Source: a virus. From it: a stretch of DNA of 64,000 bases. The position numbers and the translations under genes are program-made. The notes below the pieces were generated by a model, which was given only the letters and a program-made list of their open reading frames with translations, made no database searches and had not been told where the DNA came from. Below are positions 1 to 64,000 of this stretch, in pieces. Within the stretch, counting starts at the first letter, position 1; every line of letters starts with the position of its first letter. The stretch is taken from positions 96,001 through 160,000 of the IMG/VR virus record IMGVR_UViG_3300035158_000183; one strand, given 5' to 3'.

Positions 1-157
1 GCCTCAGGTCAAAGAAACTGCACCAGCGCTTGATATCATATCTCCAGCCGTCAGGCTCCAGGCTAGGGTGCTCGAAGCCCACATAAGGGTCCATGCTCTC
101 GCGGTGGTATACGACCTGGCGAGTTCGGAAGTTGATATTTGGTCTGTTTACGGCCAT
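1..157 (-). CDS. Hypothetical virion/baseplate-region protein, 5' part only (runs off the window)
   Basis: ATG at 157 directly follows the TAA of 158..1105; frame is open to base 1 (MAVNRPNINFRTRQVVYHRESMDPY...). Confidence 0.75.
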   Translation of the reverse strand, partial: MAVNRPNINFRTRQVVYHRESMDPYVGFEHPSLEPDGWRYDIKRWCSFFDLR

Positions 158-1105
158 TTACACACCCCAGAATACTTCTGTCTCTGTAAATAGTTGGTGA
201 TATATTTCGGCGCCCTCGACATTTGGGAGAGCATTAACCTCTGCCCCAGAATCTAGTGTGGCCTTATGGAACAGCTCAGACTGAAAATCCTCGTCCTGGA
301 AAGTGAATATCTGTACCGGCACAGCCTCTACCTCCAATGGGAAGATATTGGCATGGTATGAGCAGCTGCCCTCACCGTCAGGTAGGTCGTAGGCGTGCAC
401 GCGTCCATTCACATAGTCCACTGAGAACTCTCCTGAGGCTGCTGGGTTGCCTGTAATTTCAGTATTGAATACAGTCTTCTCTGTGAAGGCTAGGCTACTA
501 CGTGCAATGTATTCGTGGTCCAACTTCGATTGCCTATCTGCACGAATTGGGTCATCTCTGATGATAATTCCGGAAGTTATCCGCACCAGAGTGGAAGCAA
601 TGAGGTTGGGCCGCGTGTCCTGTAGGATGGTAGCAGAGAAGCATTGAGACTGGTTTATGGCTGCCACTAAATCATCCAGGTAGTATCCCTCGTCACCCAA
701 CTGGTAGGTGCGAATCTCCTTGTCGATCACTTCCGTACCGTCCGGCCGCCAGTCGCTATAGAGAATAACCCTGTTAGCTCGCATCTCGAATCTAGGGCTC
801 ACTGCGATAGGGCCGCCGGCACTATCGAGTTTAAGATCTATCTCCATTGCTGGCTGTCTGAGATATCCTAAATCCCTGGCTATACTACTTGCCACACCTT
901 GGTACAGTGGACTACCTGGATGCACTGAAACATCCCACAAGCGTTTCCGATACTCGGCATTGCTTTCTCCCTCGAGCCTCTTCAGGGTAAGGGTCACACC
1001 CGAAAGGTCAAACTTGTTGACTACATTTCTAAGCTCTGGAGTGCCCACTATTTGTGTCGGCAAGCTAATATTAATAGAGAATCCTATGGTTTTACGGCCA
1101 GACAT
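158..1105 (-). CDS. Putative baseplate/tail structural protein
   Basis: 315 aa; LKRLEGESNAEYRKRL resembles the R..GE.D..YR.RL motif of baseplate wedge proteins; downstream of baseplate J. Confidence 0.5.
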   Translation of the reverse strand: MSGRKTIGFSINISLPTQIVGTPELRNVVNKFDLSGVTLTLKRLEGESNAEYRKRLWDVSVHPGSPLYQGVASSIARDLGYLRQPAMEIDLKLDSAGGPIAVSPRFEMRANRVILYSDWRPDGTEVIDKEIRTYQLGDEGYYLDDLVAAINQSQCFSATILQDTRPNLIASTLVRITSGIIIRDDPIRADRQSKLDHEYIARSSLAFTEKTVFNTEITGNPAASGEFSVDYVNGRVHAYDLPDGEGSCSYHANIFPLEVEAVPVQIFTFQDEDFQSELFHKATLDSGAEVNALPNVEGAEIYHQLFTETEVFWGV

Positions 1106-2749
1106 TTATGGTACCACCCTAACAGAAGAATAGTTCTCCCGCAACCATACCGCCTTACGCTCGTAATCGGCGATAAAGTAATCATAATAGATATTTGCTA
1201 GTATCAGGTCGTCATTCACCAGCAACCACAGCTGTCCGTCCGAATCCATCATCATACCATCAGCATTCTGCAGCGCAGCTGGCAATGATATAGCTGTCTC
1301 AGCCTGTATGGCTGGTACGTATAATACGTATCTTGTGGTTAACGTGAAGGACTCGGATGACTTTTCCGGGTCTGTGTAGAGACATTCCAGTGTGAGGATA
1401 TACACCCCAACTTTGTCTAGCAGTATATCAATCCGCTGTTCCCGCCAGCTGTTACCTTCCCATAGGTCATTTTCTATCCATGCGTCAGTAGTAGTCGGCC
1501 ATTTCGAGCCATCCAGGCCCAGGTAGTATTCTTGACCATCAGGCTCCAGCAATGTCCAGCGTACCTTCCAAGGCGTCACAGATATATCTAGGATATCCGT
1601 CTTGACAGTAGCTGTGGCATCGCGCGGATATACCCACCTATCTGAGTAGATATCCATCTTGGTATCCGGGCTCTCTGCCTGTAGGGTAGTCAGATCAGGA
1701 TAAGGCAGTCTGGTGTTGTAAACATAGAATGTATCGGCGTCCACCGCAAACATATAGTCTGTGTGAGGCTTGAGCACAGCAGCACGCAGATCTACATTAT
1801 TACCCGAAGTGTCCAGTAACTCAACCTCGTGCTCTATGTCCTTGGTATCAAAGCCCAGCTGCACAACACCTATCTCGCTGACAGTGAAGCTCTTAGAGAC
1901 CATTGAGGAGCCCCAGGTCTGAGTGCCCAGGGTGACAAAACGCCATGCTTCTGTGCCGCTTGGCGGCACTACCAGGTTTCTGGTATCCAGCATGTCATCA
2001 CGGTCGAACGGCAAGACCTCTAGAGTAATCTCAGCGTCATCATCCATATAGCTGATGTACACCGACTCCACGGACTTCCACTGGTTGACGGTTCTGAATG
2101 TGCCGTTATATCTAATTGGCACTGCTTCTCTTACTAGTGTTCCCTTGCGTGTGATACCGTTAATAAATACCTTGGTATAATAGATTCTATTCCGGGCCCG
2201 CTGTTCCCAGGTTGTGTTCCCCCTCACAGTCACATAGAGGTGGCCCTCGATAACCATATCTTCCGGCGTAGCGCTACTGATATCTGCTGCAGCTGTCCTG
2301 GGAATTACTTCTTGATACTGATAGCTTGTCTCTCCATCTTCTATTCGAGATGGCACAGCCTGATACCATAAGAATTCCAGACTGTTATGCGGCGCCATGG
2401 TAATCTCGTACTCGACCTCGCTGATAGTTCCATAAACTGTTGGTGGGGTGTATACAGGAATCCCATCTTGTTGCTCCGTATTGGTAAATTCCATCCCCGT
2501 GCCTAGCTCTATCCTATATAGCTGGCTCATCAGGTCTATATTAGCAGCGCTCATATAGATATTATCTCGCTCTTCCACCAGCTGCTGGTTGACCCTCTCC
2601 ATGTCAATGGCTATCGGGTTGATCACCTGCTGCATTACTGAGAATGGACACTTACGCGCATGGGTGTACTCCGGAGCCCTATTCGCTAGCCTCTGAGTCA
2701 TCCATGAAAGATGGTGTCTGTCCTGTGGCCACACTCCAAGTTTTGTCAT
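1106..2749 (-). CDS. Hypothetical virion structural protein (baseplate region)
   Basis: 547 aa, beta-rich composition, tightly coupled within the baseplate operon. Confidence 0.5.
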   Translation of the reverse strand: MTKLGVWPQDRHHLSWMTQRLANRAPEYTHARKCPFSVMQQVINPIAIDMERVNQQLVEERDNIYMSAANIDLMSQLYRIELGTGMEFTNTEQQDGIPVYTPPTVYGTISEVEYEITMAPHNSLEFLWYQAVPSRIEDGETSYQYQEVIPRTAAADISSATPEDMVIEGHLYVTVRGNTTWEQRARNRIYYTKVFINGITRKGTLVREAVPIRYNGTFRTVNQWKSVESVYISYMDDDAEITLEVLPFDRDDMLDTRNLVVPPSGTEAWRFVTLGTQTWGSSMVSKSFTVSEIGVVQLGFDTKDIEHEVELLDTSGNNVDLRAAVLKPHTDYMFAVDADTFYVYNTRLPYPDLTTLQAESPDTKMDIYSDRWVYPRDATATVKTDILDISVTPWKVRWTLLEPDGQEYYLGLDGSKWPTTTDAWIENDLWEGNSWREQRIDILLDKVGVYILTLECLYTDPEKSSESFTLTTRYVLYVPAIQAETAISLPAALQNADGMMMDSDGQLWLLVNDDLILANIYYDYFIADYERKAVWLRENYSSVRVVP

Positions 2750-2758
2750 AACTTATCC

Positions 2759-4009
2759 CTAAAAAGTAATGAACTGTATTCCGCGATACCGCCCTGAGGT
2801 TTCGAGGATTATCCTCTCGTTGTAAAGCGGCGAAAGCCATTCCCCAAATGTCAGTGTACGCACGCTGCCCTCACCGGTAGGAGAGGCCTTGTGCAGATAA
2901 ATCTCCTCGAACTTGTTGGGCCTATTGCGCCCAATCCTATATGCCAGAGGAGCTGCCTCCAGCATAGAATCTATTATGTTAACCATCTCGATATCTTCAC
3001 CGATGTCCAGGGCATTAATGACTTCTTCTACTGCCTCCCGCATCGCAACATAACCGAAGGCAATCTCCTCAGCCTTAGCACGAGGTGACCAGTTTACGGC
3101 TGCCACTAGCTCTAACCCTAGAGGTCTGGGAGCAGATATGAATGGCCGTATGCCATAGCCTGTTACTAGATTGACAGATTGTGTGACTTCACGTATCAGG
3201 TCAGGACTTACTGTCGGCGTGATACCCTTGATATATAACGCGAATGTACCTGGCCCTTGCTCGGCGTTTACCAGATAGACATCAGCCACACCTGGTATGG
3301 CTAGTGCTGCGAGCCTAATCGAAGCCATAACTGCCATTGTCCGAGAGCGGAACACATTAGATAGGCGGTATCGATATGATTCATCCTCTTCACGATCTAC
3401 ACCATTATCAATTGCGTATCTGTTTGTACACTTCAGCCGCTGAGTGTCCGAGAGCGTATAGGAATTAAAGCCATGTACATTCAATACGTTACGAGGCACA
3501 GAAGAATCTATACCCTCAAGGGCGGACCTGACAGGTGCATAAACAAAGCTGGTGTCGGCTTCGCCTGTAACCGGCACGAGGGTCGAATAGCTGACAACAG
3601 GCTGCTCGGCAATTCCTGGAGTAACAATCTCGCCAGAAAATGATTCCGTGGAGACGCTTGTGCCAGCTGGTATAGAGATGGCTGCGCCATTATTGATATC
3701 GCCAAATGTTCCCGAATCTACGTAGAACATCAAGTTGTCATCTTCAGCTATGGCGTGGGCAGCTTCCAGCCTAGGGACGTTCAACATATCGCCAAAGAAG
3801 TCTAGGAAGCGTCCCTCTGCGTAGTGGATGTAGGGCTGTAGTAGATTCTCGTCAAACAGTCTCTGCTGTTTCGCCTGCTCCCGAGCTGTGGTAGACAAGA
3901 AGAAGCGTGCCTTGCCGCCAGGTGCCATTTGATTAATGTTGGTGTCGCGGTCTAGGCGTTCCAGCGATTCGTTGATAATTTCTCTCTCTTCTCTAGGGAA
4001 AAATGGCAT
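2759..4009 (-). CDS. Baseplate J-like wedge protein
   Basis: AEGRFLDFFG, IPAGTSV, NGVDREEDESYRYRL and LAIPGVADV match baseplate J family motifs. Confidence 0.85.
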   Translation of the reverse strand: MPFFPREEREIINESLERLDRDTNINQMAPGGKARFFLSTTAREQAKQQRLFDENLLQPYIHYAEGRFLDFFGDMLNVPRLEAAHAIAEDDNLMFYVDSGTFGDINNGAAISIPAGTSVSTESFSGEIVTPGIAEQPVVSYSTLVPVTGEADTSFVYAPVRSALEGIDSSVPRNVLNVHGFNSYTLSDTQRLKCTNRYAIDNGVDREEDESYRYRLSNVFRSRTMAVMASIRLAALAIPGVADVYLVNAEQGPGTFALYIKGITPTVSPDLIREVTQSVNLVTGYGIRPFISAPRPLGLELVAAVNWSPRAKAEEIAFGYVAMREAVEEVINALDIGEDIEMVNIIDSMLEAAPLAYRIGRNRPNKFEEIYLHKASPTGEGSVRTLTFGEWLSPLYNERIILETSGRYRGIQFITF

Positions 4010-4013
4010 TATC

Positions 4014-4454
4014 CTACGCTCCTATGAAATATACGTTATTGTCCGAATAGTTATACAGGAAATGTCTAATAAGTACTTCGGAACTAGCATTTCTGGCTGT
4101 TGGGGCAACGCTTATTGAGGCCCGTACTAGTAATTTATCACGAGCCACAGGCATATACTGTAACTTTATGTCCTGTGTATGCACAAAGCCGTTCCGAGCA
4201 AAAGCAGCCGTAATACGAGTCTTGATTAGCTCTGCTGTCTGTTCATCATTAGGTTCTCCCACAAAATCTCTGAGATTGGCTCCGACATCCTCAAACACCC
4301 TCCAGTCACCCTGGTCGGCCTCTACCCGAGTCTTCATCTCCTGTAACAATGACCTGAGAGGATCGTGCTGGGTGTCCATGAGATCACCCTCGCTGATAAA
4401 ATAGTCTCCCCGGGATGTCCAGAGCATGTCTATCTTATCGTATATACGAGGCAT
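4014..4454 (-). CDS. Baseplate wedge/sheath initiator (gp25-like)
   Basis: 146 aa, GDW...DVGANLRDFVGEPN motif, immediately upstream of baseplate J. Confidence 0.7.
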   Translation of the reverse strand: MPRIYDKIDMLWTSRGDYFISEGDLMDTQHDPLRSLLQEMKTRVEADQGDWRVFEDVGANLRDFVGEPNDEQTAELIKTRITAAFARNGFVHTQDIKLQYMPVARDKLLVRASISVAPTARNASSEVLIRHFLYNYSDNNVYFIGA

Positions 4455-4462
4455 CTAATCAC

Positions 4463-4798
4463 CTAGCCTAAGGCTTGAAAGCTTGTGAGGAGACCTATGA
4501 AGACAGCCGCATCCTTCATGAGACTGGCGAACTGTCTCACAGGCGGGTTGATCATCATGACTGGAGTTGGCGTAGCCATAGTAGACGGTAATGACAGCAT
4601 AATCTCATTATTCATGGTCCACAGGCTGCTGAATCTCATCTGTCCCGAGCCTGCCACAAGGCTCATTGGGCCGCCTATCGTAGTGCCCTTGGTATCAGTC
4701 TGGACGTAATTCTCCTTATTGCCATGCATACGCACTGACCTAGAGTCAATCACCTGACCGGCTTCTGCTTCTGGCGAGGCTTTTATGTGTCTTGTCAT
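4463..4798 (-). CDS. Hypothetical baseplate protein (possible spike-related)
   Basis: 111 aa with SD GGAG; position in baseplate cluster. Confidence 0.45.
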   Translation of the reverse strand: MTRHIKASPEAEAGQVIDSRSVRMHGNKENYVQTDTKGTTIGGPMSLVAGSGQMRFSSLWTMNNEIMLSLPSTMATPTPVMMINPPVRQFASLMKDAAVFIGLLTSFQALG

Positions 4799-4815
4799 GG
4801 ACTTCTCCTACGTAA

Positions 4816-5247
4816 TTATACTATACCACTACCTGGAGGGGCGAATGCTGCCCCCTGGATGGCCACTTGATTAGTCTGTTCAGTGATTTCTTTATCATCC
4901 GTCAGCGGTCTAACTATTGAAGCGGTGCCACGATTGACCGAGTCACCCTTATAATCTATCCGACAAACGAATTTGCCCACCAGCTCATCCGGAGGGCCAT
5001 AGTTGGCTGCCAAGAACATAGGATGCTCCTTGAGCGGGATCGGTTTGGTAGTCAGCTGGGGCTTGCCGTCTGAGCCAATAATTTCCAGTATTACTGTATA
5101 AACCCCTTGGCCCTTCTTGCGGCCCACAACTTCCTTGATAATACCATACTTTATACGAGACTTGGATATTCGTGTCTCGTCCTGCTTGTTGCCAATCTTG
5201 TTAAGGATGGCCCCCATCGGGGTATTCCCGCCAACTTCTCTAGGCAT
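4816..5247 (-). CDS. Hypothetical baseplate protein (possible OB-fold spike N-terminal-like)
   Basis: 143 aa, KYGIIKEV...YTVILEI beta pattern; follows the hub-like gene. Confidence 0.45.
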   Translation of the reverse strand: MPREVGGNTPMGAILNKIGNKQDETRISKSRIKYGIIKEVVGRKKGQGVYTVILEIIGSDGKPQLTTKPIPLKEHPMFLAANYGPPDELVGKFVCRIDYKGDSVNRGTASIVRPLTDDKEITEQTNQVAIQGAAFAPPGSGIV

Positions 5248-5257
5248 AACCTACTCC

Positions 5258-8200
5258 TTATAATTCGGCCTCTTCGAGCCCTCCTGTATCTCCCAAGAAG
5301 CCCCAGAAACTCTCTGATATATCCAGAGCAGCACCGAATAGCTCCTCGCCAATATCCAACTTATCCCAAGCTGTCTCGAGATCATCCCAGTACTGGTACC
5401 ACCTACCGTGTAGGCCCACAAATAATGAGGACCTGCCTGCTCCACAGGCCACACTAACAAATGGCTTACCACCAAGGGTCAGTGGGTTGGTTATTACCGG
5501 CACGGCGTCCTGAGTCCAGTTAATGATCTTCACTGCTGCAGTCATAGCCATAAGTGGCAGGGGGCTTGTGAGTGCTGTAAGGCTAACACCTGACTGTGGC
5601 TGGTCGAATCCGTAAGCATATGATAGTGCCTCGCAAGCTGTATCTATGGCCGCCTGGGCATAGAAGTCATTCACCACCACACACATGTCCGGTGTGATAA
5701 TGGATATAAAACCAAAGTCTCGGTTAAAAACTTGCTCTACGGCTTCCACCTCTATAGGGCCAATCATGTTAATGCTAGAATCATTAATGAGACATACATC
5801 ATATGGCTTAAGCTTCTCGTTGCCTGTTACAATCAACTCGCCCTGATATGCATCACGCAGATGACGCGCGAACAGGCCTTGTACATATCTCTTGGCCATG
5901 TCTACTGTTATACAGCTTGGGAACTCTTCCCTATACGACCGCAAATACTCGTCTGGAATATTCTCGTCCAGTTTGCAAGCAAGCACTCCGCTATCACTTC
6001 TCTGCAGTGCCTGCAGATTGTCAACGAGATCCTCAGCATCCTCTTCTTCCAGAAGATTATCATTGTCGAAATACAGAACCTCTACTTCATTCGGTACCCC
6101 ATTCCGGTTAGTGCGGATAGTGTTCTTCAGAATATGGTGAACCGAGTCAAAGTAATGGTAATTACGGAATGGCTTATATCGGCCGAACAGAGCACTGACT
6201 TGGGTTTCAACACTGTGTGCCGGTGCTGAGCTGGTAAGGGCGATGGCTATTGCATTAGCCATCTTAGGATTGGCGGCTGCTAGCTTACGCATACTGCTGC
6301 GAAACTCTTCATTTGGTATCAGCTTGGAGACCTCCAATCCTTTGAGGTGTCGTATGCCCCTAGTGGCGCTATCTGCCAAAAGCATTTCCATATCACTTGG
6401 CGGTCTTGACCAGTAGTGCTGGCCCTTGGCTCCGAAGAACATGGTCATACGCGGAGAGTGGCCATATGGTATAGCCAGCGCTGCATATCCAGGATGTCGC
6501 AGCTCATGCTCGCGGAATATTTCCCATGGTGTTTGCTTGATGGGCCTATATGCGCAAGCATTATCCCAATATTTCATCCAAGTAGTGGCATACACCTTAG
6601 GAGGGGGCGCGAAGATGTTATCATCCTGGGGCTCATTACGATGTGGATTCTTAAATAACTGGGATAGCGTTTCTCTGCGTCCCCATTCAGTGATAAGGCT
6701 TGCGGGGTTAAGTTGATATAGTATACTCTGGCCATGGCCACCCCTAAGCTTGTGGCGTATCTCGCTTGTTAGGAATCGGTTATAGTCGCTGCGGCGCCCA
6801 AAGTGTACGATACTGGGATGTAGAATAGCTCCCGACAACACTTCCTGAGACGAGTAAAACACTTTGCCATCGCTCAGTGGGCCCAGCTCCACACCCTCAA
6901 GCTCGGCACCATATCCCTGACACACGATCTCCAGGATCTTTCCATCTTCCGACGGAGCTATTTCTACAATACTACCCAAGAACACTGACTCTAGCAGATC
7001 TGGATTGGCTGCATATCCCAACCGAATCTGCACTTTAACTCCATCCTGAAGAATCATATTTTCAAATGGATTCTCCAGTTCAGTATCGGCGAATATTCCA
7101 GTGGCTCTTTCAGCATTAATACCATACTTCGCCTCGTGATCCTTGATGTATTGTGCCTTCTCACCCCAGCGTCGCCTCAGCAAAGTGTCCCCGATATTAG
7201 TGATGCGAATGATGGCAAGATCAGCCGCCACCTTACGAGAACGTATTATACGTATCTCCTGTACACAGGAGTATGAATAGAAGTCATCGAAGGCCCGAAC
7301 GACTCGACCGTTAACCTTAATATCCTCGTCAGCATCATCTTCGATGAAGTATATCTTGAAGGTAGGGAAAGCCCGCCTCATACTGAGATCATTCTTCTTA
7401 TTGCCTAGAGCTATACTAGTACCCAGTGCTGCTGTATTCTTAACCTTGCTGCCTTCACCGAACTTGCCCTTGGCCACATCATGGTCCAGCCCCTTCAGGA
7501 TTTCAGTTATGCCTCCAGCTCGTATCAGGTTAGCACGATTCTCCGCCTTCTGGTCAACTAATTTCTGTACGTCACCGATAGCTTCTACCGCCATTGCCAG
7601 TGGATTGATCCCTAGTTTACCAGCAAGACGTGTAACCCCACCAAGAAGTGCGAAATATTGGTCTTTCACCACACCCCAGGCACTTGGCTGTGCATCTGCA
7701 GCAGCCTGTACCTCTTCTTTATTGTTCCCAACAGTGTACGACCCATCAGATAATCGGGTAGCTCTAGGGCCCAGGTCTCCCCACTCCACGAAACCACCAG
7801 CCCTCTTAATCTCTTCCTTAGACTTCTGGGTCTGTTGACTATCTGGTGTACCTGACAACTTCTTGTCAGCTGTCTTATAATCTGGATTTGGCCCAAAGGA
7901 CAGAGCCCTCCAGTTCACGTCGTACATAGCCTCAATTAATTTCTCAGGCTCTGGCATTACGTCACTACTGTGCCATTCAAGTGGGCGGCCTGACTGAACA
8001 TATTCACTCATATGTGTCAGATTTTGCATAAAGTTGAACTGCGCTGTGGTGTAGTCAGTAGCTTTAAGCCCCGTACTGACAGTTTTGAACCATGCTGCAG
8101 GCCCTTTGGCCTGGTAGTCCGGGTCATCTGGACGGTAATATACGGGCTCCCATGCATTAGTACCTTCCTGCATCATCTGTTCGTAGTCTAAAAAGGTTAT

Positions 8201-11200
8201 CTCACCGGCTGCACGATCTACTCCAGCAAATTTCTCCAGATATATCTTCCTGCTCTCGAGTATGCGAGGTAAGTTGTATGACAGATACGAGCCACCCAGC
8301 ATGGTGTCATGAAGATATCGCTGGATAGATGCAACCTCATTGCGGACGTGACGGCGTAAGAAGGTTTCCATGTTATTCACATCGGTTAGAGCGGATACCA
8401 CTGAATCTTCTTTGGAGTCATCATATATATAGAACTCAGGCGGAAGCGGTATGGCAGGCAAGCGTTGCTGTGAGTCTGTGCCTTCAGAAACAAGGGGCAC
8501 CTCCGGCAGGTTCATATCTGCGTAACATTCACCCACCGCTAACGCTGTGGCTTCTAGCCTCTGCTGTCTGATACCTGGAAAGTAATTATCGAACCTCTCA
8601 TCTAAAACATGTGACTGTACCTGTCTGATTACGCGCTCCATACTGTTCAGCCACTTGTTAAACACTCTTGCATGCTCACGGTTGGTGGCCCAGGCACCAT
8701 TGGTACTAAACTTCCCATTATACATATCGTTCCATGTACCTACACGGTCATGTTTGACCCTAGTATAGTGAGAGCGTGGTGAGTCTAGTTCAGCCATCAT
8801 TTCCGCTTGAGCAGCAGGGCCCTTCTTGACTATTGCAGTACTAGGCTTGTCCTCATTAGGAATATTCTTAACTTGTCCAAATAATACCCCTTCTGCTCCC
8901 CAGGTGCGATATGCTGTCTCCCAAGTCTCGTTGCTATCAGGAGCAGTTTTCCAGACAACTGGCGGCATCTCATTCTGTGTTTTCTGACATATATCTGCGG
9001 CCTGAATCACTGCTTCTGCCAGCCAACCAGGGAAATATGGATCCTTTACTTTCCATGGCCTGCCATGACCTGCCACCCAGTACCCTTGTTCCTGCTTGAC
9101 CTGATTCTCATGCGCTACCTCGTAGAGCCGTGGCTCGATGATGCTAGGTTTAGGTATTATATTGCGGCGATCATCATCCTGTGGATCGTTAGATAGCTTC
9201 TTGGGCTTCTCAGACTTCAAGAACTTCATAATGCCAGAAACAATTTGTCGCTTAGCACTTATATCTGTAGGTATGTATCTATCAAGACGTTCTTCAGCGA
9301 AATCCTGGGTGATGAAGCTAACATTCATTTGGTGTTGGTCCACCGAACCTTCCACGCTTGATTCCTGTACATCTGTGACAACGATATCTCGTATGCTCAG
9401 AAGGGCCAAAATATTATTGGTCTCATCTGTGACAGGATGGCTTGACTCTACTCGCATAGAGCCAGCGTAGGGTATCATAGCATTGAACCTGCGAGCATTT
9501 TCCCTCGCGCGAAATATCATCTTCTTAAGGGCGTCAGCTCCCTCCCTGCCTTCTACACCTGTAAATGTGAACGACAAAGTACCGGTCTTATTGCCGGCTC
9601 CCAGGAACTGCCAGGTATATGTATCCTGACTCAATAACTTTATCGGTACTATCCTATGACCGAAAGTCACGGAGAGTCCGGAGAGTACCATGTTCTTGGC
9701 AAACACAGAATCTCGGTAATCATCTGGATTGCTAGATACGTATAGCTGTACATCCTTGGCAAATATATTCCGTAACTTAGGATCCTCGGAATAGTAATAC
9801 CAACCCTTGGCATTATAAGAAGCAATCCATTTGTTTCGTGCCTGCTGACTGCGCACATCCTTAGGTAATTCAGTGGGCTTGCCCGGGATAGCCTCAGACT
9901 TGGCCGCAGTACCCTCAGTGGGTTGGGGCCTAGGCTTCTTCTGCTCTTGTTGCTTGGTCTGCTCGGGCTTCTTCTCATTAGGGCCCTTGGAGACATCCAT
10001 ATGCTGTGTACGCTTGGCAAGCTTAGGTCTCACACCTATAGGCAGAGCCTGGAATATTTCGATTCCACTTTTCGTATTAGATGCTAAACGTGTTTTAGGC
10101 GGTCCGGCACGTTTGGACTTCTGGTCAACTGCCTGACAGTATATGGATATAATAGTCTTGTCAGCAGCATAGCCTATATGATGTACTCTAGTCAGCAACA
10201 TAACGTGCTTAGACCACACAATGCCAACAGGAATTCCGGCATCAATTACTTTCTGTATATTCTTAGCTGACTGGCCTGTCAGACGCAGCAGCCACCTCGC
10301 ATTATGCTGTGCAGCTCTAACAGTCTGCCTGCACCCGAAGTAGCCGAAACCCTTACCCTTCGCTCGTGCCTGAATTGGAACCTGATACCCAGCACGATGC
10401 AGGGTCTCGTAGAACATGATATTGCATTTCTCTTTATGCTCATAATGAACGGTCTCGCCAGTCTCTTTATCTGCCAAGTGTGGGCTTAGCTGTTTCCCTA
10501 ACTCAAGCTTACCTCTCTTCCTCCAGGGTTCCCTGTCCCACTTCCATAGTTCTTCTCTGGCCGATTGCCACGAGCGCTTACTGCGCTTTAAGAATACTGG
10601 CACCTCTTGTCCTGGTACAGATGCCTGCTTGGCAGCCTGCTGGGTGGCAGTCGTTATTTGCCCCTGGGAGTCAGTCTCGACCAATGGTGCATTGGTGGCG
10701 TTGTATATTGCTGCCGCTGAAGGGAATCCGTCCTGTTCCTTCAACACATCGGCTACCACACCTCGGCCAAGTTTTTGGGTCTTGTCTGGAGGATTGTGAT
10801 GCTCCAGCATCTGTAGAGTGAAACCTACAATATCGCTATTAGTTGTACCGACACCTGGAGTATTCTTCTGCATATGGTCTGCATAATACATCCATGCATC
10901 AGAAGCTCCAGGGAAATTTACTGGTACATTAGGTTCCTCGCCACGTAATGGCAGAAGACCTTCGCGAATATCATTGACCATCTTCTCAGCTTCATAATCC
11001 AAAGAGTGGGCCGATGCTTCATAGGAGGTCAGGTCCCCCAGTAGCAACTCACGTTCTGGAGTAGGTCGGCGTTTCGAGACATTTGGAAACGTAGTATTGT
11101 ACCAGAAATGATTACTAAATGGTTTGAAGTTAAAGTGATGTAGTGTCAGCGTCAGTATCAGCTGGCCAGGAGTAGCTGAATTAGATAAGGTGCCGGTCTC

Positions 11201-11728
11201 AAGAACAAATATCGTATTTATAGCTGGGCTAGAAACACCAAGTGATTTACGCACCTTACCGTTAAACACATATACTAGTGGATTGTGAGTAAGCTCAGCT
11301 ATCAAACGATGAAGCTTTACTGATTGCGCAGGACCCTCTGGGAAAACTAGTGTTATAGTAAGCACCATGTCTTGTAGGCCTTTGGTGGCCACTACCGGGG
11401 ACTCTGATCTAAGCGTTTCGGCTACGAATACATCATTGTGGGACTCGATCTGGATGGCATTCATTGGCACATCAGACAGCGTGATATCATTGAGCATCAG
11501 GAAGTCGTCAGCAAATTCACGGTATCCTAGCTCGGAGAGAAACTCCTGTTCCTGGAGAGCAGCCGTAGGTCTGATAGTCCTTGCCCGTGCTTCCTGGAAC
11601 TCTAACTCCAGCAGCTCTTTAGGCACAGGGATTGACTGACCTAGAGGGTCCGGTAGCTCCATCTCATCAGAGATTGGGTCTCCATGTTCATCTAGTACAG
11701 GTAACTCATCTGAGGTTTTTCTAGGCAT
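5258..11728 (-). CDS. Large baseplate hub/tail-associated protein with an internal Cys/His (NlpC/P60- or CHAP-like) domain
   Basis: 2156 aa; hub-like C-terminal motifs (VKVQIRLGY, VFLGSIVEI, GELIVTGNEKLKPYD); internal KCNIMFYETLHRAGY...KHVMLL. Confidence 0.65.
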   Translation of the reverse strand: MPRKTSDELPVLDEHGDPISDEMELPDPLGQSIPVPKELLELEFQEARARTIRPTAALQEQEFLSELGYREFADDFLMLNDITLSDVPMNAIQIESHNDVFVAETLRSESPVVATKGLQDMVLTITLVFPEGPAQSVKLHRLIAELTHNPLVYVFNGKVRKSLGVSSPAINTIFVLETGTLSNSATPGQLILTLTLHHFNFKPFSNHFWYNTTFPNVSKRRPTPERELLLGDLTSYEASAHSLDYEAEKMVNDIREGLLPLRGEEPNVPVNFPGASDAWMYYADHMQKNTPGVGTTNSDIVGFTLQMLEHHNPPDKTQKLGRGVVADVLKEQDGFPSAAAIYNATNAPLVETDSQGQITTATQQAAKQASVPGQEVPVFLKRSKRSWQSAREELWKWDREPWRKRGKLELGKQLSPHLADKETGETVHYEHKEKCNIMFYETLHRAGYQVPIQARAKGKGFGYFGCRQTVRAAQHNARWLLRLTGQSAKNIQKVIDAGIPVGIVWSKHVMLLTRVHHIGYAADKTIISIYCQAVDQKSKRAGPPKTRLASNTKSGIEIFQALPIGVRPKLAKRTQHMDVSKGPNEKKPEQTKQQEQKKPRPQPTEGTAAKSEAIPGKPTELPKDVRSQQARNKWIASYNAKGWYYYSEDPKLRNIFAKDVQLYVSSNPDDYRDSVFAKNMVLSGLSVTFGHRIVPIKLLSQDTYTWQFLGAGNKTGTLSFTFTGVEGREGADALKKMIFRARENARRFNAMIPYAGSMRVESSHPVTDETNNILALLSIRDIVVTDVQESSVEGSVDQHQMNVSFITQDFAEERLDRYIPTDISAKRQIVSGIMKFLKSEKPKKLSNDPQDDDRRNIIPKPSIIEPRLYEVAHENQVKQEQGYWVAGHGRPWKVKDPYFPGWLAEAVIQAADICQKTQNEMPPVVWKTAPDSNETWETAYRTWGAEGVLFGQVKNIPNEDKPSTAIVKKGPAAQAEMMAELDSPRSHYTRVKHDRVGTWNDMYNGKFSTNGAWATNREHARVFNKWLNSMERVIRQVQSHVLDERFDNYFPGIRQQRLEATALAVGECYADMNLPEVPLVSEGTDSQQRLPAIPLPPEFYIYDDSKEDSVVSALTDVNNMETFLRRHVRNEVASIQRYLHDTMLGGSYLSYNLPRILESRKIYLEKFAGVDRAAGEITFLDYEQMMQEGTNAWEPVYYRPDDPDYQAKGPAAWFKTVSTGLKATDYTTAQFNFMQNLTHMSEYVQSGRPLEWHSSDVMPEPEKLIEAMYDVNWRALSFGPNPDYKTADKKLSGTPDSQQTQKSKEEIKRAGGFVEWGDLGPRATRLSDGSYTVGNNKEEVQAAADAQPSAWGVVKDQYFALLGGVTRLAGKLGINPLAMAVEAIGDVQKLVDQKAENRANLIRAGGITEILKGLDHDVAKGKFGEGSKVKNTAALGTSIALGNKKNDLSMRRAFPTFKIYFIEDDADEDIKVNGRVVRAFDDFYSYSCVQEIRIIRSRKVAADLAIIRITNIGDTLLRRRWGEKAQYIKDHEAKYGINAERATGIFADTELENPFENMILQDGVKVQIRLGYAANPDLLESVFLGSIVEIAPSEDGKILEIVCQGYGAELEGVELGPLSDGKVFYSSQEVLSGAILHPSIVHFGRRSDYNRFLTSEIRHKLRGGHGQSILYQLNPASLITEWGRRETLSQLFKNPHRNEPQDDNIFAPPPKVYATTWMKYWDNACAYRPIKQTPWEIFREHELRHPGYAALAIPYGHSPRMTMFFGAKGQHYWSRPPSDMEMLLADSATRGIRHLKGLEVSKLIPNEEFRSSMRKLAAANPKMANAIAIALTSSAPAHSVETQVSALFGRYKPFRNYHYFDSVHHILKNTIRTNRNGVPNEVEVLYFDNDNLLEEEDAEDLVDNLQALQRSDSGVLACKLDENIPDEYLRSYREEFPSCITVDMAKRYVQGLFARHLRDAYQGELIVTGNEKLKPYDVCLINDSSINMIGPIEVEAVEQVFNRDFGFISIITPDMCVVVNDFYAQAAIDTACEALSYAYGFDQPQSGVSLTALTSPLPLMAMTAAVKIINWTQDAVPVITNPLTLGGKPFVSVACGAGRSSLFVGLHGRWYQYWDDLETAWDKLDIGEELFGAALDISESFWGFLGDTGGLEEAEL

Positions 11729-11734
11729 TTCTTG

Positions 11735-14700
11735 CTACAACCTCTCATGGATTCTATTAGCCAGACGTTGCGGACTCAAGGCCTCTCGGTTGTCTACTGT
11801 TCTAATCCGGGTCCGACCGCCTAAGTCTCCAGCTTGTCTCATGAAATTCTGGCCCATCTGGTTCGCATCAGGTGTAGGTATTCTAATACTAGCACGAGAT
11901 GCGGATCTCATTCCACTCATGTCGTACACCTTAGGCGACTGCATTATCCTTGCTGTTGGAGGACTCATACCCTGTCCGGCTGCAGGACCAATATAGTCGT
12001 CCCCCAGGTTCCTGCCACCAGCTGCTCCCTCTTTCGGTGCCGACAGCGAACCAGATACTGATGGGGCTGCTAGCATTACGCCGGCCGCCAGACTAGCCCC
12101 TATCATCAGTGGGGCTCTGGCATGGCGCAAAGCCCCGAAGACAGCTGAAGTTCTAGTCTTAGCCATACGCAAGGCCCTGGTGGCATTTTCGGTGAGGCTC
12201 GGCTGCCCGTAAGCTTGTCGCTGCATGACTGCTTGTGCCACATCGAGGGAACCCGTACGACGCTTGTAATACATGTGTATTAAGGTATTTAAGTCATCTG
12301 GCACGCGGCCTTTGGCCAACTGTGCTTCCTTGACAGCAACGTCTACATCTGCACCAACTGCACGTACACCACTTATGATGTCTTCCGCAGCCTGTCTGGG
12401 GCTGAATTTCAGTGTTCTAGCACCCTCCCGACCGGTCACAGGATTAGTGATGCTACCAGATACTACACGATCTTCTTCGCCCATTATTCTCTTCAGCACA
12501 CTCTCCATCCCACTTGCATCTTGTTGCTGTATAGCATGGGCAATATCTTGATACATCTGACTCTGGTAGGCTCCGTGCTTACCACCAATAGCGGCTTCTT
12601 CTAGGTGCCAGAACAATTCAGCCATTGGACGATACTTCTCTGGAGCTGCGTACTGTAGGCCCAGTTTGGCTTTCTGTAAAGCTATATTAACCTGCGGGGT
12701 GGCTATTTTGGCTGTTGTGAGGTTCGCAGCTCCCTGCATCATAGCCTCACGTCTTGTCATTTCAGCGATACCCTTAACCCCTCCAAGCTTTGCTGCCTGG
12801 CTCTTGATCAGATCTTTCATAGCATAATGATTGAATAAATAGCTGGTATATCCTTCAGCAATTTCACTATCCATCTTGCGGGTTAGTCTGTTAAAGGTGT
12901 CTCTGTCTGATATAGCAGCTATAGAAAACGCATCTTTATCAAAATCACCTTTCATACCTACCATGGGAGATATATCTACTTGGCGTTGTACGCCACCAAT
13001 AGTCAATGACCCCTCTTGGTATGGTGAGGCTATTAGCTCGTCTGCTAGATTCCGGTCTACCTGAAACCGCGCGAATTGGAAACTCTCTGGTCCGGTGAGA
13101 GGGTGGCGCCAGACACCCGCAACCACAGCCTGATTCTTCTTTAGCAACATTTCTTTCTGGAACTTCAATAGCTCTCGCTGGTCATCCGTCTTGGCATTCT
13201 CCAGCAACTCATCCATCATTCTCTGGGCGGTGCGTGGGGAGACACGGAAAGCTCCAGCAGCTTGGGCTGTCTGTTCCGCAGTTTGTCGGACACCTGTCAG
13301 ATACCTGGTTCCCAACAGCTTGCCTTTAGCAATGGTTGCCTGGCGCTCTGTGGCAGCTACAACCTTGCTCCGTAATGAGGCAGCTGCGGCCTCAATTTCT
13401 TCTGTAGCCGCCCCTCTAGCTAGCTGATAGCGTAAATTTTGTAGTTCCTGCATAACATCCGTATCAATCATACGGCCGCCCTGAGCACGGAACTGCTGCA
13501 TAAGCTCTGGGGCTTCCTCAAAACCTGGCACATATAGCCGCTTGGCGCCCCCTAAAGCTTCTATATCCTGGCCTAACGGGACATACCTTCCTTGTGCTCT
13601 CCGCAAGTCTTCTTGGGTCATCTGTGCCAGTGTTTTCTCAGCAGTAGGTATATCCCCAGTCCATCGTTCGACAAGGCCTTCTTCACCCAGCACAGTGCCC
13701 ATCATACGATTAGCTGCTACTAAGTCAGTTTTGCCATAGGCTCGAGTACCCAGCTCTGCTGCCAATGCTTGGCCCTCCGCACCCTTCATGGCTAACAAGC
13801 GCATGCCAGCTTGCTCAATTGTAGCCATGCCACCTGCACCACCTTCAGCTGCTAGATCACCCAGACGACCCTTCATAAGCCCCATCACACCAGTGGAGTC
13901 TGCCACTGCCTGACCAATGCCGAGGCTATCTGCTACACCCTGATCCATCAGACCGAAAGTGAGGCCCATCTCTTCAGCAGTAAACCCAAAACGCTTGGCT
14001 GTTCTTGTCATACGCCGCTGCAGATCGAATACAGCACGGTCAGCAGTTGCTGCGTTCAGGCTACTGACTCCCATGATACGAGCTGGATCCTCTAAAAAGC
14101 TTCGGGCCACAGCCTCGCTTCCAGCCAGTGTGCCGGCATCTATCTTGCCAGCGGTTATGAGAGACATAGCCTCCATCTGCTGAGTCAGCTGGGCCATTAG
14201 GTTACGTTGGACCAGCTTGCCAGACCACATAGCCTGCACGGCCTGTCCGCCTATCTCTGTAGGTGCGCCGGCTACCCCGAGCATGCCAGCTAATTCTTTC
14301 TGCGTTTGAGCCCTACCCATGAACTTAATATCTTCACTGAAAAATTTCCACCACTTATCTCGACCTATGCGGTGCCGTTCGCGTACGTACACCGTAGCGG
14401 CATGATCGTCCGTAAGTTCGGCTGCAATAACTTCAGCAGCTTCCCCGCCTGCTTGAGCCTCTGCCCATAGCGGTGCGCCAGTGTGGCGCTCAACTCCTAT
14501 AAACCCTTCTTGTCCTATAGGAGTAGCGAATTCTCGCACTTCTCCGATGCGAGCACCCTTAAGCTTAGCCAGTATCTCTTCATTCACCCTGAGGCCTTCT
14601 CGTAGGTTTATCTTCTTTGCTACAACACGCTCATACTCCATCATATCGGCTGCTTGCTCTGCGATAAGTCCCTCTTCCAGGAACATTCTCTTGTTCAGTT

Positions 14701-16228
14701 CCTCAGCGAGAAAGTTTCCTTCGACCATTCCTCTCTGTAGGGCCTGCTTCTCGTTAGCAGTCTTGGCATAGAACGTTACTAGCTGAGGAGCAGTATAAGC
14801 CTCGGCTGCCGTAGCCGCATGTCCACCGTGTACCATTCTCTGATAGGCTGGGCCCTGAATCTTGCGTTCTAACCGGCTATAGTATTCGCCAAAAGTACCA
14901 GCGAATGGTGTGGCCTTAGCCTTAGCTTCCGCCGTGACACCCCACTCTCCCCTAATAAACTGGAAAGGTTGTTGTTCAGTACCCACTAAACGGCCTAGTG
15001 GGCCATATAGCTCTTCGGCAGGTGTCATACGCTCGTGCACGCCTGCCATAAATACACCTCTGGCTACGGGATCCGGACCGCCAACAGGCCACAACTGCCG
15101 TCCGCCTGCTGCAGCTTCCTCCACCATCTTTCCGCGTAATTCTTCAGTCATTTTGCCTGCATACACTGCTTGCTGGCCCAACATCCGTGCTCTAGCCCTG
15201 CCTCCAGAAGGCAGCACTGCTTCAGGCAAGGACCAAACTGCCATTGCTCTGTGTGATGCGTCCCGGTCATGAAGAGCTTCTATGATTCGATGATTTATCT
15301 CAATTACTGTGTTCTTAACACCTGTAGTGGTCTTCTGTCTGGATATGGCGTTGGCCAGAAGATCTACGTACTCATCAGCATAGTTGCGTATAGCTCCTGT
15401 CTCACCATAGGCACGCCGGGTTCTATATCTGGCTGTGAGTCGCTGTCCGCCATAGGCCATCCCTGCACCCTCTAGCGGAATATTTATAGCTTCTCTTCCG
15501 ATAGCCGCTCTTAGTACAGGAACTTCAGCAAACTTACCGCCACCTAGTGCTTCCCGGACCATCTCCACACCACGCCAGTCTATCTCCCCGCCAGCTTTGC
15601 GCATAGCTTCATCCAGCCTCTCCTGTATGGCCACGGCTTTGGGAAAGTCTTGAATAGGTTTTACTGGTCTGTCAATGGTCGTGCCCACAAACTCGCCCGG
15701 TGATATGGCTGCCTCCGCTCTGGCCGCCCATGGAGTGCGTCCGCCTAGAGTGGGATCTGCTGTTAGAGACCGCAGGCGCCCAGCAAAGACATCAGCATCA
15801 CCCAGCAAATCCTGAATCTCAGCAGCAGCTTGCCCATAAGCCTTCTTGTATGTAGACTGGCCCATGATATTTTGGAAAGCTGTGTAAGCTTCCTCTTCAC
15901 TATAACGGCCACCTGCCATAATAGCTTCATAGGCGGCAGCGGCTATATCATGCTGCAGCACCTTGCCGCCTGGGCCAATCTTGGATAGCTCGTGAATAGC
16001 CAGATCTGATGTGTCCACCGTGCTCTTGATGGTGCGTTGCAGGTTGAACCCACCCATACCAGGTACTCTTGCCGCTACTTCGCCAGCAATATCTCTGGGC
16101 ATTGTAGTGAAAAGACCCCTGAGAGCGGGATGGGCCCGGTACAAACCTACGCCAGCACCTCCCAGCAGAGCTGCACCTGCAGTAAACCCCCAGAGTGGTG
16201 AACGTTCTTGATAATTGTTATCTGGCAT
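11735..16228 (-). CDS. Putative virion-packaged single-chain RNA polymerase (double-psi beta-barrel type)
   Basis: 1497 aa; GVWRHP (RHP at 13100-13108) followed by MKGDFDKD (DFDKD at 12932-12946), resembling the R.P...DFDGD catalytic barrel; hydrophobic Gly/Ala segments near both termini. Confidence 0.55.
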   Translation of the reverse strand: MPDNNYQERSPLWGFTAGAALLGGAGVGLYRAHPALRGLFTTMPRDIAGEVAARVPGMGGFNLQRTIKSTVDTSDLAIHELSKIGPGGKVLQHDIAAAAYEAIMAGGRYSEEEAYTAFQNIMGQSTYKKAYGQAAAEIQDLLGDADVFAGRLRSLTADPTLGGRTPWAARAEAAISPGEFVGTTIDRPVKPIQDFPKAVAIQERLDEAMRKAGGEIDWRGVEMVREALGGGKFAEVPVLRAAIGREAINIPLEGAGMAYGGQRLTARYRTRRAYGETGAIRNYADEYVDLLANAISRQKTTTGVKNTVIEINHRIIEALHDRDASHRAMAVWSLPEAVLPSGGRARARMLGQQAVYAGKMTEELRGKMVEEAAAGGRQLWPVGGPDPVARGVFMAGVHERMTPAEELYGPLGRLVGTEQQPFQFIRGEWGVTAEAKAKATPFAGTFGEYYSRLERKIQGPAYQRMVHGGHAATAAEAYTAPQLVTFYAKTANEKQALQRGMVEGNFLAEELNKRMFLEEGLIAEQAADMMEYERVVAKKINLREGLRVNEEILAKLKGARIGEVREFATPIGQEGFIGVERHTGAPLWAEAQAGGEAAEVIAAELTDDHAATVYVRERHRIGRDKWWKFFSEDIKFMGRAQTQKELAGMLGVAGAPTEIGGQAVQAMWSGKLVQRNLMAQLTQQMEAMSLITAGKIDAGTLAGSEAVARSFLEDPARIMGVSSLNAATADRAVFDLQRRMTRTAKRFGFTAEEMGLTFGLMDQGVADSLGIGQAVADSTGVMGLMKGRLGDLAAEGGAGGMATIEQAGMRLLAMKGAEGQALAAELGTRAYGKTDLVAANRMMGTVLGEEGLVERWTGDIPTAEKTLAQMTQEDLRRAQGRYVPLGQDIEALGGAKRLYVPGFEEAPELMQQFRAQGGRMIDTDVMQELQNLRYQLARGAATEEIEAAAASLRSKVVAATERQATIAKGKLLGTRYLTGVRQTAEQTAQAAGAFRVSPRTAQRMMDELLENAKTDDQRELLKFQKEMLLKKNQAVVAGVWRHPLTGPESFQFARFQVDRNLADELIASPYQEGSLTIGGVQRQVDISPMVGMKGDFDKDAFSIAAISDRDTFNRLTRKMDSEIAEGYTSYLFNHYAMKDLIKSQAAKLGGVKGIAEMTRREAMMQGAANLTTAKIATPQVNIALQKAKLGLQYAAPEKYRPMAELFWHLEEAAIGGKHGAYQSQMYQDIAHAIQQQDASGMESVLKRIMGEEDRVVSGSITNPVTGREGARTLKFSPRQAAEDIISGVRAVGADVDVAVKEAQLAKGRVPDDLNTLIHMYYKRRTGSLDVAQAVMQRQAYGQPSLTENATRALRMAKTRTSAVFGALRHARAPLMIGASLAAGVMLAAPSVSGSLSAPKEGAAGGRNLGDDYIGPAAGQGMSPPTARIMQSPKVYDMSGMRSASRASIRIPTPDANQMGQNFMRQAGDLGGRTRIRTVDNREALSPQRLANRIHERL

Positions 16229-19200
16229 TACCTAACTCCCATCCTCTTGTGGGTTTCTCGCACTAATTCATCTCTAGAGTCAACGATTTCAATATCATAC
16301 TCATCCGGTCCTTTAGTAGCCAGACCACACCGCATCACCCTGCTGCCACTACCTCCATGGACCTTGGCTAGTGTTTCAGCATTCAGCTTGTGTATCATAA
16401 CATCTTCTAGCTCAGCACGGGCTTGCATATCTCGTATAAGGTCTTCATTAATATACGGTTTTCTAGCTAGGGCTCGCTTCCGAGCACCCCAAAGATCGAA
16501 CTCATGATGGTCGAGTCCGGCCATCTGCACATACTGAAGCTTAACATCCTCCATATCAACTGATGGACTATTATGATAGATTCCAATTGGAGAACAATAC
16601 ATGTGCTGGTCTTCAACTTCAAAATCGAGCACCGTGCCTTCGTATTGGGATCTTTCAATGGTCTCTACTCGATAAGCTATAAAGTTTTCACCTACTATAG
16701 CTGAAAGAGAAGAGCTAAGTGACTCTACTGCATATTGGGCTTTACCATTTCTCTTCTTTGGCCCATGCAAACTAGCAGGAATACCTTGTGCCTCATATAG
16801 CCGTTTGGCCATATAGCATAATTGTCTATTAGCAAGAATAAGTCTCCCCCGCTCATCTTTAGAAGCATCCCCTGTATTAAGGCCATCTAATAAAGCTGCT
16901 TGGCTCTTCTGAGTAATATTCTCTAACCAAGAAGGAGAATATTTTTGATCACAATATCTACCTACCCAATGATTAATAAGCCAACCGAAAATACTATTTG
17001 CTACTACTAAATATGCGCTTTCACTCTTAGGCTTCTTCTTAAATCTGATGATGCTATCTAATCCAAATTTATCTTTAATGATTTTTTGAGCTAATTCTAG
17101 AATTGGGACTTCATCTATATGCGCTGTAAACTGTACTCCTCTCATTCTGTCTCCAACAGCCCATGTGTTCCCTCCTGCTAAGTAATAGCCAATTAACCAA
17201 CAAGTAGCTTCATCTAATTTGATAAATCTATTGATTGGTTTAATTCTTCCTGTCTTCGGACGTAAAGTATCATCAAGTATCAGAGTATTGTTTGGAAAAC
17301 AATTAAGCTTACCAATATCTATTACTGGATCTTCATCAGTATGTTTTAGTAAAGGAATAGGCAAGTACGTATTTGTTGTAAGTTTACCTATAGGCATCCA
17401 TTTAGCAGAATAAGATTCATAATGCTTTGTAGTACAGAAATTACATTTCCACATTGTTGTTGCATGCGTGCATACAGATTCAGGCTTTAAATTGTATTTG
17501 CATCGTTCAGTCTGAATCCCAAGCACAATATGATTCTCTGTTGCTGCCATACAATAAACACTGTTGTGATGAGTTTTAACAATTATAATATCTTCATTTG
17601 TCTGTCTCTCAAAAACTTGTTTCACTTGGTTTTCTCCTTGCAAGGTAGTTAAAGACTGATCTAATTTTACGTCACTTGCATGGAGAATTCTACCATCTGA
17701 TGTTAAGATATCTTGTTTCGGAGGAACACACCACCCTAGCCAGTCTGCGCCTGGCAAGGAGTGGGTTTTGAAGTATTCCTTAGCCTTAAGTTCGCGTATC
17801 CATTCATCAAATGGGATCTTTCCATCTGTCTCGGCTCGCCACTGCTCTTCCATCTCCGGTGTGGCCCCGAAGCCTTCGGTCTTGCGCATAAGAGCAGTCG
17901 TAATTAGTGTCTGCTCATCTTCCTTGGTGGCTATACCCGCCTGCTCCTTAGCTCTAGCAGCTCCTGCTTCCTGTTGTAACCACTTGGACATATACAGCCG
18001 TTGTTCATTCTCAGGTATCAGGGACAGTATCTCCTCGCGCTCTTCTGGTGATCTGGCACCTGTGAAAGCAGCAAAGAAGTCACGCTCTCTGCGCGGCAAG
18101 GCCCTCATAGCAGCCACTGGTGACCCGAAGACGTCCAGCCCGAACATGGTCCGCTGCTGGAGTTCCTGTTCCTCCCTCACATCTGACCACCTATTATTGT
18201 GGCGCGCAATACGTTCTGCACGCTCTGCCTTCACCCAATCCAGCATATCGAAATATTCATTAATGTCACGACGTTGGCGAATTTGTTCAGGAATTCTGTT
18301 GAAACCTATAGCGTGTAGTGCCATGTCGGCTGCTGGCTGTAGAAAGTTCTCCACAGGACGATTCCAAAATGCTGCCTGGGTGCCAATAGCCTCTGAAGCT
18401 ATGTACTCCTCAATGGCTGATCGTTGTCTGATAAGCTTGGATGCCGGAGACATAGGCGTTAGATACTCCATAGGGGTCTCAATACCATGCAAGATAGTCT
18501 CGCTCATGCGTCCAGCCAAACGCTCAGCAGGAGTAAATCTTAGCTGCTCGAATTCATCGCGTAGCTCCTTGGCCTCGGCATACTTCTGCTCCGCCAGGAC
18601 TTGCCCGTAGTCCTGGTCGCCCATCATGGCTACAGCCTTCATGCGGCTGCCGCGCTTGGTCACATCATAGCGGCGGGACTCCATCTGAGGAGCCTTGATA
18701 GTAATCTTCTGCCCCTCAAAGTGCTCAGTGGCGAAGTCCATTGCCTTCTGCATGTTGGTGATGGCGCCCACGCCCTGCAGCTCGATAACCATGTCGCCGA
18801 ATTCTGCTGCCTTGATACGACGTGGATCTAAGACCTCTGTGACGGTGATATCCCTGGTGCCTAGTAGCTCTGGTCTGAAGCGATACTCAGTTATCTTGCG
18901 GCGCTGCTTCCTGGACTTGACCTGTTCCTCAACAGTTCTGACTAGCTGCTTATCTTGATCCGATAGCCTACCAAAGTTTCGCTTAGCCTTCTGTAGCGTC
19001 CACTTATATTCGTCTGACCACATAGCCACATCGCCCAGGATTTTAAGGCGGTGGACGAGTGGATACTCCTCTGGGTGGACCCCAGCTACCTCAGGATGCA
19101 GAGCCTCGTACCCAGGACCCGGCAGTCTGATTTCAGCTTCCTTGATCTTCTGGAATGGATTGCCATACTTCAGATCTAAGAAGTAGTCTTCGGGCATCCA

Positions 19201-22200
19201 GGACGGCATGGTATTCTTTAGAGGGTTATAGGTCTCAAGATAGCTTCTGGTGCGCGGAATAAAACGTCTCACTGGCTCCGAGTTGTGCAGAAGTAAATAA
19301 TCCCCAACAAAACAATGAGACTCTTCAACTTCTATATCAAAAACTTTAACTCCCGTGGCAGGCTCGGCTTTTACATTTCTAACTGAGTAATATAAAAACC
19401 CATCCTGAGTAAACTGCCTACCATTAGAGTGTTCGAAACTTTCTTCCCAATCATTGTCGAGAATAATGCGGCAATATCTATCATGTTGGTCTTTGCTAAA
19501 CTTAAGATAGGATCTAAGAGTTGGCTTGCGTTGTTCGCCCTGCGGATATTGATTGTTAGGTTTGGGAATTTCCAAGTAGTCATCTGTCACTGTGGCAAAT
19601 ACACCAAGTCTTGCCAGGACAATCCAAAGATCTCGCACTAGCCGATTAGACTTACTAGTAAACCCTCCTGAGTATTTCTCTTTATTACTCCACCCATCGC
19701 CACCAATTAAACCAGCAATTAGCTTAGGCAATAAAGAGATGGGCAGATCAATAAGCCACGCCAATTTCTTAGTGCCGGCATCGGTGCCGAATTGCTTAAG
19801 CCATCGTGCTAAAGGAATATTGTGTAGCCTTAAAGCACAACTTCCTTGTTCGGGTTTCGTAGATATGTTATAGCTAAATCCAAATCTGGCTGTGTATATT
19901 TCGCCCAAAATATGAGCTATATCCAGCTCTTCTAAAGCAAGAGTAAAAGTAATATCTCCAGCCTGTGGGTCAGCACTACCCTCAGCAATCCACCACCCCA
20001 CAAACCAAGCAAGATCACGACCGAATACAACCTTACGTGGAGTTCTTTTGGGAGAGTGCTTTTTCCGGTATGAATTTAATGCTTCCTTCGCATATTGATC
20101 GGGAACGATTTCTCTTAAATCTTTCCGAGACATAAGGGGATTATTCTCTAGTGCTTCTATAGCTTTGGCAAAATGTTTAGTGGCCCTAGAATAGATATAG
20201 TCGTCTGTCACCGTTGCTGTAGAAGCAGCGTAGGGACCAAAATCTATAGATATATCTTCGGAAGTAATACCACCGGGCAGCGGCATTACCACAAAATCAT
20301 TTGGCTCAATAGCATCAGCTCGAACCCATTGCCACGCAATCTCTGTGTCACACAATCCACAAACACTGCAATGTTTCTTAGGGCTATGTGGGGTGCATGG
20401 TCTGGCATGACTATCTCTACAGGGAATACGTTTATAAACAGCAACAGGGTGATTCCCCGTAACTCTTACCGTCTTATTACCAACCCTGGTATTGATAGTA
20501 ATCATCTGTTCGTCGGAGCCGCAGATCCTTTCAAAAACATTAAGTACTTGCTTTGTCTTCATACGGTGATCATAAACAGCATCACCTACTTGAATATCCT
20601 CGATGTTCTTCAGGCCATCCGGAGTAAAAACCTTCTCTCCGGCAGGTAAGCATGCACCTAGCGCACCACCCACATTGAGATGGCTCCATAGCCAGTACTC
20701 AGATCCGGTCTCCTTGCCCATGACGCCTAATGTTTGTAGGTTCTGGAAGAACTCCTCCCTACCCGTCATGGCATGCTCAATAGCTCCCTCAGCAAAACCG
20801 ACAAGACCTACAGCCTCACGTCTGCGGTACATAAGCTCGTTGAACAACTGGCTACCTTCTTCGGGTACTACCGGCGCTCCAGGACGCAAGCCCCCAAGCT
20901 CATACGCTGGCTCGGTTTCCTTGCGGACATCCGGTCGATGTACATACTCTCCCTCATCTAGCATCCATTCCTCAGGACGTATTAGCTTGCGAGGCTTGAG
21001 AGCTTTGCCCACTGTTGCCGCAACAAGAGGACCGAAAAATGGTACATCTTTACCGTAAGTGCCTGCAAGCGGGGCCGGCCGCTCATACTGATATTTTCTT
21101 TCGTAGTGGTACTTCCACTCGTCTGACCCGAACAGGGCCTTTAATGGATGGAGCCATGGGTCGTGTTCCCACTTCTCTTCTTCAGTACCATACATGCCCT
21201 TCTGGAATGCTCTGGTCCGCAACCTCTCCATGAAGTGAGGGCGGTAGTATTCTATGCGGCCACCCTCGTAAGGAGTAGAATTGTGCACCAAGAATGTACC
21301 CGCCTGGAATAGATGATCCGGGTGATCTACTTCGAAGTCATAGACAATATCATCATAATCTTCTGTTTCTATCGCGCAAATAACAGAGTAAAGTTTAGAA
21401 TTACAAACTTTATAGAAATATGGAATCCTACCTGGAGTCCACTTGATCCTATGCCTCCCCCTATAATCATTCTTCTCAAACTTACAAAGATAAGGATATT
21501 CTCCTAAGTTTAACAATATAGAGAATATTGCATCAAGAAGCCCTCGTCTACAAGAAGAGATAACACAGGTTCTTTGATCTAGATGTCCATCTCCACGCCG
21601 ATAACCCTCAACCAATTGTTCTTTAAAAGCTTTTGGTGCAGACATAAATACTTGTGGAAATATTTTGTCTTGTTGGCGCTCGCTATTATAAAACAGCTCA
21701 AAGAACATTCTGGCAAGCAAAGAACTGCAGATCCTTACGACCCAACAGCCTTCGTTTGTTTTCTTCTTGCCTTTCTTAAACCTTACTGTTGGTGTAATGC
21801 CAAATTCTTTCTCAGATATAGAGACAACATCATCAACTATCCATCGTTCTGATTTAGCGTGAACAGTTTCTATCATGTGGGGAATATCATTCTTATAAGA
21901 AATATTGCCTTCTGCTAAGAAGTAACCGAATAGACGGCCTAGTTCTGGTGTTAATGTTACAACTCTAGGGATTGAAGCCCCCCTAGATCTTTGAACCTTG
22001 CCACTATACCAATTCTTCTGTGCGGGGAGAAGAATATCTTCACAGATTAAGAAAAGACCAGTCTTTATCAAATCTTCAGAAATAAGCTCAGTTGATGTTT
22101 CCTTTAGCTGTGGGATAGGTATCTCTACTCTGTCGTTTACTCGAAGCCCTTTCGCTTCTACTTCAACAATTTCTTCTCCTCTAAGAACCGGAACCTTATG

Positions 22201-24060
22201 ATTCCCTGTTAGCTTGGTCTCTGTAATCCAACTAGCTCTTGTTTTGAATTTGATAATATTACCAGAAAACTTTCTTGTAAATATATTGACGACCTTAGCC
22301 TCTTCGCCATCTCTGCCTATTAAGACATCACCAATACGAACTTCATGGGCTTCCTTAAATGTTCCGGCATAACACATTGGAATCATTGAGGAATTCGCCA
22401 AGCACCTCCCGAACTCCCACCACCTACCCTTCCTGATGGGCACTTCCTTCTCACCAGAGTAAATTGCCTCCAGCTCCTCGGAAGTCTCAGTAGTACCCAG
22501 CAAGTTGAGTCCAGGTATAGCCGCCATTAGATTGCCAGAAAGCAGTCCCATGCCAGTGCTAAGGGCGCCCCAGGCTGCCACTCCACCTAGAAACCCTAGA
22601 GCCATTGGGTGCCTAGCCTTAGCAAGCAATCTACCCCCGGGTAGTTTCTTGACAGCTTTACCCAGCTTAGACTCCCATACGGCGTCAGCTATCTTATCAA
22701 CATGTTCTTTACGCAGATCTTCAGTAATATCTGCGAAGGCACGCTCGGGGCCTGCTGCGTGGCGTTGCCGAACTGCTGCACCCAATAAACCACCATAGCC
22801 GGCCAGGCCCCCCGCCAGCATACCTACGCCACCGAACCCTACGGCAGTCTTAAGGGATACCAGCCCAGGTGTCACAGCTTCCTGTTCTCGCAATGATTCT
22901 GATAGACCCAAAGCTTCTGATGCTCTTGCCCGTGCAAGGTTCAAATCAGTAAACATAGAAGCGACGCCGTAGAATAGACCTTCATCAAATCTAGGGGCTA
23001 GGGCCGTATAGAGACCGGTTGCCGCCCCAATAGCCAGACCAGCAGGTCTAAACATTTGTCCTGGTCGCTTGAACAGAAAGGCGCCAGCTGCGGCACCACC
23101 GGCAGTACCAAGGGCTGGTGCCCAAGCACTACCTTCCGCCCTCAAATAATCGTAATATTCTAGACCCTTATACGCAGCGGCCAGTCCTAAACCTTTCATC
23201 ATATACCGGCCGGCCATCTGCATAGCAGAGCCAGGCTGGACCTTCATGCTGCTGACCACAGGTATACGATTTAGGATAGGAAACACCTCGAACGGCTTCG
23301 AGAGTAGCATGTTAAGACGGCCCGCCGTAGTAGCCGCCTTGGCACGCATCAGCTTCCCAAGTATTTCACCCTTAGCCACTCGGCGCTGCATCTTCTCACT
23401 GAGCTGTATATCTTTACCAAAAATCCTAATCTTCTCGCGGAACTTGGCTCCCAATATCAGCTTGCGACGTCTCTCCGAAGGAGCCATCTCATCCAGCCAC
23501 TCCTTGTAGTCTATCGGGAGATCTAGCATCTCATATTCGCTTCTTAATAGAGCCTCATTGAGTGACTGATATTCTCCTAGTTTGGTCTTGCTAAGCCGTG
23601 CGTAGTAGTCGGCAATGGCAGAACCCTTCTGAGTGCCTGCAGTGATCTGCAGCCCCATCCCGATAGCTTTACTCTCGCGCGTTACATCACCAAATATCGC
23701 ACCGGTACGCTCCATCGTCAGACCGCCACCTGTACCAAAGATATTTCGGAGATATCCTCCGTACTGGCCTGCAGCCTTCAGCTGGGCCTCTGGCAGATCT
23801 ATTCTAGACCAGGTTTCTAGGGGCGATAGGAACTCAGAGATACGGAAGGTTCTGAGTATAGCTGCAGGGAAGGCTGTCTCGGCTGTTCTAATTCCCTGTA
23901 GGTAAACATCCCACAGTCTCCCGCCACCGTAAGGTATAAATCCAGACGCCATTATACCTGCACTAGCGAATCCCAGTTTAGCTAGCGGGGATAGTGTCTC
24001 GCTTGGTTGTGGGGGCTGTGGCCCGAAGGCTGTTATCGGATCAGCTGGCAATAATTTCAC
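16228..24060 (-). CDS. Large virion (tape-measure/ejection-like) protein precursor with three inteins; ~1391 aa after splicing
   Basis: 2610 aa; Gly/Ala-rich hydrophobic N-terminal part; directly downstream of the tail chaperones; three C...HN|S inteins. Confidence 0.7.
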   Translation of the reverse strand: MKLLPADPITAFGPQPPQPSETLSPLAKLGFASAGIMASGFIPYGGGRLWDVYLQGIRTAETAFPAAILRTFRISEFLSPLETWSRIDLPEAQLKAAGQYGGYLRNIFGTGGGLTMERTGAIFGDVTRESKAIGMGLQITAGTQKGSAIADYYARLSKTKLGEYQSLNEALLRSEYEMLDLPIDYKEWLDEMAPSERRRKLILGAKFREKIRIFGKDIQLSEKMQRRVAKGEILGKLMRAKAATTAGRLNMLLSKPFEVFPILNRIPVVSSMKVQPGSAMQMAGRYMMKGLGLAAAYKGLEYYDYLRAEGSAWAPALGTAGGAAAGAFLFKRPGQMFRPAGLAIGAATGLYTALAPRFDEGLFYGVASMFTDLNLARARASEALGLSESLREQEAVTPGLVSLKTAVGFGGVGMLAGGLAGYGGLLGAAVRQRHAAGPERAFADITEDLRKEHVDKIADAVWESKLGKAVKKLPGGRLLAKARHPMALGFLGGVAAWGALSTGMGLLSGNLMAAIPGLNLLGTTETSEELEAIYSGEKEVPIRKGRWWEFGRCLANSSMIPMCYAGTFKEAHEVRIGDVLIGRDGEEAKVVNIFTRKFSGNIIKFKTRASWITETKLTGNHKVPVLRGEEIVEVEAKGLRVNDRVEIPIPQLKETSTELISEDLIKTGLFLICEDILLPAQKNWYSGKVQRSRGASIPRVVTLTPELGRLFGYFLAEGNISYKNDIPHMIETVHAKSERWIVDDVVSISEKEFGITPTVRFKKGKKKTNEGCWVVRICSSLLARMFFELFYNSERQQDKIFPQVFMSAPKAFKEQLVEGYRRGDGHLDQRTCVISSCRRGLLDAIFSILLNLGEYPYLCKFEKNDYRGRHRIKWTPGRIPYFYKVCNSKLYSVICAIETEDYDDIVYDFEVDHPDHLFQAGTFLVHNSTPYEGGRIEYYRPHFMERLRTRAFQKGMYGTEEEKWEHDPWLHPLKALFGSDEWKYHYERKYQYERPAPLAGTYGKDVPFFGPLVAATVGKALKPRKLIRPEEWMLDEGEYVHRPDVRKETEPAYELGGLRPGAPVVPEEGSQLFNELMYRRREAVGLVGFAEGAIEHAMTGREEFFQNLQTLGVMGKETGSEYWLWSHLNVGGALGACLPAGEKVFTPDGLKNIEDIQVGDAVYDHRMKTKQVLNVFERICGSDEQMITINTRVGNKTVRVTGNHPVAVYKRIPCRDSHARPCTPHSPKKHCSVCGLCDTEIAWQWVRADAIEPNDFVVMPLPGGITSEDISIDFGPYAASTATVTDDYIYSRATKHFAKAIEALENNPLMSRKDLREIVPDQYAKEALNSYRKKHSPKRTPRKVVFGRDLAWFVGWWIAEGSADPQAGDITFTLALEELDIAHILGEIYTARFGFSYNISTKPEQGSCALRLHNIPLARWLKQFGTDAGTKKLAWLIDLPISLLPKLIAGLIGGDGWSNKEKYSGGFTSKSNRLVRDLWIVLARLGVFATVTDDYLEIPKPNNQYPQGEQRKPTLRSYLKFSKDQHDRYCRIILDNDWEESFEHSNGRQFTQDGFLYYSVRNVKAEPATGVKVFDIEVEESHCFVGDYLLLHNSEPVRRFIPRTRSYLETYNPLKNTMPSWMPEDYFLDLKYGNPFQKIKEAEIRLPGPGYEALHPEVAGVHPEEYPLVHRLKILGDVAMWSDEYKWTLQKAKRNFGRLSDQDKQLVRTVEEQVKSRKQRRKITEYRFRPELLGTRDITVTEVLDPRRIKAAEFGDMVIELQGVGAITNMQKAMDFATEHFEGQKITIKAPQMESRRYDVTKRGSRMKAVAMMGDQDYGQVLAEQKYAEAKELRDEFEQLRFTPAERLAGRMSETILHGIETPMEYLTPMSPASKLIRQRSAIEEYIASEAIGTQAAFWNRPVENFLQPAADMALHAIGFNRIPEQIRQRRDINEYFDMLDWVKAERAERIARHNNRWSDVREEQELQQRTMFGLDVFGSPVAAMRALPRRERDFFAAFTGARSPEEREEILSLIPENEQRLYMSKWLQQEAGAARAKEQAGIATKEDEQTLITTALMRKTEGFGATPEMEEQWRAETDGKIPFDEWIRELKAKEYFKTHSLPGADWLGWCVPPKQDILTSDGRILHASDVKLDQSLTTLQGENQVKQVFERQTNEDIIIVKTHHNSVYCMAATENHIVLGIQTERCKYNLKPESVCTHATTMWKCNFCTTKHYESYSAKWMPIGKLTTNTYLPIPLLKHTDEDPVIDIGKLNCFPNNTLILDDTLRPKTGRIKPINRFIKLDEATCWLIGYYLAGGNTWAVGDRMRGVQFTAHIDEVPILELAQKIIKDKFGLDSIIRFKKKPKSESAYLVVANSIFGWLINHWVGRYCDQKYSPSWLENITQKSQAALLDGLNTGDASKDERGRLILANRQLCYMAKRLYEAQGIPASLHGPKKRNGKAQYAVESLSSSLSAIVGENFIAYRVETIERSQYEGTVLDFEVEDQHMYCSPIGIYHNSPSVDMEDVKLQYVQMAGLDHHEFDLWGARKRALARKPYINEDLIRDMQARAELEDVMIHKLNAETLAKVHGGSGSRVMRCGLATKGPDEYDIEIVDSRDELVRETHKRMGVR
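16570..17730 (-). mobile_element. Intein 3 (387 aa) with LAGLIDADG domain, probably degenerate
   Basis: WLGW|CVPPKQDIL...ATENH...VLDFEVEDQHMYCSPIGIYHN|S; motifs LIGYYLAGGN and LLDGLNTGDAS; AT-rich relative to flanks. Confidence 0.9.
19282..20652 (-). mobile_element. Intein 2 (457 aa) with LAGLIDADG homing endonuclease
   Basis: GALGA|CLPAGEKV...VTGNHP...VFDIEVEESHCFVGDYLLLHN|S; motifs FVGWWIAEGS and LIAGLIGGDGW. Confidence 0.93.
21280..22404 (-). mobile_element. Intein 1 (375 aa) with LAGLIDADG homing endonuclease
   Basis: WWEFGR|CLANSSMI...LTGNHK...VYDFEVDHPDHLFQAGTFLVHN|S; motifs LFGYFLAEGN and LVEGYRRGDGH. Confidence 0.93.
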
Positions 24061-24773
24061 CTGCCTCGGCGATACATTTTGCGCTTAAATTCCAGCTCTT
24101 GCTGTCTGGCACGCTGGATAGCTTCTTCTCTAATCTTCTGCATACGTGCTCTACCCTCAGGATCTTCGTCGGCCGGCCTATCAAACTCTTGATATGCTTC
24201 GGTATCTTGCCTAAGCACATCTTCTACCAGATATGGCTTCTCCACCTCATCCTCAGGCTTCTGAAATGCATGTTCTTCTTCTATTATACCGCGATCTAAC
24301 AGGACTTTCTCGGCTTGGATGAAGTTATAGACTAGCTGTTGATAGTTGAGGCTGTCCAGAGATTCGAATGTATATCCAGCAAATACAATGCAGATTACAC
24401 GCTTCATGTAATCGGCAGTAACATTCAGCTGTTTCCGGTAGGTCTTGTATAGCTCTTCGGTATAATCTTGAGAATCAACATCTACACCTGACAAAAACAG
24501 TGCAAGCCTGGCAGTGGTCTCTGAGATGCCTGCCGGTAACTGATTGAAATTCTTCTCAGTTTGCCACTCATTCTCGACTATCTGCTCGAAGATACTATCA
24601 TATATAGCACTTTTCAGGCTAACCTTGGGGGCCATATCCAGAAGCAAGGCATATTGGCTGGCCTGCTTTATAGATGGCAGACGGAAGATAACCTCTACAC
24701 CCTCTACTTCGAAGGCATACAGGTCTTCGGATTTCTTCTGGATTGCCTCCAGGGCCCGCGTGAGACCATCCAT
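24057..24773 (-). CDS. Putative tail assembly chaperone
   Basis: 238 aa; VIFRLPS...LPAGISETTA, similar to the upstream neighbour; between tube genes and the tape-measure-like gene. Confidence 0.55.
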   Translation of the reverse strand: MDGLTRALEAIQKKSEDLYAFEVEGVEVIFRLPSIKQASQYALLLDMAPKVSLKSAIYDSIFEQIVENEWQTEKNFNQLPAGISETTARLALFLSGVDVDSQDYTEELYKTYRKQLNVTADYMKRVICIVFAGYTFESLDSLNYQQLVYNFIQAEKVLLDRGIIEEEHAFQKPEDEVEKPYLVEDVLRQDTEAYQEFDRPADEDPEGRARMQKIREEAIQRARQQELEFKRKMYRRGR

Positions 24774-24776
24774 CGG

Positions 24777-25517
24777 CTACATCTTGATAGTCATCTGGGC
24801 GACGAACCCTGGCTCCAGGAATAGACTCTGGAGACGGACCTGCTGGACAACCATCCCCATAGCACCAGCGGGTAGTGCCGCTCGCTGTACAGGATCCATC
24901 CCAGGCCACAGGACACACTTATCAAAGATCATTTCTTCGACCTGATGCTCCTGCATCTCGTTGAATCGCGGGTTTGCGTTGATCTGAATCCACTCCTGGC
25001 GCTTCAGATAACGGTAAATAAACACATGATTCTCGATGTTTAGCAGGAATACGTCCCCATGCATACGCTTCCACTCCATTATTGCCTGTGGACCTGGAGC
25101 ATTGGGATTGATTTGCTTCAGCCTCTCACAGATAGCCTTGACTCTCTCCACAGGGTCCTCTGGGAAGTCCTCAGGCGGCTCCTGGGGAGATGTAGTCGCT
25201 GGTGCGACCTCTGAAGCCTCCGGCATCTGTGGGACGGCTGTAGCGGTCTCTGGGGCCGCTGGGGGAACCTCAGGGACTGCTGCAGGCGGAGCGTTATTAG
25301 CTTCCGCATCAGCTACCTGCTCGGCCGTGAGCATACCGGCACCGCCGCCGAATCCAGCTGCACTCATAGCAGCCTTGTCCGCACCCATGTCAAAGGGCTT
25401 GTCGTCGCCATAGACCTCACTGAAAGACTTCTTGCCAGCCTTCATCATCTTCTCGGCCTTACGGGCGAGTTCCTGCTCTCGTGGCCCTACCGCCACTTTG
25501 CGTTTCTGTTTAGTCAT
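24777..25517 (-). CDS. Putative tail assembly chaperone with Pro/Ala-rich N-terminus
   Basis: 246 aa; EWKRMHGDVF...FIYRYLKRQEW...CVLWP...LPAG motif; synteny. Confidence 0.6.
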   Translation of the reverse strand: MTKQKRKVAVGPREQELARKAEKMMKAGKKSFSEVYGDDKPFDMGADKAAMSAAGFGGGAGMLTAEQVADAEANNAPPAAVPEVPPAAPETATAVPQMPEASEVAPATTSPQEPPEDFPEDPVERVKAICERLKQINPNAPGPQAIMEWKRMHGDVFLLNIENHVFIYRYLKRQEWIQINANPRFNEMQEHQVEEMIFDKCVLWPGMDPVQRAALPAGAMGMVVQQVRLQSLFLEPGFVAQMTIKM

Positions 25518-25532
25518 GTTGTAACTCCTTGG

Positions 25533-26399
25533 TTAAACGATATTTCTTGCTATGAATTGGAACTCTTCTAGGATGGGCTCCCCTGAGACTTCTATTGACT
25601 GAGATTGCCCCGTGAAGGAGACATCCATGAGTTTCTTGACTGTATGATTGGCAGACGGCTTGCTGGTGTCGCCGTACACGATCCAAATGTCTATAGGTGG
25701 GTACTGGTCTGCTCTGCGGTGCGAAAGAGCATCCTCAGTGGCCAACAGCTGGTCCTCAGGGAGGTTTTTACTAAAGAGCCGCTCCCTGAGCAGGGGGTTG
25801 GCAGTATCACTGCCATACCATATGGCATCCTCAAATACTTCCGCCCACTGCTCGAACCTATCGTCTGGTAAGTTACCGAGATCTCTAAAGAATTGATTGT
25901 ATGCCTGCTGGGCATTCTTCTTATCCTTAGCAGCAGCCCATTCCATGGACTGCTCCACATTGGCCTTCATAGTCTTATGTTTCTCAGCTTCACGAGCAGC
26001 TGAAAGGAATGTGCCAGGTGTGTCTCCTACCCTATATCCTTTAGTCAGACGGCCTTCCTTATTCAGGGTGTAGCGGGGAGTAGTCCACTCTCCACCAAGT
26101 TTGAGGTTCTGGTAGCGTATCATCGGATAGCTGAGATATCCGGATTCCTTGAAGGCCAACATGATAGCTCCTTGTACCACAACCTTGCCTTCTCCTACAA
26201 ATGAATAGTACTGGCTGGCGTATCCCCATACAGGTGTCTTCTGCTGAACCGCATTAAAGCTTACAGCGACAGCTGAGTCTATGACTACATCTCCGAACAT
26301 CACATTGATCTGTGACCCAGAGAAGTAATCGTACTCATACGTTGTCTCCCCTACGAATGGAGGAGTAATAAGCTCGCCTTTATGGTTCCTGAGTGCCAT
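25533..26399 (-). CDS. Tail tube-like protein (paralog 3)
   Basis: YFSGSQINV...QKTPVWGY...PPIDIWIVY...EEFQFIAR, same pattern as 27432..28112. Confidence 0.65.
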   Translation of the reverse strand: MALRNHKGELITPPFVGETTYEYDYFSGSQINVMFGDVVIDSAVAVSFNAVQQKTPVWGYASQYYSFVGEGKVVVQGAIMLAFKESGYLSYPMIRYQNLKLGGEWTTPRYTLNKEGRLTKGYRVGDTPGTFLSAAREAEKHKTMKANVEQSMEWAAAKDKKNAQQAYNQFFRDLGNLPDDRFEQWAEVFEDAIWYGSDTANPLLRERLFSKNLPEDQLLATEDALSHRRADQYPPIDIWIVYGDTSKPSANHTVKKLMDVSFTGQSQSIEVSGEPILEEFQFIARNIV

Positions 26400-27355
26400 T
26401 AAATAAATGGATTCCTACGTCTGATATGAGCTGAAAACATCTGCTCCTTCATAAGATCAGATGCTGTCTTATTCCAGCTCTTGCTTACCCCATGACCGTC
26501 GATGGCTCGGGTTTCCACAAGCCTCATGGGGTCTAGGTCTCTTGCCACATACTGTACCACGTTCTCTGAGTAGATGTCTTCTATAGAGAAGGTCTGGCCT
26601 TCCTGGAAGAACTCTACCCCCCACAGGCCCATATGAGAAATAGCACCATACTCATTAGCGAAAACCAGGCTGATATCAATGGGAGGCATCTGGTCGGCCA
26701 GCATGGTGGTGTAAAGCTGATTGTCGAAGTCACTAGAGCCAGTACTAAACTGTCTAAGTTTAAGCCGCATAATGTCTGCGAATACGTGTTCATGGAAGAT
26801 AGTAAATACCATACTACCTGAGATAGTACGAGGCCCTCTGGTATATGCACGCGGATACACAGCCCCCAAGGGTCGGACTGGAGCTTTATCCCTAAAACTG
26901 CCTATAGAGATAGTCTGAATGTCTCCCAGTGTCTTGGATGTAGGTAAATTCCGGATGTTTTGCAGGATTGCATCCAGTTCACTCAATTCACTATTTCTTA
27001 CCTGCTGAGCTTGTATATAGTCGGCAAGCTGTTTGGTGGTCAAGATCTCCCGATTGTTTTCATACCAAATTTCTGCCTTTATGGCCTCTTTCTCTATCGC
27101 CCACATCTCGTCCAGCAACAGCTTGTCGTCTATAGGGTCATGGGGATAGTGAACTACTACCTTGATGTCAGCGCCACTATATGTCCCATAGAATTTGGCG
27201 TAATCTGATACGACAGCAGGATTCTTGCTATTCTGGGCCTTCTTGGCCATAGGGCTATCCGGATGTGGCGGCGGGGGTGGCTTATACACATAGTGTCGTG
27301 CAAGGGCGTCCTCGCTGGGCATGGGGCGCTTGGCGACTATACTAGAATAAACCAT
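26399..27355 (-). CDS. Tail tube-like protein (paralog 2)
   Basis: YSGADIKV...RGPRTISGSMVF...DQMPPIDISLVFANEYG...SIEDIYSE. Confidence 0.7.
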   Translation of the reverse strand: MVYSSIVAKRPMPSEDALARHYVYKPPPPPHPDSPMAKKAQNSKNPAVVSDYAKFYGTYSGADIKVVVHYPHDPIDDKLLLDEMWAIEKEAIKAEIWYENNREILTTKQLADYIQAQQVRNSELSELDAILQNIRNLPTSKTLGDIQTISIGSFRDKAPVRPLGAVYPRAYTRGPRTISGSMVFTIFHEHVFADIMRLKLRQFSTGSSDFDNQLYTTMLADQMPPIDISLVFANEYGAISHMGLWGVEFFQEGQTFSIEDIYSENVVQYVARDLDPMRLVETRAIDGHGVSKSWNKTASDLMKEQMFSAHIRRRNPFI

Positions 27356-27380
27356 ATTTTAGACCTTCAGGAGATGGGAG

Positions 27381-27410
27381 AACCGGGTCAGGCTTAGTCC
27401 TGACCCGGTT
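27381..27410 (-). terminator. Stem-loop downstream of the tail tube gene (terminator or mRNA stabiliser)
   Basis: AACCGGGTCAGG-N6-CCTGACCCGGTT perfect 12-bp stem; U-tract is weak. Confidence 0.6.
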
Positions 27411-27431
27411 TATGGGCAGATTGAACACAGA

Positions 27432-28112
27432 TTACGATGGGTTAATACCCTGCATTGCTACGTGCTGACCCTGGGACTGCCAAGGAAGCATACCGTGAGC
27501 AATATATGTGAAACTGTGCTCGGAGACAATATCGTCAACTGATACCCCGTAGCCGGAGTTCATCAGCTCGACGCCTAGAATCTTCATGATGGCTAGTGCG
27601 CCGTACTCATTTGCAGCTGCTAGTACGATATCGAATGGTGGAATCTGGTCAGCGTACCATGGAATCGCTGGCTTCTGATCAGAACCTGCCGATGTTATCT
27701 CACTCTCCTGCTGTTGTGCTGTAGCACCCGGGACGTTGATACCTTCAGGATCTGCCGCTACACTTGTCTCTCCGACAACGATTTCCTGACTGTACTCTGG
27801 ACGCAGGTCGTCTACATCGGACAGGAAGTAGAGGCGTCTTGCTTCTTCTCCTGGTGCTCGGTTCGCAAGCTCCCACATCAATGGGTCTTCGTCGAACTGG
27901 ATGAATACCAGTGACCCTGCGATGCCACGCTTGCCTCTTGCGAAGGCACGTGGGTCCGCAGATCCCATTGTATAGATGGGCGCTTTCTCTCGAGAGATAG
28001 AATAGCTGATTCCCTGTAGGGTACCGATCACCTTGGTCCCGAATGTGGCCTTGATGTCGATCCCAGAGAAGCTATTATACCCTCTGGTGAATTCGCTCTG
28101 TTGTACTGCCAT
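27432..28112 (-). CDS. Major tail tube protein
   Basis: 226 aa immediately after the sheath; FSGIDIKA...RGKRGIAGSLVF...DQIPPFDIVLAAANEYG; followed by a hairpin. Confidence 0.75.
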   Translation of the reverse strand: MAVQQSEFTRGYNSFSGIDIKATFGTKVIGTLQGISYSISREKAPIYTMGSADPRAFARGKRGIAGSLVFIQFDEDPLMWELANRAPGEEARRLYFLSDVDDLRPEYSQEIVVGETSVAADPEGINVPGATAQQQESEITSAGSDQKPAIPWYADQIPPFDIVLAAANEYGALAIMKILGVELMNSGYGVSVDDIVSEHSFTYIAHGMLPWQSQGQHVAMQGINPS

Positions 28113-28133
28113 AGTCTATCTCGACCTCCCTAG

Positions 28134-30050
28134 TTAGCCTGATTTCGAAACCGAAACCGTTACTGTGACCTGACGCAGCTCGAAAGCTGGGATCAGAGTC
28201 AGATTGATATCAGCTTTACCCTGAACCTCCATCTGAGGTGTCTGGATAATCTCGAATGGACGGTAGTCCTGGAGGTAACGAGCTGTCTTGGCTGCCAAGA
28301 GAACCTTCTCTACAGATGTCTGCATAGAGGCCCTTGTGGCATCCGACATACCCTCGCCCAGGAACGGATCGACTGCAGCACGTACTCCGTCAATGACGGC
28401 CTTCACAATACGTACTGTGGACAGGCGGTTCCAGTCACTGGTTGGCAGGGCGGCTGTGGGAGCATCTGCTACTACCAGACCAGTTGTCTTCTGGCGGAGG
28501 CAGGTGTACCCGGCACCGGCCATATCATCCAGAGCCTGGAGACCGAGACGGAAGATCAGTGTCGAGTTAGCTACCCGCTTGTTTGTGGGTGCGCTAGCTG
28601 GCGACATGTTGATATAGAACCCGCCGTATGAGGCTGCGAAGCTTGCCGGATAGGCGGTTGAGCTAAAACTGTTTCTGAGCAGTGGGTAATCCACCACAAC
28701 AGAGAAGTATTTACCGAGGTCTACCGGAATCTCGTTATCGTCTTCGATCTCGGCTCCGGAGTCCATGAATTTACCTTCTGTAGCGATGAAGCCACCGCCG
28801 AAGGCACCTGAGCGATGCTCATACTTGCCAGCCATAAACTTATTACCAACCAGACCACTGCCGTTATCATTGGCAGAGGCGATGTGATAGAGGCCAGACG
28901 CCGTATCGAGCGTCCATGTGGGCTCGCGGCCCACCCAACGTGCCTTGTCTACGAGGGAGTTGGAAGCTGGTGGCAGAACGCCAATAACACCCGTCGCATC
29001 CACGACATTGGTGGAGTACTCATACAGGAAGCGGCCCAGCTGATAAGCGAAGTTGACCTCGTGGAAGTCATCTCCAGTCAGAGTTGTGCCGTCAATCTTG
29101 GTTGTGGCTGTTGCAGAACCTGGAGCATCCGTCGGCCATATATCAGCCGAGGCAAATACGCCAGAACCGTCATTGAACCACCACCAGAAGTAGTACTCGC
29201 CCTCATACTCTTCTACGAAGAGCCTACCCAGAGCATCGACATCCTGACCTGGACGATAGCGGCCCTTGGTCGGGTATGTGTTGGCGGATGGAGACTCAGG
29301 CGTAATAGCACCCAGGTAGTGTCCCTGATTAACTACATTGTAGTCATCTAGGTAGACATCCATTGGTACGATCACGTCGAAGTCTGTTTGCTTGATGTTC
29401 TCGTATGCTACGTAAAGCTCCTCGTACATCTCCATTCTGGACATACCCAGGCCATCATCCCCAGCTGTGAAGGAAGTCCCTGCATATGTGCTCGGGTCCA
29501 CGTCTTCGAGGTTGATAAAGGCACTTGCTGAGCCAATGTCCGGTCCGCCACCAGAGTGACGATAACCGCTAACGATTACCTCGTATCTCTCGATGGGGCT
29601 GGTCTCGTCATTATCGAAAACAATGACGTCGTCCGTGTTGCGCTTCACTACCAGGCGGTCGGTACTGTCGTCGTAATACATAGCGTAGTTACCACCAGCA
29701 TCTGCGTCTTGCTCGACAGTCTCAATCTTGTAACCGCCTGCACCACCTGCAGAGTTACCTACACCCTCCAGAATGGCGGGCTTGGAACCAATACGGTACA
29801 TGGCGATTTCGTCTGCGCCTGCAGCTTTGACTTCCCACATACCGCGAAGTAGTGTACCGTCATTGCCAAACTCAGACTTAGCCTGTGTGGTAGAGGGGAC
29901 CAGGTATGTTAGGTGGCCTTGCCCCTTCCCCGATGTACCTACGATCATAGCCCTTGGGGCAACAGCTGTAGCCTCGGGGGCGAGGTTGCCGTCGTTCTTG
30001 TAAACGATCACACCAGCGAGATTTTCATACTGCACGCTTGTGTCGGTCAT
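28134..30050 (-). CDS. Contractile tail sheath protein
   Basis: 638 aa; C-terminal SDWNRLSTVRIV...FLGEG...LIPAFELRQVTVTV is typical of sheath proteins. Confidence 0.85.
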   Translation of the reverse strand: MTDTSVQYENLAGVIVYKNDGNLAPEATAVAPRAMIVGTSGKGQGHLTYLVPSTTQAKSEFGNDGTLLRGMWEVKAAGADEIAMYRIGSKPAILEGVGNSAGGAGGYKIETVEQDADAGGNYAMYYDDSTDRLVVKRNTDDVIVFDNDETSPIERYEVIVSGYRHSGGGPDIGSASAFINLEDVDPSTYAGTSFTAGDDGLGMSRMEMYEELYVAYENIKQTDFDVIVPMDVYLDDYNVVNQGHYLGAITPESPSANTYPTKGRYRPGQDVDALGRLFVEEYEGEYYFWWWFNDGSGVFASADIWPTDAPGSATATTKIDGTTLTGDDFHEVNFAYQLGRFLYEYSTNVVDATGVIGVLPPASNSLVDKARWVGREPTWTLDTASGLYHIASANDNGSGLVGNKFMAGKYEHRSGAFGGGFIATEGKFMDSGAEIEDDNEIPVDLGKYFSVVVDYPLLRNSFSSTAYPASFAASYGGFYINMSPASAPTNKRVANSTLIFRLGLQALDDMAGAGYTCLRQKTTGLVVADAPTAALPTSDWNRLSTVRIVKAVIDGVRAAVDPFLGEGMSDATRASMQTSVEKVLLAAKTARYLQDYRPFEIIQTPQMEVQGKADINLTLIPAFELRQVTVTVSVSKSG

Positions 30051-30052
30051 TA

Positions 30053-30778
30053 TTAACCCTCCTCAATGTTAGTTGATACATTTACGTTCAGCGCCAGACG
30101 CTTAAGCTCCTGAGAGCCGAACTGATACGTATCTTCAGTCCTTACCATGAAGGTAATAGGATATTTAGTTAGTGGCAGCTCGCCAATGGTTACTCTCGCT
30201 CTGTCTCCAACGCCCTCTTCAATAGTCTTAATCCTGTGCAGTCCGAAATACCATCGGTAGCTATCCATCACGTTCTCAAACCATAAGACACGCTTAAAAG
30301 CTGTGTAGTCGTCTCGGGCGTATATATTAAATACAACCCAGTTATCATAGAAGCGCCCCATGGTCACCAGCTTCTCACTTGGATGTTCGGGGTGCTGTTG
30401 TATACTTCTTACATGGGCTACTACTTCTCGCACTCTTCCAGTACCCGCAGGGCCCTTATTAAACTGTCCTGGCGCTCGGGCCCTCATGAAGAAGGTGATA
30501 GCCTCTGTGTCAACGGACTCAGGCGGGTCATCCGCCAGAACCAGCAGCCTCTTGTCATCTGGTACATGCTCGGAGGCCTGCCTGGAAGCGACAGCTTCCT
30601 GGACAAGCTCGTAGAAGCCCAGAAGATTGGCTCCTGGGTGTGTGGCAGTATCTACAGCACCGATGTTCTGGATATATCTATTGATAGCCAGAGCAGCGTC
30701 TGCTTCAGAAAGCCTAACAGCCCCTCCTAGATCTGGAATAGCTGTTATATTGTCTGTTTTTGACACCATACCATACAC
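30053..30778 (-). CDS. Putative tail completion/terminator protein
   Basis: 241 aa immediately upstream of the sheath. Confidence 0.5.
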   Translation of the reverse strand: MYGMVSKTDNITAIPDLGGAVRLSEADAALAINRYIQNIGAVDTATHPGANLLGFYELVQEAVASRQASEHVPDDKRLLVLADDPPESVDTEAITFFMRARAPGQFNKGPAGTGRVREVVAHVRSIQQHPEHPSEKLVTMGRFYDNWVVFNIYARDDYTAFKRVLWFENVMDSYRWYFGLHRIKTIEEGVGDRARVTIGELPLTKYPITFMVRTEDTYQFGSQELKRLALNVNVSTNIEEG

Positions 30779-31286
30779 TCCACTCGCGTCTATACTGCGC
30801 CGTGACTTGCCAAAATTCTACCCTTCCTCTATCGGCCCTAAACTGGTCAGCGCTCACAATCTCGTAAACTGCACTGCGCTCCACCGGCTGTGCGGGCCGG
30901 CCTTCATTATCTAACACGACTTCGACTATAAAGTCGCTTGATGAGACATCCACATTGTACTCGAGGTAGAATAATCCCTTACCTCCATCTTGGAATGACT
31001 CATTATTCTTATAATACACTATTTTGTACTCATCCCAAAAGTATCCATGCCCATGACAGTACCGGCAAAAGCTGTCTCTGTCGGGTTCATCCGTGATCCT
31101 GCTTCGACACGGACACCTCAATAGCTCACCATCACTGCCTTCCCGCATCTTCCTCAGCAGACCTACCTTCCCCTTGGCTATTTCGCCTGCCGATCCATAC
31201 AATAACTGGCTCAGCTCCTCCCGGAGGTCCAGCTCGATACCGCCGCTGCGGGCGGTACCATATGGATTAGTCATACTCGCGGTCAT
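30714..31286 (-). CDS. Putative neck/head-closure protein
   Basis: 190 aa; CPC...CRYCHGHG zinc-like motif and FRADRGRVEFW; neck position. Confidence 0.5.
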   Translation of the reverse strand: MTASMTNPYGTARSGGIELDLREELSQLLYGSAGEIAKGKVGLLRKMREGSDGELLRCPCRSRITDEPDRDSFCRYCHGHGYFWDEYKIVYYKNNESFQDGGKGLFYLEYNVDVSSSDFIVEVVLDNEGRPAQPVERSAVYEIVSADQFRADRGRVEFWQVTAQYRREWSVWYGVKNRQYNSYSRSRRGC

Positions 31287-33075
31287 AACTCGACTCTCTA
31301 CGTTTCCTAAATGTCCTCAGATCTCTGCGGCCTGAGGCATATCGTGAGCTGTTGGCAGCCGACTGACTGCTATGCACGCCCACGCCTGATGTGGGCTCCC
31401 ATTGTCTATTTACAAATATGAAATCCTCTGCCAAAGCACCCTTGACCGAGTACTGCGGTTTCAGGCTACCGGCAGGATGTATCTCGCCGCCAGACTGGAC
31501 AGATACTTCCCAGCTGGCTGCACAGTCTTCTAGCTGTGCTAGAATATTACGTAAATTGCCTGGTCCACCAGCTCTGGACACACTGAGGTCTCCCAGGGTC
31601 TTGGACATCCTATCCGCCAGACTGCTGTCGCCCAGAAGGGCTCTAACCAGTATGAACTCTGCCAGGCATGTGGTGTACTGTCTGCGAGCTTGATTAAAGA
31701 AGGTAGCTTGGGTAATGGTCTTGAATCTGATGGCATCAGCCTGAAGGCTGGCCTCTAGGATAGCCAGCATAATGGTCTCATCAGGTACATCCACCAGAAG
31801 CGGACCCAGGTCAAGACGGATACGCCTTAGGCTCGAGTATAGTGGTGTATAAGGTGTTGTAAAGTAAGATTCATAATCCGAGCCCAAAGCGTTTCCGTTT
31901 AAGTCAGCTATATCCTTATCGAGCTTTAAGCGAACTATATTATTCTCGTACAGCTGCCCTGGGTCCAATTGGATTGTCAGGACACTGCCCGCTAGCGTGG
32001 ATACAAAGTCTAGCTCACCTGTTGCCAGGAAGGCATCTTCGTCACCATTAGCCGGCTCCGACCATACATCTATTGCATTGGCTAGAGTTGCCGTAGCTGG
32101 TGGGTCTGAGAAAGTAACTTCAATGATTTCGCCATTATACGGGTCGGTACTTATGGCTACACCATATTCCATATCAGGCGGGTCTACCTCAGAGACGCTA
32201 AATGAGGAGGCAGTTACCGACTCTCCTATTACGTTACTTAGAACACTCTCAATCCCTGAAGTAGGAGAATCTGACGGTGGAGTCAGGATGGCGCCACTGC
32301 CTGCAAAGAAACTCCAGCGGTAGGTATTGGGTAATACTACAGACGGTATCACCTTGCATTCGAAGGTGTCTCCTACGGTGAAACTGCCGTCATGGTGGCA
32401 GGTGATATAGATACCATCCTCTAATTCTCTAGCCCCTGTGCTGGTAATACCATTATAGGTTGTAAGCGGATCATTCTTGTTCCACCACATATACTCTGCA
32501 TCACCAGTGGGACCGCCTGCCGTAATCTCCACAACATACTCTCTAGTATTGTCACCAGTATATCCACCATGGAAGGTTAGGTAGTCTGGGCCAGCAGGAG
32601 AGCGTTGGGTGTCGAATACAGTCCTAGTACGGACACCCGTATCGAAGTCATCAGCAGGCTTCTCGTCACCCAGGATAATGGCCATGTATTGTACATTAGG
32701 CTTAAGTGGTTTGTCCGGAGTCAGGATAGCAACTGTACGCCACAGGTTTCCGGCACCGGTATAGTCCTTAACGCTATCATCTACAGGAGCACCAGAAGCG
32801 TCTTCTCTGGAAAATGAAATAGTTGCCTTGACATAGCCCTTGAAATATGGTGAGGACAGAATATCCTCATCATCAAAGCCCGGAACATCTAGTGGTGTAA
32901 CATCTATAGGCCCAAATACCGGAGCGTCATCCGGACCAGTTAAAACTAAAGTACCCTCATTAATGGAGTCGAGATCCATCTCCTGGTCGAATACCACTCT
33001 GACTTGGTCACCAATAGGTATACCTGTAGCATCTGGAGCTGGATACACACTAACGACTTGTGGAGTTGTCGCCAT
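31267..33075 (-). CDS. Ig-like-domain structural protein / head-tail adaptor
   Basis: 602 aa; PQVVSVYPAPDATGIP...VVFDQEMD and a second Ig-like repeat; C-terminal SKTLGDLSVS adaptor-like motif. Confidence 0.6.
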   Translation of the reverse strand: MATTPQVVSVYPAPDATGIPIGDQVRVVFDQEMDLDSINEGTLVLTGPDDAPVFGPIDVTPLDVPGFDDEDILSSPYFKGYVKATISFSREDASGAPVDDSVKDYTGAGNLWRTVAILTPDKPLKPNVQYMAIILGDEKPADDFDTGVRTRTVFDTQRSPAGPDYLTFHGGYTGDNTREYVVEITAGGPTGDAEYMWWNKNDPLTTYNGITSTGARELEDGIYITCHHDGSFTVGDTFECKVIPSVVLPNTYRWSFFAGSGAILTPPSDSPTSGIESVLSNVIGESVTASSFSVSEVDPPDMEYGVAISTDPYNGEIIEVTFSDPPATATLANAIDVWSEPANGDEDAFLATGELDFVSTLAGSVLTIQLDPGQLYENNIVRLKLDKDIADLNGNALGSDYESYFTTPYTPLYSSLRRIRLDLGPLLVDVPDETIMLAILEASLQADAIRFKTITQATFFNQARRQYTTCLAEFILVRALLGDSSLADRMSKTLGDLSVSRAGGPGNLRNILAQLEDCAASWEVSVQSGGEIHPAGSLKPQYSVKGALAEDFIFVNRQWEPTSGVGVHSSQSAANSSRYASGRRDLRTFRKRRESSYDREYD

Positions 33076-33077
33076 AG

Positions 33078-33407
33078 TTAATCTTCCTCAATAATCTCAA
33101 AGCTTTCTGCCAGCTCTAGCTCCTTGGCATTAGAGGGTACATAGGGTAAGTCCTGTACCGCCCGAGCCTGTATTTCAAGCTGTTCGGCTGCCTGGGCAGC
33201 CTGCTGGCGCCTAGCTTCTCGCCGCAGGTACTGTATAAACTCAAAGCCTTCTGAAATGGTTACCTTGCCAGTCTCTACCGAGAACTCAAGATTCTTCTTA
33301 ATCTTAGCCCACTCTTCTTCTGTGGGTGGCCTGCTCATCTTCTCCCTGAGTTGTAGTAGCTCTGCTTTTTCCATTCTAGTACTCCGATATAGCTGTCTCA
33401 ATAGCAT
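33078..33407 (-). CDS. Hypothetical protein
   Basis: 109 aa helical ORF in the operon; start uncertain. Confidence 0.55.
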   Translation of the reverse strand: MLLRQLYRSTRMEKAELLQLREKMSRPPTEEEWAKIKKNLEFSVETGKVTISEGFEFIQYLRREARRQQAAQAAEQLEIQARAVQDLPYVPSNAKELELAESFEIIEED

Positions 33408-33924
33408 TCAAGACACTAGAACGCTTCTTGCCTTCTCGCTCTACTTCTTCACAGGCATGTAGTAGTGTCAGGTTGTCGTCTTCCTGCGGCAGCGCCTTAA
33501 TGTACTTGATGATGGTACTGTGGTGCTTGTCTAAGAGGATATCGGCCTCGTCATAGAATTTCTTCTCAATAACCCAGCCATCTTCCTCTACAGCCTGTTC
33601 CTCTAAATCTTCAGGGCTTATGGTAGTCACCGATATGATTTCAGGTATTGTATCCTGTTCCTCAGGTATATCTTCGGTGTCTACTGTATTCCCATCAAAC
33701 ATGATTATCTGGTCTGTAGTACCTGGTATTACCTCCTGGGAGGCATCCCCAGACAGCAGGATTACCTCACGAGCTAATATACTCTTATCGATAATATCTT
33801 TCTGTGTGGGAGTGAGCTTATCGATGTCGAGAAGCGGACTAATCCGGTTGCCCGGATGAAGCTTGATAGGGTTAAGAATCCAAAATGGTGCCATTCCTAT
33901 CAGCTTCAATCTGGCGAGTCTCAT
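33376..33924 (-). CDS. Hypothetical acidic protein
   Basis: 182 aa, SD AAGGAG; C-terminal E.E.K.R..V...I motif common in proteins encoded after MCP. Confidence 0.65.
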   Translation of the reverse strand: MRLARLKLIGMAPFWILNPIKLHPGNRISPLLDIDKLTPTQKDIIDKSILAREVILLSGDASQEVIPGTTDQIIMFDGNTVDTEDIPEEQDTIPEIISVTTISPEDLEEQAVEEDGWVIEKKFYDEADILLDKHHSTIIKYIKALPQEDDNLTLLHACEEVEREGKKRSSVLNAIETAISEY

Positions 33925-33954
33925 ATCATACTCCTTGGCTAGAGACCTCTATCA

Positions 33955-33997
33955 AACAAAAGGGGAGAAGGAGCATGTTCACTCCTACTCCCCTTTC
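33955..33997 (-). terminator. Rho-independent terminator after the major capsid gene
   Basis: Minus strand AAAGGGGAGTAGGAG...CTCCTTCTCCCCTTTTGTTT: long stem plus T-tract. Confidence 0.75.
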
Positions 33998-34021
33998 GAG
34001 CTACGATGATGAGACCGACGC

Positions 34022-35290
34022 TTATAGACCGCTGATAGCTGTCGTTACGTCCAGCTCATCCAGAGAACCAGCAGAAGAAATCGTTGGGTGTACTGGAAGT
34101 GCGATTTCGTTTGCCTTGATAGGTACGTTTCGCATCACGCCGACGGCGAGACCATCTTCGTACACTGCAAATGCATAACGCTCTTTCAGTTTCACCTTCA
34201 TGATATCCGCATTCATATCTTCCCACTGATCCGTGCTGACATCCTCATCCACAACCAGCGCACCGAGGTTTGCCGAGTCGAAGATCATGATGTCGCATGT
34301 GTGGTTGTCCTCGTTGAACGGAACGAATGGACTTACCAGCACACGCAGCGGGTACGGGAAGTAGTTCGGAATCACTGCTGGGCTGTTGAGGTTCTGGTCG
34401 ATCTGATTCGCATTCTCCGGATCAGATGCTGTCGCACCAGCCGCATTCTCCGGCGGTGTGTACTGACCATAGCCACCCTGCATACCCATCTTGCTCTGGT
34501 TCGCAGAGTTCCATGGGAGACCCTGTTTCGCCATGTTATGGCGCTGGAACCACTGACCGTTGCCTGTATTCTTAGCGATAGTCTGCAGGAACGGATCAAT
34601 CATCCACATGGACCATGCCAGTGGGTGAAGCAGAATAGTATCAGGAGTATAGCCCTGCATCATGATATGGGAATACCCCTTCAGAAGGTCTTCCATGCGG
34701 CAGGAGCCGTTGCCAGCACCTGTCATGGAGCGCCCTGTGCAGGTCCCATACATAGATTCCGTTGGGTTCTTGTTGTCGAACAGTGATACGCCCATCCCAG
34801 AGATGAAGTCCATACCCTTCTTCTCCTTATGACGGTCCAGACCACGACGGCCGGCTCTGACGTGCATGTTCATGATGTCATACTGGGAGTACTTCTGCAT
34901 TTCCTCAGTAATCTTAAACATAATACCCGTCTTACCAACGTTGATGGTCACGGAACCAGGTGCTACGTTCAGGCTCTGTTCTGGATAGGTCTGACCTTCT
35001 GCAAGGTCGAAAGCTACCATGGCGCCCATTGCCGGGAACGTAATTCTGGCCGCTGGGGTGTAGGCGATACGATCTAGAAGAGACGGGATGATGAGCATCG
35101 GCTCTACCGGCTCACGCACGATCTCTTCAATAACCTTCGGCATCCAAATCGCTGCCTGGGGAGTTGCCAGGAGATCCCTGAACTCCACCTTGGACTGCGT
35201 AGGAACGTTGAACCCGAAGTTGAACCAGGTGTCCCTATACAGTTTGTATTCGTCGCCGAAGGCCTTGGCTGAATCAAATTTCTTACTCAT
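34022..35290 (-). CDS. Major capsid protein (HK97 fold)
   Basis: 422 aa; MPKVIEEIVREPVEP, KTGIMFKITEEM..YSQYD, PDTILLHP, KLKERY; follows protease/decoration genes; terminator downstream. Confidence 0.88.
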   Translation of the reverse strand: MSKKFDSAKAFGDEYKLYRDTWFNFGFNVPTQSKVEFRDLLATPQAAIWMPKVIEEIVREPVEPMLIIPSLLDRIAYTPAARITFPAMGAMVAFDLAEGQTYPEQSLNVAPGSVTINVGKTGIMFKITEEMQKYSQYDIMNMHVRAGRRGLDRHKEKKGMDFISGMGVSLFDNKNPTESMYGTCTGRSMTGAGNGSCRMEDLLKGYSHIMMQGYTPDTILLHPLAWSMWMIDPFLQTIAKNTGNGQWFQRHNMAKQGLPWNSANQSKMGMQGGYGQYTPPENAAGATASDPENANQIDQNLNSPAVIPNYFPYPLRVLVSPFVPFNEDNHTCDIMIFDSANLGALVVDEDVSTDQWEDMNADIMKVKLKERYAFAVYEDGLAVGVMRNVPIKANEIALPVHPTISSAGSLDELDVTTAISGL

Positions 35291-35311
35291 TGGTTTTTCC
35301 TCCGACTTAGG

Positions 35312-36706
35312 TTATCGACCGATAAGGTTGACTATGACCATTCGCTCTGCGCCGCCCGCATATGTGAGTTGATCACTTCGCCCACCGGTTGCAGAACCAG
35401 GTGTACGCATATTTGCTGCAGTCTGGCCTGCGTATGCTGTTTTTACCTTCTCCAGGTAGTCTCGTGGATACTCATTGACACCAATGATCTGACCTACGAT
35501 ACCATTCTGGTGATTCTGAATTGCCTGCTCAAGCTGTGCGGAGATGTCTGCATCTGCGCCCGTACCGTAGTTTGGGTCAGCACTGTAGACAGCAAACGAA
35601 GAGTTATAACCTTCTGCAGTACCGATATCCAGTGAGGCCTTGACCAGGTTACTGGACTCGTCGTAGGTGAGGAAGTCACCGAACGAGAGATTTCCTGTGG
35701 CACACATGTAAGTGTTGCCTGCCGACGCTACAGCATCCTCGTAGTTGTAATACGTGATAGTTGCGCCAGTTGTCCATGGGGATGGGATAGCGTTGCCGCC
35801 AGCCTCATACAGGAACAGGAGACCCAGCTCTGTGTCCAGGAAGTAGTCTCCAGCAGCTGAGATAGCTGTCACGGAGCCAACTTTCTTGGTCAGACCCGAT
35901 ACGGATGGAGTGAGTGGTGTATCCATCGTGATGGCTGCCAGCGGGAACTTGGCGAACAGGTAGCAAACTACGTTGTCGCCTGCAGATACGTCGTTGGAGT
36001 ACTTCACGATTTCAGTGATCTGCGTTGAGCTGAACCATCCACCGGCACGAGGTGTCGTACCATCCAGCTGGTTCTGAAGCAGCGCTGCCGCTCCACCCGT
36101 GTTGTCATTAGCCATTGTTTCTGTAGCTTCCTCTGCTGGTACCACTGGAACAGTGATGCAGTAGTCACAGGTTACGGCTGTAAGAGCCTGTGGGCGGAAG
36201 TTGTGCTGGTAAAGCTCGCCTGGGTTGAAATGATCTGGCCCAGCTGCTTTCCAGTAGTTATAGGACGACACGCCGATAGGCTTCGAAATGAAGTCCATGG
36301 CTCTCTCGCCTTCACGGATCAGGCCGCGTTCTTTGAGAGCGTCAGAGACCTGCTCTTCAGTGTAGCTAACAGCGCCTGCCACTGCTACACCTGTGGTGAG
36401 GTCGATGACGTTCTCTGCGGCGTCTGTAGCCGTATAGGTGAGAATAGTCGTTCCACTTGCTTTGTTCCAGGCCTTGCGCAGACCTGCTGGGACGAGGTGT
36501 CCTCTTCGATCTTCCGCCACTACCTTACCTGCGGAGATGACAATGTAGTACTCATATTCATAGTCGTACCGCTGTACAGGCAGCCAGGGAGCAGCGAAGC
36601 TTTCAAAGTGAGGACGCTCAGAGTGGGAGTACTCCACGTTGGGAGTAACACGGCCCATGCGATCCCAGAATTTGTGATTGGGATTATATCCTCTGTCGAT
36701 TGCCAT
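35312..36706 (-). CDS. Capsid decoration/structural protein
   Basis: 464 aa between the protease and MCP; strong SD GGAGG. Confidence 0.6.
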   Translation of the reverse strand: MAIDRGYNPNHKFWDRMGRVTPNVEYSHSERPHFESFAAPWLPVQRYDYEYEYYIVISAGKVVAEDRRGHLVPAGLRKAWNKASGTTILTYTATDAAENVIDLTTGVAVAGAVSYTEEQVSDALKERGLIREGERAMDFISKPIGVSSYNYWKAAGPDHFNPGELYQHNFRPQALTAVTCDYCITVPVVPAEEATETMANDNTGGAAALLQNQLDGTTPRAGGWFSSTQITEIVKYSNDVSAGDNVVCYLFAKFPLAAITMDTPLTPSVSGLTKKVGSVTAISAAGDYFLDTELGLLFLYEAGGNAIPSPWTTGATITYYNYEDAVASAGNTYMCATGNLSFGDFLTYDESSNLVKASLDIGTAEGYNSSFAVYSADPNYGTGADADISAQLEQAIQNHQNGIVGQIIGVNEYPRDYLEKVKTAYAGQTAANMRTPGSATGGRSDQLTYAGGAERMVIVNLIGR

Positions 36707-36728
36707 AGTTGGTTACCTCCTAGTACAT

Positions 36729-38894
36729 CTACTCAGCGGCACTATCTGATTCCGCTGAAAGGCTTTCAAAAGTCAATTCGTCGGTAAACATATCCAATGC
36801 CTTCATTCTATCATAAATCTTCTGTGCATCGGAAATTTGCCCATCGGCGATCAACTCTTTGATATTGTTGATAGCTTCCACGGCTGGAGCAGAGAGACCC
36901 TCTGGCAGCTGTGTATTGTTCTTGTCTGTGTTGACTGTCGGGTTATCCACAGAGCCGTCTGGCTCACGAGACATCCCATCATTCAGTTTATTTACAATGA
37001 CTTGCAGATCAAAGCCATCTGTGATGGCAGCTTCCTGCTTGTCGAGGTCTGCATCCTTGAGGGCCTCCTGAGCTTTCTCGATATCCTCGAATTTGCCATT
37101 CAGGACGCCTACTAAGGCCAAATTATCGGCTCTGGCTTTGTAGAGAGACGCGCCAAGCTCCACATAGGAGTCTACCTGTGCACGGTAGTCCTCGTATGCT
37201 CTCTGCAGCTCTCCACGGAGAACCTGGAGAGTATCCTGCAGGCTTTCAAGCTCCTGCTTGGCCTCTGTGGCTGCTGCCTCAGCTGTTTCAGCCTTCTCTT
37301 GGTGTACAGCACAGTCGCTGCAGTCACGCTGGACCTTCAGGTCGCGGCTGATGAGTTCTAGCTCAGCTGAGTGGAATAGAGTGCGGAGATCCTCATTGTT
37401 GAGGTCTTTCAGCTGGTCCTCTGCACATGGTGAAGTGTTGCTGTCGGCTGGTGAAGTATCAGGCGCACTATCTGCAGAATCGTTGTTCTTGGACCCTCCA
37501 CAGCCCAGGGCCTTCGCCTTACGTGCCACACATGCAAGAATCCTAGACTTATCGCCAGGACCCTTATAGCGGCCGATAAGTCGTCTGGCTGCTGTTACAT
37601 GTGCACAATCCGGGACTGGGAAGGAACGATCCGGGCCACAGAATGTTGAGCCGGCTAGACCCTTACGCTGCTTGGCAGTAAGTCTGGCGTCAGCTGCGTC
37701 AAACTCTTCCTGCGTAATAAGCCCTTCATCTAACATAGCCTTAAGCTCAACCTGCATATTGTCTGCTACTTCATCAGCATTTACTTTCTGATCTGCTGTT
37801 TCCAGGTCTTCCAGAGCATACTGAATCGCTGTTTCCTCATCCAGCTCAGCCTCTTCCTGGAATGGGAAGAACTCGGCGTCGCCCTTGAGAGCTGCGATCT
37901 TCTGCGCAAAGTCAGCCAAGACCTTCTCCTCTGCTTCCTTGCGGAGCTTCTTGAGGGTCTCAAAGACCTTCTTCTCAGCATCAGAAAGAACGATTTCGTC
38001 TTTAGCTGATTTTGCCATATCGTCCTCCTTGTTGTGGTAATCCTTAAACTCGAAGACAGTATCCGTAAGAATATCAAATACTTCCTCTTGTTTATTAAGT
38101 ACAGTTACTACCTTATTATTGTCAGCGTTAGCCTCATCCATAATCTGGACAGCCACTAGAGTGTCGCCCTCCAGAGCTACGAAGCTAGTCTCTAGGTATT
38201 GGTGTACGCCAGGGATGGCCAGGGCGGGGAACTTATGACCATCCTCTGCATCATCCTCGTACATTTCCCCCATATCGTGCTCGCAGAAGCCATCGGCGGC
38301 CCAGTTTTGGCCACAGATCAGGCAGTGTGCGGCGCCTGGGGAGCGGAAATGTGTGGATACGGCGTCAAAGCGGCCATCTCTGACCTGCTCAATGGTTTCC
38401 TTGTCATAAATGTCAGCATACAGCTCGATGTAACCAAGTCCTCGCCACTCTTCCTTCTCCGTGATACCAGCACGCATAAGGTTTCTGGCAGCCTTCAACT
38501 GGTCCTTCATGGGAGCACTACTGCTCATAAGGGACTGGATGTCAGGGTTATCCTGTAGCTCTTCAGGTATAGTCGGGACGAACCTGGCGCTACGAACTAC
38601 ACCTACTGGATCCGATTCTAGATCGTGGTGCTTAAGGATCTTGGTGGGCTTTTCGCCTACCCTGAAGGTGCCTACTCCTTCAGCCATGCGCGATGGGATA
38701 TAGAAACGCCTATTCCGATTTAATACCCCAGCATGGCTAGCCTCCATGCGGATACGCAGAGCCTTAGATAGAGGGGCCGCACTGAGAAAATCCGTCCATT
38801 CATCGACCTGTTGCTCTGTAGGCTTGGTCAGCCTAAAGTAGTCAGTGAACGTAAGATTGATTGTCATACTGTTACACTCCTTAGCCACCGACAC
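36729..38894 (-). CDS. Prohead protease-scaffold fusion
   Basis: ASHAG..NRNRRFY, KHHD...PVG, DGRFDAVS, CLICG...CEH zinc ribbon; acidic coiled-coil C-terminus; start may be 38867. Confidence 0.75.
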   Translation of the reverse strand: MSVAKECNSMTINLTFTDYFRLTKPTEQQVDEWTDFLSAAPLSKALRIRMEASHAGVLNRNRRFYIPSRMAEGVGTFRVGEKPTKILKHHDLESDPVGVVRSARFVPTIPEELQDNPDIQSLMSSSAPMKDQLKAARNLMRAGITEKEEWRGLGYIELYADIYDKETIEQVRDGRFDAVSTHFRSPGAAHCLICGQNWAADGFCEHDMGEMYEDDAEDGHKFPALAIPGVHQYLETSFVALEGDTLVAVQIMDEANADNNKVVTVLNKQEEVFDILTDTVFEFKDYHNKEDDMAKSAKDEIVLSDAEKKVFETLKKLRKEAEEKVLADFAQKIAALKGDAEFFPFQEEAELDEETAIQYALEDLETADQKVNADEVADNMQVELKAMLDEGLITQEEFDAADARLTAKQRKGLAGSTFCGPDRSFPVPDCAHVTAARRLIGRYKGPGDKSRILACVARKAKALGCGGSKNNDSADSAPDTSPADSNTSPCAEDQLKDLNNEDLRTLFHSAELELISRDLKVQRDCSDCAVHQEKAETAEAAATEAKQELESLQDTLQVLRGELQRAYEDYRAQVDSYVELGASLYKARADNLALVGVLNGKFEDIEKAQEALKDADLDKQEAAITDGFDLQVIVNKLNDGMSREPDGSVDNPTVNTDKNNTQLPEGLSAPAVEAINNIKELIADGQISDAQKIYDRMKALDMFTDELTFESLSAESDSAAE

Positions 38895-41800
38895 CCAATT
38901 CGACCGTGCAGGTACAATGGGGGTGTAAAGGTGGCAGTTCTTCGTAGATTATAGCATCTGAGTTTTTGTAATTCAAAGGATGTTTATCACAGATTTCGCA
39001 AGGTTCACTTCCGTGACGGTGAGAAACCAGCTCTTCGAAGTCCAAAACCCGGTATCCACTGGCCTTGCCATAGTTGTAGGCCCTCATAATCTCACTGTTG
39101 TCTATCATGGCTGTTCTGTGGCGCAGGGCCTGTAGCATCAGGCCGGCGAATATGGCATCCTCAGCCTTCAGGCCTGGAGATTTCATAGTATACCGATCTA
39201 AGCTCTGAATGACCTCTTTCCTGAGTTTCATCATATATCTGGTGATGTGGTCGTTGATCTTCTCGTCAGCTCTCCCGGCATTTACTTGCCATATTTCGAC
39301 ATTTATGTCTCGTATACCCTGTCTATAGGCTTGGCGGGCCAGTAAGCTGAGGCGTTCTGCTGCCTTGCCGAAGGCTGCGTCTACCATAACCTGGAGTTCC
39401 TTGGTGCGGGCACCACGGTTCCGGATCTGGATATCGATATCATTTCTGAGGATATCGTAAGCTGTCTGAAGAGGCGGCTGCTGGCTGAATATGTAATCTA
39501 GTGTAGGAACGGCATTTCGCAGGCCGAAGTTGTCCTTGTTGACCTTGGCACTGGCTCTGGTGCCATGCTGGTTAGCAGGCTTGTTCTTATTAGTAACAGA
39601 GTTGCCGCCAGCAGACTTGGTTTTGTTTTGTGCCGTTCTGGAGACTGCTTCGGACTGGGATGTTGCAGTTCCTGGCTCGTCGAGGGACTGGAGTATAACC
39701 TTGTCTCTCTCGATCAGCCCATATTGAGTCATAGCCCAATCTCCATCACCCTTCACGAACATACGACCCTTGCTATTGGAGGTCGGCCAACCCTCACCCT
39801 CAAATGGCTCGTAGCCTAGCTCGATACGCATCTCTGGATGGGTGATGGCGTTCTTCAGGAAGATATCCACAAAGTGATTCTCTTTAGCCTGGCGGGCCTC
39901 GAAGTCAATCTCCTTGAACTTGAGGTATACCTTGTTCTCTTCGTCGAAGAGCGAGCCATCCGAGAAGGTACTCTCCAACATGAGTTCGCGTATTATGAAT
40001 GACTCGAACTGTGAGGCAAATTCTTTCTGATCAGCCTTGGTGTCGTCGATGAGGTTGCGTGACATGGTCTGGGCAGTAGAGTTCCCCTGAATGCTGATCT
40101 TTCCATTTCTTCTAACAACTAATACATGATTCGGGACCTCAAAAGCCCATACCTTGTCTCTGTAAAAAACCTTTTTGATTTGATGATCTCTTACTTCGAC
40201 CACTGTCTTTGGATGGATATTAATCCTGCCAACGCCCTTATGGGCTGGTCCTAATGAAGACCGAAGACCCAACCTTGATGTTAGTTCTTGTATACCATCT
40301 AACAGCTCTTTACTACTTGAGCTATATGAAAAACCCTTACGACCTGGCCTAGAATCATAAGATCCATCTCCTGAAACCAAAGCCACAAGAAGTAACCAAA
40401 GTTGTTTTGCTGGTAGGTTTAGAAATTCTCTTGGAATCTTTTTGTTATCGCTATAAGTACCAACATTCTCTGCCAAATATGTCCAAAGCGATTTACAATT
40501 TATCCAGAACCTAGAGCAAGAATCAGAATCGTTTATATACTCATTAAACCTAAACGGCAATCTCTCAAGTACTGTTCTAATCTTGATTACTTTTTCAGGA
40601 TTAGTCTTATTGCTTTGAGAGATAGAGATAGCCCATTTATTATCTTGTTTGGCTAAAGTTCCCTCGGATATAAAATACCCTAAAAACTCAAGCCAATCAT
40701 CCATGTCTATATTATTAAATGGACCAAGGTTGTCATGATTGGTTATATTAGGGCTATAATCTACTTGAGGAAGATCAAATGTAGACTGTTCTGTCCCTTC
40801 TACTTCTGATGGAGAAGCTAATAAACAAAACTTCTTTACGTCAATATCTTGAACTTCTCTTAACTCCCAAGTAATTTTATCTTTCCAGCCAATTCTCCCA
40901 AAATATAATTTGTGATTTGGCGTCACGACAAGATCAACATGACGATTACTAATCTTATAAAGTTCCCCCTCATAATCATAAGTAAGCAAACCATCAACTG
41001 GCTTCTGAAATTCTAATTGTTGGGTTTCAGGATTAATAGTACCAACCTTGTCACCATCCCTATAGTCCCAATAATTTTTCCAACCAGAATCTGTAAGAAT
41101 TTGGGTCTGGTTATCAAAACACCGGTTGGCTGTACCACCCTCACCCATATCCACCGAGCTATTGCCAAGACCAGTAAATATCCTCTGCTTGAAGTGAGCT
41201 ATTACCTTCTCAACTGCTACGGGGCCGGCCTTGGTAGCCAGTGGAATGATTTCGTGCCGCTCCGGTGTAACCCAGCAACCATCTGTAGGCATTTGGGCCA
41301 CCTTCAACTGTATCTCTTGGACTTCATCTTTACCATCGGGGTTCACAGCAGCAGGGTTATTCTCTGTACCAACCTTGTAGTGGAATAATGGGAAAAGATG
41401 CTGGTAGACCAGAAGCTCTATATTCTCTTCAATACGGCGCAGAGCGCGGATATCATCCTTAACTGAGGCCAGAACAGGGGTACCCACAGAGTAGCCCTCC
41501 CGCTTGTCATAGTAGAAGTGTACCACGTCATCAGGGCTGAACTCCTTAGCGGTCTTGCCGTAGACCTCCTGCTGGTACTTCTTAAGCCTACCGTATTCGT
41601 CTCTCTTGAATCTGACAGTCTCCGGAGCCATTAAGAAGTAACCCGCTACAGGCTGTAGCTTCTTGCCGTCAGGTGTAGTTCTGACACGACCGCCAGATGC
41701 CGGCTCCTTGCGCACCTTCACCCAGAAGGCATTCGAGGTACGTATTAATGCCCAGATAGTCTGGCTGATCAGGACCGGGAACGGAGTTCCGGTAGCTGTT

Positions 41801-42138
41801 TCCATTTGCTGGAAGCGTCTCTTGACATAACGCACCCTCTCGGGCTTGGTTCCAACAAACTCGTAGCCCTCCTTCAGGAACAGGTTCTTCTTATTGCGGA
41901 ATGCTCTGCGAACATAGGATTCGGTATCTATGATACGCCCACATTCTGCCAGATCCCATTCTGGAGCCTCCCAGCGCAATGATGGGGCGCGAGACCTGCC
42001 AATATTATTTGTGTATACCTTGGTGGGTGCTGGGATGACCCTGGGTATAATAGCTCGCTTAGTCGTTCCCTTTGGCCCCTTACCAAAGCCATCATTCTTG
42101 GGCACTATAGTTTTAGCTGTGGTAGATGCCTTAGCCAT
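38881..42138 (-). CDS. Portal protein with intein and C-terminal head-morphogenesis (SPP1 gp7/MuF-like) motif
   Basis: 1085 aa; SNAFWVK, DDVVHFYY..GYSVGTP..SVKDDIRALRRIEE; C-terminal CEIC...PPLHPHCTC. Confidence 0.85.
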   Translation of the reverse strand: MAKASTTAKTIVPKNDGFGKGPKGTTKRAIIPRVIPAPTKVYTNNIGRSRAPSLRWEAPEWDLAECGRIIDTESYVRRAFRNKKNLFLKEGYEFVGTKPERVRYVKRRFQQMETATGTPFPVLISQTIWALIRTSNAFWVKVRKEPASGGRVRTTPDGKKLQPVAGYFLMAPETVRFKRDEYGRLKKYQQEVYGKTAKEFSPDDVVHFYYDKREGYSVGTPVLASVKDDIRALRRIEENIELLVYQHLFPLFHYKVGTENNPAAVNPDGKDEVQEIQLKVAQMPTDGCWVTPERHEIIPLATKAGPVAVEKVIAHFKQRIFTGLGNSSVDMGEGGTANRCFDNQTQILTDSGWKNYWDYRDGDKVGTINPETQQLEFQKPVDGLLTYDYEGELYKISNRHVDLVVTPNHKLYFGRIGWKDKITWELREVQDIDVKKFCLLASPSEVEGTEQSTFDLPQVDYSPNITNHDNLGPFNNIDMDDWLEFLGYFISEGTLAKQDNKWAISISQSNKTNPEKVIKIRTVLERLPFRFNEYINDSDSCSRFWINCKSLWTYLAENVGTYSDNKKIPREFLNLPAKQLWLLLVALVSGDGSYDSRPGRKGFSYSSSSKELLDGIQELTSRLGLRSSLGPAHKGVGRINIHPKTVVEVRDHQIKKVFYRDKVWAFEVPNHVLVVRRNGKISIQGNSTAQTMSRNLIDDTKADQKEFASQFESFIIRELMLESTFSDGSLFDEENKVYLKFKEIDFEARQAKENHFVDIFLKNAITHPEMRIELGYEPFEGEGWPTSNSKGRMFVKGDGDWAMTQYGLIERDKVILQSLDEPGTATSQSEAVSRTAQNKTKSAGGNSVTNKNKPANQHGTRASAKVNKDNFGLRNAVPTLDYIFSQQPPLQTAYDILRNDIDIQIRNRGARTKELQVMVDAAFGKAAERLSLLARQAYRQGIRDINVEIWQVNAGRADEKINDHITRYMMKLRKEVIQSLDRYTMKSPGLKAEDAIFAGLMLQALRHRTAMIDNSEIMRAYNYGKASGYRVLDFEELVSHRHGSEPCEICDKHPLNYKNSDAIIYEELPPLHPHCTCTVELGVGG
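40081..41121 (-). mobile_element. Portal intein (347 aa) with LAGLIDADG endonuclease, ending GN
   Basis: TANR|CFDNQTQILT...VTPNH...FLGYFISEG...LVSGDGS...VWAFEVPNHVLVVRRNGKISIQGN|S; AT-rich. Confidence 0.92.
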
Positions 42139-44215
42139 TCGTGCTGCCTCTCTTCTCGAAGTCGGCTATCCAGCTACGAACCTGCTCTAGCTCGTCCTGA
42201 GCGACGTTCTTAAAGCAATCTTTGATAATTGTACCTGATTCCACAAACTTTTGCTTGTCAGCAGGCTTCTTTGGAGCACTAATAGTTTCTCCTGGTACTG
42301 TACCCGGGACCACTGCTTCCGGAACCTGCTCAACACCGCTAGGTGTAGTCTCCAGCGTCGGAGTGTGATCTTGCACATCAGGACCAGCTTGCCGACCTGG
42401 GGGGATAACCGCTACGGTCCCGTCATCCTGCACCTCAAATTGTGTGGCAGAGTGGCGGTTTAACTCGCCCTCAAGTATAAATTTCATTTGACTCGGATTG
42501 AAATTTGTGTGGGTTCCACACTCGAGACCATTCTCAGACACAGCCTTAATCATAGCCTTGACTAGCATAATTAGCTGTATCAGTCTCGATTTGAGCATTG
42601 TGGTATCGGCCTTCTTGGTCATCCACCCCAGATCGGTGCCGAGCAAATCATGAACCATTTGGGTGACATAGGTGAACCAGTCCCTGACATACTGCACTGC
42701 GCCCTGTAGTATATTACGTAAGTGTACAATGGAGGCCACAATAGGTGAGGTGACGTAGTATTCTGTAGCCGGAATAGGTTTGGCCTGCTTCTCAGGTGGG
42801 TGGTAGCCCGCCTCAAACTCACCACCTACCATATACTTCTCAGAGTTAGGTATATCGTCCTTACTCCAGCGGGTGCCGTCATGCTGCTCATACCTGAGCG
42901 GAGGAGGTATATACTGTCTCTTGGCTCGTTCCTGGGCACGCATTTCCTTCCACCGCTCATCACGCTCTCTGCGCTCTTCTTCGGTCAGGGCTGGGTCCCA
43001 CTCCTCATCAATCTCCAGAGCAGCTAGCTCTGTTTCCTCCAACGGATAGTCAGGGATAGTGGGGTTGTATTTTTGCGAGTCAGGTGTTCTAAAGACTTCT
43101 GCTTCCCAGTTACCCCAGACACCAGCCTTTGGATCCAGAGCACCAGGCTCTATAATACCTTTCTCTGGGTCGCCCAGACCTGCTGTACCGCCTATACCCA
43201 TAGGATTAGCGATATTAACATGCCCAGGCCCAGCCACACCTACATCCAGATCGATATTACCCCCGACTTGAGCTAGCGGTATACGAGCACTCTGAGCTAT
43301 AAGGATAGTCTCATTGATATGGTCAATGACACAGATAATAGGACCCAAGATGAGCTGTACCCACTTGTCAAGCCAGGCTGACAGAGCATCCAGGAATGGA
43401 CTCAGTATGGGGCCTACCAATTGTATAATGAAGTCAATATTGAATTTAACATCCAGATTGAGCTTGGCCAGATATTGTGTGAGCAGAGCCAAAATGGCCA
43501 GGAGATCCTGAGGACACAGGTGCTTGAGAAGATTGAGCAGCTCACAAATATCTACAAATGCACCAGGGTCCTTGAACAGAGACTTTACCTTATCCAGGAT
43601 ATCGGTACGTACCTTAATATTGAGAGCATGGATTTCCAGCAAGTCACCGTCAGGCAGCAAGTTACCCGGGTCTAGAAGCCTGTCAAAACAGGGCACACAC
43701 TCGGTAAGCAGCCTGCCTATATTTTCAGCTCTAGTCTTAGCAGACACATCTGAGCCAAATATCTTGGTGTAGTCAAAGTCTTCCTGGCTCTGGCGGAGCC
43801 CACTCATGAAAGCATCTGGGCTATCCATGGCTGTATCCCAGTAATCTAGCCTCTTCTCACTCTTCTTCTTAGCTTCTGTGTAGAAGGGATCAGTCTCAGG
43901 TGCTGCTCCAGTTACCTGGTGCATACCAGGATAGTACCGCATCTGCAGCCTGGTGCGCTCTGCAAAGTTCCTAGTAGAGTACACATCACGATAGTGATAC
44001 GCCTTGGCATAGTCTTCGCGCGTCCAGTTGGCAGCATCTAGCTCAAAAGTCTTGATAATTATTGCATAATCCTGCTGCGCAAACGTATTGTCAGGATTTA
44101 CATATACACCAAACTCGCCTGTCTCGGCCTTACCCTTGGTCCAATCGGGTGTGGCCTTGAAAGCAGCCTCAGAAGAGGTCTCAACAGGTATATATTCATC
44201 CTGAGTAAATGACAT
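42131..44215 (-). CDS. Hypothetical virion-associated protein
   Basis: 694 aa ORF coupled to portal; central hydrophobic helical region. Confidence 0.7.
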   Translation of the reverse strand: MSFTQDEYIPVETSSEAAFKATPDWTKGKAETGEFGVYVNPDNTFAQQDYAIIIKTFELDAANWTREDYAKAYHYRDVYSTRNFAERTRLQMRYYPGMHQVTGAAPETDPFYTEAKKKSEKRLDYWDTAMDSPDAFMSGLRQSQEDFDYTKIFGSDVSAKTRAENIGRLLTECVPCFDRLLDPGNLLPDGDLLEIHALNIKVRTDILDKVKSLFKDPGAFVDICELLNLLKHLCPQDLLAILALLTQYLAKLNLDVKFNIDFIIQLVGPILSPFLDALSAWLDKWVQLILGPIICVIDHINETILIAQSARIPLAQVGGNIDLDVGVAGPGHVNIANPMGIGGTAGLGDPEKGIIEPGALDPKAGVWGNWEAEVFRTPDSQKYNPTIPDYPLEETELAALEIDEEWDPALTEEERRERDERWKEMRAQERAKRQYIPPPLRYEQHDGTRWSKDDIPNSEKYMVGGEFEAGYHPPEKQAKPIPATEYYVTSPIVASIVHLRNILQGAVQYVRDWFTYVTQMVHDLLGTDLGWMTKKADTTMLKSRLIQLIMLVKAMIKAVSENGLECGTHTNFNPSQMKFILEGELNRHSATQFEVQDDGTVAVIPPGRQAGPDVQDHTPTLETTPSGVEQVPEAVVPGTVPGETISAPKKPADKQKFVESGTIIKDCFKNVAQDELEQVRSWIADFEKRGSTNG

Positions 44216-44574
44216 TATAGTTCGCCTACAGCACCGAGAGCGGCTTTGGTAGCCTTGCCCCCACCTTCCTTGATAGCTTCCTTCTGCTTGGCCAACAGAC
44301 GAGAAGCGCTCCTGGGGAAAGATCCATTATACTTTGTCAGCACCTTTCCTTGACCTGGCGCGACAGTCGAACCAGATTGTGCCGCAGGCCCGCCTGTTGT
44401 GGTTACAGCCTGGCCTGGATTTGTATGCGTGGGCAGGTTACTGGGCTTCATCATCTCAATGGCATCTTTCCTGGTCAAGAAGTCCTCCATGATTAGAGGG
44501 AATAGCTTACAATAGCCGATTTGTACCTGAGCTACCTCATAGGCCTGGTCATTTAGTGGAGTAAAGGTCATCAT
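44215..44574 (-). CDS. Hypothetical protein
   Basis: 119 aa; PGQAVTTTGGPAAQSGST segment; translationally coupled. Confidence 0.65.
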   Translation of the reverse strand: MMTFTPLNDQAYEVAQVQIGYCKLFPLIMEDFLTRKDAIEMMKPSNLPTHTNPGQAVTTTGGPAAQSGSTVAPGQGKVLTKYNGSFPRSASRLLAKQKEAIKEGGGKATKAALGAVGEL

Positions 44575-44576
44575 AG

Positions 44577-44996
44577 CTACAGGTCCTCCGGATTGGGTAT
44601 ATTGCTGTTGGCTATCTTGGCCATCTCAGATACGCATGTCTGGTACATCTGGAATGTGATTTCCCGACCATCACCACCGAACACACGCTTGACAGCCTCA
44701 ATGATGCGTAACTGGTTATCTGGGTTCAGAGTAATCTTAACATTCTTGCAACGGTCACTAATCTCGTCCTCAAGCTGTTTGCACTCTTCAATAATCTTGC
44801 CGTAACCATCAAAGACTTCCTTCGCTTTGTCCTGACGAAAAGCCAGAGTAGTACGGTCCTTTGTCTTGTCTTCCTCTCTTATATATGGTCGCAGAACATC
44901 AGCTGGCTCCGGAGGCACCCACTTAGTTGCACTAGTAGCATCCAGTATAGAGTGGTCTCTGGGCGATAGCATCCTGCGAAGTTCGGCTTCATTCAT
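44577..44996 (-). CDS. Hypothetical protein
   Basis: 139 aa, coupled in operon. Confidence 0.65.
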   Translation of the reverse strand: MNEAELRRMLSPRDHSILDATSATKWVPPEPADVLRPYIREEDKTKDRTTLAFRQDKAKEVFDGYGKIIEECKQLEDEISDRCKNVKITLNPDNQLRIIEAVKRVFGGDGREITFQMYQTCVSEMAKIANSNIPNPEDL

Positions 44997-45460
44997 TATG
45001 GCACCACGGCATTTTCGGTATAGCTCACGTTGAGCACGATGTCAGTCTTGACCTTGGCGTCAGTGTTGGGCGGACAGGTAATTAGATACCAGAAGGGGAA
45101 GTATGTGGTTGTGTCTGCACCGCTGTCGCTGCCAACACTCTCCATATCAATTTCATTGCCCCAATCTATGTCCTCCCATTCACCTGCAGTGGGTTCTTCC
45201 CCACCTGCATTGAGCTTAACGCCCCAGCCTGTCTCATCATAAGCTACATCGCCATACGGGCTAGCATCCACCAGATCTATGGGCTTGATACGTAGATTGG
45301 AGAACCACTTACTTACATCAGCATTTCTCAAATATAAACAGACAGTTATGGTATCTCCTGGCTTGCCATCATGTACTGTGGTCAGCGGAGTGGAGAGATC
45401 CTGGTCCGATGACATCTCGACAAACTGGTCATCTTCCTTGTAGTAGATTGCTAGGCCCAT
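44996..45460 (-). CDS. Hypothetical acidic beta-rich structural protein
   Basis: 154 aa, SD GGAGG. Confidence 0.65.
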   Translation of the reverse strand: MGLAIYYKEDDQFVEMSSDQDLSTPLTTVHDGKPGDTITVCLYLRNADVSKWFSNLRIKPIDLVDASPYGDVAYDETGWGVKLNAGGEEPTAGEWEDIDWGNEIDMESVGSDSGADTTTYFPFWYLITCPPNTDAKVKTDIVLNVSYTENAVVP

Positions 45461-45469
45461 GAAATCCTC

Positions 45470-47422
45470 CTAGATATTGGTACGCGAAGGTCGTTGTTTA
45501 TGTACATTAGCGCGGCGACGCTTTCTTTGCAACCATTCAGCTTTACGTTGTGCTTCCATATCGCTTTCCCAGCCAACCCGATTGGTCTTGGCCACATCAG
45601 CAGCACTACTAATTCTACCAGGCATCATGTATGATTGCCTACTGTTAGCTGGGATTTCTTCCATACGGCGATCTTCTGGACGATGGATCTCTGGTCTAGC
45701 CTGTTGCTGGTCAGCTATTCGGTTCTCCCGGTCCTGTAGAGACTCTGGCCTCTGAACAGTACGTGGATCTGGAACCGCTATTACTGTAGTGATAAACTTA
45801 GAGGCATGTAGGTCATCGAACTCCAGGTGGAATGCCACCAGAGCTAGGTTGAGTGCATCTAGCCGGTGATCCAGAACCTTAGGTTCACGGAGGCCAAAAA
45901 CCTGTACCTTAGTGGGCGTAACACGCTCTACAATATAGTTTCGTAGCTGCTTCTCCAAGACATGGTCATGAGAGGAAATAATAATTCTCTCCTGCTCAAA
46001 AGCCCTCACGGAAGCACTGACCATGAACGGTTTGGCTGGCTTCTTGATCTTCTCATGGGTGATAGGGTCACGCACCTGCAGAGATGCCCCGGAGTCATAT
46101 TTCTTCAGTATATCCAGTAACTTAGCAGTCTGTAAGTCCCCGCCCTTCCTGCGCTCTTTGTAAGCAGTCTGTCTCAATAGCTCATAGTTAGTACTCCCGC
46201 CTCCGGCATCAATATACACAAACGACGGTCGCCACTTCCTATTCATTTCCAGAAGCTTTTGCACACCAGTGAGCTGTGTGAACTCAGTCTTAGGCACCAG
46301 CACTGCATCTACTATCTGGAATTTGCCAGTGAAAGTATTATGCCCTACGACTACTATCTCCGTACCATGCTGCTCGTTCCAGTCAGTGCCAATACAGTAC
46401 CTCCATGTAGATGACCTCTTGTGTTCGCCGTACTGGTAGTCCGTAAGAGCCGTATCGATATACTCAGGTTTATAGACGCCCGCTTCCGAAGAACCCCACT
46501 CTGCCAAGTACTCATGGGTCCAGTCCTCCTCAGTGAAAGAGGAGCGTTCCATCTCCACATTCTTCCAGTGGGGCAGCACCTTGTAGTTATGATGGTACTC
46601 CTTATAGTGTGGGTTTCCAGTACAGAACTTATAGTATGGTGTCTGAAAGCCAGATGGAGTTGAGAATCCTACCAGTGCAGTATCAGGAGATGTCTGCAAC
46701 AGCGGGATGACAGCGCCAGTAATAGCCTTCTCGTCAATATAGTCCATCTCCTCCAGGTACAATCTGTCAGCATCCTGTCCTCGGATAGAGACACCCTCAG
46801 ATTTGCCCTTGGTGCCGGCAGCAAAACCACGGAGTCTTGCACCATTGGTAAGCTTGATCTCATAGTATGGCGCAGATACATCACGCACTACCATATTAGC
46901 TAACTCTGGATTGCTATGGATAAACGCCCGGACTCTGGTGATAATTTCTTCAGTATGGGATTTTTGTGGACCCGCTACCACTATCTTGATATTGGGTTCG
47001 GTAAATAGGTAGTAACATATCTCAATGCAGATCAGGTCGGTTTTGCCAGTACGTCGAGCAGTCCGGAGGACTTTACGCCTGGAGGTACAGCGCAAAATGC
47101 GTCCCTGGTACCATCTGGCTATCCATGGATCGTCTGTCGGAAGCTTAAGGTACCGCGCAGCCCACTTCACAATATCAGCTACTGCTTCCAGCTCCGCCCA
47201 TGCCTCATCCGTAAAGGCAGTTCTCATATTTGGGTCTAGTTGGTTCCTGGGTATCCCTGTACAGGGAACTAGAAACTTACCACGAGCAGCCTTGCCATGC
47301 TCATCGACAAACTTCTCATATTTCTTAAGCTGTTTACGGACACAGTCGTGGCATTGATCTTCGACCTCATCCAGGACGAAGGGTAGCTTAAACTTCCGCA
47401 GATCCGTGCATGCATCTTCCAT
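45470..47422 (-). CDS. terL: Terminase large subunit
   Basis: WYQ, Walker A RRTGKT, IRGQDAD, Walker B LYLEEMD, motif III FSTP, RNase H-like GTDWN...YIDAGG...DHRLDAL. Confidence 0.92.
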   Translation of the reverse strand: MEDACTDLRKFKLPFVLDEVEDQCHDCVRKQLKKYEKFVDEHGKAARGKFLVPCTGIPRNQLDPNMRTAFTDEAWAELEAVADIVKWAARYLKLPTDDPWIARWYQGRILRCTSRRKVLRTARRTGKTDLICIEICYYLFTEPNIKIVVAGPQKSHTEEIITRVRAFIHSNPELANMVVRDVSAPYYEIKLTNGARLRGFAAGTKGKSEGVSIRGQDADRLYLEEMDYIDEKAITGAVIPLLQTSPDTALVGFSTPSGFQTPYYKFCTGNPHYKEYHHNYKVLPHWKNVEMERSSFTEEDWTHEYLAEWGSSEAGVYKPEYIDTALTDYQYGEHKRSSTWRYCIGTDWNEQHGTEIVVVGHNTFTGKFQIVDAVLVPKTEFTQLTGVQKLLEMNRKWRPSFVYIDAGGGSTNYELLRQTAYKERRKGGDLQTAKLLDILKKYDSGASLQVRDPITHEKIKKPAKPFMVSASVRAFEQERIIISSHDHVLEKQLRNYIVERVTPTKVQVFGLREPKVLDHRLDALNLALVAFHLEFDDLHASKFITTVIAVPDPRTVQRPESLQDRENRIADQQQARPEIHRPEDRRMEEIPANSRQSYMMPGRISSAADVAKTNRVGWESDMEAQRKAEWLQRKRRRANVHKQRPSRTNI

Positions 47423-47426
47423 AATA

Positions 47427-48245
47427 TTACCTATGTACGAACATAGCTTCCCGGCCCAGGAGGGACCGGGCAGACATGGTGCCGCGATTCATCATGGACA
47501 GAGATTGCTGTCTCATGGTGTGGGCCCGTTGGGTGTTGAAGGCTGGGCTTTGTACGCCCCAGTTGAGGCGACGCTTGCTCTGTTCACGCTCTACTAGCCT
47601 GTCGGGAATCCTGGTTAGGGCTTCTGTCATACTACCACCGGCTATCGCTCCCGCCATACCACCAGCCAGGTATCCTACGCCTGCACCTATGGCTGTGCCC
47701 ACAATTGGTATAGCACTACCTATGGCTGCACCAATACCCATACCAGCTTTGCTGCCTACTTCCCAGCCTATAAAGTCTGCAATACCTATAGTGGCACCTC
47801 GAGCGGCCTCAACACCTTCCTGGCCAGCACCCGCCTCCATAGCGCCTAGGGTGGCAAATATAGCAGAGGTTACAAAAGCTCCTCCGAGAGCATACTTGAT
47901 AGCACCGGCTCCGGCAAAACCTCCTCCGCCCATCTTCCGAGCTTCTTTCAAGGCCTTGGCAATGCCAGTGTCTCCCTTGTGCATCCTCTGAAGCTCTGTA
48001 AGGCGCCTGATATATTTCGGGCTGCCTGCAGCATGTTTGTGCCGCCATGGGTTTATCAACATTTCCTTACGGTTAGGAGCAAATATTGTAGCCGCCATTC
48101 CGCCCCTGGCATAACTCTTGGCGAATTGTGCCCGACCCCATTGGTGAGCACGATATCTTGCACGCGTTCCCAGGTCAGCCCCGGGAGGCGGTCGATCTGG
48201 TTGTCCGGTAAACCAGTTGAGATACGGATTGGAAAAATCTGCCAT
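47427..48245 (-). CDS. Gly/Ala-rich protein, probably virion-internal or membrane-inserting
   Basis: 272 aa; glycine-zipper GAAIGSAIPIVGTAIGAGVG; C-terminal TMRQQSL...RSLLGREA. Confidence 0.65.
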   Translation of the reverse strand: MADFSNPYLNWFTGQPDRPPPGADLGTRARYRAHQWGRAQFAKSYARGGMAATIFAPNRKEMLINPWRHKHAAGSPKYIRRLTELQRMHKGDTGIAKALKEARKMGGGGFAGAGAIKYALGGAFVTSAIFATLGAMEAGAGQEGVEAARGATIGIADFIGWEVGSKAGMGIGAAIGSAIPIVGTAIGAGVGYLAGGMAGAIAGGSMTEALTRIPDRLVEREQSKRRLNWGVQSPAFNTQRAHTMRQQSLSMMNRGTMSARSLLGREAMFVHR

Positions 48246-48273
48246 ACTATACTAGACCTGGATGGAGTGGTTC

Positions 48274-48765
48274 TTAATAGCTACGATTGGATCCGAGTAT
48301 GGAGTTTCCGATATAGGCGCCAGATCCCATACCCAGAGCTGCGAAACTTCCTGCACCCCATTTGTTAATACTCATAAAATTACGACCAATCAAGGCATTA
48401 GCTCCACGCGCACCGGCCTGTAGGTGTCCGCCACCCACAATAGCAGCAGATCCTAGCCCCCCTAATTTACCTTGATTACTCATTATTCTTCCAGCGCCCC
48501 AGTCCATCATACGTCCGCCCGCCCCAGCGAGTCGGTTAGCCCCTGTGCCCAGAGCACCTGCGATACTTTTGATTCCATGTCCGCGACCCAGTGCGCCAAT
48601 TCCTCTTGCAGCAGGGCCCAAAAGCATACCAGCTGCTGCGCCGCCCAGCGCTCCGCCTGCTATACCACCATAATCTCCCCAGTCGCCAACTGCCCCCATG
48701 GCTCCACCTGCAGCGGCACCAGCGAAACCTCTACCTATTAAGCCTCTTGCGAAAAATCCTGGCAT
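48274..48765 (-). CDS. Small Gly-rich basic protein
   Basis: 163 aa; ends IGNSILGSNRSY. Confidence 0.7.
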   Translation of the reverse strand: MPGFFARGLIGRGFAGAAAGGAMGAVGDWGDYGGIAGGALGGAAAGMLLGPAARGIGALGRGHGIKSIAGALGTGANRLAGAGGRMMDWGAGRIMSNQGKLGGLGSAAIVGGGHLQAGARGANALIGRNFMSINKWGAGSFAALGMGSGAYIGNSILGSNRSY

Positions 48766-48781
48766 GTTGTTGATCTCCTAA

Positions 48782-49204
48782 TTAGTAGGGTCGGTTGGAC
48801 TCTAATATTGTTGAGCCGATTAGTCCTGAAGCGCCTATTCCCCCAGCCGCAGTAAGGGCTGTTGTCAAGCCACGACGAGTAAAGCCTCTTCCTCCTACCT
48901 CTCGCATCCCCTCTATTAGAGGCCCAGTCCTACCAAACCAGCCCCCTGCCGCAGCATTACTACGCATCTTACTGCCCAGAAATGCAAATCCACGACGGCC
49001 CCATCTACTTCCCATTAGTGCACCGGTTGCGGCGCCAAAGCCTGTACCTGCTAGTTGGCTTTGATCACCACTCATTAAAGCACCACCTATTATGGAGTAT
49101 CCCAGACCGCCCACGCCTCCTCTAACTGCGCCAGCGCCGACACCTCGGCCCATACCCAAGCTACTCGGAACACCAGCAAACCAAGAAGGTTTAAAAAATG
49201 CCAT
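48782..49204 (-). CDS. Small Gly-rich basic protein (paralog of 48274..48765)
   Basis: 140 aa; ends IGSTILESNRPY; SD AAGGAGG. Confidence 0.7.
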   Translation of the reverse strand: MAFFKPSWFAGVPSSLGMGRGVGAGAVRGGVGGLGYSIIGGALMSGDQSQLAGTGFGAATGALMGSRWGRRGFAFLGSKMRSNAAAGGWFGRTGPLIEGMREVGGRGFTRRGLTTALTAAGGIGASGLIGSTILESNRPY

Positions 49205-49235
49205 AAATACCTCCTTACAGAGTGATACACTTTAA

Positions 49236-49264
49236 ATTATAGTATGATTTTATACTCCTGTCGA
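49236..49264 (-). promoter_or_regulatory. Sigma70-like promoter for the Gly-rich genes and terL
   Basis: Minus strand TCGACA (49264-49259), 17 nt, TATAAT (49241-49236), upstream of SD and ATG at 49204. Confidence 0.6.
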
Positions 49265-52200
49265 GGCAAACTTCTCATGTCTATGCCCGGCTCCACGTGA
49301 AGCCCTCAGACCGATGCCCACAGCAGCCTGGCTGTCGTTATAGAATCTCTTATTGCGCTTCAGTATGTAGTCATCGTAGCGCTGGCGCTTCTGAGCCCGC
49401 CAATTCACTAAATATTCTGAAGCCTTACGCTTGCGTCTTGCCTGATATTCATTCCAGGCCTTATAAGCTTTCTTCGTTAGCTCCCGACGGCTTATTTGGT
49501 GGCTCTCTAGATTTTGATCCCATAGTGGGCTTTCCGTGCTAGGATTATAACCAGAGCCAAACTCAGAAAAGCTTTTGACCATTTGGCCGCCTATCGAGTG
49601 CTCTGAACTGGGATTTATTCCATGTAGTTTAACGGTATCCTTCTTGCGGCCAATTAACATATTCACAGCTTCTTCTACATCAGGCTTCAGGTCCTCTATC
49701 CAATTTACTGGGGCTTCAGCTACAATGCCAGGCCGTGGGACACCCTCTACAAGACGTATTTTTAGCAGCTGCTCCTCTTCAAAGCGCCACTGTTCCATCA
49801 TCTTGAAGAAGTCTTCATGCTCCCCACCACCAGCTAGTAATTTAGCTCTGTCTTCAGCTTTCTTCATTTCACGCTCTGCCTGACGTAGCTTAAACGCGTT
49901 ATCCTGCCGCACCCTGACCATATTAGCAAAATGCTGCTCGCCCTTGAATCCCGCTAATTCGCCCCCTAGTGGCGCTGATAGAGGTTGTAAAACCGGCCTT
50001 TGAGCAGCATGCGCTGCTCGGCGTTCTCGGACAACGCGAACAAACTCCTCCTCGCTGGAGAATTTACCTATCAGTGGCCTAGAGGGTCTCCTGAATATCT
50101 TGCCCAAGAATCTAGGCATCCAGCCAGAACCAAACTCAGAATGGGCTCTAATAGATTGAGCGCCGAGATCTTCTGAGCCGGGGTGGATGCCATCTATAGG
50201 CTGCAAGGCTTTATTCGGCCCACCACCTATAGTGTCAAGTACAACATGTACATCTTGTTTGAGCCCAGCAGATTTGGCTCTGGCCAGATGCTCCTCCATC
50301 TTTCCCCAGTGGTATGCCATGGACGCTTCCATTGTAGCCACAGGCGACTGGACGCCAGCTGCTCTAGAAGCCATTCCGAAATCAATCCAAGATACATGTC
50401 CGCTTTCGGGACTGTAAAGGATGTTGGCCATATTGGGGTCGATATTCATCCACCCCTTGCCGACCACACCCGACATCTGCTTTCTCATCTCGGATTCGAT
50501 ATGCTTCTTAGGAACGGATATTCCCATCTTCCTCAGTTCGTAGATAGGAGTACCGGGCATGTACTCCATAAATAAGCGATCATCTTTCAGGCCATACGCC
50601 GTTGGGGTGATCTCTCCAGAAATTTCTCGCAGAACATCGTATTCCTTCCTGATGGAACCTACAGACCTCTGCTTCAGAAACTTCAGTGCTTTAGGAAATT
50701 CTCTACTTTCCTTCAGGACATACTTGAAGGCGTGACCTTCAACCTCAGACTCAAACAGATGGGCCATTCCAGATTGCCCATGGCCAAGTTTTTTGACCTC
50801 CGTTCCCTTCTGAAGGGCAGAAGCAAATCTTCTACTACTGAGGAGTTTCTTATAGGCCTCTTCTGCCGGAAGGTCCTTGAATATTTTTCTGGCTATCTGT
50901 CTTAAAGGATCCCAGCCGCTACCGAACTCAGAGTGAGACCGCACAGACTGAGCCCCCATGCCTTCTGAGCCAGGATGAAGACCATTTATAGGCTTATAGG
51001 CTCTGTTGCGCCTTGGGAAGCGTCGAGCATAAACCTCATTGTAGTATGCTAGCTCTTCTTGATAGGTTCGCCAGAGGCCTGGTAGATCTTTAACTTCCTC
51101 TTCAAGTTGAGCCCGCTCCCGGGCAGACTCTCTTTCCATAGTCTCTATAGAAGCACCATACTGTATATCTTCTTCGGCCAGACGACCAGCTTCTAGATCA
51201 GCCATCACCTTGGCCTTCACGCGCTCAAGCTTCTCTACATCAGCTTGGAACTTAGCCTCATCGAATGGGACTTCTATCATCGCCCTCTCGGAAGGGTCTT
51301 CACGGCTGATGTATTCTAGATAGCCCTTCTCTTGGCCGAGAGCATGCATGTAAAACCGCAACTGAGCCTCATGCTTCTTAAAGGCTCCACGCTCTCTGAT
51401 ATGCTGTAGCCGTCTAGCACTGACTGTCTTGATGTCGCCTGGTATGCCGCCTGGATAGAGAACATCAATAAACCCTGCCATGCCCAACTCTGGGTCATGC
51501 ACAAATCTTTCGACATCCTCTACCTCACCACGCGCATACTGAGCTGCCTCAAAGAATCTGTGGCCCGCCACACCAGCCATGGAGGCTGCTGTCAGCATCT
51601 CAGTTTCTCGCTGCTCCTCGGTAAGATACTTGTAGATTTCCCTCTCGCTTGCCCCTAGCTTACTTGGAGCGAAACGTGTGTACTTAGGTACCTCTTTACG
51701 CTGGTGCCACTCAGGTTGTAGCCATGGGTTGGGCCCCCTATAGCCAGAACCGAAGTCTGAGTGTGCTCGCATGGCCTGGGCGCCCGTACCTTCAGACCCG
51801 GGGTGCATACCCTGAATCCTATTAAATGTGAAACGTCCAGGGTGTCGGATATCTTGCCACTCGTCCATCGCCTGCTGGAGGGTTTCTTTAGAGATTTCCT
51901 CGGTAGCAATCTTATGGTAGTCAGCTACCTGGTATAGGCCGACAGCAGTACGCCGGAGGTGCGGTGGGACCCAGCGTGTATACTTTTCAACTACAGACTC
52001 CAGTTCCGGATTCTGTGGAAGTGTGTATGTTCCTATATTGTATACCTGTAGGGCGCCTCGGTGAGCAAACATCTCGTTGGCTACCCATTCCACATAAGGG
52101 TTATCCGGGTCTTCTCGGACAGTCTGTTGGGCTATTCGGATATTGCGGTTGTAGACTGGTGCCTTGGCGGCCAGGTGAGCTATATCTTCCTTAGAGGTCA

Positions 52201-54166
52201 TCCTGCCGCTCAGCAGCTGCCTCTGGGCTTCTCGGATGAAAGTAGCCTTATCTTCTGGGTCGATATCCAAATCCCAGAGAGCATGAAGACCTTCATGCAG
52301 TGTCGTCTCTCGAACCTTGATTGGAGAGATGTACTTCATCAATTCTCTGGTCCCATAAACTCCTGCCTTGCTGGTTATATGGGAACCTATAATAACTTCA
52401 CTGGGATCGAGGATACCGCCGATGTTTAGCTCGTCCTTGGCAGGATAATAGGAACCAAAGGCACCTATAGATTCTCTCTCTGTAAAGGCGGCATTAACCT
52501 TAGCAAGATTCTTATAGTCTCGCCAGAAAATTTCACGTGATAGCACCTTGAAGGCATCAGGCCCACTAAGCATCAGCATAGACTTGTCCATCTCTTGAGC
52601 CCGCACTGCCTTGCGTACCAACTTGCGGTACTCTTTAGCAGTTAGCAGCCTATCCTCCAGCATCTCCTTCTCAATAGTTGGCTGTGTAATACCTCTGTAG
52701 CCAGACCCGAAGTCCGTGAGTTGCCTACGGGTACGCTGTGCCATACCTCCGTCCCGCATACCCTCTATGAGCTTATAGTCCTCATCCCTGGAGGAGATGG
52801 CCAGCCCTACTAGCCCTAGGCCAGCCACAACACCGGCACCCTTGAGCGCTCCACCCCAGGTAGGTTTGAATCTCCTGATATCTACAAACGATCTATTAGA
52901 TTTAATCTCGGGATAGAACTTACCCAGATGCTCATGAAATGGTCTGGCGTACTCTGCCTCGCTAGCCAGCATCTTAGAGGCATAATCCTGAAACCGCATA
53001 CCCTCGTCAATTAGCTGCAACTTCTGACCCGTACCACGATGTACGGCTGCCTGGAAGACATCGAAGTTCTGCAGGAAAGTCTGTCTGGCGGCTTTGTGGT
53101 CTTTAAGTTTATCCCAGATAAACTCTGTCATTTGCACATCAAAACCAGCACCATGGGCACCTATCGCTGCTCCCTTGAAGCCTAGTGTCTCGGCCACAGC
53201 AGCCAGCTGCCAGCCTCTAGGTTTCAGCCTGAGGTCTTCGAACATACCAGCTTGCCAGCCCACTACCTTCCTGCCTATGGTATTGGACAGAAAAGCTTGG
53301 GTATGCTCAGCGACATCCAGAAGGTGAGTCTGCTTGAGGGCTCTATGTAGCTCATCCTGCAGCCCATGTCGAGAGGCCTGCTCCATGAGTATTGGGATAT
53401 CAAACTGCTTTATGTTGTACCCCATTACAGTGCGACCCGGGGTGAGCTGTTTGATAAACTTCTTGACTACTTGCTTCTCGGTAAGAGTGGTCTGTCCGGA
53501 GACTGCCAGGGCCTGCCGATACTTCGGGATGATGGTTTCCTCAATATAAGGATCATATCTCTTGGTAGGGTCCAGGTGCCCAAAGAACTCGGAGACCTGG
53601 CCACGCTGATGCATGCCAACAGTAAGAATACGAGAATCTCTACCCAGGAGACCTGTGGTTTCGAGGTCGAATATAAGTGGGTCCACCACACCAGGTCGCT
53701 GGAGGGCCTTCATCACTGAGACATCTGCCAGCCCTTCAAATAGTGGAGCACGGCCAGTGGCCTGACCGAAGCTGACAACGCCTCCGAAGAGACTACGGTT
53801 AACACTCTTGGCCTGGAGGCCTCTCCCACTGCCCCTGGTGTACTCTACAGGGTTAATGGGGACTCCCCACTGGTCAGGACCATAGTAGCTAGGTAGGTGG
53901 CCCAGCTCTAGTCTGCGCTTATGGTAGAACTGCCACCAGCGCTGCCCACTAGTCTCCTTGACAGTCTCTTCCAGATAGTTCCGGACGAAGAATAGCTCTT
54001 CCTGGGTCCTGGCGGCCCGGATGAGCTGCTCAGGAGAATACAGATGCATTAGGCTCTTATCTATCTCGCGGAACCAGCGATTCCTGTACTGCTCCCAGAT
54101 AGGTCGGCCAGGGGCCTCTAGAATATCATCTAGTAATTCCGATATGTTAGGATCTTGTGTGGGCAC
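49250..54166 (-). CDS. Multi-enzyme polyprotein: DnaQ exonuclease, zincin metallopeptidase, PD-(D/E)XK nuclease, protein kinase and two unknown modules, separated by repeated linkers
   Basis: DLETTG/YNIKQFD/HGAGFD; HEGLH...NEMFA; GFIDV..GDIKT..QLRFY; GHGQSG..VLKE..E..DPNMAN..DFG; five FGSG[YW] linkers. Confidence 0.85.
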   Translation of the reverse strand: MPTQDPNISELLDDILEAPGRPIWEQYRNRWFREIDKSLMHLYSPEQLIRAARTQEELFFVRNYLEETVKETSGQRWWQFYHKRRLELGHLPSYYGPDQWGVPINPVEYTRGSGRGLQAKSVNRSLFGGVVSFGQATGRAPLFEGLADVSVMKALQRPGVVDPLIFDLETTGLLGRDSRILTVGMHQRGQVSEFFGHLDPTKRYDPYIEETIIPKYRQALAVSGQTTLTEKQVVKKFIKQLTPGRTVMGYNIKQFDIPILMEQASRHGLQDELHRALKQTHLLDVAEHTQAFLSNTIGRKVVGWQAGMFEDLRLKPRGWQLAAVAETLGFKGAAIGAHGAGFDVQMTEFIWDKLKDHKAARQTFLQNFDVFQAAVHRGTGQKLQLIDEGMRFQDYASKMLASEAEYARPFHEHLGKFYPEIKSNRSFVDIRRFKPTWGGALKGAGVVAGLGLVGLAISSRDEDYKLIEGMRDGGMAQRTRRQLTDFGSGYRGITQPTIEKEMLEDRLLTAKEYRKLVRKAVRAQEMDKSMLMLSGPDAFKVLSREIFWRDYKNLAKVNAAFTERESIGAFGSYYPAKDELNIGGILDPSEVIIGSHITSKAGVYGTRELMKYISPIKVRETTLHEGLHALWDLDIDPEDKATFIREAQRQLLSGRMTSKEDIAHLAAKAPVYNRNIRIAQQTVREDPDNPYVEWVANEMFAHRGALQVYNIGTYTLPQNPELESVVEKYTRWVPPHLRRTAVGLYQVADYHKIATEEISKETLQQAMDEWQDIRHPGRFTFNRIQGMHPGSEGTGAQAMRAHSDFGSGYRGPNPWLQPEWHQRKEVPKYTRFAPSKLGASEREIYKYLTEEQRETEMLTAASMAGVAGHRFFEAAQYARGEVEDVERFVHDPELGMAGFIDVLYPGGIPGDIKTVSARRLQHIRERGAFKKHEAQLRFYMHALGQEKGYLEYISREDPSERAMIEVPFDEAKFQADVEKLERVKAKVMADLEAGRLAEEDIQYGASIETMERESARERAQLEEEVKDLPGLWRTYQEELAYYNEVYARRFPRRNRAYKPINGLHPGSEGMGAQSVRSHSEFGSGWDPLRQIARKIFKDLPAEEAYKKLLSSRRFASALQKGTEVKKLGHGQSGMAHLFESEVEGHAFKYVLKESREFPKALKFLKQRSVGSIRKEYDVLREISGEITPTAYGLKDDRLFMEYMPGTPIYELRKMGISVPKKHIESEMRKQMSGVVGKGWMNIDPNMANILYSPESGHVSWIDFGMASRAAGVQSPVATMEASMAYHWGKMEEHLARAKSAGLKQDVHVVLDTIGGGPNKALQPIDGIHPGSEDLGAQSIRAHSEFGSGWMPRFLGKIFRRPSRPLIGKFSSEEEFVRVVRERRAAHAAQRPVLQPLSAPLGGELAGFKGEQHFANMVRVRQDNAFKLRQAEREMKKAEDRAKLLAGGGEHEDFFKMMEQWRFEEEQLLKIRLVEGVPRPGIVAEAPVNWIEDLKPDVEEAVNMLIGRKKDTVKLHGINPSSEHSIGGQMVKSFSEFGSGYNPSTESPLWDQNLESHQISRRELTKKAYKAWNEYQARRKRKASEYLVNWRAQKRQRYDDYILKRNKRFYNDSQAAVGIGLRASRGAGHRHEKFASTGV
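49547..49627 (-). repeat. Polyprotein linker repeat 5
   Basis: LHGINPSSEHSIGGQMVKSFSEFGSGY. Confidence 0.85.
50120..50197 (-). repeat. Polyprotein linker repeat 4
   Basis: IDGIHPGSEDLGAQSIRAHSEFGSGW. Confidence 0.92.
50912..50989 (-). repeat. Polyprotein linker repeat 3
   Basis: INGLHPGSEGMGAQSVRSHSEFGSGW. Confidence 0.92.
51740..51817 (-). repeat. Polyprotein linker repeat 2
   Basis: IQGMHPGSEGTGAQAMRAHSDFGSGY. Confidence 0.92.
52697..52768 (-). repeat. Polyprotein linker repeat 1 (more divergent)
   Basis: IEGMRDGGMAQRTRRQLTDFGSGY. Confidence 0.85.
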
Positions 54167-54176
54167 ACAGAGTCAC

Positions 54177-54971
54177 CTACTTGGCTTCCCAGTCGGCCTC
54201 TTCGATTGACTCGTCAGCTAGCTTTTCAGCGTCAGCCTTGATGTCTTCTATGGAAACGCCCTTCCTCTTGGCCATAGCACCTATAGCTTCCTTCAAGTAA
54301 GCGAAGTGCTGGCCAACATCGCCATCCTCACGGCGCTTAAGAGCAGCAGCTCTCTTGTATTTCTCTTTCCTGGTAGCCGCCAAGCTCTCTAGAATCTGCG
54401 CCCTAACCTTCTGGACCTTGTCCTTCACCTCTAGTATGGGGTGTGGGTTCAGGGTCTCGGAGGTAGCCTTGTCACCCTCAGTGACGTCCAGGCGGAGCAG
54501 ATTCCATGCCTCCTCATCCGTCGAGAGACCATTATTAGCTCTATAGTCAATTATATCGCATTCTACTAGCTTATTAACAAGAACCATCTCAGTCCGGCTC
54601 TCGACATCCACCTGCAGGTCCTCCACATAGCTCTGAAGCCAGGTGGAGATAAGATTTGCCTCCACAGGACAGGGGTCTGATATTGGATAATCTTGCCCAT
54701 CATGGAACGGGCATGACTTGTTGGGGCATTTCTTCCCACCACAGAGCATGGGTATAGCGGCCGAGGTACCGACCTTCATCCTCACGATATGATTACGGAA
54801 TTTGAGGGCCTGCTCCGGAGTCATGGTCTTCTCCAGCTTGGCCAGCTGTTGCCTGGGCAGCTCGAGAAAGTTAAAGAAGTCTGTCTTGGACACATTGCCC
54901 AGAGCATCTACCTGAGTGCCATCCAACTTCAGGAGAGCTGCCTTGGGAGTACCTGATCCACTGCCACCCAT
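54177..54971 (-). CDS. Cys-rich protein, possible terminase small subunit
   Basis: 264 aa; CGGKKCPNKSCP...CPVE then helical LNPHPILE...LESLAATR, reminiscent of TerS oligomerisation helices; upstream of terL. Confidence 0.4.
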   Translation of the reverse strand: MGGSGSGTPKAALLKLDGTQVDALGNVSKTDFFNFLELPRQQLAKLEKTMTPEQALKFRNHIVRMKVGTSAAIPMLCGGKKCPNKSCPFHDGQDYPISDPCPVEANLISTWLQSYVEDLQVDVESRTEMVLVNKLVECDIIDYRANNGLSTDEEAWNLLRLDVTEGDKATSETLNPHPILEVKDKVQKVRAQILESLAATRKEKYKRAAALKRREDGDVGQHFAYLKEAIGAMAKRKGVSIEDIKADAEKLADESIEEADWEAK

Positions 54972-55522
54972 TACTTAGCCACCCAATTTCCTTCTAGCTC
55001 GGTCTGATACTGGTCATCAGTATAGTAGGTCTTCGCCTCGTGAACTTTATCCAAACCATCTTCAAGATACAGGCTGCCTGCCTGGAACTTAACAGCAGGA
55101 TAGATATCCCACAGTTTCTTGGCCAGCGGAGGCTCTTCATGGTCATATATCTTGGGCGAGGAGAAGAGTATTTTCTGGGTATCACCCATAGCACTGAATA
55201 TCAGCCCAAGAGCATCTTCTCTAACAGATGCGAACTCCTCGACAAGAATACAATCGAACTCACGTGCTCTTATCGCCTCAGCAGTAGATGCGAAGAATAC
55301 ATTGTCGGTAGGGTCCATGCGTCCCTTGACCTCTTCCCAGATGGCTTTCACCGGTGCGAGTATCAGTAGGTGCTGGCCAGCAGCTGCTTTCTCGTTCGCA
55401 ATCTCGACCAGCAGATCAGTCTTGCCAATTCTCCTCGGCAGGACCGCCATGACATGCATATCTGTGTCTATTGCAGTCTTGAGGATATTATGACAGAGAG
55501 CAGTTAGATCATTATTAGCCAT
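54971..55522 (-). CDS. Stand-alone terminase-like ATPase domain (no nuclease)
   Basis: 183 aa; PRRIGKTDL, LILAP, IRAREFDCILVEEF, FSSP, YQTELEGNW parallel the TerL N-terminal motifs. Confidence 0.7.
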   Translation of the reverse strand: MANNDLTALCHNILKTAIDTDMHVMAVLPRRIGKTDLLVEIANEKAAAGQHLLILAPVKAIWEEVKGRMDPTDNVFFASTAEAIRAREFDCILVEEFASVREDALGLIFSAMGDTQKILFSSPKIYDHEEPPLAKKLWDIYPAVKFQAGSLYLEDGLDKVHEAKTYYTDDQYQTELEGNWVAK

Positions 55523-55904
55523 CTTTGAACTCCTCTATCTCCATTTGCTTCGGCTTGCGGGGAAGGGTAGGCTGGTAGTCAAAGGGCCTGGCCTGATCCG
55601 GATCTACCGGCCCGATGCCAACCACGAAGGCCTCTGCATCGAAATATCTGGCAAAGACATACTCTGGCATAGCGTACAGGTGGCCGCCACCAGCGACGGT
55701 CACCCAACCGTTATATTTGTCCTGAGCGACAACATCATAGACGGTATTCTTCTTAAATACTGCACAGAAGTCTTCTTTACAGACCGTAACGGCTCCGGAG
55801 GGCACCCTGAACTCACAGTTGGGCGTATTGGGATGCACGACCCACCAGCCCTCACTAGGCTTGATGGGGAATTCTTTAGGATCTATTCTGATATGTCTCA
55901 TCAT
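55515..55904 (-). CDS. Hypothetical protein
   Basis: 129 aa, overlaps GroES stop. Confidence 0.65.
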   Translation of the reverse strand: MMRHIRIDPKEFPIKPSEGWWVVHPNTPNCEFRVPSGAVTVCKEDFCAVFKKNTVYDVVAQDKYNGWVTVAGGGHLYAMPEYVFARYFDAEAFVVGIGPVDPDQARPFDYQPTLPRKPKQMEIEEFKDG

Positions 55905-56197
55905 TCCACCGCCAACATACCATCATACTTCAGGAAGAGGAACTTCTCGCCCCTTATACTGAAGTTGATACCAACCTTGCCGTAGTAGACCACAGTATCG
56001 CCAACCTTGTAGGGCAGCTCCCTGGGCTGGTCCTCATCCTTGTTCATAATGTAGGATATATCCTCTGAAATCTGCGTAACCTTAGCCTTCTTGATGTCCT
56101 CACTACCCGGTTTTTTGGCAATTAAAATACCGCCTTCCGATACTTCATCCTCTGCAGTGATGGGTGAGGCAATGATCCATTCGTTTACAGGTTTCAT
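55901..56197 (-). CDS. groES: Co-chaperonin GroES
   Basis: MKPVNEWII...SEGGILI mobile loop...KVGDTVVY...FLFLKYDGMLAV. Confidence 0.85.
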   Translation of the reverse strand: MKPVNEWIIASPITAEDEVSEGGILIAKKPGSEDIKKAKVTQISEDISYIMNKDEDQPRELPYKVGDTVVYYGKVGINFSIRGEKFLFLKYDGMLAVE

Positions 56198-56200
56198 TTC

Positions 56201-56500
56201 TTACTCCTTGGTTTCGTAGGTCCTGGCCCAGTTATGGTATAGCCAGCATATTACAGCTGCAGCATCGGCTGCCTGGTTCTGGAGGAAGAACTCCTTGGCC
56301 GCTACAGCATATTTACAGTCCACTCCATCTGTGGAGTTATGACAGAACCAATCGAACCTCTCAATCATTGAGCTATCCTCATAGCCGGTCTTCTCCAGGA
56401 ACTCAGCCAATCTACTGAGTATCTTGGGATCCATTAATTGCCTGAGGTTTTTGCGGAACGCGGACAAATTCAGCATAACCTGATCCTTCTGTGGAAGCAT
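56201..56500 (-). CDS. Hypothetical protein
   Basis: 99 aa, SD GGAG. Confidence 0.65.
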   Translation of the reverse strand: MLPQKDQVMLNLSAFRKNLRQLMDPKILSRLAEFLEKTGYEDSSMIERFDWFCHNSTDGVDCKYAVAAKEFFLQNQAADAAAVICWLYHNWARTYETKE

Positions 56501-56555
56501 ACTTCCTCCGGTAATACTCTTTGTATCAGAAATTTGCGTACCTGTAAAGGTCTTT

Positions 56556-57338
56556 CTATGGGTCTACAGAATGATTTATGGCGGTAGGTCTGCGGACCTT
56601 GATCCTGCGGCTGTGGAGGAGGATCTCGTGTATCTTATTTACCTTGTCGCTGGTGTTATCAACCTTGGACTTCTGGGACTTGAGGGCACCCTTGATCTCT
56701 GTGATATCCTTGTTGTAGACCTTCTGCTGGACATACTTATCCTCGACATCCTTCTTGGCCTCTTCAGTGGCGAAATGATCCTTCTCAACGACATACTCCC
56801 TGAGGTCGGAGTGGGCCTTGCTGGCCCAGACTGCGGCACCCACACAGAGTGCCACAATGGTGATCACTGCCCCTATGGGGATAGCCTTGGTGGCCCTGCC
56901 ATTTATAGGAGCCGAGGGCGGGTATGACTTCTGTTGTACTGCATACCTGATGGACCTCTCCAGATCATAGCTGGTCAGCCTGGGCTTATGGAGATAATCA
57001 GCCGCCCCAGCCCTGAGGAGCTGTGTATCAATTGGCTGATGTTCATTGCCTGTCATCACGATTAGGGGCACCTTCCATCCATTTCTGGAGGCTTCTTCCA
57101 TGAGGTTATCCCCGTTTTGTCGGGAGAGTCGGTTATCTACGAGGCAGGCATCATACTGTTTTGTGGCAAGGGCGATCTTGGCAGCGGAGTAGGTACTGAC
57201 CCAGTCCGCCTTGAAGAATCGGCCATACACCTCCGTGAGCATGTCACGGGTCTTGTGGAAATCAGGTTCGGAATCTTCTAGTATAAGGACCCTGGTGATC
57301 TCAGAATCTGCCAGGGGGAAATCAGTATCTTCAGGCAT
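56556..57338 (-). CDS. Receiver (REC) domain fused to a TM helix and coiled coil
   Basis: VLILED, CLVD (phospho-Asp), IVMTG, ADYLHKP; then IPIGAVITIVALCVGAAVWA and ITEIKGALKSQKSKVD..SDKVNKIHEIL. Confidence 0.8.
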   Translation of the reverse strand: MPEDTDFPLADSEITRVLILEDSEPDFHKTRDMLTEVYGRFFKADWVSTYSAAKIALATKQYDACLVDNRLSRQNGDNLMEEASRNGWKVPLIVMTGNEHQPIDTQLLRAGAADYLHKPRLTSYDLERSIRYAVQQKSYPPSAPINGRATKAIPIGAVITIVALCVGAAVWASKAHSDLREYVVEKDHFATEEAKKDVEDKYVQQKVYNKDITEIKGALKSQKSKVDNTSDKVNKIHEILLHSRRIKVRRPTAINHSVDP

Positions 57339-57339
57339 A

Positions 57340-58480
57340 TAGATATCTCCTATTAGGTGTAGAGGTTGTATACCCTGATTGTATCATAAATTATGCAGTA
57401 TAGCCGGAATGGGGCCTTCAGTGGGGTGTGTTTCGGCGGGTCCGGAGAAGTCAAGGCCATATGGGGTAGATTTTGAGAAAAAATATATTTCATATTTCGC
57501 AATGTGAAATCCTGTATATGGAAATGAATACAGATATTTGTATTGGATATTGATTTGGAGTCCATATGGAACCCAAAATGAACATTCCGAGTGAATACCT
57601 AGTATGTGTGGGTGGTGGTAGGGGCCACAACCTGCGTTCGGAGCCCACGGGGTGGTCTCGTGGGACCGAGTTCTGTCTTCATCCACCCTGGATGGATGAT
57701 TGACTGAACACGCTGCGGATGGTCTGCAGCACTGTGTCAGACAGTATTCTGACAGCTCTCTCAGCGAGGAGATATCCACTCCCCGAGCCTACTGAGAAGA
57801 GATAATTACATGGTACTGAACAGCAGAGTCAGTACCAGTAGGATTTAAAACCTGTGGATTACTACTTCTTCTACTCTGATACACTCACCAGTCTGGCATC
57901 ACTGAAAGGTTGTGTAATTCAACCTGTGGTGTACATCAGCGTCATATCACTATATGTGATAGGTGTACTACCATCAGTGCTGTATATCAGATACTACATA
58001 TCACTGTAGATATACATTAAGCTCTGAAATAAGTAGGAGATATATGTATATCCGTCCCTGAGAAGGAACAGTTAGATATGTACTGCCATACTGACTGGTG
58101 GTTATATCCCATATAGCTGGGTCAGTAATGCGTAGTAGTGGGCGCATGAACGACAGCTATCCTACCCCAGCTGGTGTGAGGGGAACAGCACATAGGAACA
58201 GCAGTGGTCCAGGGACACTGCCTAGTACGGTGCTCAGTACCGCACACCAGAGTACTCGATCTATGACTAGCCTCTAGTAGGTGTTGTGTAACCGAAGATG
58301 CACAGCACAGTGTACACATACACAGATAGGTTAATTAATAAACACTGACCTACGATGTACACACTACTACGCTAGTCATAAATCCACCCCTCTATCATGC
58401 CCATGTGCCTGGTATACATGGGCAGCATAGATGGATGGATATGCAAGGCAAACCAAGAAAAATCCTGCAACGGATTTGGT
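57340..58480. other. Non-coding divergence region between the morphogenesis arm and early-type genes (candidate origin, terminus or control region)
   Basis: No credible ORF; AT-rich patch ~57470-57580; many short palindromes; gene strand switches here. Confidence 0.55.
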
Positions 58481-58487
58481 AAACAAA

Positions 58488-58510
58488 GCCCTAACGGGCA
58501 AAGGAGGAAG
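58488..58510 (+). promoter_or_regulatory. GCCC-TAAC-GGGC hairpin plus SD
   Basis: Same hairpin as at 58927 and 59287, immediately before AAGGAGG and ATG 58513. Confidence 0.75.
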
Positions 58511-58512
58511 GC

Positions 58513-58839
58513 ATGAAGAAGTTCAAGATTGCATTGCTGGCACCACTGCATGGGTGGGTAACCCTGCTGGCGAAAGACGCCCAGACCGCTCTCGACGGCA
58601 TCCACGACATGACCGGCTGCAAGGTCAAGGTCATGGAGGTAACTCCGCTCTGCAAGTGCTCTGACGAAGAGCAGCAGGCAGCAGAACAGGCCAAAGGCCT
58701 CGAAGCGGTCATCCTGGAACGCAACACTTGGCAGCCCGTAACTGCCGAGAACTACCAGGAGATCATGGCACAGATGACCGGGAGGGCCCTCAAGAAGATC
58801 GCAAAGCACATTAGCCGCCTGGACGACCTAGACAAGTAA
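58513..58839 (+). CDS. Hypothetical early protein
   Basis: 108 aa, strong SD, GC3-biased codons. Confidence 0.75.
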   Translation: MKKFKIALLAPLHGWVTLLAKDAQTALDGIHDMTGCKVKVMEVTPLCKCSDEEQQAAEQAKGLEAVILERNTWQPVTAENYQEIMAQMTGRALKKIAKHISRLDDLDK

Positions 58840-58870
58840 CCATGAAGACCCTCTAGTCTCAACAGCCGAC

Positions 58871-58938
58871 AGGAGTGGGGTACTAAGCCTCTGCAGCAAG
58901 GTGCAATTCCTTGTGCTCCTATAACCGCCCTAACGGGC
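58871..58938 (+). ncRNA. tRNA-like structured element A plus leader hairpin
   Basis: Closing stem AGGAGT/GCTCCT, inner hairpin GGGGT/GCCTC, T-arm GCAAGG-TGCAATT-CCTTGT, 6 nt, GCCC-TAAC-GGGC. Confidence 0.65.
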
Positions 58939-58952
58939 AGGAAGGGGTCAAC

Positions 58953-59144
58953 ATGACTACCGCAGTAGAGAAAGCCATTGCCAGTGTGCTGGCAACGCTG
59001 ACCAAGGAAGAGAGGGAAGGCAATCCTACTCCTCTGGTCAATGACACCACAATCGTCCTCAACAAGATCGAGCTGATGTTGAGGCGCAAGGAAGAGGCTA
59101 TCGACGCCAAGATCGACAGCATCTGCCCCAAGCCGACCTGGTAG
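58953..59144 (+). CDS. Hypothetical early protein (63 aa)
   Basis: MTTAVEKAIASV...; start reassigned to the ATG after the SD. Confidence 0.7.
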   Translation: MTTAVEKAIASVLATLTKEEREGNPTPLVNDTTIVLNKIELMLRRKEEAIDAKIDSICPKPTW

Positions 59145-59207
59145 TACCCAACCAACCGTATCCCACCAAGCCGGTCCTCTGGGCAAGACCTAAAACTGCC
59201 CTATCTA

Positions 59208-59298
59208 TGGCACGGCACCAAGGGTTTAATTCCCTGAAGTGCACATGGCTCAAAGGTAGGTTCGAATCCTACCCGTGCCACTAACCGCCCTAACGGGC
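59208..59298 (+). ncRNA. tRNA-like structured element B plus leader hairpin
   Basis: 7-bp stem TGGCACG/CGTGCCA, inner GCAC/GTGC and AGGG/CCCT hairpin, T-arm GGTAGG-TTCGAAT-CCTACC, 6 nt, GCCC-TAAC-GGGC. Confidence 0.72.
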
Positions 59299-59313
59299 AG
59301 GAAGGAGATGGTC

Positions 59314-59520
59314 ATGAAGGCTATCAAGATCGCCATGAGAGTGGCACAGGCAATCAAGAGGGCCGAGCAGGCTCTGGTAAGGGCCCAGAACGAGGCCAAG
59401 CACATGGTGCAGGAAGCCAGCAACTGGGACAACCACAAGGCTGCAGCAGCACACGTAGCCATGGCCGACAGGAAAGTGCGGGTGGCCAAGGCCCGTCTGG
59501 CTGAAGCGAAGGCCAGGTAG
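59314..59520 (+). CDS. Hypothetical Ala-rich helical early protein (68 aa)
   Basis: MKAIKIAMRVAQ...; SD GGAG at 59304. Confidence 0.7.
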   Translation: MKAIKIAMRVAQAIKRAEQALVRAQNEAKHMVQEASNWDNHKAAAAHVAMADRKVRVAKARLAEAKAR

Positions 59521-59527
59521 TATGACG

Positions 59528-59603
59528 AGTGCAGGCAGGTGCTAGGGACTACACATCCCTACAGGGTTCGACACCCTGCTGTGCTATTGAAGCCCGCAAG
59601 GGC
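59528..59603 (+). ncRNA. tRNA-like structured element C plus leader hairpin
   Basis: Stem AGTGCAG/CTGTGCT, inner TAGGGA/TCCCTA hairpin, T-arm CAGGG-TTCGACA-CCCTG, 6 nt, GCCC-GCAA-GGGC. Confidence 0.68.
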
Positions 59604-59617
59604 AGGAAGGAGCAACC

Positions 59618-59785
59618 ATGGATTACCTGACCATGGTGATCAACAAGTATTCGGCTACACCGGAGCCGGAGAAGGATAAGGAGATTGTGCCTTATCGGGA
59701 CCGACCAACCAAACAAGCTGCCATGGAGACAACCTTGGCACAGTTCTGCTATCAGTGCGCTGAGGCAGAGAAGGAGGATGTGTAA
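59618..59785 (+). CDS. Hypothetical early protein (55 aa; not in the ORF track)
   Basis: MDYLTMVINKYSATPEPEKDKE...FCYQCAEAEKEDV; SD AAGGAG; TAATG coupling to the next gene. Confidence 0.65.
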   Translation: MDYLTMVINKYSATPEPEKDKEIVPYRDRPTKQAAMETTLAQFCYQCAEAEKEDV

Positions 59786-60090
59786 TGTCCAAGAAAACAA
59801 AACTGCTGCACAAGGTCGGCAAGGGCCTAATCAAGGCCGGGGCCGCTGTAGACTCGGCATTTGGTGCCGTAGATGCGGTGGAGAAGAAGATCGGCAGAGG
59901 CAAGATGCTCGATGACCGCATCGAAGATGGCGCCAAGTGGACCGCCAACAAAATCAAGGCTGGGTTCCATAAGGCCAAGGACGTGGTGATCGAAAGTACC
60001 ACCAAGGCCAAGGAGAAGGTCGCCAAGATCAAACCTACCAAGGTGGTAGAACCCGAGAAGGCCAAGCCGTGGTCTGTGGACCAGAGCTGA
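59785..60090 (+). CDS. Hypothetical Lys-rich early protein
   Basis: 101 aa amphipathic helical. Confidence 0.75.
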   Translation: MSKKTKLLHKVGKGLIKAGAAVDSAFGAVDAVEKKIGRGKMLDDRIEDGAKWTANKIKAGFHKAKDVVIESTTKAKEKVAKIKPTKVVEPEKAKPWSVDQS

Positions 60091-60104
60091 AATGGAGGTA
60101 AATA

Positions 60105-61178
60105 ATGTCGAAGATGTCCAACAAGGCATTGGTGGAATGGGACACTGGAACTGCAGAGAAATTCAACAGGCCTAACAAGGTCAGGAAGGAATCGAGGATG
60201 AAGGAATTCAAGGACCCGAATGTCGTACTCAACTACGACGAAGTGGCCATCAACTACGCAACTCCCTGGTGGGAGGACCGCACCACCATCCAGGAGCTGG
60301 CTGACTTCCTACAACCGCTCTTCGGCACGGAACTCTGTGCGGATATGCTCCCGCCCCAGGACATCTCTTGGTACCTCAGGGACCAGGAGACCCGCCTCTA
60401 CTGGATGCACAGGGATATGCGCGAGCTGCCCGCTAGAATCGTAGAAGCCCAGGACAAGGCCGATGAGGCCTTCGCTGCGGCTCAGGCTGCTTCTGCTGCC
60501 ATCGAGGTGGACCTCGAGGACGGAATGCCCGACCACTTCATGATTGAGGCCAAGGTAGAGTGCAAGAAGCTCTGGAACAAGGCCAAGAAGCTCCAGGCTG
60601 AGGTCGGCTACATGGAGTACTACCTGGAGCATCTGCCCCAGATAATCCTGGACACGGAGGCTGCTACCGATAGGGCTGAGTGGCGGAAGAACCAGCCTGA
60701 GGAGTACTTCAAGACTGAGGCTGACAAGGAGGAAGCGAAGCAGGAGTGGAACTTCCACTGGGCCCAGGCCAAGAGATACTGGCAGCACGTGCTTGCCTGG
60801 CTCGTTGACAACGGCGAGAGCCGCATGTCGGATGCCAAGGCCAAGATGCTGTTCCGCAGCCTGGACCACAAGCTGGCCAGGAAGGAGATAAGCTCCTGGT
60901 ATTACTACGCTATCTCCATGGAGGTGGTAAGGATCCGCAACAACAGGCAGCCCCATGCTATCTGGGAGCAGGAGCTGGACAGGCTGACTAGGTATGCTGC
61001 CGGCTGCAAAGCCAGGGCAGAGGCCGATGGCAACACCTGGGGCACTCCCATACCCAAGGAGTACGAGCCCATGGAGATGGAGTACACCTTCATGTCGGAC
61101 AGGTGCAACCTGTCTGAAGATGAGATGATCCATGCCATCGATGAGAGGGGAGCTTTCCGGAACAAATACCGGAACTAG
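60105..61178 (+). CDS. Hypothetical early protein
   Basis: 357 aa, SD GGAGG, strong GC3 bias, helical/coiled-coil. Confidence 0.8.
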   Translation: MSKMSNKALVEWDTGTAEKFNRPNKVRKESRMKEFKDPNVVLNYDEVAINYATPWWEDRTTIQELADFLQPLFGTELCADMLPPQDISWYLRDQETRLYWMHRDMRELPARIVEAQDKADEAFAAAQAASAAIEVDLEDGMPDHFMIEAKVECKKLWNKAKKLQAEVGYMEYYLEHLPQIILDTEAATDRAEWRKNQPEEYFKTEADKEEAKQEWNFHWAQAKRYWQHVLAWLVDNGESRMSDAKAKMLFRSLDHKLARKEISSWYYYAISMEVVRIRNNRQPHAIWEQELDRLTRYAAGCKARAEADGNTWGTPIPKEYEPMEMEYTFMSDRCNLSEDEMIHAIDERGAFRNKYRN

Positions 61179-61218
61179 CCCCCCCCCGACCAAAGGGAGG
61201 GGAGCCCCCTTGGGGGCA
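61178..61218 (+). terminator. GC-rich hairpins after the early block
   Basis: C-run/G-run stem then GCCCCC-TT-GGGGGC; no clear U-tract. Confidence 0.4.
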
Positions 61219-61777
61219 CTAATGTATGTCTTGACTGATTGCTGGTTAGTGTGCGCGGCGCCAGACCGAATAAGCTTCAAGTACCCCTTCGACAAATTGG
61301 AGACTCCGTTCGGTACGGTCACCGTCTTCGACCGTAATGTCTAACTATATTCGGTATCACGCTTCGCACCAGCCCCGTCTGCGCCTGAAATACCCTGCTA
61401 ATCACGCTTCGCCTGCTTCAAATGGTAGTCGACTCCCTCGCTACGCTCGGTCAAACATCAAATCATATACTATATACGTACTGGTACGTCTTACTGTTCA
61501 CGGTATTATACAGTAATACTGTAGCCCGTAAGGGCTTACCTGTATATACTGTTATAACTGTTAACTGTATAGGGCCTTTAGGCCCTTAATGCCTTCAAGA
61601 GTATATGTAAGTGTGCGGAATAGTCGTGTTTATCGGCAACTCCAGGAAGGTAGTGGGCCCGTGGGGCCTATACTGCTTTCCCCGGAGCGCGCACTACACT
61701 CTTGAAGGTAAACCACTAAAATCATTACATTCTGCTCTTCTCATGTGGGAGAACAGGCAAAATGTATCCAACTGCCT

Positions 61778-61900
61778 GGTACTGGTTTGGTATAGTATTA
61801 GTACTGGTGCTGGTGTGGTACTGGTAGAGTACTGGTGCAGTATTAGCATTGGTACGGTATCGGTACAGCATTGGTACAGTACCAGTATTGGTACTGGTAG
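61778..61900. repeat. Low-complexity GTACTGG/GGTAC repeat tract
   Basis: Numerous degenerate GTACTGGT-like units with strong G/T skew. Confidence 0.6.
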
Positions 61901-61943
61901 GAGATAGACAGAATCTAGGTAAAACAACTGAAAGGATGGTTTC

Positions 61944-62255
61944 ATGGGTAAACTGTATAATATCTACAATGTGTGTCCGGCGGATGGGGAAGGAACTAAA
62001 CCAGATGTCACCATTGTAAAGCAGCGTGTGGAGCTAACCGACACTGAGGTGGAGTACTACAGAGAATACTGTATGTACGAGGTGGAGGAGATGCAGGACC
62101 GTGACGTGCTTATCAGTTCTTGTGACAACTGTGGCCTGCTTACACTACAAGAGTATCGTGTGTTGCCGGTTGAGGACGAACACTACCCCGGTACAACAGC
62201 CTTGCTGAAATGTCAGTGTAGGAAATGCAACCATAAACAGGAAGTGCTGGTTTAG
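61944..62255 (+). CDS. Hypothetical zinc-ribbon protein
   Basis: 103 aa; CDNCG...CQCRKC. Confidence 0.65.
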   Translation: MGKLYNIYNVCPADGEGTKPDVTIVKQRVELTDTEVEYYREYCMYEVEEMQDRDVLISSCDNCGLLTLQEYRVLPVEDEHYPGTTALLKCQCRKCNHKQEVLV

Positions 62256-62264
62256 GAGGAAGCA

Positions 62265-62477
62265 ATGTTCAAACTCTATGCAGTCAAGTGTGAAGGCGAG
62301 TACTACAACTTCGGTACCATGAAGTGGGAGGAAAACCTGGAACTGGATTGCCTAGCCTACAATCAGTGGAGTGCCGAAGAGAAGGCAATACAGACCGAGG
62401 GTGCTCAGGTTATCGTCTTTAGGTGTAAGCGCGAACGCGCTTATGTGCCGGTCTCCTGGGTACAGGGAGGCTGGTAA
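62265..62477 (+). CDS. Hypothetical protein
   Basis: 70 aa, SD AGGAGG. Confidence 0.7.
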   Translation: MFKLYAVKCEGEYYNFGTMKWEENLELDCLAYNQWSAEEKAIQTEGAQVIVFRCKRERAYVPVSWVQGGW

Positions 62478-62957
62478 CCAAACTCAGAGATGAGTGGAAA
62501 GGAAAGTAGGGAGGAGACGATGAAGTTCGTAAAGAACTGGTTCTCTAACTTCTTGCCTATGGATACGCCGATCCAGGACAGAGGAGTTAAATTCCATACT
62601 GTGGAGCACTTCTTCCAGGCCATGAAGTGTGAACGTGACGATTTGGCCGGCCGGAGGGAGATAGCTGAGGCTGCCACTCCAGGCCAGGCCAAGAGACTTG
62701 GCAGGAAAGTCATACTTCGCACTGGTTGGGATGGAATGAAGCTTGAAGTCATGGAATTCGCGCTCCGCCACAAGTTCGCACCTGGTACGTCCTGGCATAA
62801 GAAGCTCATGGAGACCACTGAAGAGATAACAGAGTGGAATAACTGGCATGACAACTTCTGGGGTCACTGCAAGTGTGACCGCTGTGCCGATAAGCCACAC
62901 CAAAATCATTTGGGCAGACTGCTAACCAAACTCAGAGATGAGTGGAAAGGAAAGTAG
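62475..62957 (+). repeat. 35-bp perfect direct repeat (62475-62509 and 62923-62957) flanking the NADAR gene
   Basis: TAACCAAACTCAGAGATGAGTGGAAAGGAAAGTAG occurs at both positions. Confidence 0.9.
62520..62957 (+). CDS. NADAR (YbiA-like) family protein
   Basis: WFSNF, TVEHFFQAMK, AKRLGR, W...KLEVM..ALRHKF, DNFWG, NHLGRLL; start placed after SD GGAGGAG. Confidence 0.9.
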   Translation: MKFVKNWFSNFLPMDTPIQDRGVKFHTVEHFFQAMKCERDDLAGRREIAEAATPGQAKRLGRKVILRTGWDGMKLEVMEFALRHKFAPGTSWHKKLMETTEEITEWNNWHDNFWGHCKCDRCADKPHQNHLGRLLTKLRDEWKGK

Positions 62958-62958
62958 T

Positions 62959-63144
62959 ATGAAACGAGATGCGTACAAACGACGGATGGTTCTGGCTGCT
63001 GACTCTGCCATGTGCAAAGTCATCTTCGGTGCGTGCCCGCTCAAGTGGGCCATGCTCGATGCTGCCAGGAGGTTCAATGTAAGCTTCAAGGCCGTGGCCT
63101 ATGAGGTTGACATTCGCGGACTGGATGCCCTGGCTACCGACTAG
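62959..63144 (+). CDS. Hypothetical protein (61 aa)
   Basis: MKRDAYKRRMVL...; starts just after the NADAR stop. Confidence 0.55.
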   Translation: MKRDAYKRRMVLAADSAMCKVIFGACPLKWAMLDAARRFNVSFKAVAYEVDIRGLDALATD

Positions 63145-63173
63145 TCAGAGTCATCAAATCTTAGGAGGACAAA

Positions 63174-63458
63174 ATGAAAAACACAATCTTGGTAGGAATC
63201 ATCGCCGGCCTGGCGCTGGCACTGATAGTCATCTGGTCAGGTGGCTGCTCCAGCAATGGCATCATCGGTCTGGACAACTATGAGCATGGTGTAGCACTAT
63301 GTGAGTCCAAGTACTCCGCAGTGGTACATCCGAACAAGGCTCATGTCTGGAACGATGGAACAGCCACATTTGTCATCAATGAGGGTCACTACCATGATCC
63401 CGAGGTCAAAGAACTGGTCAAGCTGGCACACAAGGAGTGCGCTAAGTTCAGCAACTAA
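63174..63458 (+). CDS. Putative lipoprotein
   Basis: MKNTILVGIIAGLALALIVIWSGGC signal with lipobox-like Cys; SD AGGAGG. Confidence 0.65.
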   Translation: MKNTILVGIIAGLALALIVIWSGGCSSNGIIGLDNYEHGVALCESKYSAVVHPNKAHVWNDGTATFVINEGHYHDPEVKELVKLAHKECAKFSN

Positions 63459-63493
63459 AGGATGTTTCTGCCATACTACAGGGAGAACATGGA

Positions 63494-63604
63494 ATGAAGT
63501 GTTACACTGGTGTTGGCTTGCGCAATACGCCTAAAGACATCTTGGATGTTATGACAGCACTTGCGCGATACCTCGCAAACAATGGCTAGACGCTGCGCAG
63601 ATGA
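63494..63604 (+). pseudogene. Truncated SLOG/DprA-like gene remnant
   Basis: MKCYTGVGLRNTPKDILDVMTALARYLANNG*TLRR*; resembles Y.GIGSR.TP...M..LA..LA..GWTLRSGG with TGG>TAG. Confidence 0.5.
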
Positions 63605-63734
63605 CCATGACATCAAGGATGCAGCCCAGGCCATACTCTCAGAATATGAGTAAGGAAATACATAGCCCTAGCCTACGAGATATCACAATGGAGGAGGACC
63701 AAATGTCTAAGCCAAAACTGTCAAAGGTGGCGCC

Positions 63735-64000
63735 ATGACTCGCATATATGGCTGGCACTTCCTGCGCAACAATGGCACCACGAGAGGTGCTACCAGTCCC
63801 GAATCCGGGGGACTGGAGGTGTGGGACAAGGAATTGATAATGGACGCACAGGGGCTGCATATGAGCAGGCAACCGATTGACGCATTGGACCATGCAGAGA
63901 GCGGCATAGTGCGTCGCGTGTACGCGTATGGCGACATCGTTGAAGGCGACAATAAACTGGTTGCAAGCCACCGCAAGGAGGTGTGGCGCATCGACGCAAC
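63735..64000 (+). CDS. Hypothetical phage protein, 5' part (runs off the window)
   Basis: MTRIYGWHFLR...QGLHMSRQPIDALDHA...GDIVEGDNKLVASHR, a common phage domain pattern; frame open to the window end. Confidence 0.65.
   Translation, partial: MTRIYGWHFLRNNGTTRGATSPESGGLEVWDKELIMDAQGLHMSRQPIDALDHAESGIVRRVYAYGDIVEGDNKLVASHRKEVWRIDA

Follow-up and report, generated by a model that had tools for sequence, protein, structure and literature searches.

A predicted single-chain, two-barrel RNA polymerase encoded in the tail module of an uncultured contractile-tailed phage

Single-chain two-barrel RNA polymerases of phages

The RNA polymerase (RNAP) gp96 of Thermus phage P23-45, also found in phages P74-26, G20c, and TSP4, is a two-barrel virion enzyme that forms a fusion with the tail tape measure protein (PMC10770324; PDB 8H2M/8H2N), and it is the only published precedent that we found for an RNAP in the tape-measure slot. 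This 5,002-aa fusion of a siphovirus has the canonical DFDGD loop and a flat shape lacking a clamp, and has a paralogous non-virion RNAP as its counterpart. P23-45 gp64 and P74-26 gp62 (PDB 8F72, 8F5M) are compact single-chain RNAPs of ~600 aa, produced from early genes and absent from virions. In the Cellulophaga crAss-like phage phi14:2, both barrels are again held in a single chain, gp66 (PDB 6VR4); this 2,180-aa head or cargo protein of a podovirus is packaged and injected, falls in the same broad clade as QDE-1, and shows activity with DFDID, a non-Gly loop (bioRxiv 10.1101/2020.03.07.982082), a precedent already cited, correctly, in an earlier note on this DNA. QDE-1 (Neurospora/Thielavia) and plant RDR2 are eukaryotic RNA-silencing polymerases with RNA or ssDNA templates, a DYDGD/DLDGD-type loop, and no tail-module context.

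The window analysed here is a 64,000-nt stretch from an uncultured 174-kb contractile-tailed phage. Within the tail operon, gene P0001 (11735..16228; this and all following features with coordinate ranges lie on the minus strand) encodes, according to the ORF list and its translation, a 1,497-aa single-chain two-barrel RNA-polymerase-like protein, predicted to be a strongly diverged, one-chain form of the cellular RNA polymerase core in which the catalytic residues are all kept. Like P23-45 gp96, it is a single-chain two-barrel polymerase whose gene lies in the tape-measure region of a tail operon, with membrane-type segments in the same protein and a proposed role in transcribing the first genes to enter. 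Unlike gp96, it is a separate gene with a DFDKD loop and a predicted clamp-like connector, no second RNAP was found in its genome, and sequence similarity between the two is undetectable beyond the loop. We consider it reasonably probable that P0001 is an active cellular-type DNA-dependent RNAP that is packaged in the virion, ejected, and used to transcribe the first-entering phage genes.

Predicted fold

The product of P0001 is left unnamed by sequence libraries (Pfam, PHROGs, PDB sequences, and 50,697 phage records), and nothing significant links it to described RNAP families in Pfam, PHROGs, a PDB profile search, or hhalign against gp64 and gp96; homology therefore rests on predicted structure and motifs. 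Around 70 metagenomic relatives were found, with lengths of ~1,450–1,540 aa, and no fused longer form was found, which is weak evidence. A template-free AF2 model of residues 540–1300 has a pLDDT of 90.1 and a pTM of 0.84. Searched against the PDB with Foldseek, this model gives 86 matches at E ≤ 1e-3, the 50 best of which are all bacterial RNAP beta′ chains, and in an unbiased VIA-align comparison with 48,161 chains, ranks 1–12 are taken by two-barrel RNAPs only. VIA-align scores are Z 11.7 for QDE-1, 10.8 for RDR2, 10.0 for Pol I, and 9.8 for P74-26 gp62, with P23-45 gp96 at Z 6.8 over 249 residues that extend across both barrels; a second structural comparison places QDE-1 at Z 12.0 over 298 residues. 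All ten ESM Atlas matches listed are RNAPs, the top three clusters having fused Rpb2_6 and Rpb1_2 and aligning from model residues 18–24. Matches to crAss-like proteins in a BFVD Foldseek search are weak (E 0.02–0.03), 6VR4 is not among the structural matches listed for the P0001 models, and gp66 has no sequence match to P0001. The polymerase identity of the 1,497-aa protein is well supported, and with it the polymerase interpretation of the earlier note.

The chain begins with a Gly/Ala-rich hydrophobic segment (residues 12–30; 16139..16195), which is weak (Kyte-Doolittle mean 1.27), modelled as a low-confidence helix, and above the 1.4 cut-off in some relatives only. An alpha/beta module follows at residues 195–540 (14609..15646; pLDDT 83.8) and may correspond to the N-terminal lobes of beta/Rpb2-type subunits: Foldseek finds nothing for it, and its long structural alignments, weak at Z 4–6, are exclusively to second-largest RNAP subunits, among them vaccinia Rpo132 (Z 6.3 over 243 residues), Xanthomonas beta (Z 5.5 over 256), plastid PEP beta, NRPD2, and the AR9 beta-like subunit. 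The first double-psi beta-barrel (beta-like, DPBB-B) is formed by beta strands of the high-confidence model at residues ~564–640 (14309..14539), and it is here, at model residues 78–81, that the QDE-1, RDR2, and gp62/gp64 alignments start. Between the barrels lies a connector (residues 641–1034; 13127..14308) whose C-terminal half is clamp-like by structural alignment, Rpb1/beta′ alignments beginning around model residue 310 at chain residue ~11–26, where those subunits have their N-terminal clamp portion. The second barrel (beta′-like, DPBB-A), for which the earlier note had proposed a structure-prediction check, is present in the model with high confidence at residues 1035–1105 (12914..13126; model strands 496–566, pLDDT >90), and isolated DPBB domains align with model residues 434–580. 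Beyond it, a long-helix module (residues 1109–1250; 12479..12904; model helices 570–608, 620–655, and 657–679), through which the QDE-1 and Rpb1 alignments continue to the model end, is a candidate bridge-helix/trigger-loop region. Towards the C terminus, a membrane-type hydrophobic segment (residues 1374–1392; 12053..12109) has a Kyte-Doolittle value of 1.70; its equivalent, ~105–130 residues from the C terminus, exceeds 1.4 in most of the 59 aligned relatives, and the members that fail are nearly all among the most distant. Hydrophobic segments near both ends had been remarked upon before, and both are thus found. The protein closes with a tail kept across the family (strand–DxR–helix, ending ...LANxIHERL; 11738..11821), which weakly resembles the C terminus of the giant protein encoded upstream (hhalign P 0.0056).

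The best structural matches, QDE-1 and RDR2 (Z 11.4–12.0 over 298–368 residues, from the first barrel to the model end, at 8–10% sequence identity), copy RNA or ssDNA, and one ESM Atlas match is labelled RNA-dependent RNA polymerase; PolD, too, has a two-barrel core (PMC10770324). P0001 might then be a two-barrel nucleotidyl transferase that copies a different template or makes a different product—an RNA-dependent RNA polymerase, an enzyme of replication primer synthesis, or a PolD-like DNA polymerase. We hold this to be very unlikely, as the tested phage single-chain relatives in the QDE-1 clade (phi14:2 gp66, P23-45 gp64, and gp96) are DNA-dependent RNAPs, PolD chains are absent among the top structural matches, and the phage encodes a DnaE-type replicase of its own, identified by a PHP-type DLDID motif only. 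The invariant Arg of the RxP motif is presumably, by motif analogy, the counterpart of the residue in E. coli beta′ NRAPTLH that recognises the ribose 2′-OH, which also argues against another product.

Conserved catalytic residues

The translation carries WRHPLTGPES...GDFDKD and WKFFSEDIK, the former within VVAGVWRHP...ISPMVGMKGDFDKDAFSI. Across a family alignment of 59 members, with identity down to 16%, only ten columns are invariant, and these include K628, R1041, D1095, D1097, D1099, and E1210; judged on the alignment, motif conservation far exceeds chance. In the DFDKD sequence (12932..12946), the predicted Mg-binding catalytic loop, all 59 members share D1095, D1097, and D1099, so that the three Asp emphasised by the earlier note are kept in every aligned homologue, although its substitution of K for G does not characterise the family: the residues at positions 2 and 4 differ among members, with K in 13 members at position 4, R in 13, A in 13, G in nine, N in four, and others in the remainder. 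Lys is typical of a close subclade only, and the nine members with Gly are distant. Where the catalytic barrel begins, the RxP motif R1041-H-P (13100..13108) has R1041 in 59/59, P1043 in 58/59, and S1049 in 58/59.

An upstream lysine motif, suggested earlier as the source of two barrel lysines, does lie in the first barrel, where the chain aligns with single-chain polymerases. This basic-residue motif, DKWWKFFSEDIK (residues 624–635; 14324..14359), contains K628 (59/59) and K635 (K in 57, R in two), which the predicted model places on adjacent strands. Both E1210 and K1217 (K in 57, R in two) fall in the long-helix module.

Place in the tail module

The P0001 start codon ATG shares bases with the stop codon of the gene upstream (TAATG), and the gene that follows begins 6 nt past the P0001 stop; P0001 is translationally coupled with both neighbours. 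The upstream partner (16228..24060; 2,610 aa) is an orthologue of gp145 of Bacillus phage 0305phi8-36 and gp35 of Acinetobacter phage ME3, its family HMM scoring 300 bits against gp145, a virion protein, and 268 bits against ME3_35. It is interrupted by inteins (Intein_splicing, LAGLIDADG_3, and Hint matches), and its intein-free relatives are 1,379–1,393 aa long. The downstream partner (5258..11728; 2,156 aa) is a baseplate hub/tail lysin matching PHROG 20474 'endolysin' (8e-39), with family HMM scores of 91 bits for gp147 and 88 bits for ME3_37, two proteins that carry the annotation baseplate hub; a distant relative's copy contains Peptidase_M23. The position between a tape-measure-like gene and the hub, as first described, is thereby borne out through the gp145 and gp147 homologues. 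The order sheath–tube–...–gp145-like/P0001/hub–baseplate is common to sufficiently long IMG/VR loci and to a relative at 19% identity.

In 0305phi8-36, this slot between the gp145 and gp147 orthologues is occupied by gp146 (2,537 aa; 'hypothetical tape measure protein'), a virion protein by mass spectrometry. The C-terminal ~150 residues of P0001 are weakly like the gp146 C terminus (hhalign P 0.0039; HMM domain 11.5 bits), and the P0001 family profile does not find gp146 in a search of the whole 0305phi8-36 genome. Since gp146 has no DxDxD motif, the virion evidence transfers only via position and this weak C-terminal resemblance. A YonO-like RNAP is encoded elsewhere in the 0305phi8-36 genome (PMC7824862).

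The gp146 slot, the hydrophobic segments at both ends, and a loop position 4 that is non-Gly in most members would also suit a structural ejection or tape-measure-like protein with a relic polymerase fold and a mechanical role—in tail assembly, channel formation, or DNA delivery—devoid of catalysis. This alternative, which the earlier note had left standing as a catalytically modified relic, is disfavoured, and we give it only a slight chance: it is precisely the catalytic residues—three Asp, the RxP Arg, and both barrel Lys—that persist at 16% identity, whereas their loss would be expected in a relic, phi14:2 gp66 is active with its non-Gly loop, and ~1,100 residues are confidently predicted to adopt the compact, globular fold of an enzyme and not that of a helical ruler.

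An active two-barrel RNAP that is left unpackaged and works in the infected cell, for instance on late genes, would have the same fold and catalytic conservation. The structure is nearer to the non-virion enzymes P74-26 gp62 and P23-45 gp64 (Z 9.8–10.0, rmsd 3.8–3.9, ~257 residues, both barrels) than to virion gp96, hhalign finding no similarity between these and P0001, and P0001 is the sole RNAP found: the 91%-complete genome yields no paralogue of it and no match to Rpb1_2, Rpb2_6, T7-type RNAP, or sigma-70 region 2. We nevertheless think such a cytoplasmic role improbable, as an enzyme made only with late structural genes cannot launch its own expression programme, the coupled place between two virion/tail genes is fixed from this phage to ME3, and a cytoplasmic enzyme has no obvious use for the conserved hydrophobic segment or for a C-terminal tail of tape-measure type.

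Proposed role in early transcription

In the favoured explanation, that of a packaged and ejected RNAP, both halves of the active site would come from one polypeptide, the beta-like barrel supplying two basic residues (K628 and K635) and the beta′-like barrel supplying RxP and the D1095/D1097/D1099 triad, as the site of the catalytic Mg2+; the barrels would be joined by a clamp-like connector and followed by the long-helix module. P0001 would be produced late, along with the tail genes, and the polymerase assembled into the virion via its tape-measure-type C-terminal module (hydrophobic segment and conserved tail). Ejected with the DNA, it may then transcribe the first-entering genes, most likely the rightward cluster of small genes from 58.5 kb. 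The analysis shows the sequence conservation, the predicted fold, and the gene context; we infer packaging, injection, and transcription of this cluster because of the gene position and the analogy to P23-45 gp96, and we likewise infer catalysis, template, and target genes. A need for such an enzyme fits the lack of matches to another RNAP or to sigma-70 region 2 in the 91%-complete genome, as well as the intergenic sequence preceding the cluster, in which no sigma-70 consensus promoter occurs. On the opposing side, a simple exact 11-mer count found no repeated promoter-like motif. Also against ejection, a folded polymerase of ~1,300 residues with a clamp-like part must unfold, or be unusually flat, to pass the tail tube.

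The family extends to a cultured phage. Gp36 of Acinetobacter phage vB_AbaM_ME3 (AND75197.1; 'hypothetical protein'), a 1,603-aa protein of a 235-kb jumbo phage, is a member by profile (E 6e-11) and hhalign (E 3e-5), and an ME3 protein is matched in BFVD by Foldseek (E 5e-8). Its synteny is identical to that of P0001, and it retains LKFFSVGSK, SREP, and GGDHDQD, the loop being DHDQD; a jumbo-phage survey placed ME3 in a group said to lack RNAP (PMC7824862). The phage studied here probably brings a transcription enzyme of its own into the host, and a cultured Acinetobacter phage with the same gene makes the polymerase idea testable.

The tail operon and its coupled genes

The RNAP-like gene occupies window positions 11735–16228 on the minus strand, where the ORF list and translation give 1,497 codons. 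It belongs to a 174,034-bp IMG/VR virus record that is estimated to be 91% complete and lies in a leftward operon running from the large terminase through the portal (with an intein-like insertion), the major capsid protein, the sheath, and three tube-like genes to two genes in the chaperone position, a 2,610-aa gene, the RNAP-like gene, a 2,156-aa gene that matches a tail lysin PHROG, and the baseplate genes. Because a tail sheath and baseplate are encoded, the genome is that of a myovirus. The ATG of the RNAP-like gene overlaps the stop codon of the 2,610-codon upstream ORF (TAATG), and the 2,156-codon downstream ORF begins 6 nt past the stop of the RNAP-like gene; thus, the three genes form a single translational unit. 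From sheath to baseplate, the gene order is identical in those IMG/VR loci that are long enough to show it (most of L001–L011) and is likewise kept around a relative of 19% identity. The RNAP-like protein is a separate ORF in every locus examined, and a search among the relatives for fused forms of 2,621–5,000 aa found none, although this is weak evidence.

Directly after the chaperone-position genes stands an orthologue of gp145 of Bacillus phage 0305phi8-36, not the RNAP-like gene. The profile of this 2,610-aa upstream family scores 300 bits against 0305phi8-36 gp145 and 268 bits against gp35 of Acinetobacter phage ME3, and the profile of the 2,156-aa downstream family scores 91 bits against 0305phi8-36 gp147 and 88 bits against ME3 gp37. 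The gp145-like gene (16228–24060, minus strand) encodes 2,610 aa, compared with 1,379–1,393 aa in intein-free relatives, and contains three Pfam Intein_splicing stretches, two of LAGLIDADG_3, and Hint modules; relatives of 1,554–1,779 aa appear to hold one insertion. Inteins are unusual in tail or virion structural proteins, and those in the gp145-like protein suggest that it contains highly conserved sites, which may be enzymatic or essential. In the portal gene (38881–42138, minus strand; 1,085 aa), residues ~338–690 give PHROGs matches to RNR, thymidylate synthase, and PhoH solely over segments of intein-type appearance, and this middle segment is probably another intein.

A protein family with conserved catalytic motifs

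A word-indexed protein search returned 55 relatives of the RNAP-like protein, and an exhaustive search by HMMER across 1.84 billion representatives returned 68. The family comprises ~70 clusters at 50% identity, and nearly all full-length members are 1,430–1,545 aa long and derive from metagenomic contigs, the longest of them ~198 kb. Pfam returned no family at E ≤ 0.1, with the cut-offs for RNA_pol_Rpb1_2 (PF00623) and RNA_pol_Rpb2_6 (PF00562) not reached; there was no PHROGs match, and tblastn against 50,697 phage records gave none either. A profile of 59 family sequences returned no polymerase from the PDB, its sole match among all PDB sequences being a spurious one to an EF-hand kinase (E 0.026). 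Judged from these searches, the gene belongs to no sequence-defined family.

An alignment of 59 members, extending down to 16% identity, contains only ten invariant columns: G578, K628, Q683, G759, P901, R1041, D1095, D1097, D1099, and E1210. These include the three aspartates whose conservation in homologues the earlier note had set as a check on its proposal of a virion RNA polymerase. K635 and K1217 are each lysine in 57 members and arginine in two, and P1043 and S1049 are each kept in 58 of the 59. The motif strings on which that proposal was built are all present in the minus-strand translation: WRHP at residues 1040–1043 (R-H-P at nt 13100–13108), the GDFDKD loop (D1095–D1099 at nt 12932–12946), and DKWWKFFSEDIK at residues 624–635 (nt 14324–14359). 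The arginine of the RxP motif lies ~54 residues ahead of the Asp triad, and two basic residues are found in an upstream beta-rich segment. An RxP arginine, an Asp triad, and two upstream basic residues constitute the textbook signature of two-barrel RNA polymerases (PMC7824862, PMC10770324), and, at the level of sequence, the conserved columns of the family match it.

The second and fourth positions of the Asp loop are free to vary. Position 2 may be F, Y, L, T, M, H, K, V, or I, and position 4 may be K, R, A, N, G, D, L, or Q, with K, R, and A in 13 members each, G in nine, N in four, and others in the remainder. The 39 closest relatives carry K, R, N, or L at position 4, never G. The replacement of glycine by lysine that had first drawn attention to the loop is therefore present here and in nearer relatives but is not family-wide, and lysine at this position was rejected as a family-defining feature. 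The activity of phi14:2 gp66 is compatible with a non-glycine residue at the fourth loop position (bioRxiv 10.1101/2020.03.07.982082).

Hydrophobic segments had also been proposed near both ends of the protein, and both can be located: a weak Gly/Ala-rich stretch at residues 12–30 and a clearer one at residues 1374–1392.

Predicted structure

An AlphaFold2 model of residues 540–1300, computed template-free from the family alignment, reached a mean pLDDT of 90.1 and a pTM of 0.84. A first beta-barrel is predicted at residues ~564–640, with K628 and K635 on neighbouring strands, in agreement with the suggestion that the upstream lysines—one invariant and the other nearly so—belong to another barrel. 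A connector of ~400 residues leads to a second barrel, a beta′-type double-psi beta-barrel (DPBB) predicted at residues 1035–1105 with pLDDT >90; a DPBB around residues ~1040–1110 is what the polymerase proposal called for. R1041 is placed at the end of the first strand of this barrel, and the Asp loop falls between a short helix and its last strand. Three long helices follow (1109–1147, 1159–1194, and 1196–1218), which contain E1210 and K1217; structural alignments extend through them, making this the candidate bridge helix/trigger loop region.

Foldseek searches of the PDB with the model gave 86 matches at E ≤ 1e-3, and all 50 among the matches listed were bacterial beta′ chains. In a second structure search, independent of Foldseek and covering 48,161 representative chains, ranks 1–12 were taken exclusively by two-barrel RNA polymerases: QDE-1 (Z 11.7), maize RDR2 (10.8), human Pol I (10.0), and P74-26 gp62 (9.8) ranked best, and archaeal A′, Pol II, Pol IV, vaccinia, mycobacterial beta′, Pol III, and ASFV enzymes also fell within these ranks. 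Isolated double-psi barrels, phiKZ and AR9 subunits, and P23-45 gp96 (Z 6.8) ranked lower. Single-chain enzymes align from model residue ~80 (counted from residue 540), which is the first barrel, while beta′/Rpb1 chains align from model residue ~310, beginning at their own N-terminal clamp region; in the model, this is the pattern expected of a beta–beta′ fusion. The ten ESM Atlas matches listed were all RNA polymerases, and the top three clusters, two of them viral, combine Rpb2_6 and Rpb1_2 in one chain (TM 0.46–0.50 over 425–475 residues).

The N-terminal 575 residues were modelled at pLDDT 83.8, and Foldseek found no match for them at E ≤ 1e-3. Within this part, residues 195–538 gave long alignments solely to beta/Rpb2-type subunits, at weak scores (Z 4.2–6.3), which hint at a beta/Rpb2-like N-terminal module. 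Residues ~195–1300 are predicted as compact alpha/beta enzyme domains. The proposed homology with two-barrel RNA polymerases rests on predicted structure together with motifs, and the two-barrel fold is, as a prediction, far more secure than the functional reading developed below.

Relation to known phage polymerases

Virion-delivered RNAPs of the cellular type are documented in phiKZ-like jumbo phages, where they are multisubunit. They are also documented in crAss-like podoviruses (gp66; 10.1101/2020.03.07.982082) and in one lineage of Thermus siphoviruses (gp96, fused to the tape measure; PMC10770324), and transcription of the first genes by P23-45 gp96 and phi14:2 gp66 has been shown by experiment (PMC10770324; bioRxiv 10.1101/2020.03.07.982082).

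The closest functional analogue of the RNAP-like gene is P23-45 gp96, and both lie in the tape-measure region of the tail operon; among the proteins in the slot described here, virion presence is known for 0305phi8-36 gp146 only. In contrast, gp96 is a 5,002-aa fusion from a siphovirus with a DFDGD loop, no clamp, and a paralogous second RNAP, whereas the RNAP-like protein described here is separate from the tape measure and so is not a gp96-type fusion. Both the non-virion gp62/gp64 (Z ~10) and QDE-1 (Z ~12) also match the model better than gp96 does (Z 6.8). When the family was compared by hhalign with P23-45 gp64, nothing aligned, and with gp96 residues 1–1200, the DFDxD loop alone aligned (E 0.14). 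The PDB profile and PHROGs searches likewise gave no sequence match to the crAss-like phi14:2 gp66 family, and the genome here is that of a myovirus, not a podovirus; gp66 (6VR4) was not among the matches listed in the structure searches, which does not show that the folds differ. No description of the family was found in the literature, and in the supplementary tables of PMC10770324 none of the loops DFDKD, DFDRD, and DHDQD occurs, nor is there an entry for ME3 or Acinetobacter.

In Microcystis phage MaMV-DC (KF356199), two giant ORFs (16652–27334 and 1–4257, both minus strand) carry [RK]xP...DxDGD signatures: ORF82L (3,560 aa) has RSP...GDFDGD at residues 2477–2541, and ORF65L (1,677 aa) has RTP...GDADGD. 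The family profile found no match in the MaMV-DC genome; a MaMV-DC protein chunk ranked third among the structural matches to the model in BFVD (E 6e-6). Ma-LMM01-like cyanophages may encode one or two unannotated two-barrel RNAPs.

The tape-measure slot in 0305phi8-36 and ME3

Tape measure proteins are long, mostly alpha-helical rulers encoded after the tail chaperones, and the RNAP-like protein does not fit this description; its likeness to them is limited to its C-terminal ~150 residues. In 0305phi8-36, the gene between gp145 and gp147 is gp146, annotated as 'hypothetical tape measure protein; identified as virion protein by mass spectrometry' (0305phi8-36 record). It contains no DxDxD motif, and the family profile matches nothing in the 0305phi8-36 genome, gp146 included. 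Weak similarity (hhalign P 0.0039) links its final ~150 residues to the C-terminal module of the RNAP-like protein, and the gp145-like protein ends in a similar tail (hhalign P 0.0056). All three C-termini show, by weak hhalign similarity, a short strand–D-x-R–helix pattern, for example IRTVDNREAL in the RNAP-like protein (11738–11821, minus strand), IEIVDSRDEL in the gp145-like protein (16231–16300, minus strand), and ISDDRSTF in gp146 (24000–24237 of the 0305phi8-36 locus, plus strand). Proteins of the tail lumen may use this tail as a shared docking signal.

In ME3 (KU935715), the slot between gp35 and the hub gp37 is filled by gp36, a 1,603-aa protein annotated as hypothetical (19173–23984, plus strand). 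It matches the family by profile (E 6e-11) and hhalign (E 3e-5), aligns with it at LKFFSVGSK, SREP, and GGDHDQD (a DHDQD loop), and is a true family member; the model also has a BFVD structural match to an ME3 protein (E 5e-8). A survey of jumbo phages places ME3 in a group characterised by the absence of RNAP (PMC7824862). Because ME3 is cultured, the RNAP hypothesis is directly testable.

Other polymerases and the rightward arm

The 91%-complete record contains no match to Rpb1_2, Rpb2_6, T7-type RNAP, or sigma-70 region 2; positive controls worked for three of the searches, and the one for T7-type RNAP was run without a positive control. A search of the genome for a paralogous second polymerase found none, and among ORFs of at least 300 aa DxDxD recurs just twice, as a PHP-type DLDID and in a 1,638-aa ORF. 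The latter ORF (49250–54166, minus strand) has a DNA-polymerase-exonuclease-like PHROG match and a Cas4/RecB-like match.

The two gene arms diverge at an AT-rich non-coding gap of ~730 bp (57780–58512), and the rightward arm starts with a run of small genes. Ahead of each of these (58480–59620, plus strand) lies a GCCC-N4-GGGC hairpin that directly adjoins the ribosome-binding site, and two of the genes additionally have T-arm-like GGTTCGAATCC / GGTTCGACACC elements in front of them; ARAGORN found no tRNA in the 57–64 kb region. A sigma-70 consensus scan of 57.3–61.7 kb found fewer sites than in shuffled sequences and none preceding the first gene of the rightward arm, a result that is uninformative. 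Exact 11-mer counting for a promoter-like repeat returned coding repeats only.

Proposed role and significance

The evidence comprises a catalytic signature, a confident predicted fold, a fixed and coupled slot, conserved terminal hydrophobic and tail motifs, and no other recognisable RNAP. From motifs and model, catalysis is probably retained, and the protein would act as a DNA-dependent RNAP. Its tape-measure-like C-terminus would mediate its assembly into the tail or virion—virion presence being carried over from gp146, its non-polymerase counterpart—and, by analogy, it would be ejected along with the DNA and transcribe the first genes, as gp96 and gp66 do. Taken as a whole, this sequence of steps is favoured, if by no great measure.

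A broader and more tentative reading, which we regard as rather doubtful, is that, in the tape-measure slot, the ruler has been exchanged for a complete RNA polymerase of the cellular type that is carried by the tail, anchored in the membrane, and transcribes the incoming genome end. A tape-measure-type C-terminal module would hold the travelling enzyme within or at the lumen of the tail; after ejection, the terminal hydrophobic segments would keep it anchored in the membrane at the pore through which the DNA enters, where, as the sole phage polymerase, it would transcribe the entering genome end and perhaps help to pull the genome in. This would apply across a widespread lineage of large phages with contractile tails and a 0305phi8-36-like structural module, including the cultured ME3.

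If true, tail-borne two-barrel RNAPs would be a common strategy and not a curiosity of Thermus phages. Independently of that reading, the RNAP-like gene defines a further family, free-standing in the tape-measure region of contractile-tailed phages and missed by sequence searches. On the RNAP hypothesis, phage polymerases are undercounted by surveys that class ME3-type phages as RNAP-less, and the variation at loop positions 2 and 4 bears on how far the Mg-binding loop tolerates change. ME3 gp36 offers a cultured system for testing the RNAP hypothesis, which would explain how transcription starts in phages that apparently lack both an RNAP and a sigma factor.

Follow-up and report, generated by a model that had tools for sequence, protein, structure and literature searches.

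Polyvalent proteins of phages and conjugative elements join 2 to 15 distinct effector-type domains in a single chain, and packaging and possibly processing have been predicted for them (PMC5512222; Iyer, Burroughs, Anand, de Souza, and Aravind, 2017). The T4 capsid-targeting peptide and the ejection-protein propeptides of phages phiKZ and SPN3US are N-terminal signals that bring proteins into the prohead and are removed by the prohead protease, and the cargo is ejected with the DNA (PMC5694885). These signals occur once per gene, with lengths of 10 to 20 aa in T4 and more than 100 aa in the giant phages, and have short cut motifs ending in Glu. In Bacillus phage 0305phi8-36, the slot between gp112 and gp115 encodes gp113 and gp114, which are annotated as virion proteins by mass spectrometry (GenBank accession number EF583821).

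The window analyzed here is a 64,000-nucleotide stretch of a viral record (IMG/VR IMGVR_UViG_3300035158_000183, positions 96,001 to 160,000), and all features described below lie on its minus strand. The gene at positions 49250 to 54166 encodes a protein of 1,638 aa in which several enzymes are split by one peptide of about 38 residues, here called the joint, which is present in five copies, and it is located among DNA-packaging genes. The reading frame runs uninterrupted from a GTG at 54166 to 49250, and its product is matched at 100% by a database protein whose gene lies on a viral contig of 174,034 bp. Since the alignments with homologs begin at residue 5, the 1,638-aa start is preferred to the 1,599-aa database form.

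Like polyvalent proteins, this protein unites many unrelated effector-type enzymes, including a minimal kinase, nucleases, and a putative zincin peptidase, and has a late/virion gene location and mosaic architectures. With at least two predicted effector-type domains in one ORF and a late/virion gene neighborhood, it can be classed by sequence as a polyvalent protein. However, a linker is mentioned nowhere in the description of polyvalent proteins (PMC5512222), whereas every cassette of the present protein is fenced by the joint. It also differs from them in that the joint is its best-conserved part, its genomic slot is fixed, and its C-terminal tail is conserved; MuF, methylase-helicase, and ART modules were not detected in it. 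In contrast to the T4 signals, the joints are internal, about 38 aa long, present in 1 to 7 copies per chain, and of a different motif, with a joint at the very N terminus in one relative, whose protein opens directly with it. The T4 gp21-type (S77) prohead protease family PF03420 had no match in the 174-kb genome at an E value of ≤1. Having neither a match to such a protease nor the form of short single N-terminal propeptides, the joints fall outside T4-type capsid targeting, and the T4 system may serve as a precedent by analogy.

Enzyme modules and joints

The N-terminal domain (aa 1 to 160; positions 53687 to 54166) has no Pfam match and is kept in 20 of 211 family members. It is followed by a DEDDh 3'-5' exonuclease module (aa 161 to 400; 52967 to 53686), which matched Pfam RNase_H_2 (PF13482; 27.3 bits, against a cutoff of 22) and phrog_192 (E value, 6.7e-13); a DEDDh exonuclease is found in 102 of the 211 members, mostly as the first module. 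The zincin-like module (aa 494 to 783; 51818 to 52687) contains an HExxH motif that does not vary among the 10 homologous modules, and the AF2 model of its core has a pLDDT of 70 to 97. The VIA-align list for this module consisted mostly of zincin peptidases, with M34-like, Pro-Pro endopeptidase, PprI, SprT, and neprilysin entries in the top rows, but the Z scores were only 5 to 7.1; no Pfam match was obtained, and Foldseek returned nothing at an E value of ≤1e-3. The next module (50993 to 51730) matched phrog_1706 (E value, 6.4e-10) and is 40 to 62% identical to nuclease modules of the relatives P0003, P0006, P0007, and P0010. By its sequence it is a predicted RecB/Cas4-like PD-(D/E)xK nuclease and not Cas4. 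Cas4 proper, which has a four-Cys Fe-S cluster, was rejected because the translation of the module contains no cysteine, although the core matches phrog_1706.

The kinase module (50201 to 50902) was detected by Pfam ABC1 (27.7 bits, against a cutoff of 22.9), was modeled with a pLDDT of >90, and matched RIO1 and RIO2 in Foldseek (E value, 5e-9; probability, 1.0). Across 22 cassettes, its Gly-loop, Lys, Glu, Asp, Asn, and DFG Asp vary little or not at all, and the modeled fold and catalytic residues are those of a RIO/Bud32-like minimal kinase. In the AF2 model, the folded kinase begins within a few residues of the joint end. The module at aa 1353 to 1515 (49622 to 50110) has no assigned function, no Pfam match, and no homolog among the 211 family members. 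A basic tail of about 40 aa (49259 to 49381) closes the protein. This tail is 50 to 60% identical to the extreme C termini of 10 of the first 16 homologs and occurs in at least 43 of 157 proteins, and as a candidate loading signal it is at least as good as the joint. A tail profile gave no significant match among 1,175 C termini of neighboring ORFs; the likeness by eye between the tail and the C-terminal tags of the neighbors is not supported.

The five joints were located by profile matches at 52691 to 52804 (joint 1; 66.8 bits), 51734 to 51847 (joint 2; 59.3 bits), 50906 to 51019 (joint 3; 69.3 bits), 50114 to 50227 (joint 4; 61.1 bits), and 49541 to 49654 (joint 5; 50.2 bits). They were the only matches of the profile in the whole 174-kb phage record (E values, 7e-20 to 6e-14), and a six-frame motif scan of the window revealed no copy outside this ORF, hence none in other head proteins. 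An earlier note, made from the letters of this DNA, had described a motif repeated five times at domain boundaries between exonuclease, RecB/Cas4-like nuclease, and kinase modules, among others. The profile matches agree with the number and places of the copies, and the Pfam, PHROG, and fold matches bear out these three modules and the position of the copies between domains. The same note considered copies 1 and 5 the more divergent ones, which is true of joint 5, the lowest-scoring copy; joint 1 is of the subtype to which most copies in the wider family belong, and copies 2 to 4 are of a minority subtype that accounts for about 62 of 516 copies.

About 20 of the 38 positions are conserved at ≥75%. 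The Phe-Gly-Ser core is 97 to 99% invariant, and the conservation of single residues reaches 99% for Ser, 96% for Thr/Ser, 94% for Asn, 92% for Arg, and 83 to 84% for Asp-Asp, while one position switches among His, Glu, and Asp. In two AF2 constructs, the joint had a pLDDT of <50 beside cargo at 85 to 97, and its models are of low confidence and disorder-like. No Pfam, NCBIfam, or PHROG family covered the joint at an E value of ≤1, no PDB match was found, an atlas look-up of one joint gave no usable match, and the motif strings are absent from the relevant literature, consistent with the earlier note, in which the linker was not recognized as a described family.

Genomic slot and candidate protease

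The gene lies inside a packaging/head module, as the earlier note had proposed, and the slot is conserved across loci. The protein encoded upstream (54177 to 54971) has 264 aa, four invariant Cys residues, and a coiled coil, and is a small-terminase candidate. It is homologous to gp112 of 0305phi8-36 and to ME3_9, has no Pfam or PDB match, and is encoded directly upstream in 39 of 42 loci. A role of this protein as a protease was considered and rejected, since it has no conserved Ser/His/Asp set and has the four invariant Cys residues instead. Three glycine-rich small proteins are encoded from 47427 to 49204, between the multi-enzyme gene and the large terminase gene (terL), and their C-terminal tags are conserved across loci; the 272-aa glycine-rich protein, a homolog of 0305phi8-36 gp115, is encoded downstream in 34 of 37 loci. 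TerL (45470 to 47422; phrog_2, 9e-34) is encoded downstream in 35 of 37 loci. In the window, the portal and capsid (34022 to 35290) genes also lie downstream. A 694-aa protein is encoded between TerL and the portal.

The gene at 36729 to 38894 adjoins the portal gene and encodes a candidate maturation protease fused to a scaffold. Its product is homologous to 0305phi8-36 gp123 (BLASTP E value, 1e-11 over the N-terminal 220 aa; 5e-56 in an iterated search), which is annotated as an HK97 gp4/P2 gpO-type protease (EF583821), and PF04586 did not match it. The phage thus encodes a candidate maturation protease that, judged by this homology, is of the gp123/HK97-gpO type rather than the T4 gp21 type. 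Searches of the phage genome for S78, S77, trypsin-like, ClpP, and subtilase proteases were empty, although they are insensitive, as the gp123 homolog escapes PF04586 too.

The two phages share homologous TerL, portal order, and gp112-like, gp115-like, and gp123-like protease/scaffold genes. However, 0305phi8-36, ME3, and MTATph1 contain neither the joint nor the multi-enzyme gene. In the slot, ME3 has a separate gene for a DEDD exonuclease with a hydrophobic helix at its C terminus. The proteins gp113 and gp114 have no detectable homology with the multi-enzyme protein, of which they are positional counterparts only.

The joint family and the exchange of cargo

A search with the joint profile, as the earlier note had suggested, retrieved 498 protein clusters from 1.84 billion representatives, 330 of them with E values of ≤1e-10. 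The proteins examined are all large, come from metagenomic phages, and contain 1 to 7 joints, with a median joint spacing of 266 aa; single-joint members exist. The sources of the contigs include sediment, groundwater, and hypersaline sites. Each of the 61 fetched loci has a single joint-bearing gene, almost always in the same slot, and no case of joints divided over two ORFs was found among them. An IMG/VR scan with a three-joint alignment retrieved 3 loci. No real match was found among about 50,700 records of cultured phages (tblastn with the whole protein and both joint subtypes) or, for the joint, in 185,579 prokaryotic genomes of GTDB, where the pattern matched 45 times, about the chance expectation by our own estimate. 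The single GTDB match was dismissed as a chance likeness of 14 residues in a Geobacter NuoD-like respiratory-complex gene, in which the remainder of the joint is missing. The profile is thus specific and may serve as a marker for such effector genes and for the whole phage clade in metagenomes.

In the same loci, mean amino acid identity is about 52% for the joint core (all copies), 39% for TerL, 32% for the upstream partner, and 25% for the kinase cargo. The joint varies less than the terminase, although it is modeled without a stable fold, and a peptide of this kind calls for a mechanism.

Cargo families were counted with named seeds, greedy de novo clustering having been dropped because it drifted until several "families" matched nearly all proteins. 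The 211 proteins have 160 distinct architectures, in which relatives combine DEDDh exonuclease, RIO-like kinase, SNase, Cas4-like nuclease, and zincin-like modules in different ways. Homologs thus carry different cargo between kept joints, as anticipated in the earlier note, and a fixed domain set without linker conservation is refuted. Joints make up 14% of the residues, but among 35 nonredundant cassette indels, 20 are bounded by joints on both sides and 12 on one side, in line with the proposed modular cassettes; the pair P0008 and P0009 provides a worked example. No stand-alone cargo gene was found within about 10 kb of the joint-bearing gene in 61 loci. Since a joint goes with each cassette, cassettes gained, lost, or exchanged in frame at joints would give functional proteins, which would explain the mosaic architectures.

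The earlier note had also suggested that the linker acts as a DNA homology arm for swapping cassettes. The concentration of indel breakpoints in joints fits this idea, as do a slight excess of identical codons (426 versus 350 expected) and a 51-nt identical joint pair in one gene. However, joint DNA identity within the gene of the window is about 64 to 73%, with a longest shared exact run of 12 nt, and the longest run between joints of one gene has a median of 11 nt in the family. The core Ser is encoded by both TCT and AGC, and the differing codons of the copies indicate constraint on the peptide. Amino acid conservation is far above DNA conservation, the nearest relative of a joint was in its own gene in only 24 of 597 cases, and no sign of concerted evolution within a gene was seen. 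A main role of the joints as homology arms is largely refuted and has very little probability left.

Function of the joints

The earlier note had read the linker as a repeated packaging/ejection or proteolytic-release signal. In the best explanation, tentative as a whole and in part by analogy, the product of this late head-module gene would be an effector train. In this explanation, a semifixed chassis, with the N-terminal domain, DEDDh exonuclease, and hydrophobic helix at the front and the RIO-like kinase and conserved basic tail at the back, would carry interchangeable single-enzyme cassettes, each with a joint in front, and the joint would be a peptide signal for docking and/or cleavage under very strong constraint at the protein level. 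The protein would be loaded into the prohead, where a conserved head component would recognize its joints; the most plausible one is the gp123-like protease/scaffold, whose gene adjoins the portal gene. The protein would be tethered and afterwards cleaved into enzymes of about 25 to 30 kDa, which would enter the next host with the DNA, and the nucleases and the kinase would act before phage gene expression. The confinement of five joints to one ORF of the phage, the slot conserved in 61 loci, joint conservation above that of TerL, and the peptide-level constraint are consistent with this explanation, as is the well-modeled cargo with its retained catalytic residues (22 kinase cassettes and 10 zincin-like modules). 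Circumstantial evidence for a signal role of the joint comes from the synteny of the slot with the virion-protein genes of 0305phi8-36, the presence of a gp123-type homolog, and the disorder-like joint models. Such a loading and/or release signal would be a portable tag for placing chosen proteins in the phage head and would explain how a large uncultured phage clade diversified an arsenal of pre-made injected enzymes.

Cleavage is called into question by the length of the motif, which with about 20 conserved positions is far longer than ordinary protease sites, and by the invariance of Phe-Gly-Ser, which would suit chemistry or tight packing better than a P1/P1' preference. A general prohead protease would need a second specificity, because the motif is missing from the other head proteins of the window. 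It would also have to be explained how nucleases can be packaged beside the genome, for instance as an inactive precursor or with modified DNA. The joints may instead be uncleaved docking peptides that fold on binding and tether an intact protein to the capsid interior, scaffold, portal, or terminase. This reading is unlikely, although it accommodates the long conserved motif, its low-confidence model, and its uniform conservation across phages without genome-specific drift, and the N4 virion RNA polymerase is a giant protein that is packaged unprocessed (PMC5512222). Multivalency is not required in view of the single-joint members, and an intact 180-kDa multidomain chain would be hard to pass through a contractile tail. 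Cutting of the protein at its own joints by the embedded putative zincin, a role proposed by Iyer et al. for metallopeptidase domains of polyvalent proteins (PMC5512222), has scant probability despite the conserved HExxH and the zincin-like fold. The module is present in only 10 of 211 joint-bearing proteins and hence cannot be the general processing enzyme, and neither flanking joint lies in its cleft in the AF2 model.

The joint could also be a self-sufficient new element, either an autoprocessing module of about 38 residues or a capsid cargo-loading peptide that works internally, which we consider quite unlikely. If so, the phage could string arbitrary enzymes together in one gene without cargo-specific machinery for release or loading, and a DNA phage would have a "plug-and-play" polyprotein system of natural origin. 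The narrower proposal of an autonomous joint, which cleaves itself at a nucleophilic Ser after Gly or switches its fold with a metal and needs no dedicated enzyme, is more doubtful again. Most of the conserved residues are of polar or catalytic types, the alternation of His, Glu, and Asp resembles a metal ligand, conservation exceeds that of TerL, and any dedicated protease would serve this protein only, to which the motif is confined. However, AF2 gives the joint no fold, 38 residues are very few for strain-driven autoproteolysis, four of the five window copies are without the Asp-Asp...Asn part and two without the His, and the literature search returned no precedent.

Finally, the protein may remain unpackaged, as a late membrane-anchored cytoplasmic multi-enzyme that works during packaging or lysis, perhaps to clear host DNA or to exclude superinfecting phages, with the joints as spacers for partner assembly. 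The location of the gene between those of the small-terminase candidate and TerL, and not among internal-protein genes, agrees with such a role, as does the lack of a MuF-type head anchor. It is nevertheless improbable, since in 0305phi8-36 virion proteins are encoded in the same slot, spacers could do without an identity of 52% across phages, and a cargo of nucleases and a kinase fits the injected effectors of polyvalent proteins (PMC5512222). A further point in its favor is the hydrophobic helix read from the translation directly ahead of joint 1 (52790 to 52846). In the joint family, a strongly hydrophobic 17-mer precedes 31% of first joints and 10% of later joints.

The enzyme train and its modules

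The train, a protein in which several enzyme modules are separated by a repeated peptide of about 38 residues (the joint), is encoded at positions 49250 to 54166 on the minus strand, which carries nearly all genes in this part of the source record (174,034 bp; 91% complete by CheckV). The ORF is open over 1,638 codons and starts with GTG. The database version of the protein begins at residue 40; the alignment of relatives already starts at residue 5, which makes the longer form the probable one. The five copies of the joint motif (copies 1 to 5) lie where an earlier note on this DNA had placed them, at 52697-52768, 51740-51817, 50912-50989, 50120-50197, and 49547-49627. The motif is confined to the train ORF, both in all six frames of the window and in a profile search covering the whole phage genome.

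The DEDDh exonuclease exceeded the cut-off of Pfam RNase_H_2 and matched phrog_192 (6.7e-13), the nuclease matched phrog_1706 (6.4e-10), and the kinase passed Pfam ABC1, with its catalytic residues retained in 22 cassettes. The translated nuclease module contains zero cysteines and is therefore RecB/Cas4-like rather than Cas4. The kinase model (pLDDT > 90) has a RIO1/RIO2-like fold (Foldseek E 5e-9). The zincin-like module receives no support from Pfam; all 10 homologous modules share an invariant HExxH motif, and its model most closely resembles zincin peptidases, at Z scores of only 5 to 7.1. Residues 1-160 and 1353-1515 form two further modules without a Pfam match. Judged by sequence, the enzymes of the train are intact. 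The protein ends in a conserved basic tail, the last ~40 residues, which lies at the extreme C terminus in at least 43 of 157 family members. Being single copy and terminal, the tail is no weaker than the joints as a candidate signal for loading or anchoring. It may resemble encapsulin cargo-loading peptides.

A conserved peptide in a family of uncultured phages

The first homology search retrieved 17 proteins of 900 to 1,900 aa that share the motif and carry different cargo, for example staphylococcal-nuclease (SNase) domains. Scanning 1.84 billion representative proteins with a profile built from 13 joints retrieved 498 at E <= 1e-3, of which 330 reached E <= 1e-10, and each of the best 150 matches has 2 to 7 copies. 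A word-indexed search of a larger collection gave 241 joint proteins. The profile search suggested earlier thus reveals a large homologous family with different cargo between conserved joints. About 20 of the 38 positions are conserved at >= 75%, with the Phe-Gly-Ser core at 97 to 99%; the conserved residues are mostly polar, and one position alternates among His, Glu, and Asp. A short insertion distinguishes two subtypes, with window copies 2 to 4 belonging to the minority and copy 1 to the majority subtype.

As the earlier note had supposed, the joint is not a described family: Pfam, PHROG, and NCBIfam have no model that covers it, and the motif was not found in a relevant context in the literature. 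It is absent from the approximately 50,000 cultured phage records searched, and the single match in 185,579 prokaryotic species genomes was rejected as partial and due to chance. This match lies in a NuoD-like respiratory-complex subunit gene of the Geobacter sp. AOG1 chromosome (L068:10001-10078), in which 14 residues reproduce the first third of the joint almost exactly and the remainder is missing. The family thus appears restricted to uncultured lytic phages, whose joint-bearing contigs are about 110 to 205 kb long.

Low DNA identity and short shared runs largely refute a primary role of the joint as the DNA homology arm suggested earlier. Joints within the window gene share 64 to 73% of their bases, their longest identical run is 12 bases, and their codons differ, even at the invariant Ser. 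Across 33 genes, the codon is the same at 426 of 931 identical residues, only a little above the 350 expected from codon usage. Only one of the 33 has a long identical run between joints: in locus L007, two joints with their upstream flanks (790-927 and 2056-2193) have 51 identical bases in common, which points to a recent internal cassette duplication. Joints resemble one another no more within one protein (mean identity 54.5%) than between different phages (51.9%), and the nearest relative of a joint is in the same protein in only 24 of 597 cases, so that both gene conversion and genome-specific co-drift are absent. Mean identity at the same loci is 39% for the large terminase (TerL), 32% for the upstream partner, 28% for the 272-aa neighbor, and 25% for the kinase cargo. 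By these comparisons, the joint is the most conserved element of the region, under extreme constraint on the peptide.

Cassettes as the unit of change

With named seeds, 160 architectures were distinguished among 211 proteins, so that homologs do carry differing cargo. Kinases are found in 137 of these proteins, exonucleases in 102, SNases in 72, Cas4-like nucleases in 29, and zincins in 10. An exonuclease tends to open the chain and a kinase to close it, and the layout is therefore that of a chassis with a variable middle. The median joint spacing is 266 aa, and 30 of 340 joint pairs are back to back. Two homologs, P0008 and P0009, share 67% identity up to one joint, and their alignment resumes at the next; P0008 has one additional cargo-plus-joint unit, whose two flanking joints both align with the one joint that P0009 has there. 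Among 35 nonredundant indels of >= 120 aa between relatives, 20 begin and end in joints, 12 meet a joint at one end, and 3 at neither, while joints with 8 flanking residues per side make up only 14% of residues. Conserved islands tend to be where BLAST segments end, but even with this caveat the aligned proteins clearly indicate the cassette as the unit of change. No stand-alone cargo genes were found within about 10 kb of the train at 61 loci.

AlphaFold was run on joint 3-kinase-joint 4 (22 sequences) and joint 1-zincin-joint 2 (9 sequences). The cargo domains were confident in both runs, all four joints had pLDDT < 50 with at most one short helix, and neither model docked a joint onto cargo or into the zincin cleft. 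The folded kinase begins no more than a few residues past the joint. Sequence upstream of joints is variable, and cargo-specific extensions immediately after the joint are conserved along with the cargo; the cassette is therefore best read as a joint plus its downstream enzyme. One relative has its joint three residues after the initial Met, and in the minimal member (457 codons) an N-terminal piece is followed by a single joint, a kinase, and the tail. The joint is a peptide-level, family-wide cassette delimiter.

Genomic slot and possible role

The train gene lies in the head/packaging module, in line with the earlier note, and its position there is fixed. Each of 61 loci has exactly one joint-bearing ORF. 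In 39 of the 42 loci that extend far enough, the gene immediately upstream encodes a 264-aa protein (here 54177-54971, minus strand); downstream are a 272-aa gene (34 of 37 loci) and TerL (35 of 37). The 264-aa protein matches no known family, has four invariant Cys with zinc-ribbon-like spacing and a C-terminal coiled coil, and is a candidate small terminase; its identification as a protease was rejected. Iterated searches link it to gp112 of Bacillus phage 0305phi8-36 and ME3_9 of Acinetobacter phage ME3 (the annotation of the latter as an RNA methyltransferase is probably wrong), the 272-aa protein to gp115, and the product of 35312-36706 to ME3_21. In 0305phi8-36, gp113 and gp114 occupy the slot between gp112 and gp115, and gp116 adjoins; all three are annotated as virion proteins by mass spectrometry and have no detectable homology with the train. 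In ME3, the slot is occupied by a joint-less DEDD exonuclease bearing a hydrophobic helix at its C terminus, which looks like the front end of the train alone, although the pairwise evidence is weak. The gene at 36729-38894 (minus strand) encodes a homolog of the gp123 protease/scaffold fusion (pairwise, 1e-11). Pfam Peptidase_S78 does not match it even at E <= 1, and Pfam-based protease surveys of this phage clade therefore give false negatives. No S77, trypsin-like, ClpP, or subtilase genes were detectable in the phage genome.

We tentatively propose that the train is loaded into heads, that the gp123-like protease recognizes the joints and probably cuts there, and that the pieces are ejected, a quite possible course of events along the lines of the packaging or release signal suggested earlier. 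However, known protease sites are much shorter and less invariant than the joint, other head proteins lack the motif, and its conserved residues are mostly polar, including the His/Glu/Asp position. These properties keep alive two other readings: that the joint is a docking motif that stays uncleaved, which is rather unlikely, and that it is an autonomous element, self-processing or metal switched, which is improbable. A late function of a nonpackaged train has a similarly small, perhaps marginally better, chance. Processing of the train by its own zincin fails as a general mechanism, since only 10 of 211 family members have that module.

At the sequence level, the train is a polyvalent protein as defined previously (PMC5512222), in a paper that never uses the word "linker." The mechanism proposed here would resemble T4 capsid-targeting sequences and the propeptides of giant-phage ejection proteins (PMC5694885). 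The train lies outside the T4 system, whose protease family is missing here and whose signal has another position, length, and motif. New features are a joint that is both repeated and conserved, a chassis-plus-cassette logic, a conserved tail, and a fixed slot, as well as the size of the uncultured clade sharing them.

Between the train and TerL (47427-49204, minus strand) lie small glycine-rich proteins with conserved C-terminal tags, and such proteins fill this slot in about 30 loci. The tags are of several types across lineages, one resembling the end of gp114; a train-tail profile gave no significant match to them. On the other side, a 183-aa ORF (54971-55522, minus strand) matches only the ATPase part of the large terminase (phrog_2, 1.6e-5); its homologs occur in only 3 fetched loci, which places it outside the conserved module. 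The portal gene (38881-42138, minus strand; 1,085 aa) contains an intein with a LAGLIDADG homing endonuclease: the portal family phrog_9232 matches the ends of the protein, Pfam LAGLIDADG_3 matches residues 584 to 631, ribonucleotide-reductase/thymidylate-synthase PHROG matches mark the intein blocks, and the C-terminal ~170 aa match a head-morphogenesis PHROG. In two related loci, the intein (Pfam Intein_splicing, LAGLIDADG_3, and Hint) is in the large terminase instead of the portal (L001:10641-13709, 1,022 aa; L002:18252-22055, 1,267 aa), and in the homolog P0058 an intein lies within the enzyme train itself. Three giant ORFs of 2,156, 1,497, and 2,610 aa (5258-24060, minus strand), downstream of the sheath and tube genes, presumably encode tape measure, baseplate, or fiber proteins.

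Follow-up and report, generated by a model that had tools for sequence, protein, structure and literature searches.

Minihelices of acceptor stem and T arm are substrates of RNase P, RNase Z and CCA-adding enzymes. RNase P and RNase Z cut out the RNA mascRNA, to which CCA is then added. The early mRNA of phage T7 is cut at RNase III sites, and the early RNA of SP82 is processed, with a 5′ stabilizer. Small intercistronic hairpins with very stable tetraloop caps have long been known in phage T4.

Cutting of messages by the tRNA machinery, as in the tRNA-punctuation model, is documented in mitochondria. The t-elements of plant mitochondria, whose T-arm motif is GGTTCRANYCC, set mRNA ends via RNase P and RNase Z (Forner et al. 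2007, PMC1920247). RNase P acts on other non-tRNA substrates, and phage RNAs are among these (PMC11143913). The start-associated sequences of Cluster K mycobacteriophages (SAS and ESAS) comprise a repeated motif containing a Shine-Dalgarno (SD) sequence upstream of some start codons; in some cases an inverted repeat precedes the motif, and the function is presumed to be translational (PMC3203893).

We have analyzed a locus in an uncultured phage where three tRNA-like elements, E1, E2 and E3, lie between the first genes of an arm on the + strand. What is distinct here is that three dissimilar, tRNA-derived elements with inner hairpins are each joined to a leader made up of a hairpin and an SD sequence. 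Like the t-elements, they take on a tRNA-like but non-canonical fold whose T arm is conserved, would lie near mRNA ends in polycistronic transcripts beside true tRNAs that act equally, and are proposed as signals for RNase P and RNase Z. The t-elements are organellar and their ends have been mapped experimentally, whereas E1–E3 belong to a phage and are known from sequence alone; there is no sequence homology between the two, and a tetraloop hairpin with a strong SD is coupled only to E1–E3. In T7 and SP82, and by prediction here, structured intergenic cut sites in early polycistronic RNA lead to stable monocistronic messages, but the sites are double-stranded RNase III hairpins in T7 and SP82 and tRNA top halves in E1–E3. 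The SAS and ESAS parallel the hairpin/SD module, in another sequence and host group and without a tRNA-like element. We found no description of tRNA-like punctuation of phage operons in the literature searched. We propose that E1–E3 are truncated phage tRNA genes that act in mRNA as t-element-like signals for RNase P and a 3′ tRNase, and give this reading a probability of roughly 0.55.

Genomic setting of the elements

The window, a stretch of 64,000 nucleotides, comprises bases 96001–160000 of a virus record totaling 174,034 bp; positions are those of the window unless they are called genome positions. The genes for the major head protein (34022–35290) and TerL (45470–47422) lie on the − strand. 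Between the − strand head and terminase genes and the + strand arm there are ∼950 bp without convincing ORFs (57566–58512). The arm consists of small genes; it starts at 58513, passes the end of the record and stops at about genome position 20,000. The AT skew reverses at 58 kb, in agreement with the switch of coding strand.

The arm opens on the + strand with ORF 1 (58513–58839, 108 aa), ORF 2 (58953–59144, 63 aa), ORF 3 (59308–59520, 68–70 aa, depending on whether the ATG is at 59308 or 59314) and ORF 4 (59618–59785, 55 aa). The first three of these are orphans, and ORF 1 has no PHROG assignment. Each of the first three intergenic gaps holds one element, and the element with its leader fills most of the gap. 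The gaps that hold E1, E2 and E3 measure 113, 163 and 97 nt, and rank with the larger gaps of this compact arm. From ORF 4 onward the genes overlap or are tightly packed, and the elements are absent. Scans of 57300–60200 for sigma-70 promoters and terminators gave results near or at chance, with no promoter before any element.

The DNA of the region has no match in 50,697 phage records. Searched against 5.8 billion proteins, the products of the neighboring 357-aa ORF and of ORF 1 have no relatives apart from ORF 1 itself, and the proteins of the neighboring ORFs have none in IMG/VR. Five genomes carry a TerL that is 56–69% identical (G001, G002, G003, L119 and L121). A tblastx comparison of the early arm gave one match in G001, and none in the other four. 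No related early arm was found in IMG/VR, metagenome contigs or phage records.

Structure of E1, E2 and E3

The three elements share a common plan, in which a 7-bp acceptor-type stem is stacked on a 5-bp T stem closed by a tRNA-type loop of 7 nt. An A follows the closing stem in each, and CCA is not encoded. E1 (58871–58920, + strand, 50 nt) mimics the top half of a tRNA, with the layout AGGAGTG / 19-nt core / CAAGG-TGCAATT-CCTTG / TGCTCCT. Its acceptor stem of 7 bp includes two G-U pairs, the core forms an inner hairpin of 5 bp with a 5-nt loop, and the T-arm loop is TGCAATT. E2 (59208–59280, + strand, 73 nt) has the layout (T)GGCACGG / 40-nt core / GTAGG-TTCGAAT-CCTAC / CCGTGCC(A). Its acceptor stem has 7 bp, or 8 bp if the T-A pair is counted, with A as discriminator, and the core has a long inner arm with the loop TTTAATT followed by a 13-nt single strand. 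The T arm of E2 is the same as that of the phage's own tRNA-Asn. E3 (59528–59585, + strand, 58 nt) is laid out as AGTGCAG / 27-nt core / CAGGG-TTCGACA-CCCTG / CTGTGCT, with two G-U pairs in its 7-bp acceptor stem, a vestigial D region, an anticodon-like arm of 6 bp with the loop CTACACA, no variable loop, and the T-arm loop TTCGACA.

All stem positions are paired (36/36, including four G-U pairs). G53-C61, U54, C56, R57 and A58 are present in all three elements, and 14 of 15 T-loop invariants survive across the set; the sole deviation is G55 in E1, which is also found in the true tRNA-Ser(GGA) of this phage. The core invariants are by contrast gone, comprising the D arm, G18/G19 and purine 37, with a pyrimidine at position 37 in E2 and E3. 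None of the elements has a D arm or a usable anticodon loop. The sequence-only reading had described three tRNA-like folds lacking both a canonical D arm and CCA, and that description stands. The likeness in sequence between E1, E2 and E3 is confined to the T loop. A relaxed descriptor scan revealed no 36–45-nt copies of the elements elsewhere in the 174-kb genome.

The elements are not accidental folds

We used a structural descriptor in place of a covariance model; the three sequences are so dissimilar that their 5′ acceptor strands were misaligned by MAFFT. The descriptor required a 7-bp acceptor stem, in which up to two G-U pairs were tolerated, to stack without a gap on a 5-bp T stem; the loop had to read T[TG]C[AG]A.. 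and the total length to be 45–95 nt. A search of the 174-kb genome in both orientations found 13 sites, all on the + strand: 10 of the 12 true tRNAs, and E1–E3. Twenty shuffled genomes gave three matches in total, corresponding to ∼0.15 expected by chance, and thus three matches within 715 nt are not accidental. When the descriptor was relaxed to accept a mismatch or other loops, the extra matches were at chance level only.

Folded alone, each element has the tRNA-like shape as both its minimum-energy and its centroid structure. The folding energy is significant for E2 (z-score −3.4), and not for E1 (−0.7) or E3 (−0.9). We also calculated how probable it is for six pairs of the acceptor and five of the T stem to form, where the energy model favors a 6/6 register. 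This top-half helix has a probability of 0.56 in E1, 0.94 in E2 and 0.59 in E3 taken alone. The same measure for the true tRNAs of the phage is 0.03–0.80, so that the elements match or exceed these. In long sequence contexts the value for E3 falls to as low as 0.06, and several true tRNAs do no better.

Comparison with known RNA families

The sequence-only reading had proposed a check against known RNAs, and these are excluded. ARAGORN in standard mode calls no tRNA at E1–E3 in the window, and nothing in the window matches Rfam at gathering thresholds. In its mitochondrial mode ARAGORN does call E3. A full RF00005 cloverleaf, taken as at least 29 bits with detection by ARAGORN, is found for none of the three; the true tRNAs of the phage score 43.6–70.4 bits in the Rfam tRNA model, and the best tRNA-type match among the elements, obtained in a permissive search, is a sub-threshold 18.5 bits for E2 with the tRNA-Sec model. 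The acceptor/T-arm part of RF00005, with 7 bp on 5 bp and U54-U55-C56-R57-A58, is present in all the elements except for G55 in E1. Even at permissive thresholds E1 fits no Rfam model.

E3 fits the mascRNA-menRNA model (RF01684) from end to end with 31.0 bits (E = 5.7e-4 in a search of 1.4 kb), below the gathering score of 42.5, and neither E1 nor E2 matches that model. E3 and mascRNA/MEN-beta have in common a 7-bp acceptor stem, a vestigial D region, an anticodon-like arm, a T arm and the lack of a variable loop. However, mascRNA is a product of a vertebrate nuclear lncRNA, and the likeness is one of shape and not of descent. The t-element motif GGTTCRANYCC occurs exactly in E2, and with a deviation at one position in E1 (GGTGCAATTCC) and in E3 (GGTTCGACACC). 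The tRNA-like domain of tmRNA, in which 5′ and 3′ ends that lie far apart pair around a tag ORF and pseudoknots, with CCA either encoded or added, was considered and ruled out; the elements are compact (50–73 nt), and the phage genome has no tmRNA match.

Some viruses use tRNA-like fragments as attP (PMC8707807), and elements of this kind might also be functional minimalist tRNAs. We find either scarcely credible here. Each element retains the 5′ and 3′ strands of its acceptor stem, the three occur in tandem and differ from one another, and no integrase is seen nearby. None of 185,579 prokaryote genomes contains the 24-nt 3′ half of E2 exactly, and the elements could not be called as tRNAs by ARAGORN or Rfam.

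Probable origin from tRNA genes

The nearest relative found is G001, a genome of 197.7 kb in IMG/VR whose TerL is the one that is 69% identical. It has 21 tRNAs across its own small-gene arm, and those for Trp, Lys, Leu, Cys, Phe, Tyr, Val and Arg are all absent from the present phage. At the head of the arm of G001 are a tmRNA and an unusual tRNA that scores 34.9 bits and is missed by ARAGORN.

The acceptor stem of E1 (AGGAGTG/TGCTCCT) is identical at 13 of 14 positions to that of the tRNA-Trp(CCA) of G001 (AGGAGTA/TGCTCCT), including the unusual A1-U72 and U6-G67 pairs. The maximum among 506 non-cognate tRNA pairs drawn from the two phages is 12/14, and orthologous tRNAs of the two have 5–14 acceptor positions in common. 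E2 aligns best with the tRNA-Lys(UUU) of G001, which has a long variable arm; the score of 58 compares with 45.2 ± 3.4 for shuffled sequences (best of 33). The two have the same anticodon stem (AAGGG/CCCT), and their T arms differ by one compensated pair. The anticodon-like stem of E3 (AGGGA/TCCCT) equals that of the same tRNA-Lys, with an overall alignment score that is not significant. It is likely, judging by these resemblances, that E1–E3 are descended from tRNA genes of this phage lineage.

This descent alters the weight of an earlier argument. The sequence-only reading took stems that differ in sequence and yet pair as a sign of selection. The pairing is complete, but given descent from tRNAs the differences between the stems of E1, E2 and E3 reflect mostly different parents, from which they were largely inherited, and not fresh covariation. 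That reading had also held that a match to ordinary decayed tRNA genes would count against it, and this is in part what we observe, in that E1 resembles the tRNA-Trp and E2 the tRNA-Lys of G001.

The elements might then be neutral relics, that is, three tRNA genes (one Trp-like, one Lys-like and one unassigned) that were inactivated by internal deletions and are decaying, with any cleavage a useless by-product. The likeness to G001 tRNAs that this phage lacks is in keeping with such an origin, as are the tRNA-type genes at the head of the early arm of G001, and the databases searched yielded no homologous elements that could show selection. Yet decay has been one-sided. The core has been lost in all three elements while every pair of the top half and nearly all the T-loop invariants are kept, and in E1 the core has no likeness to that of its presumed parent tRNA-Trp, for all the near identity of the acceptor stems. 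Moreover, useless spacers are rarely kept in compact phage genomes, and the first three gaps contain exactly one element apiece, spaced alike from the leader. We regard neutral decay as somewhat unlikely, yet as a serious rival.

True tRNAs as punctuation of the arm

The phage has 12 true tRNA genes, all in the + strand arm (genome positions 4454–14336 and 173936–174011). They are wedged between ORFs, and 8 of the 12 have an SD and ATG within 10–21 nt downstream. A ligase ORF ends 1 nt upstream of tRNA-Ile, and the stop codon of a CCA-adding-type enzyme lies inside tRNA-Thr. With tRNAs placed in this manner and two ORFs ending at or inside a tRNA, excision of the tRNAs must already cut messages at gene boundaries.

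E1–E3 have the strand, the arm, the acceptor/T-arm architecture and the position before a ribosome-binding site in common with these canonical tRNAs, from which they differ in having no D arm or valid anticodon loop and a length of 50–73 nt. They also share the lack of an encoded CCA, which is found in none of the 12 tRNA genes. The phage carries a CCA-adding-type nucleotidyltransferase of class II with an HD domain, encoded at genome positions 7991–9388. Together the absence of encoded CCA and the presence of this enzyme suggest that 3′ ends are made endonucleolytically, as by RNase Z.

The same + strand arm encodes an RlaP-family nucleotidyltransferase and an ATP-dependent ligase. These, with the CCA-adding-type enzyme, lend some weight to the idea that the excised elements are themselves the product, as stable mini-tRNA-like RNAs, possibly tagged with CCA, which would serve in trans to decoy or sponge up the tRNA-targeting nucleases of defense systems, modification enzymes or the RNA-repair proteins that the arm itself encodes. 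The anticodon-like arm of E2 and that of E3 have a stem resembling that of the G001 tRNA-Lys, which also speaks for this idea. On the other hand, the anticodon-like loops of E2 and E3 are unlike each other and unlike genuine ones, both having the pyrimidine at position 37, and in E1 the loop has only 5 nt. The suggestion of the sequence-only reading that tRNA-like decoys are released against anticodon nucleases gained no specific support; the loops show no conservation and correspond to no nuclease target that is known. A role in trans as the main function is improbable.

A hairpin and Shine-Dalgarno leader

Downstream of each element lies a short module comprising a hairpin and a strong SD. 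Copy 1 (58927–58955, + strand) comprises GCCC-TAAC-GGGC and AGGAAGG, with the ATG at 58953. In copy 2 (59287–59316, + strand) GCCC-TAAC-GGGC is followed by AGGAAGGAG and the ATG at 59308 or 59314. In copy 3 (59592–59620, + strand) the hairpin is GCCC-GCAA-GGGC, with a GNRA loop, followed by AGGAAGGAG and the ATG at 59618. The pattern GCCC-N4-GGGC-AGGAAGG occurs three times in the window where 0.14 occurrences are expected, each 6–7 nt downstream of an element and 7–9 nt upstream of an ATG. A further copy, copy 0 (58488–58515, + strand), precedes the first gene of the + strand arm, with GCCC-TAAC-GGGC, then AAAGGAGGAAGG and the ATG. Its hairpin has an energy of −7.3 kcal/mol, and there is no tRNA-like element upstream of it.

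The pattern was also found in two unrelated viral contigs. In one (G004, L042) it occurs four to five times, directly after stop codons, and in the other (G005, L006/L167) about eight times, with the loops UACG, UUCG and similar. No tRNA-like elements precede these copies. The exact motif was not found in IMG/VR, and its only occurrences in metagenomes are in a repeated bacterial sequence that is unrelated. Since copy 0 and the copies in other phages lack a tRNA mimic, the leader is separable from it.

A spacer of exactly 6 nt between element and leader had been claimed. Counted from the 7-bp stem it is 6, 7 and 6 nt, and E2 gives 6 only with the extra T-A pair. The wider claim of a fixed geometry holds at the three elements but not as a general rule, given the modules without a mimic at copy 0 and in the two contigs, and the spacing between element and leader may be incidental.

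The hairpin and SD could be the only functional part, as a translational operator, a boxB-like protein site, a 5′ stabilizer or a recombination cassette, with the tRNA-like neighbors there by coincidence. The module of gene 1 and those of the unrelated contigs agree with this, and SAS of Cluster K mycobacteriophages provide a published analog (PMC3203893). So does the 24-nt identity of copies 1 and 2 (from TAACC to AGGAAGG), although E1 and E2 are unrelated in sequence. It would, however, leave unexplained the presence of three improbable tRNA top halves in these very gaps at a constant offset. Moreover, a functional leader is compatible with the processing of E1–E3, and does not exclude it. 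That the leader accounts for the locus by itself we consider very improbable.

A model for processing of the early message

Cutting of a polycistronic transcript at tRNA mimics is the mechanism best supported by the data. What the elements have kept is the 12-bp acceptor/T-arm helix with its T loop, the part that would be recognized by tRNA-processing enzymes. We suggest that they are transcribed inside a polycistronic message of the first four + strand genes of the arm. Host RNase P would cut at the 5′ edge of each element, and a 3′ tRNase, likely RNase Z, would cut after the discriminator A. The upstream cistron would thereby be freed, and the downstream mRNA would begin ∼5 nt before the G-C tetraloop hairpin and strong SD. 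The hairpin and SD might then serve as a 5′ leader, stabilizer or translational operator, and the primary transcript of gene 1 would start with the same leader. We favor function for the elements because decay has spared the top half while removing the core, tRNA punctuation already exists in the arm, the phage has a CCA enzyme, and there is one element per gap.

The model may be extended to the whole + strand arm of ∼40 kb, which would be expressed in the manner of a mitochondrial genome. Twelve tRNAs and three relics without anticodons would punctuate it, with all cuts made by tRNA enzymes. The excised mimics would be CCA-tagged by the phage enzyme and persist as small RNAs that work in trans, perhaps by sponging up tRNA-directed defense nucleases, and the hairpin/SD would cap immediate-early messages. 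We regard this extension as unlikely.

If the elements are cut, then host tRNA maturation, not RNase III or RNase E, would separate the early messages of this phage. A route by which such signals arise would also be indicated, whereby tRNA genes lose decoding and yet are retained for processing. Elements of this kind escape tRNA finders and Rfam, and so are left as empty spacers in phage annotation. The present case is based on one orphan genome, and its value is that of a clear example that can be tested, not a demonstrated mechanism.

Similar patterns in other sequences

A search with a pattern combining the T loop, spacer and hairpin returned four ordinary tRNAs with a chance hairpin downstream, and these were rejected as homologous elements. 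Unrelated viral loci totaling 1.32 Mb were scanned with a descriptor of the type used above. This gave five short matches against an expectation of ∼1, among them a segment of a true tRNA.

Gene arrangement in the tRNA-rich arm

The true tRNAs of the phage lie at L178:4454-14336 and L177:13936-14011, in stretches of the same genome outside the window (L178 has genome coordinates), and 8 of the 12 are followed by a Shine-Dalgarno (SD) sequence and ATG 10-21 nt downstream. A four-codon mini-ORF (MGKG-stop) comes after tRNA-Glu. This arrangement is tRNA punctuation like that of mitochondria. Within L178:7991-9451, tRNA-Gly and tRNA-Thr flank the gene for an HD-domain nucleotidyltransferase of the CCA-adding type. 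The TAG stop codon of this gene (9386-9388) falls within tRNA-Thr, so that excision of this tRNA would yield a message lacking a stop.

The same arm encodes an ATP-dependent ligase (L178:3322-4452), the gene for which ends 1 nt before tRNA-Ile, together with a protein having a PARP catalytic domain (15642-16853) and an RNA-repair nucleotidyltransferase of the RlaP family (16987-18072). Together these three look like a possible toolkit for RNA repair or counter-defence.

The gap between the divergent arms

The two divergent arms are separated by ~950 bp (window 57566-58512), within which we find no convincing ORF and detect no sigma-70-like promoter. Just 5′ of the first leader, the module of GCCC-tetraloop-GGGC hairpin and SD sequence, there are hairpins of 9 bp (window 58400-58428) and 6 bp (58461-58478). 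A further GCCC-GTAA-GGGC hairpin is found within an A/T-rich, repeat-like gap at window 61524-61589, accompanied by an AGGGCC-TTT-AGGCCCT hairpin that directly adjoins the ATG at 61589. This region may be an additional transcription-unit boundary.

Structured elements in other genomes

In the nearest relative, G001, a phage tmRNA (71.7 bits; L152:3130-3478, G001 43130-43478, minus strand) and an odd tRNA missed by ARAGORN (RF00005, 34.9 bits; L152:4682-4756, G001 44682-44756, minus strand) both lie at the start of the small-gene arm.

Short tRNA-like elements are present in five loci of unrelated viral contigs (L010:8834-8889, L015:404-442 on the minus strand, L171:332-390, L172:6669-6727 and L058:5781-5845), and in the four loci run, L010, L058, L171 and L172, ARAGORN made no call for them. 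One, of 56 nt, comprises an acceptor, a hairpin and a T-arm and precedes a gene; another is a 39-nt minihelix, and another, of 59 nt, has a D arm, lacks an anticodon arm and lies within a tRNA array.

An identical stretch, with GCCCTAACGGGCAGGAAGG ahead of an ATG, occurs in three metagenome contigs (L174:4627-4645, L175:2875-2893 and L176:995-1013). Otherwise these contigs have no similarity to the phage, and the shared stretch probably represents a bacterial repeat.

The unrelated high-GC phage G005 carries repeated hairpins on the minus strand (L167, G005 40.5-46.7 kb), with covarying stems and an invariant 7-nt loop, UCCCAAG, 10-25 nt 5′ of GCCC-UNCG-GGGC and SD modules. This is a second two-part intergenic signal, different in kind.
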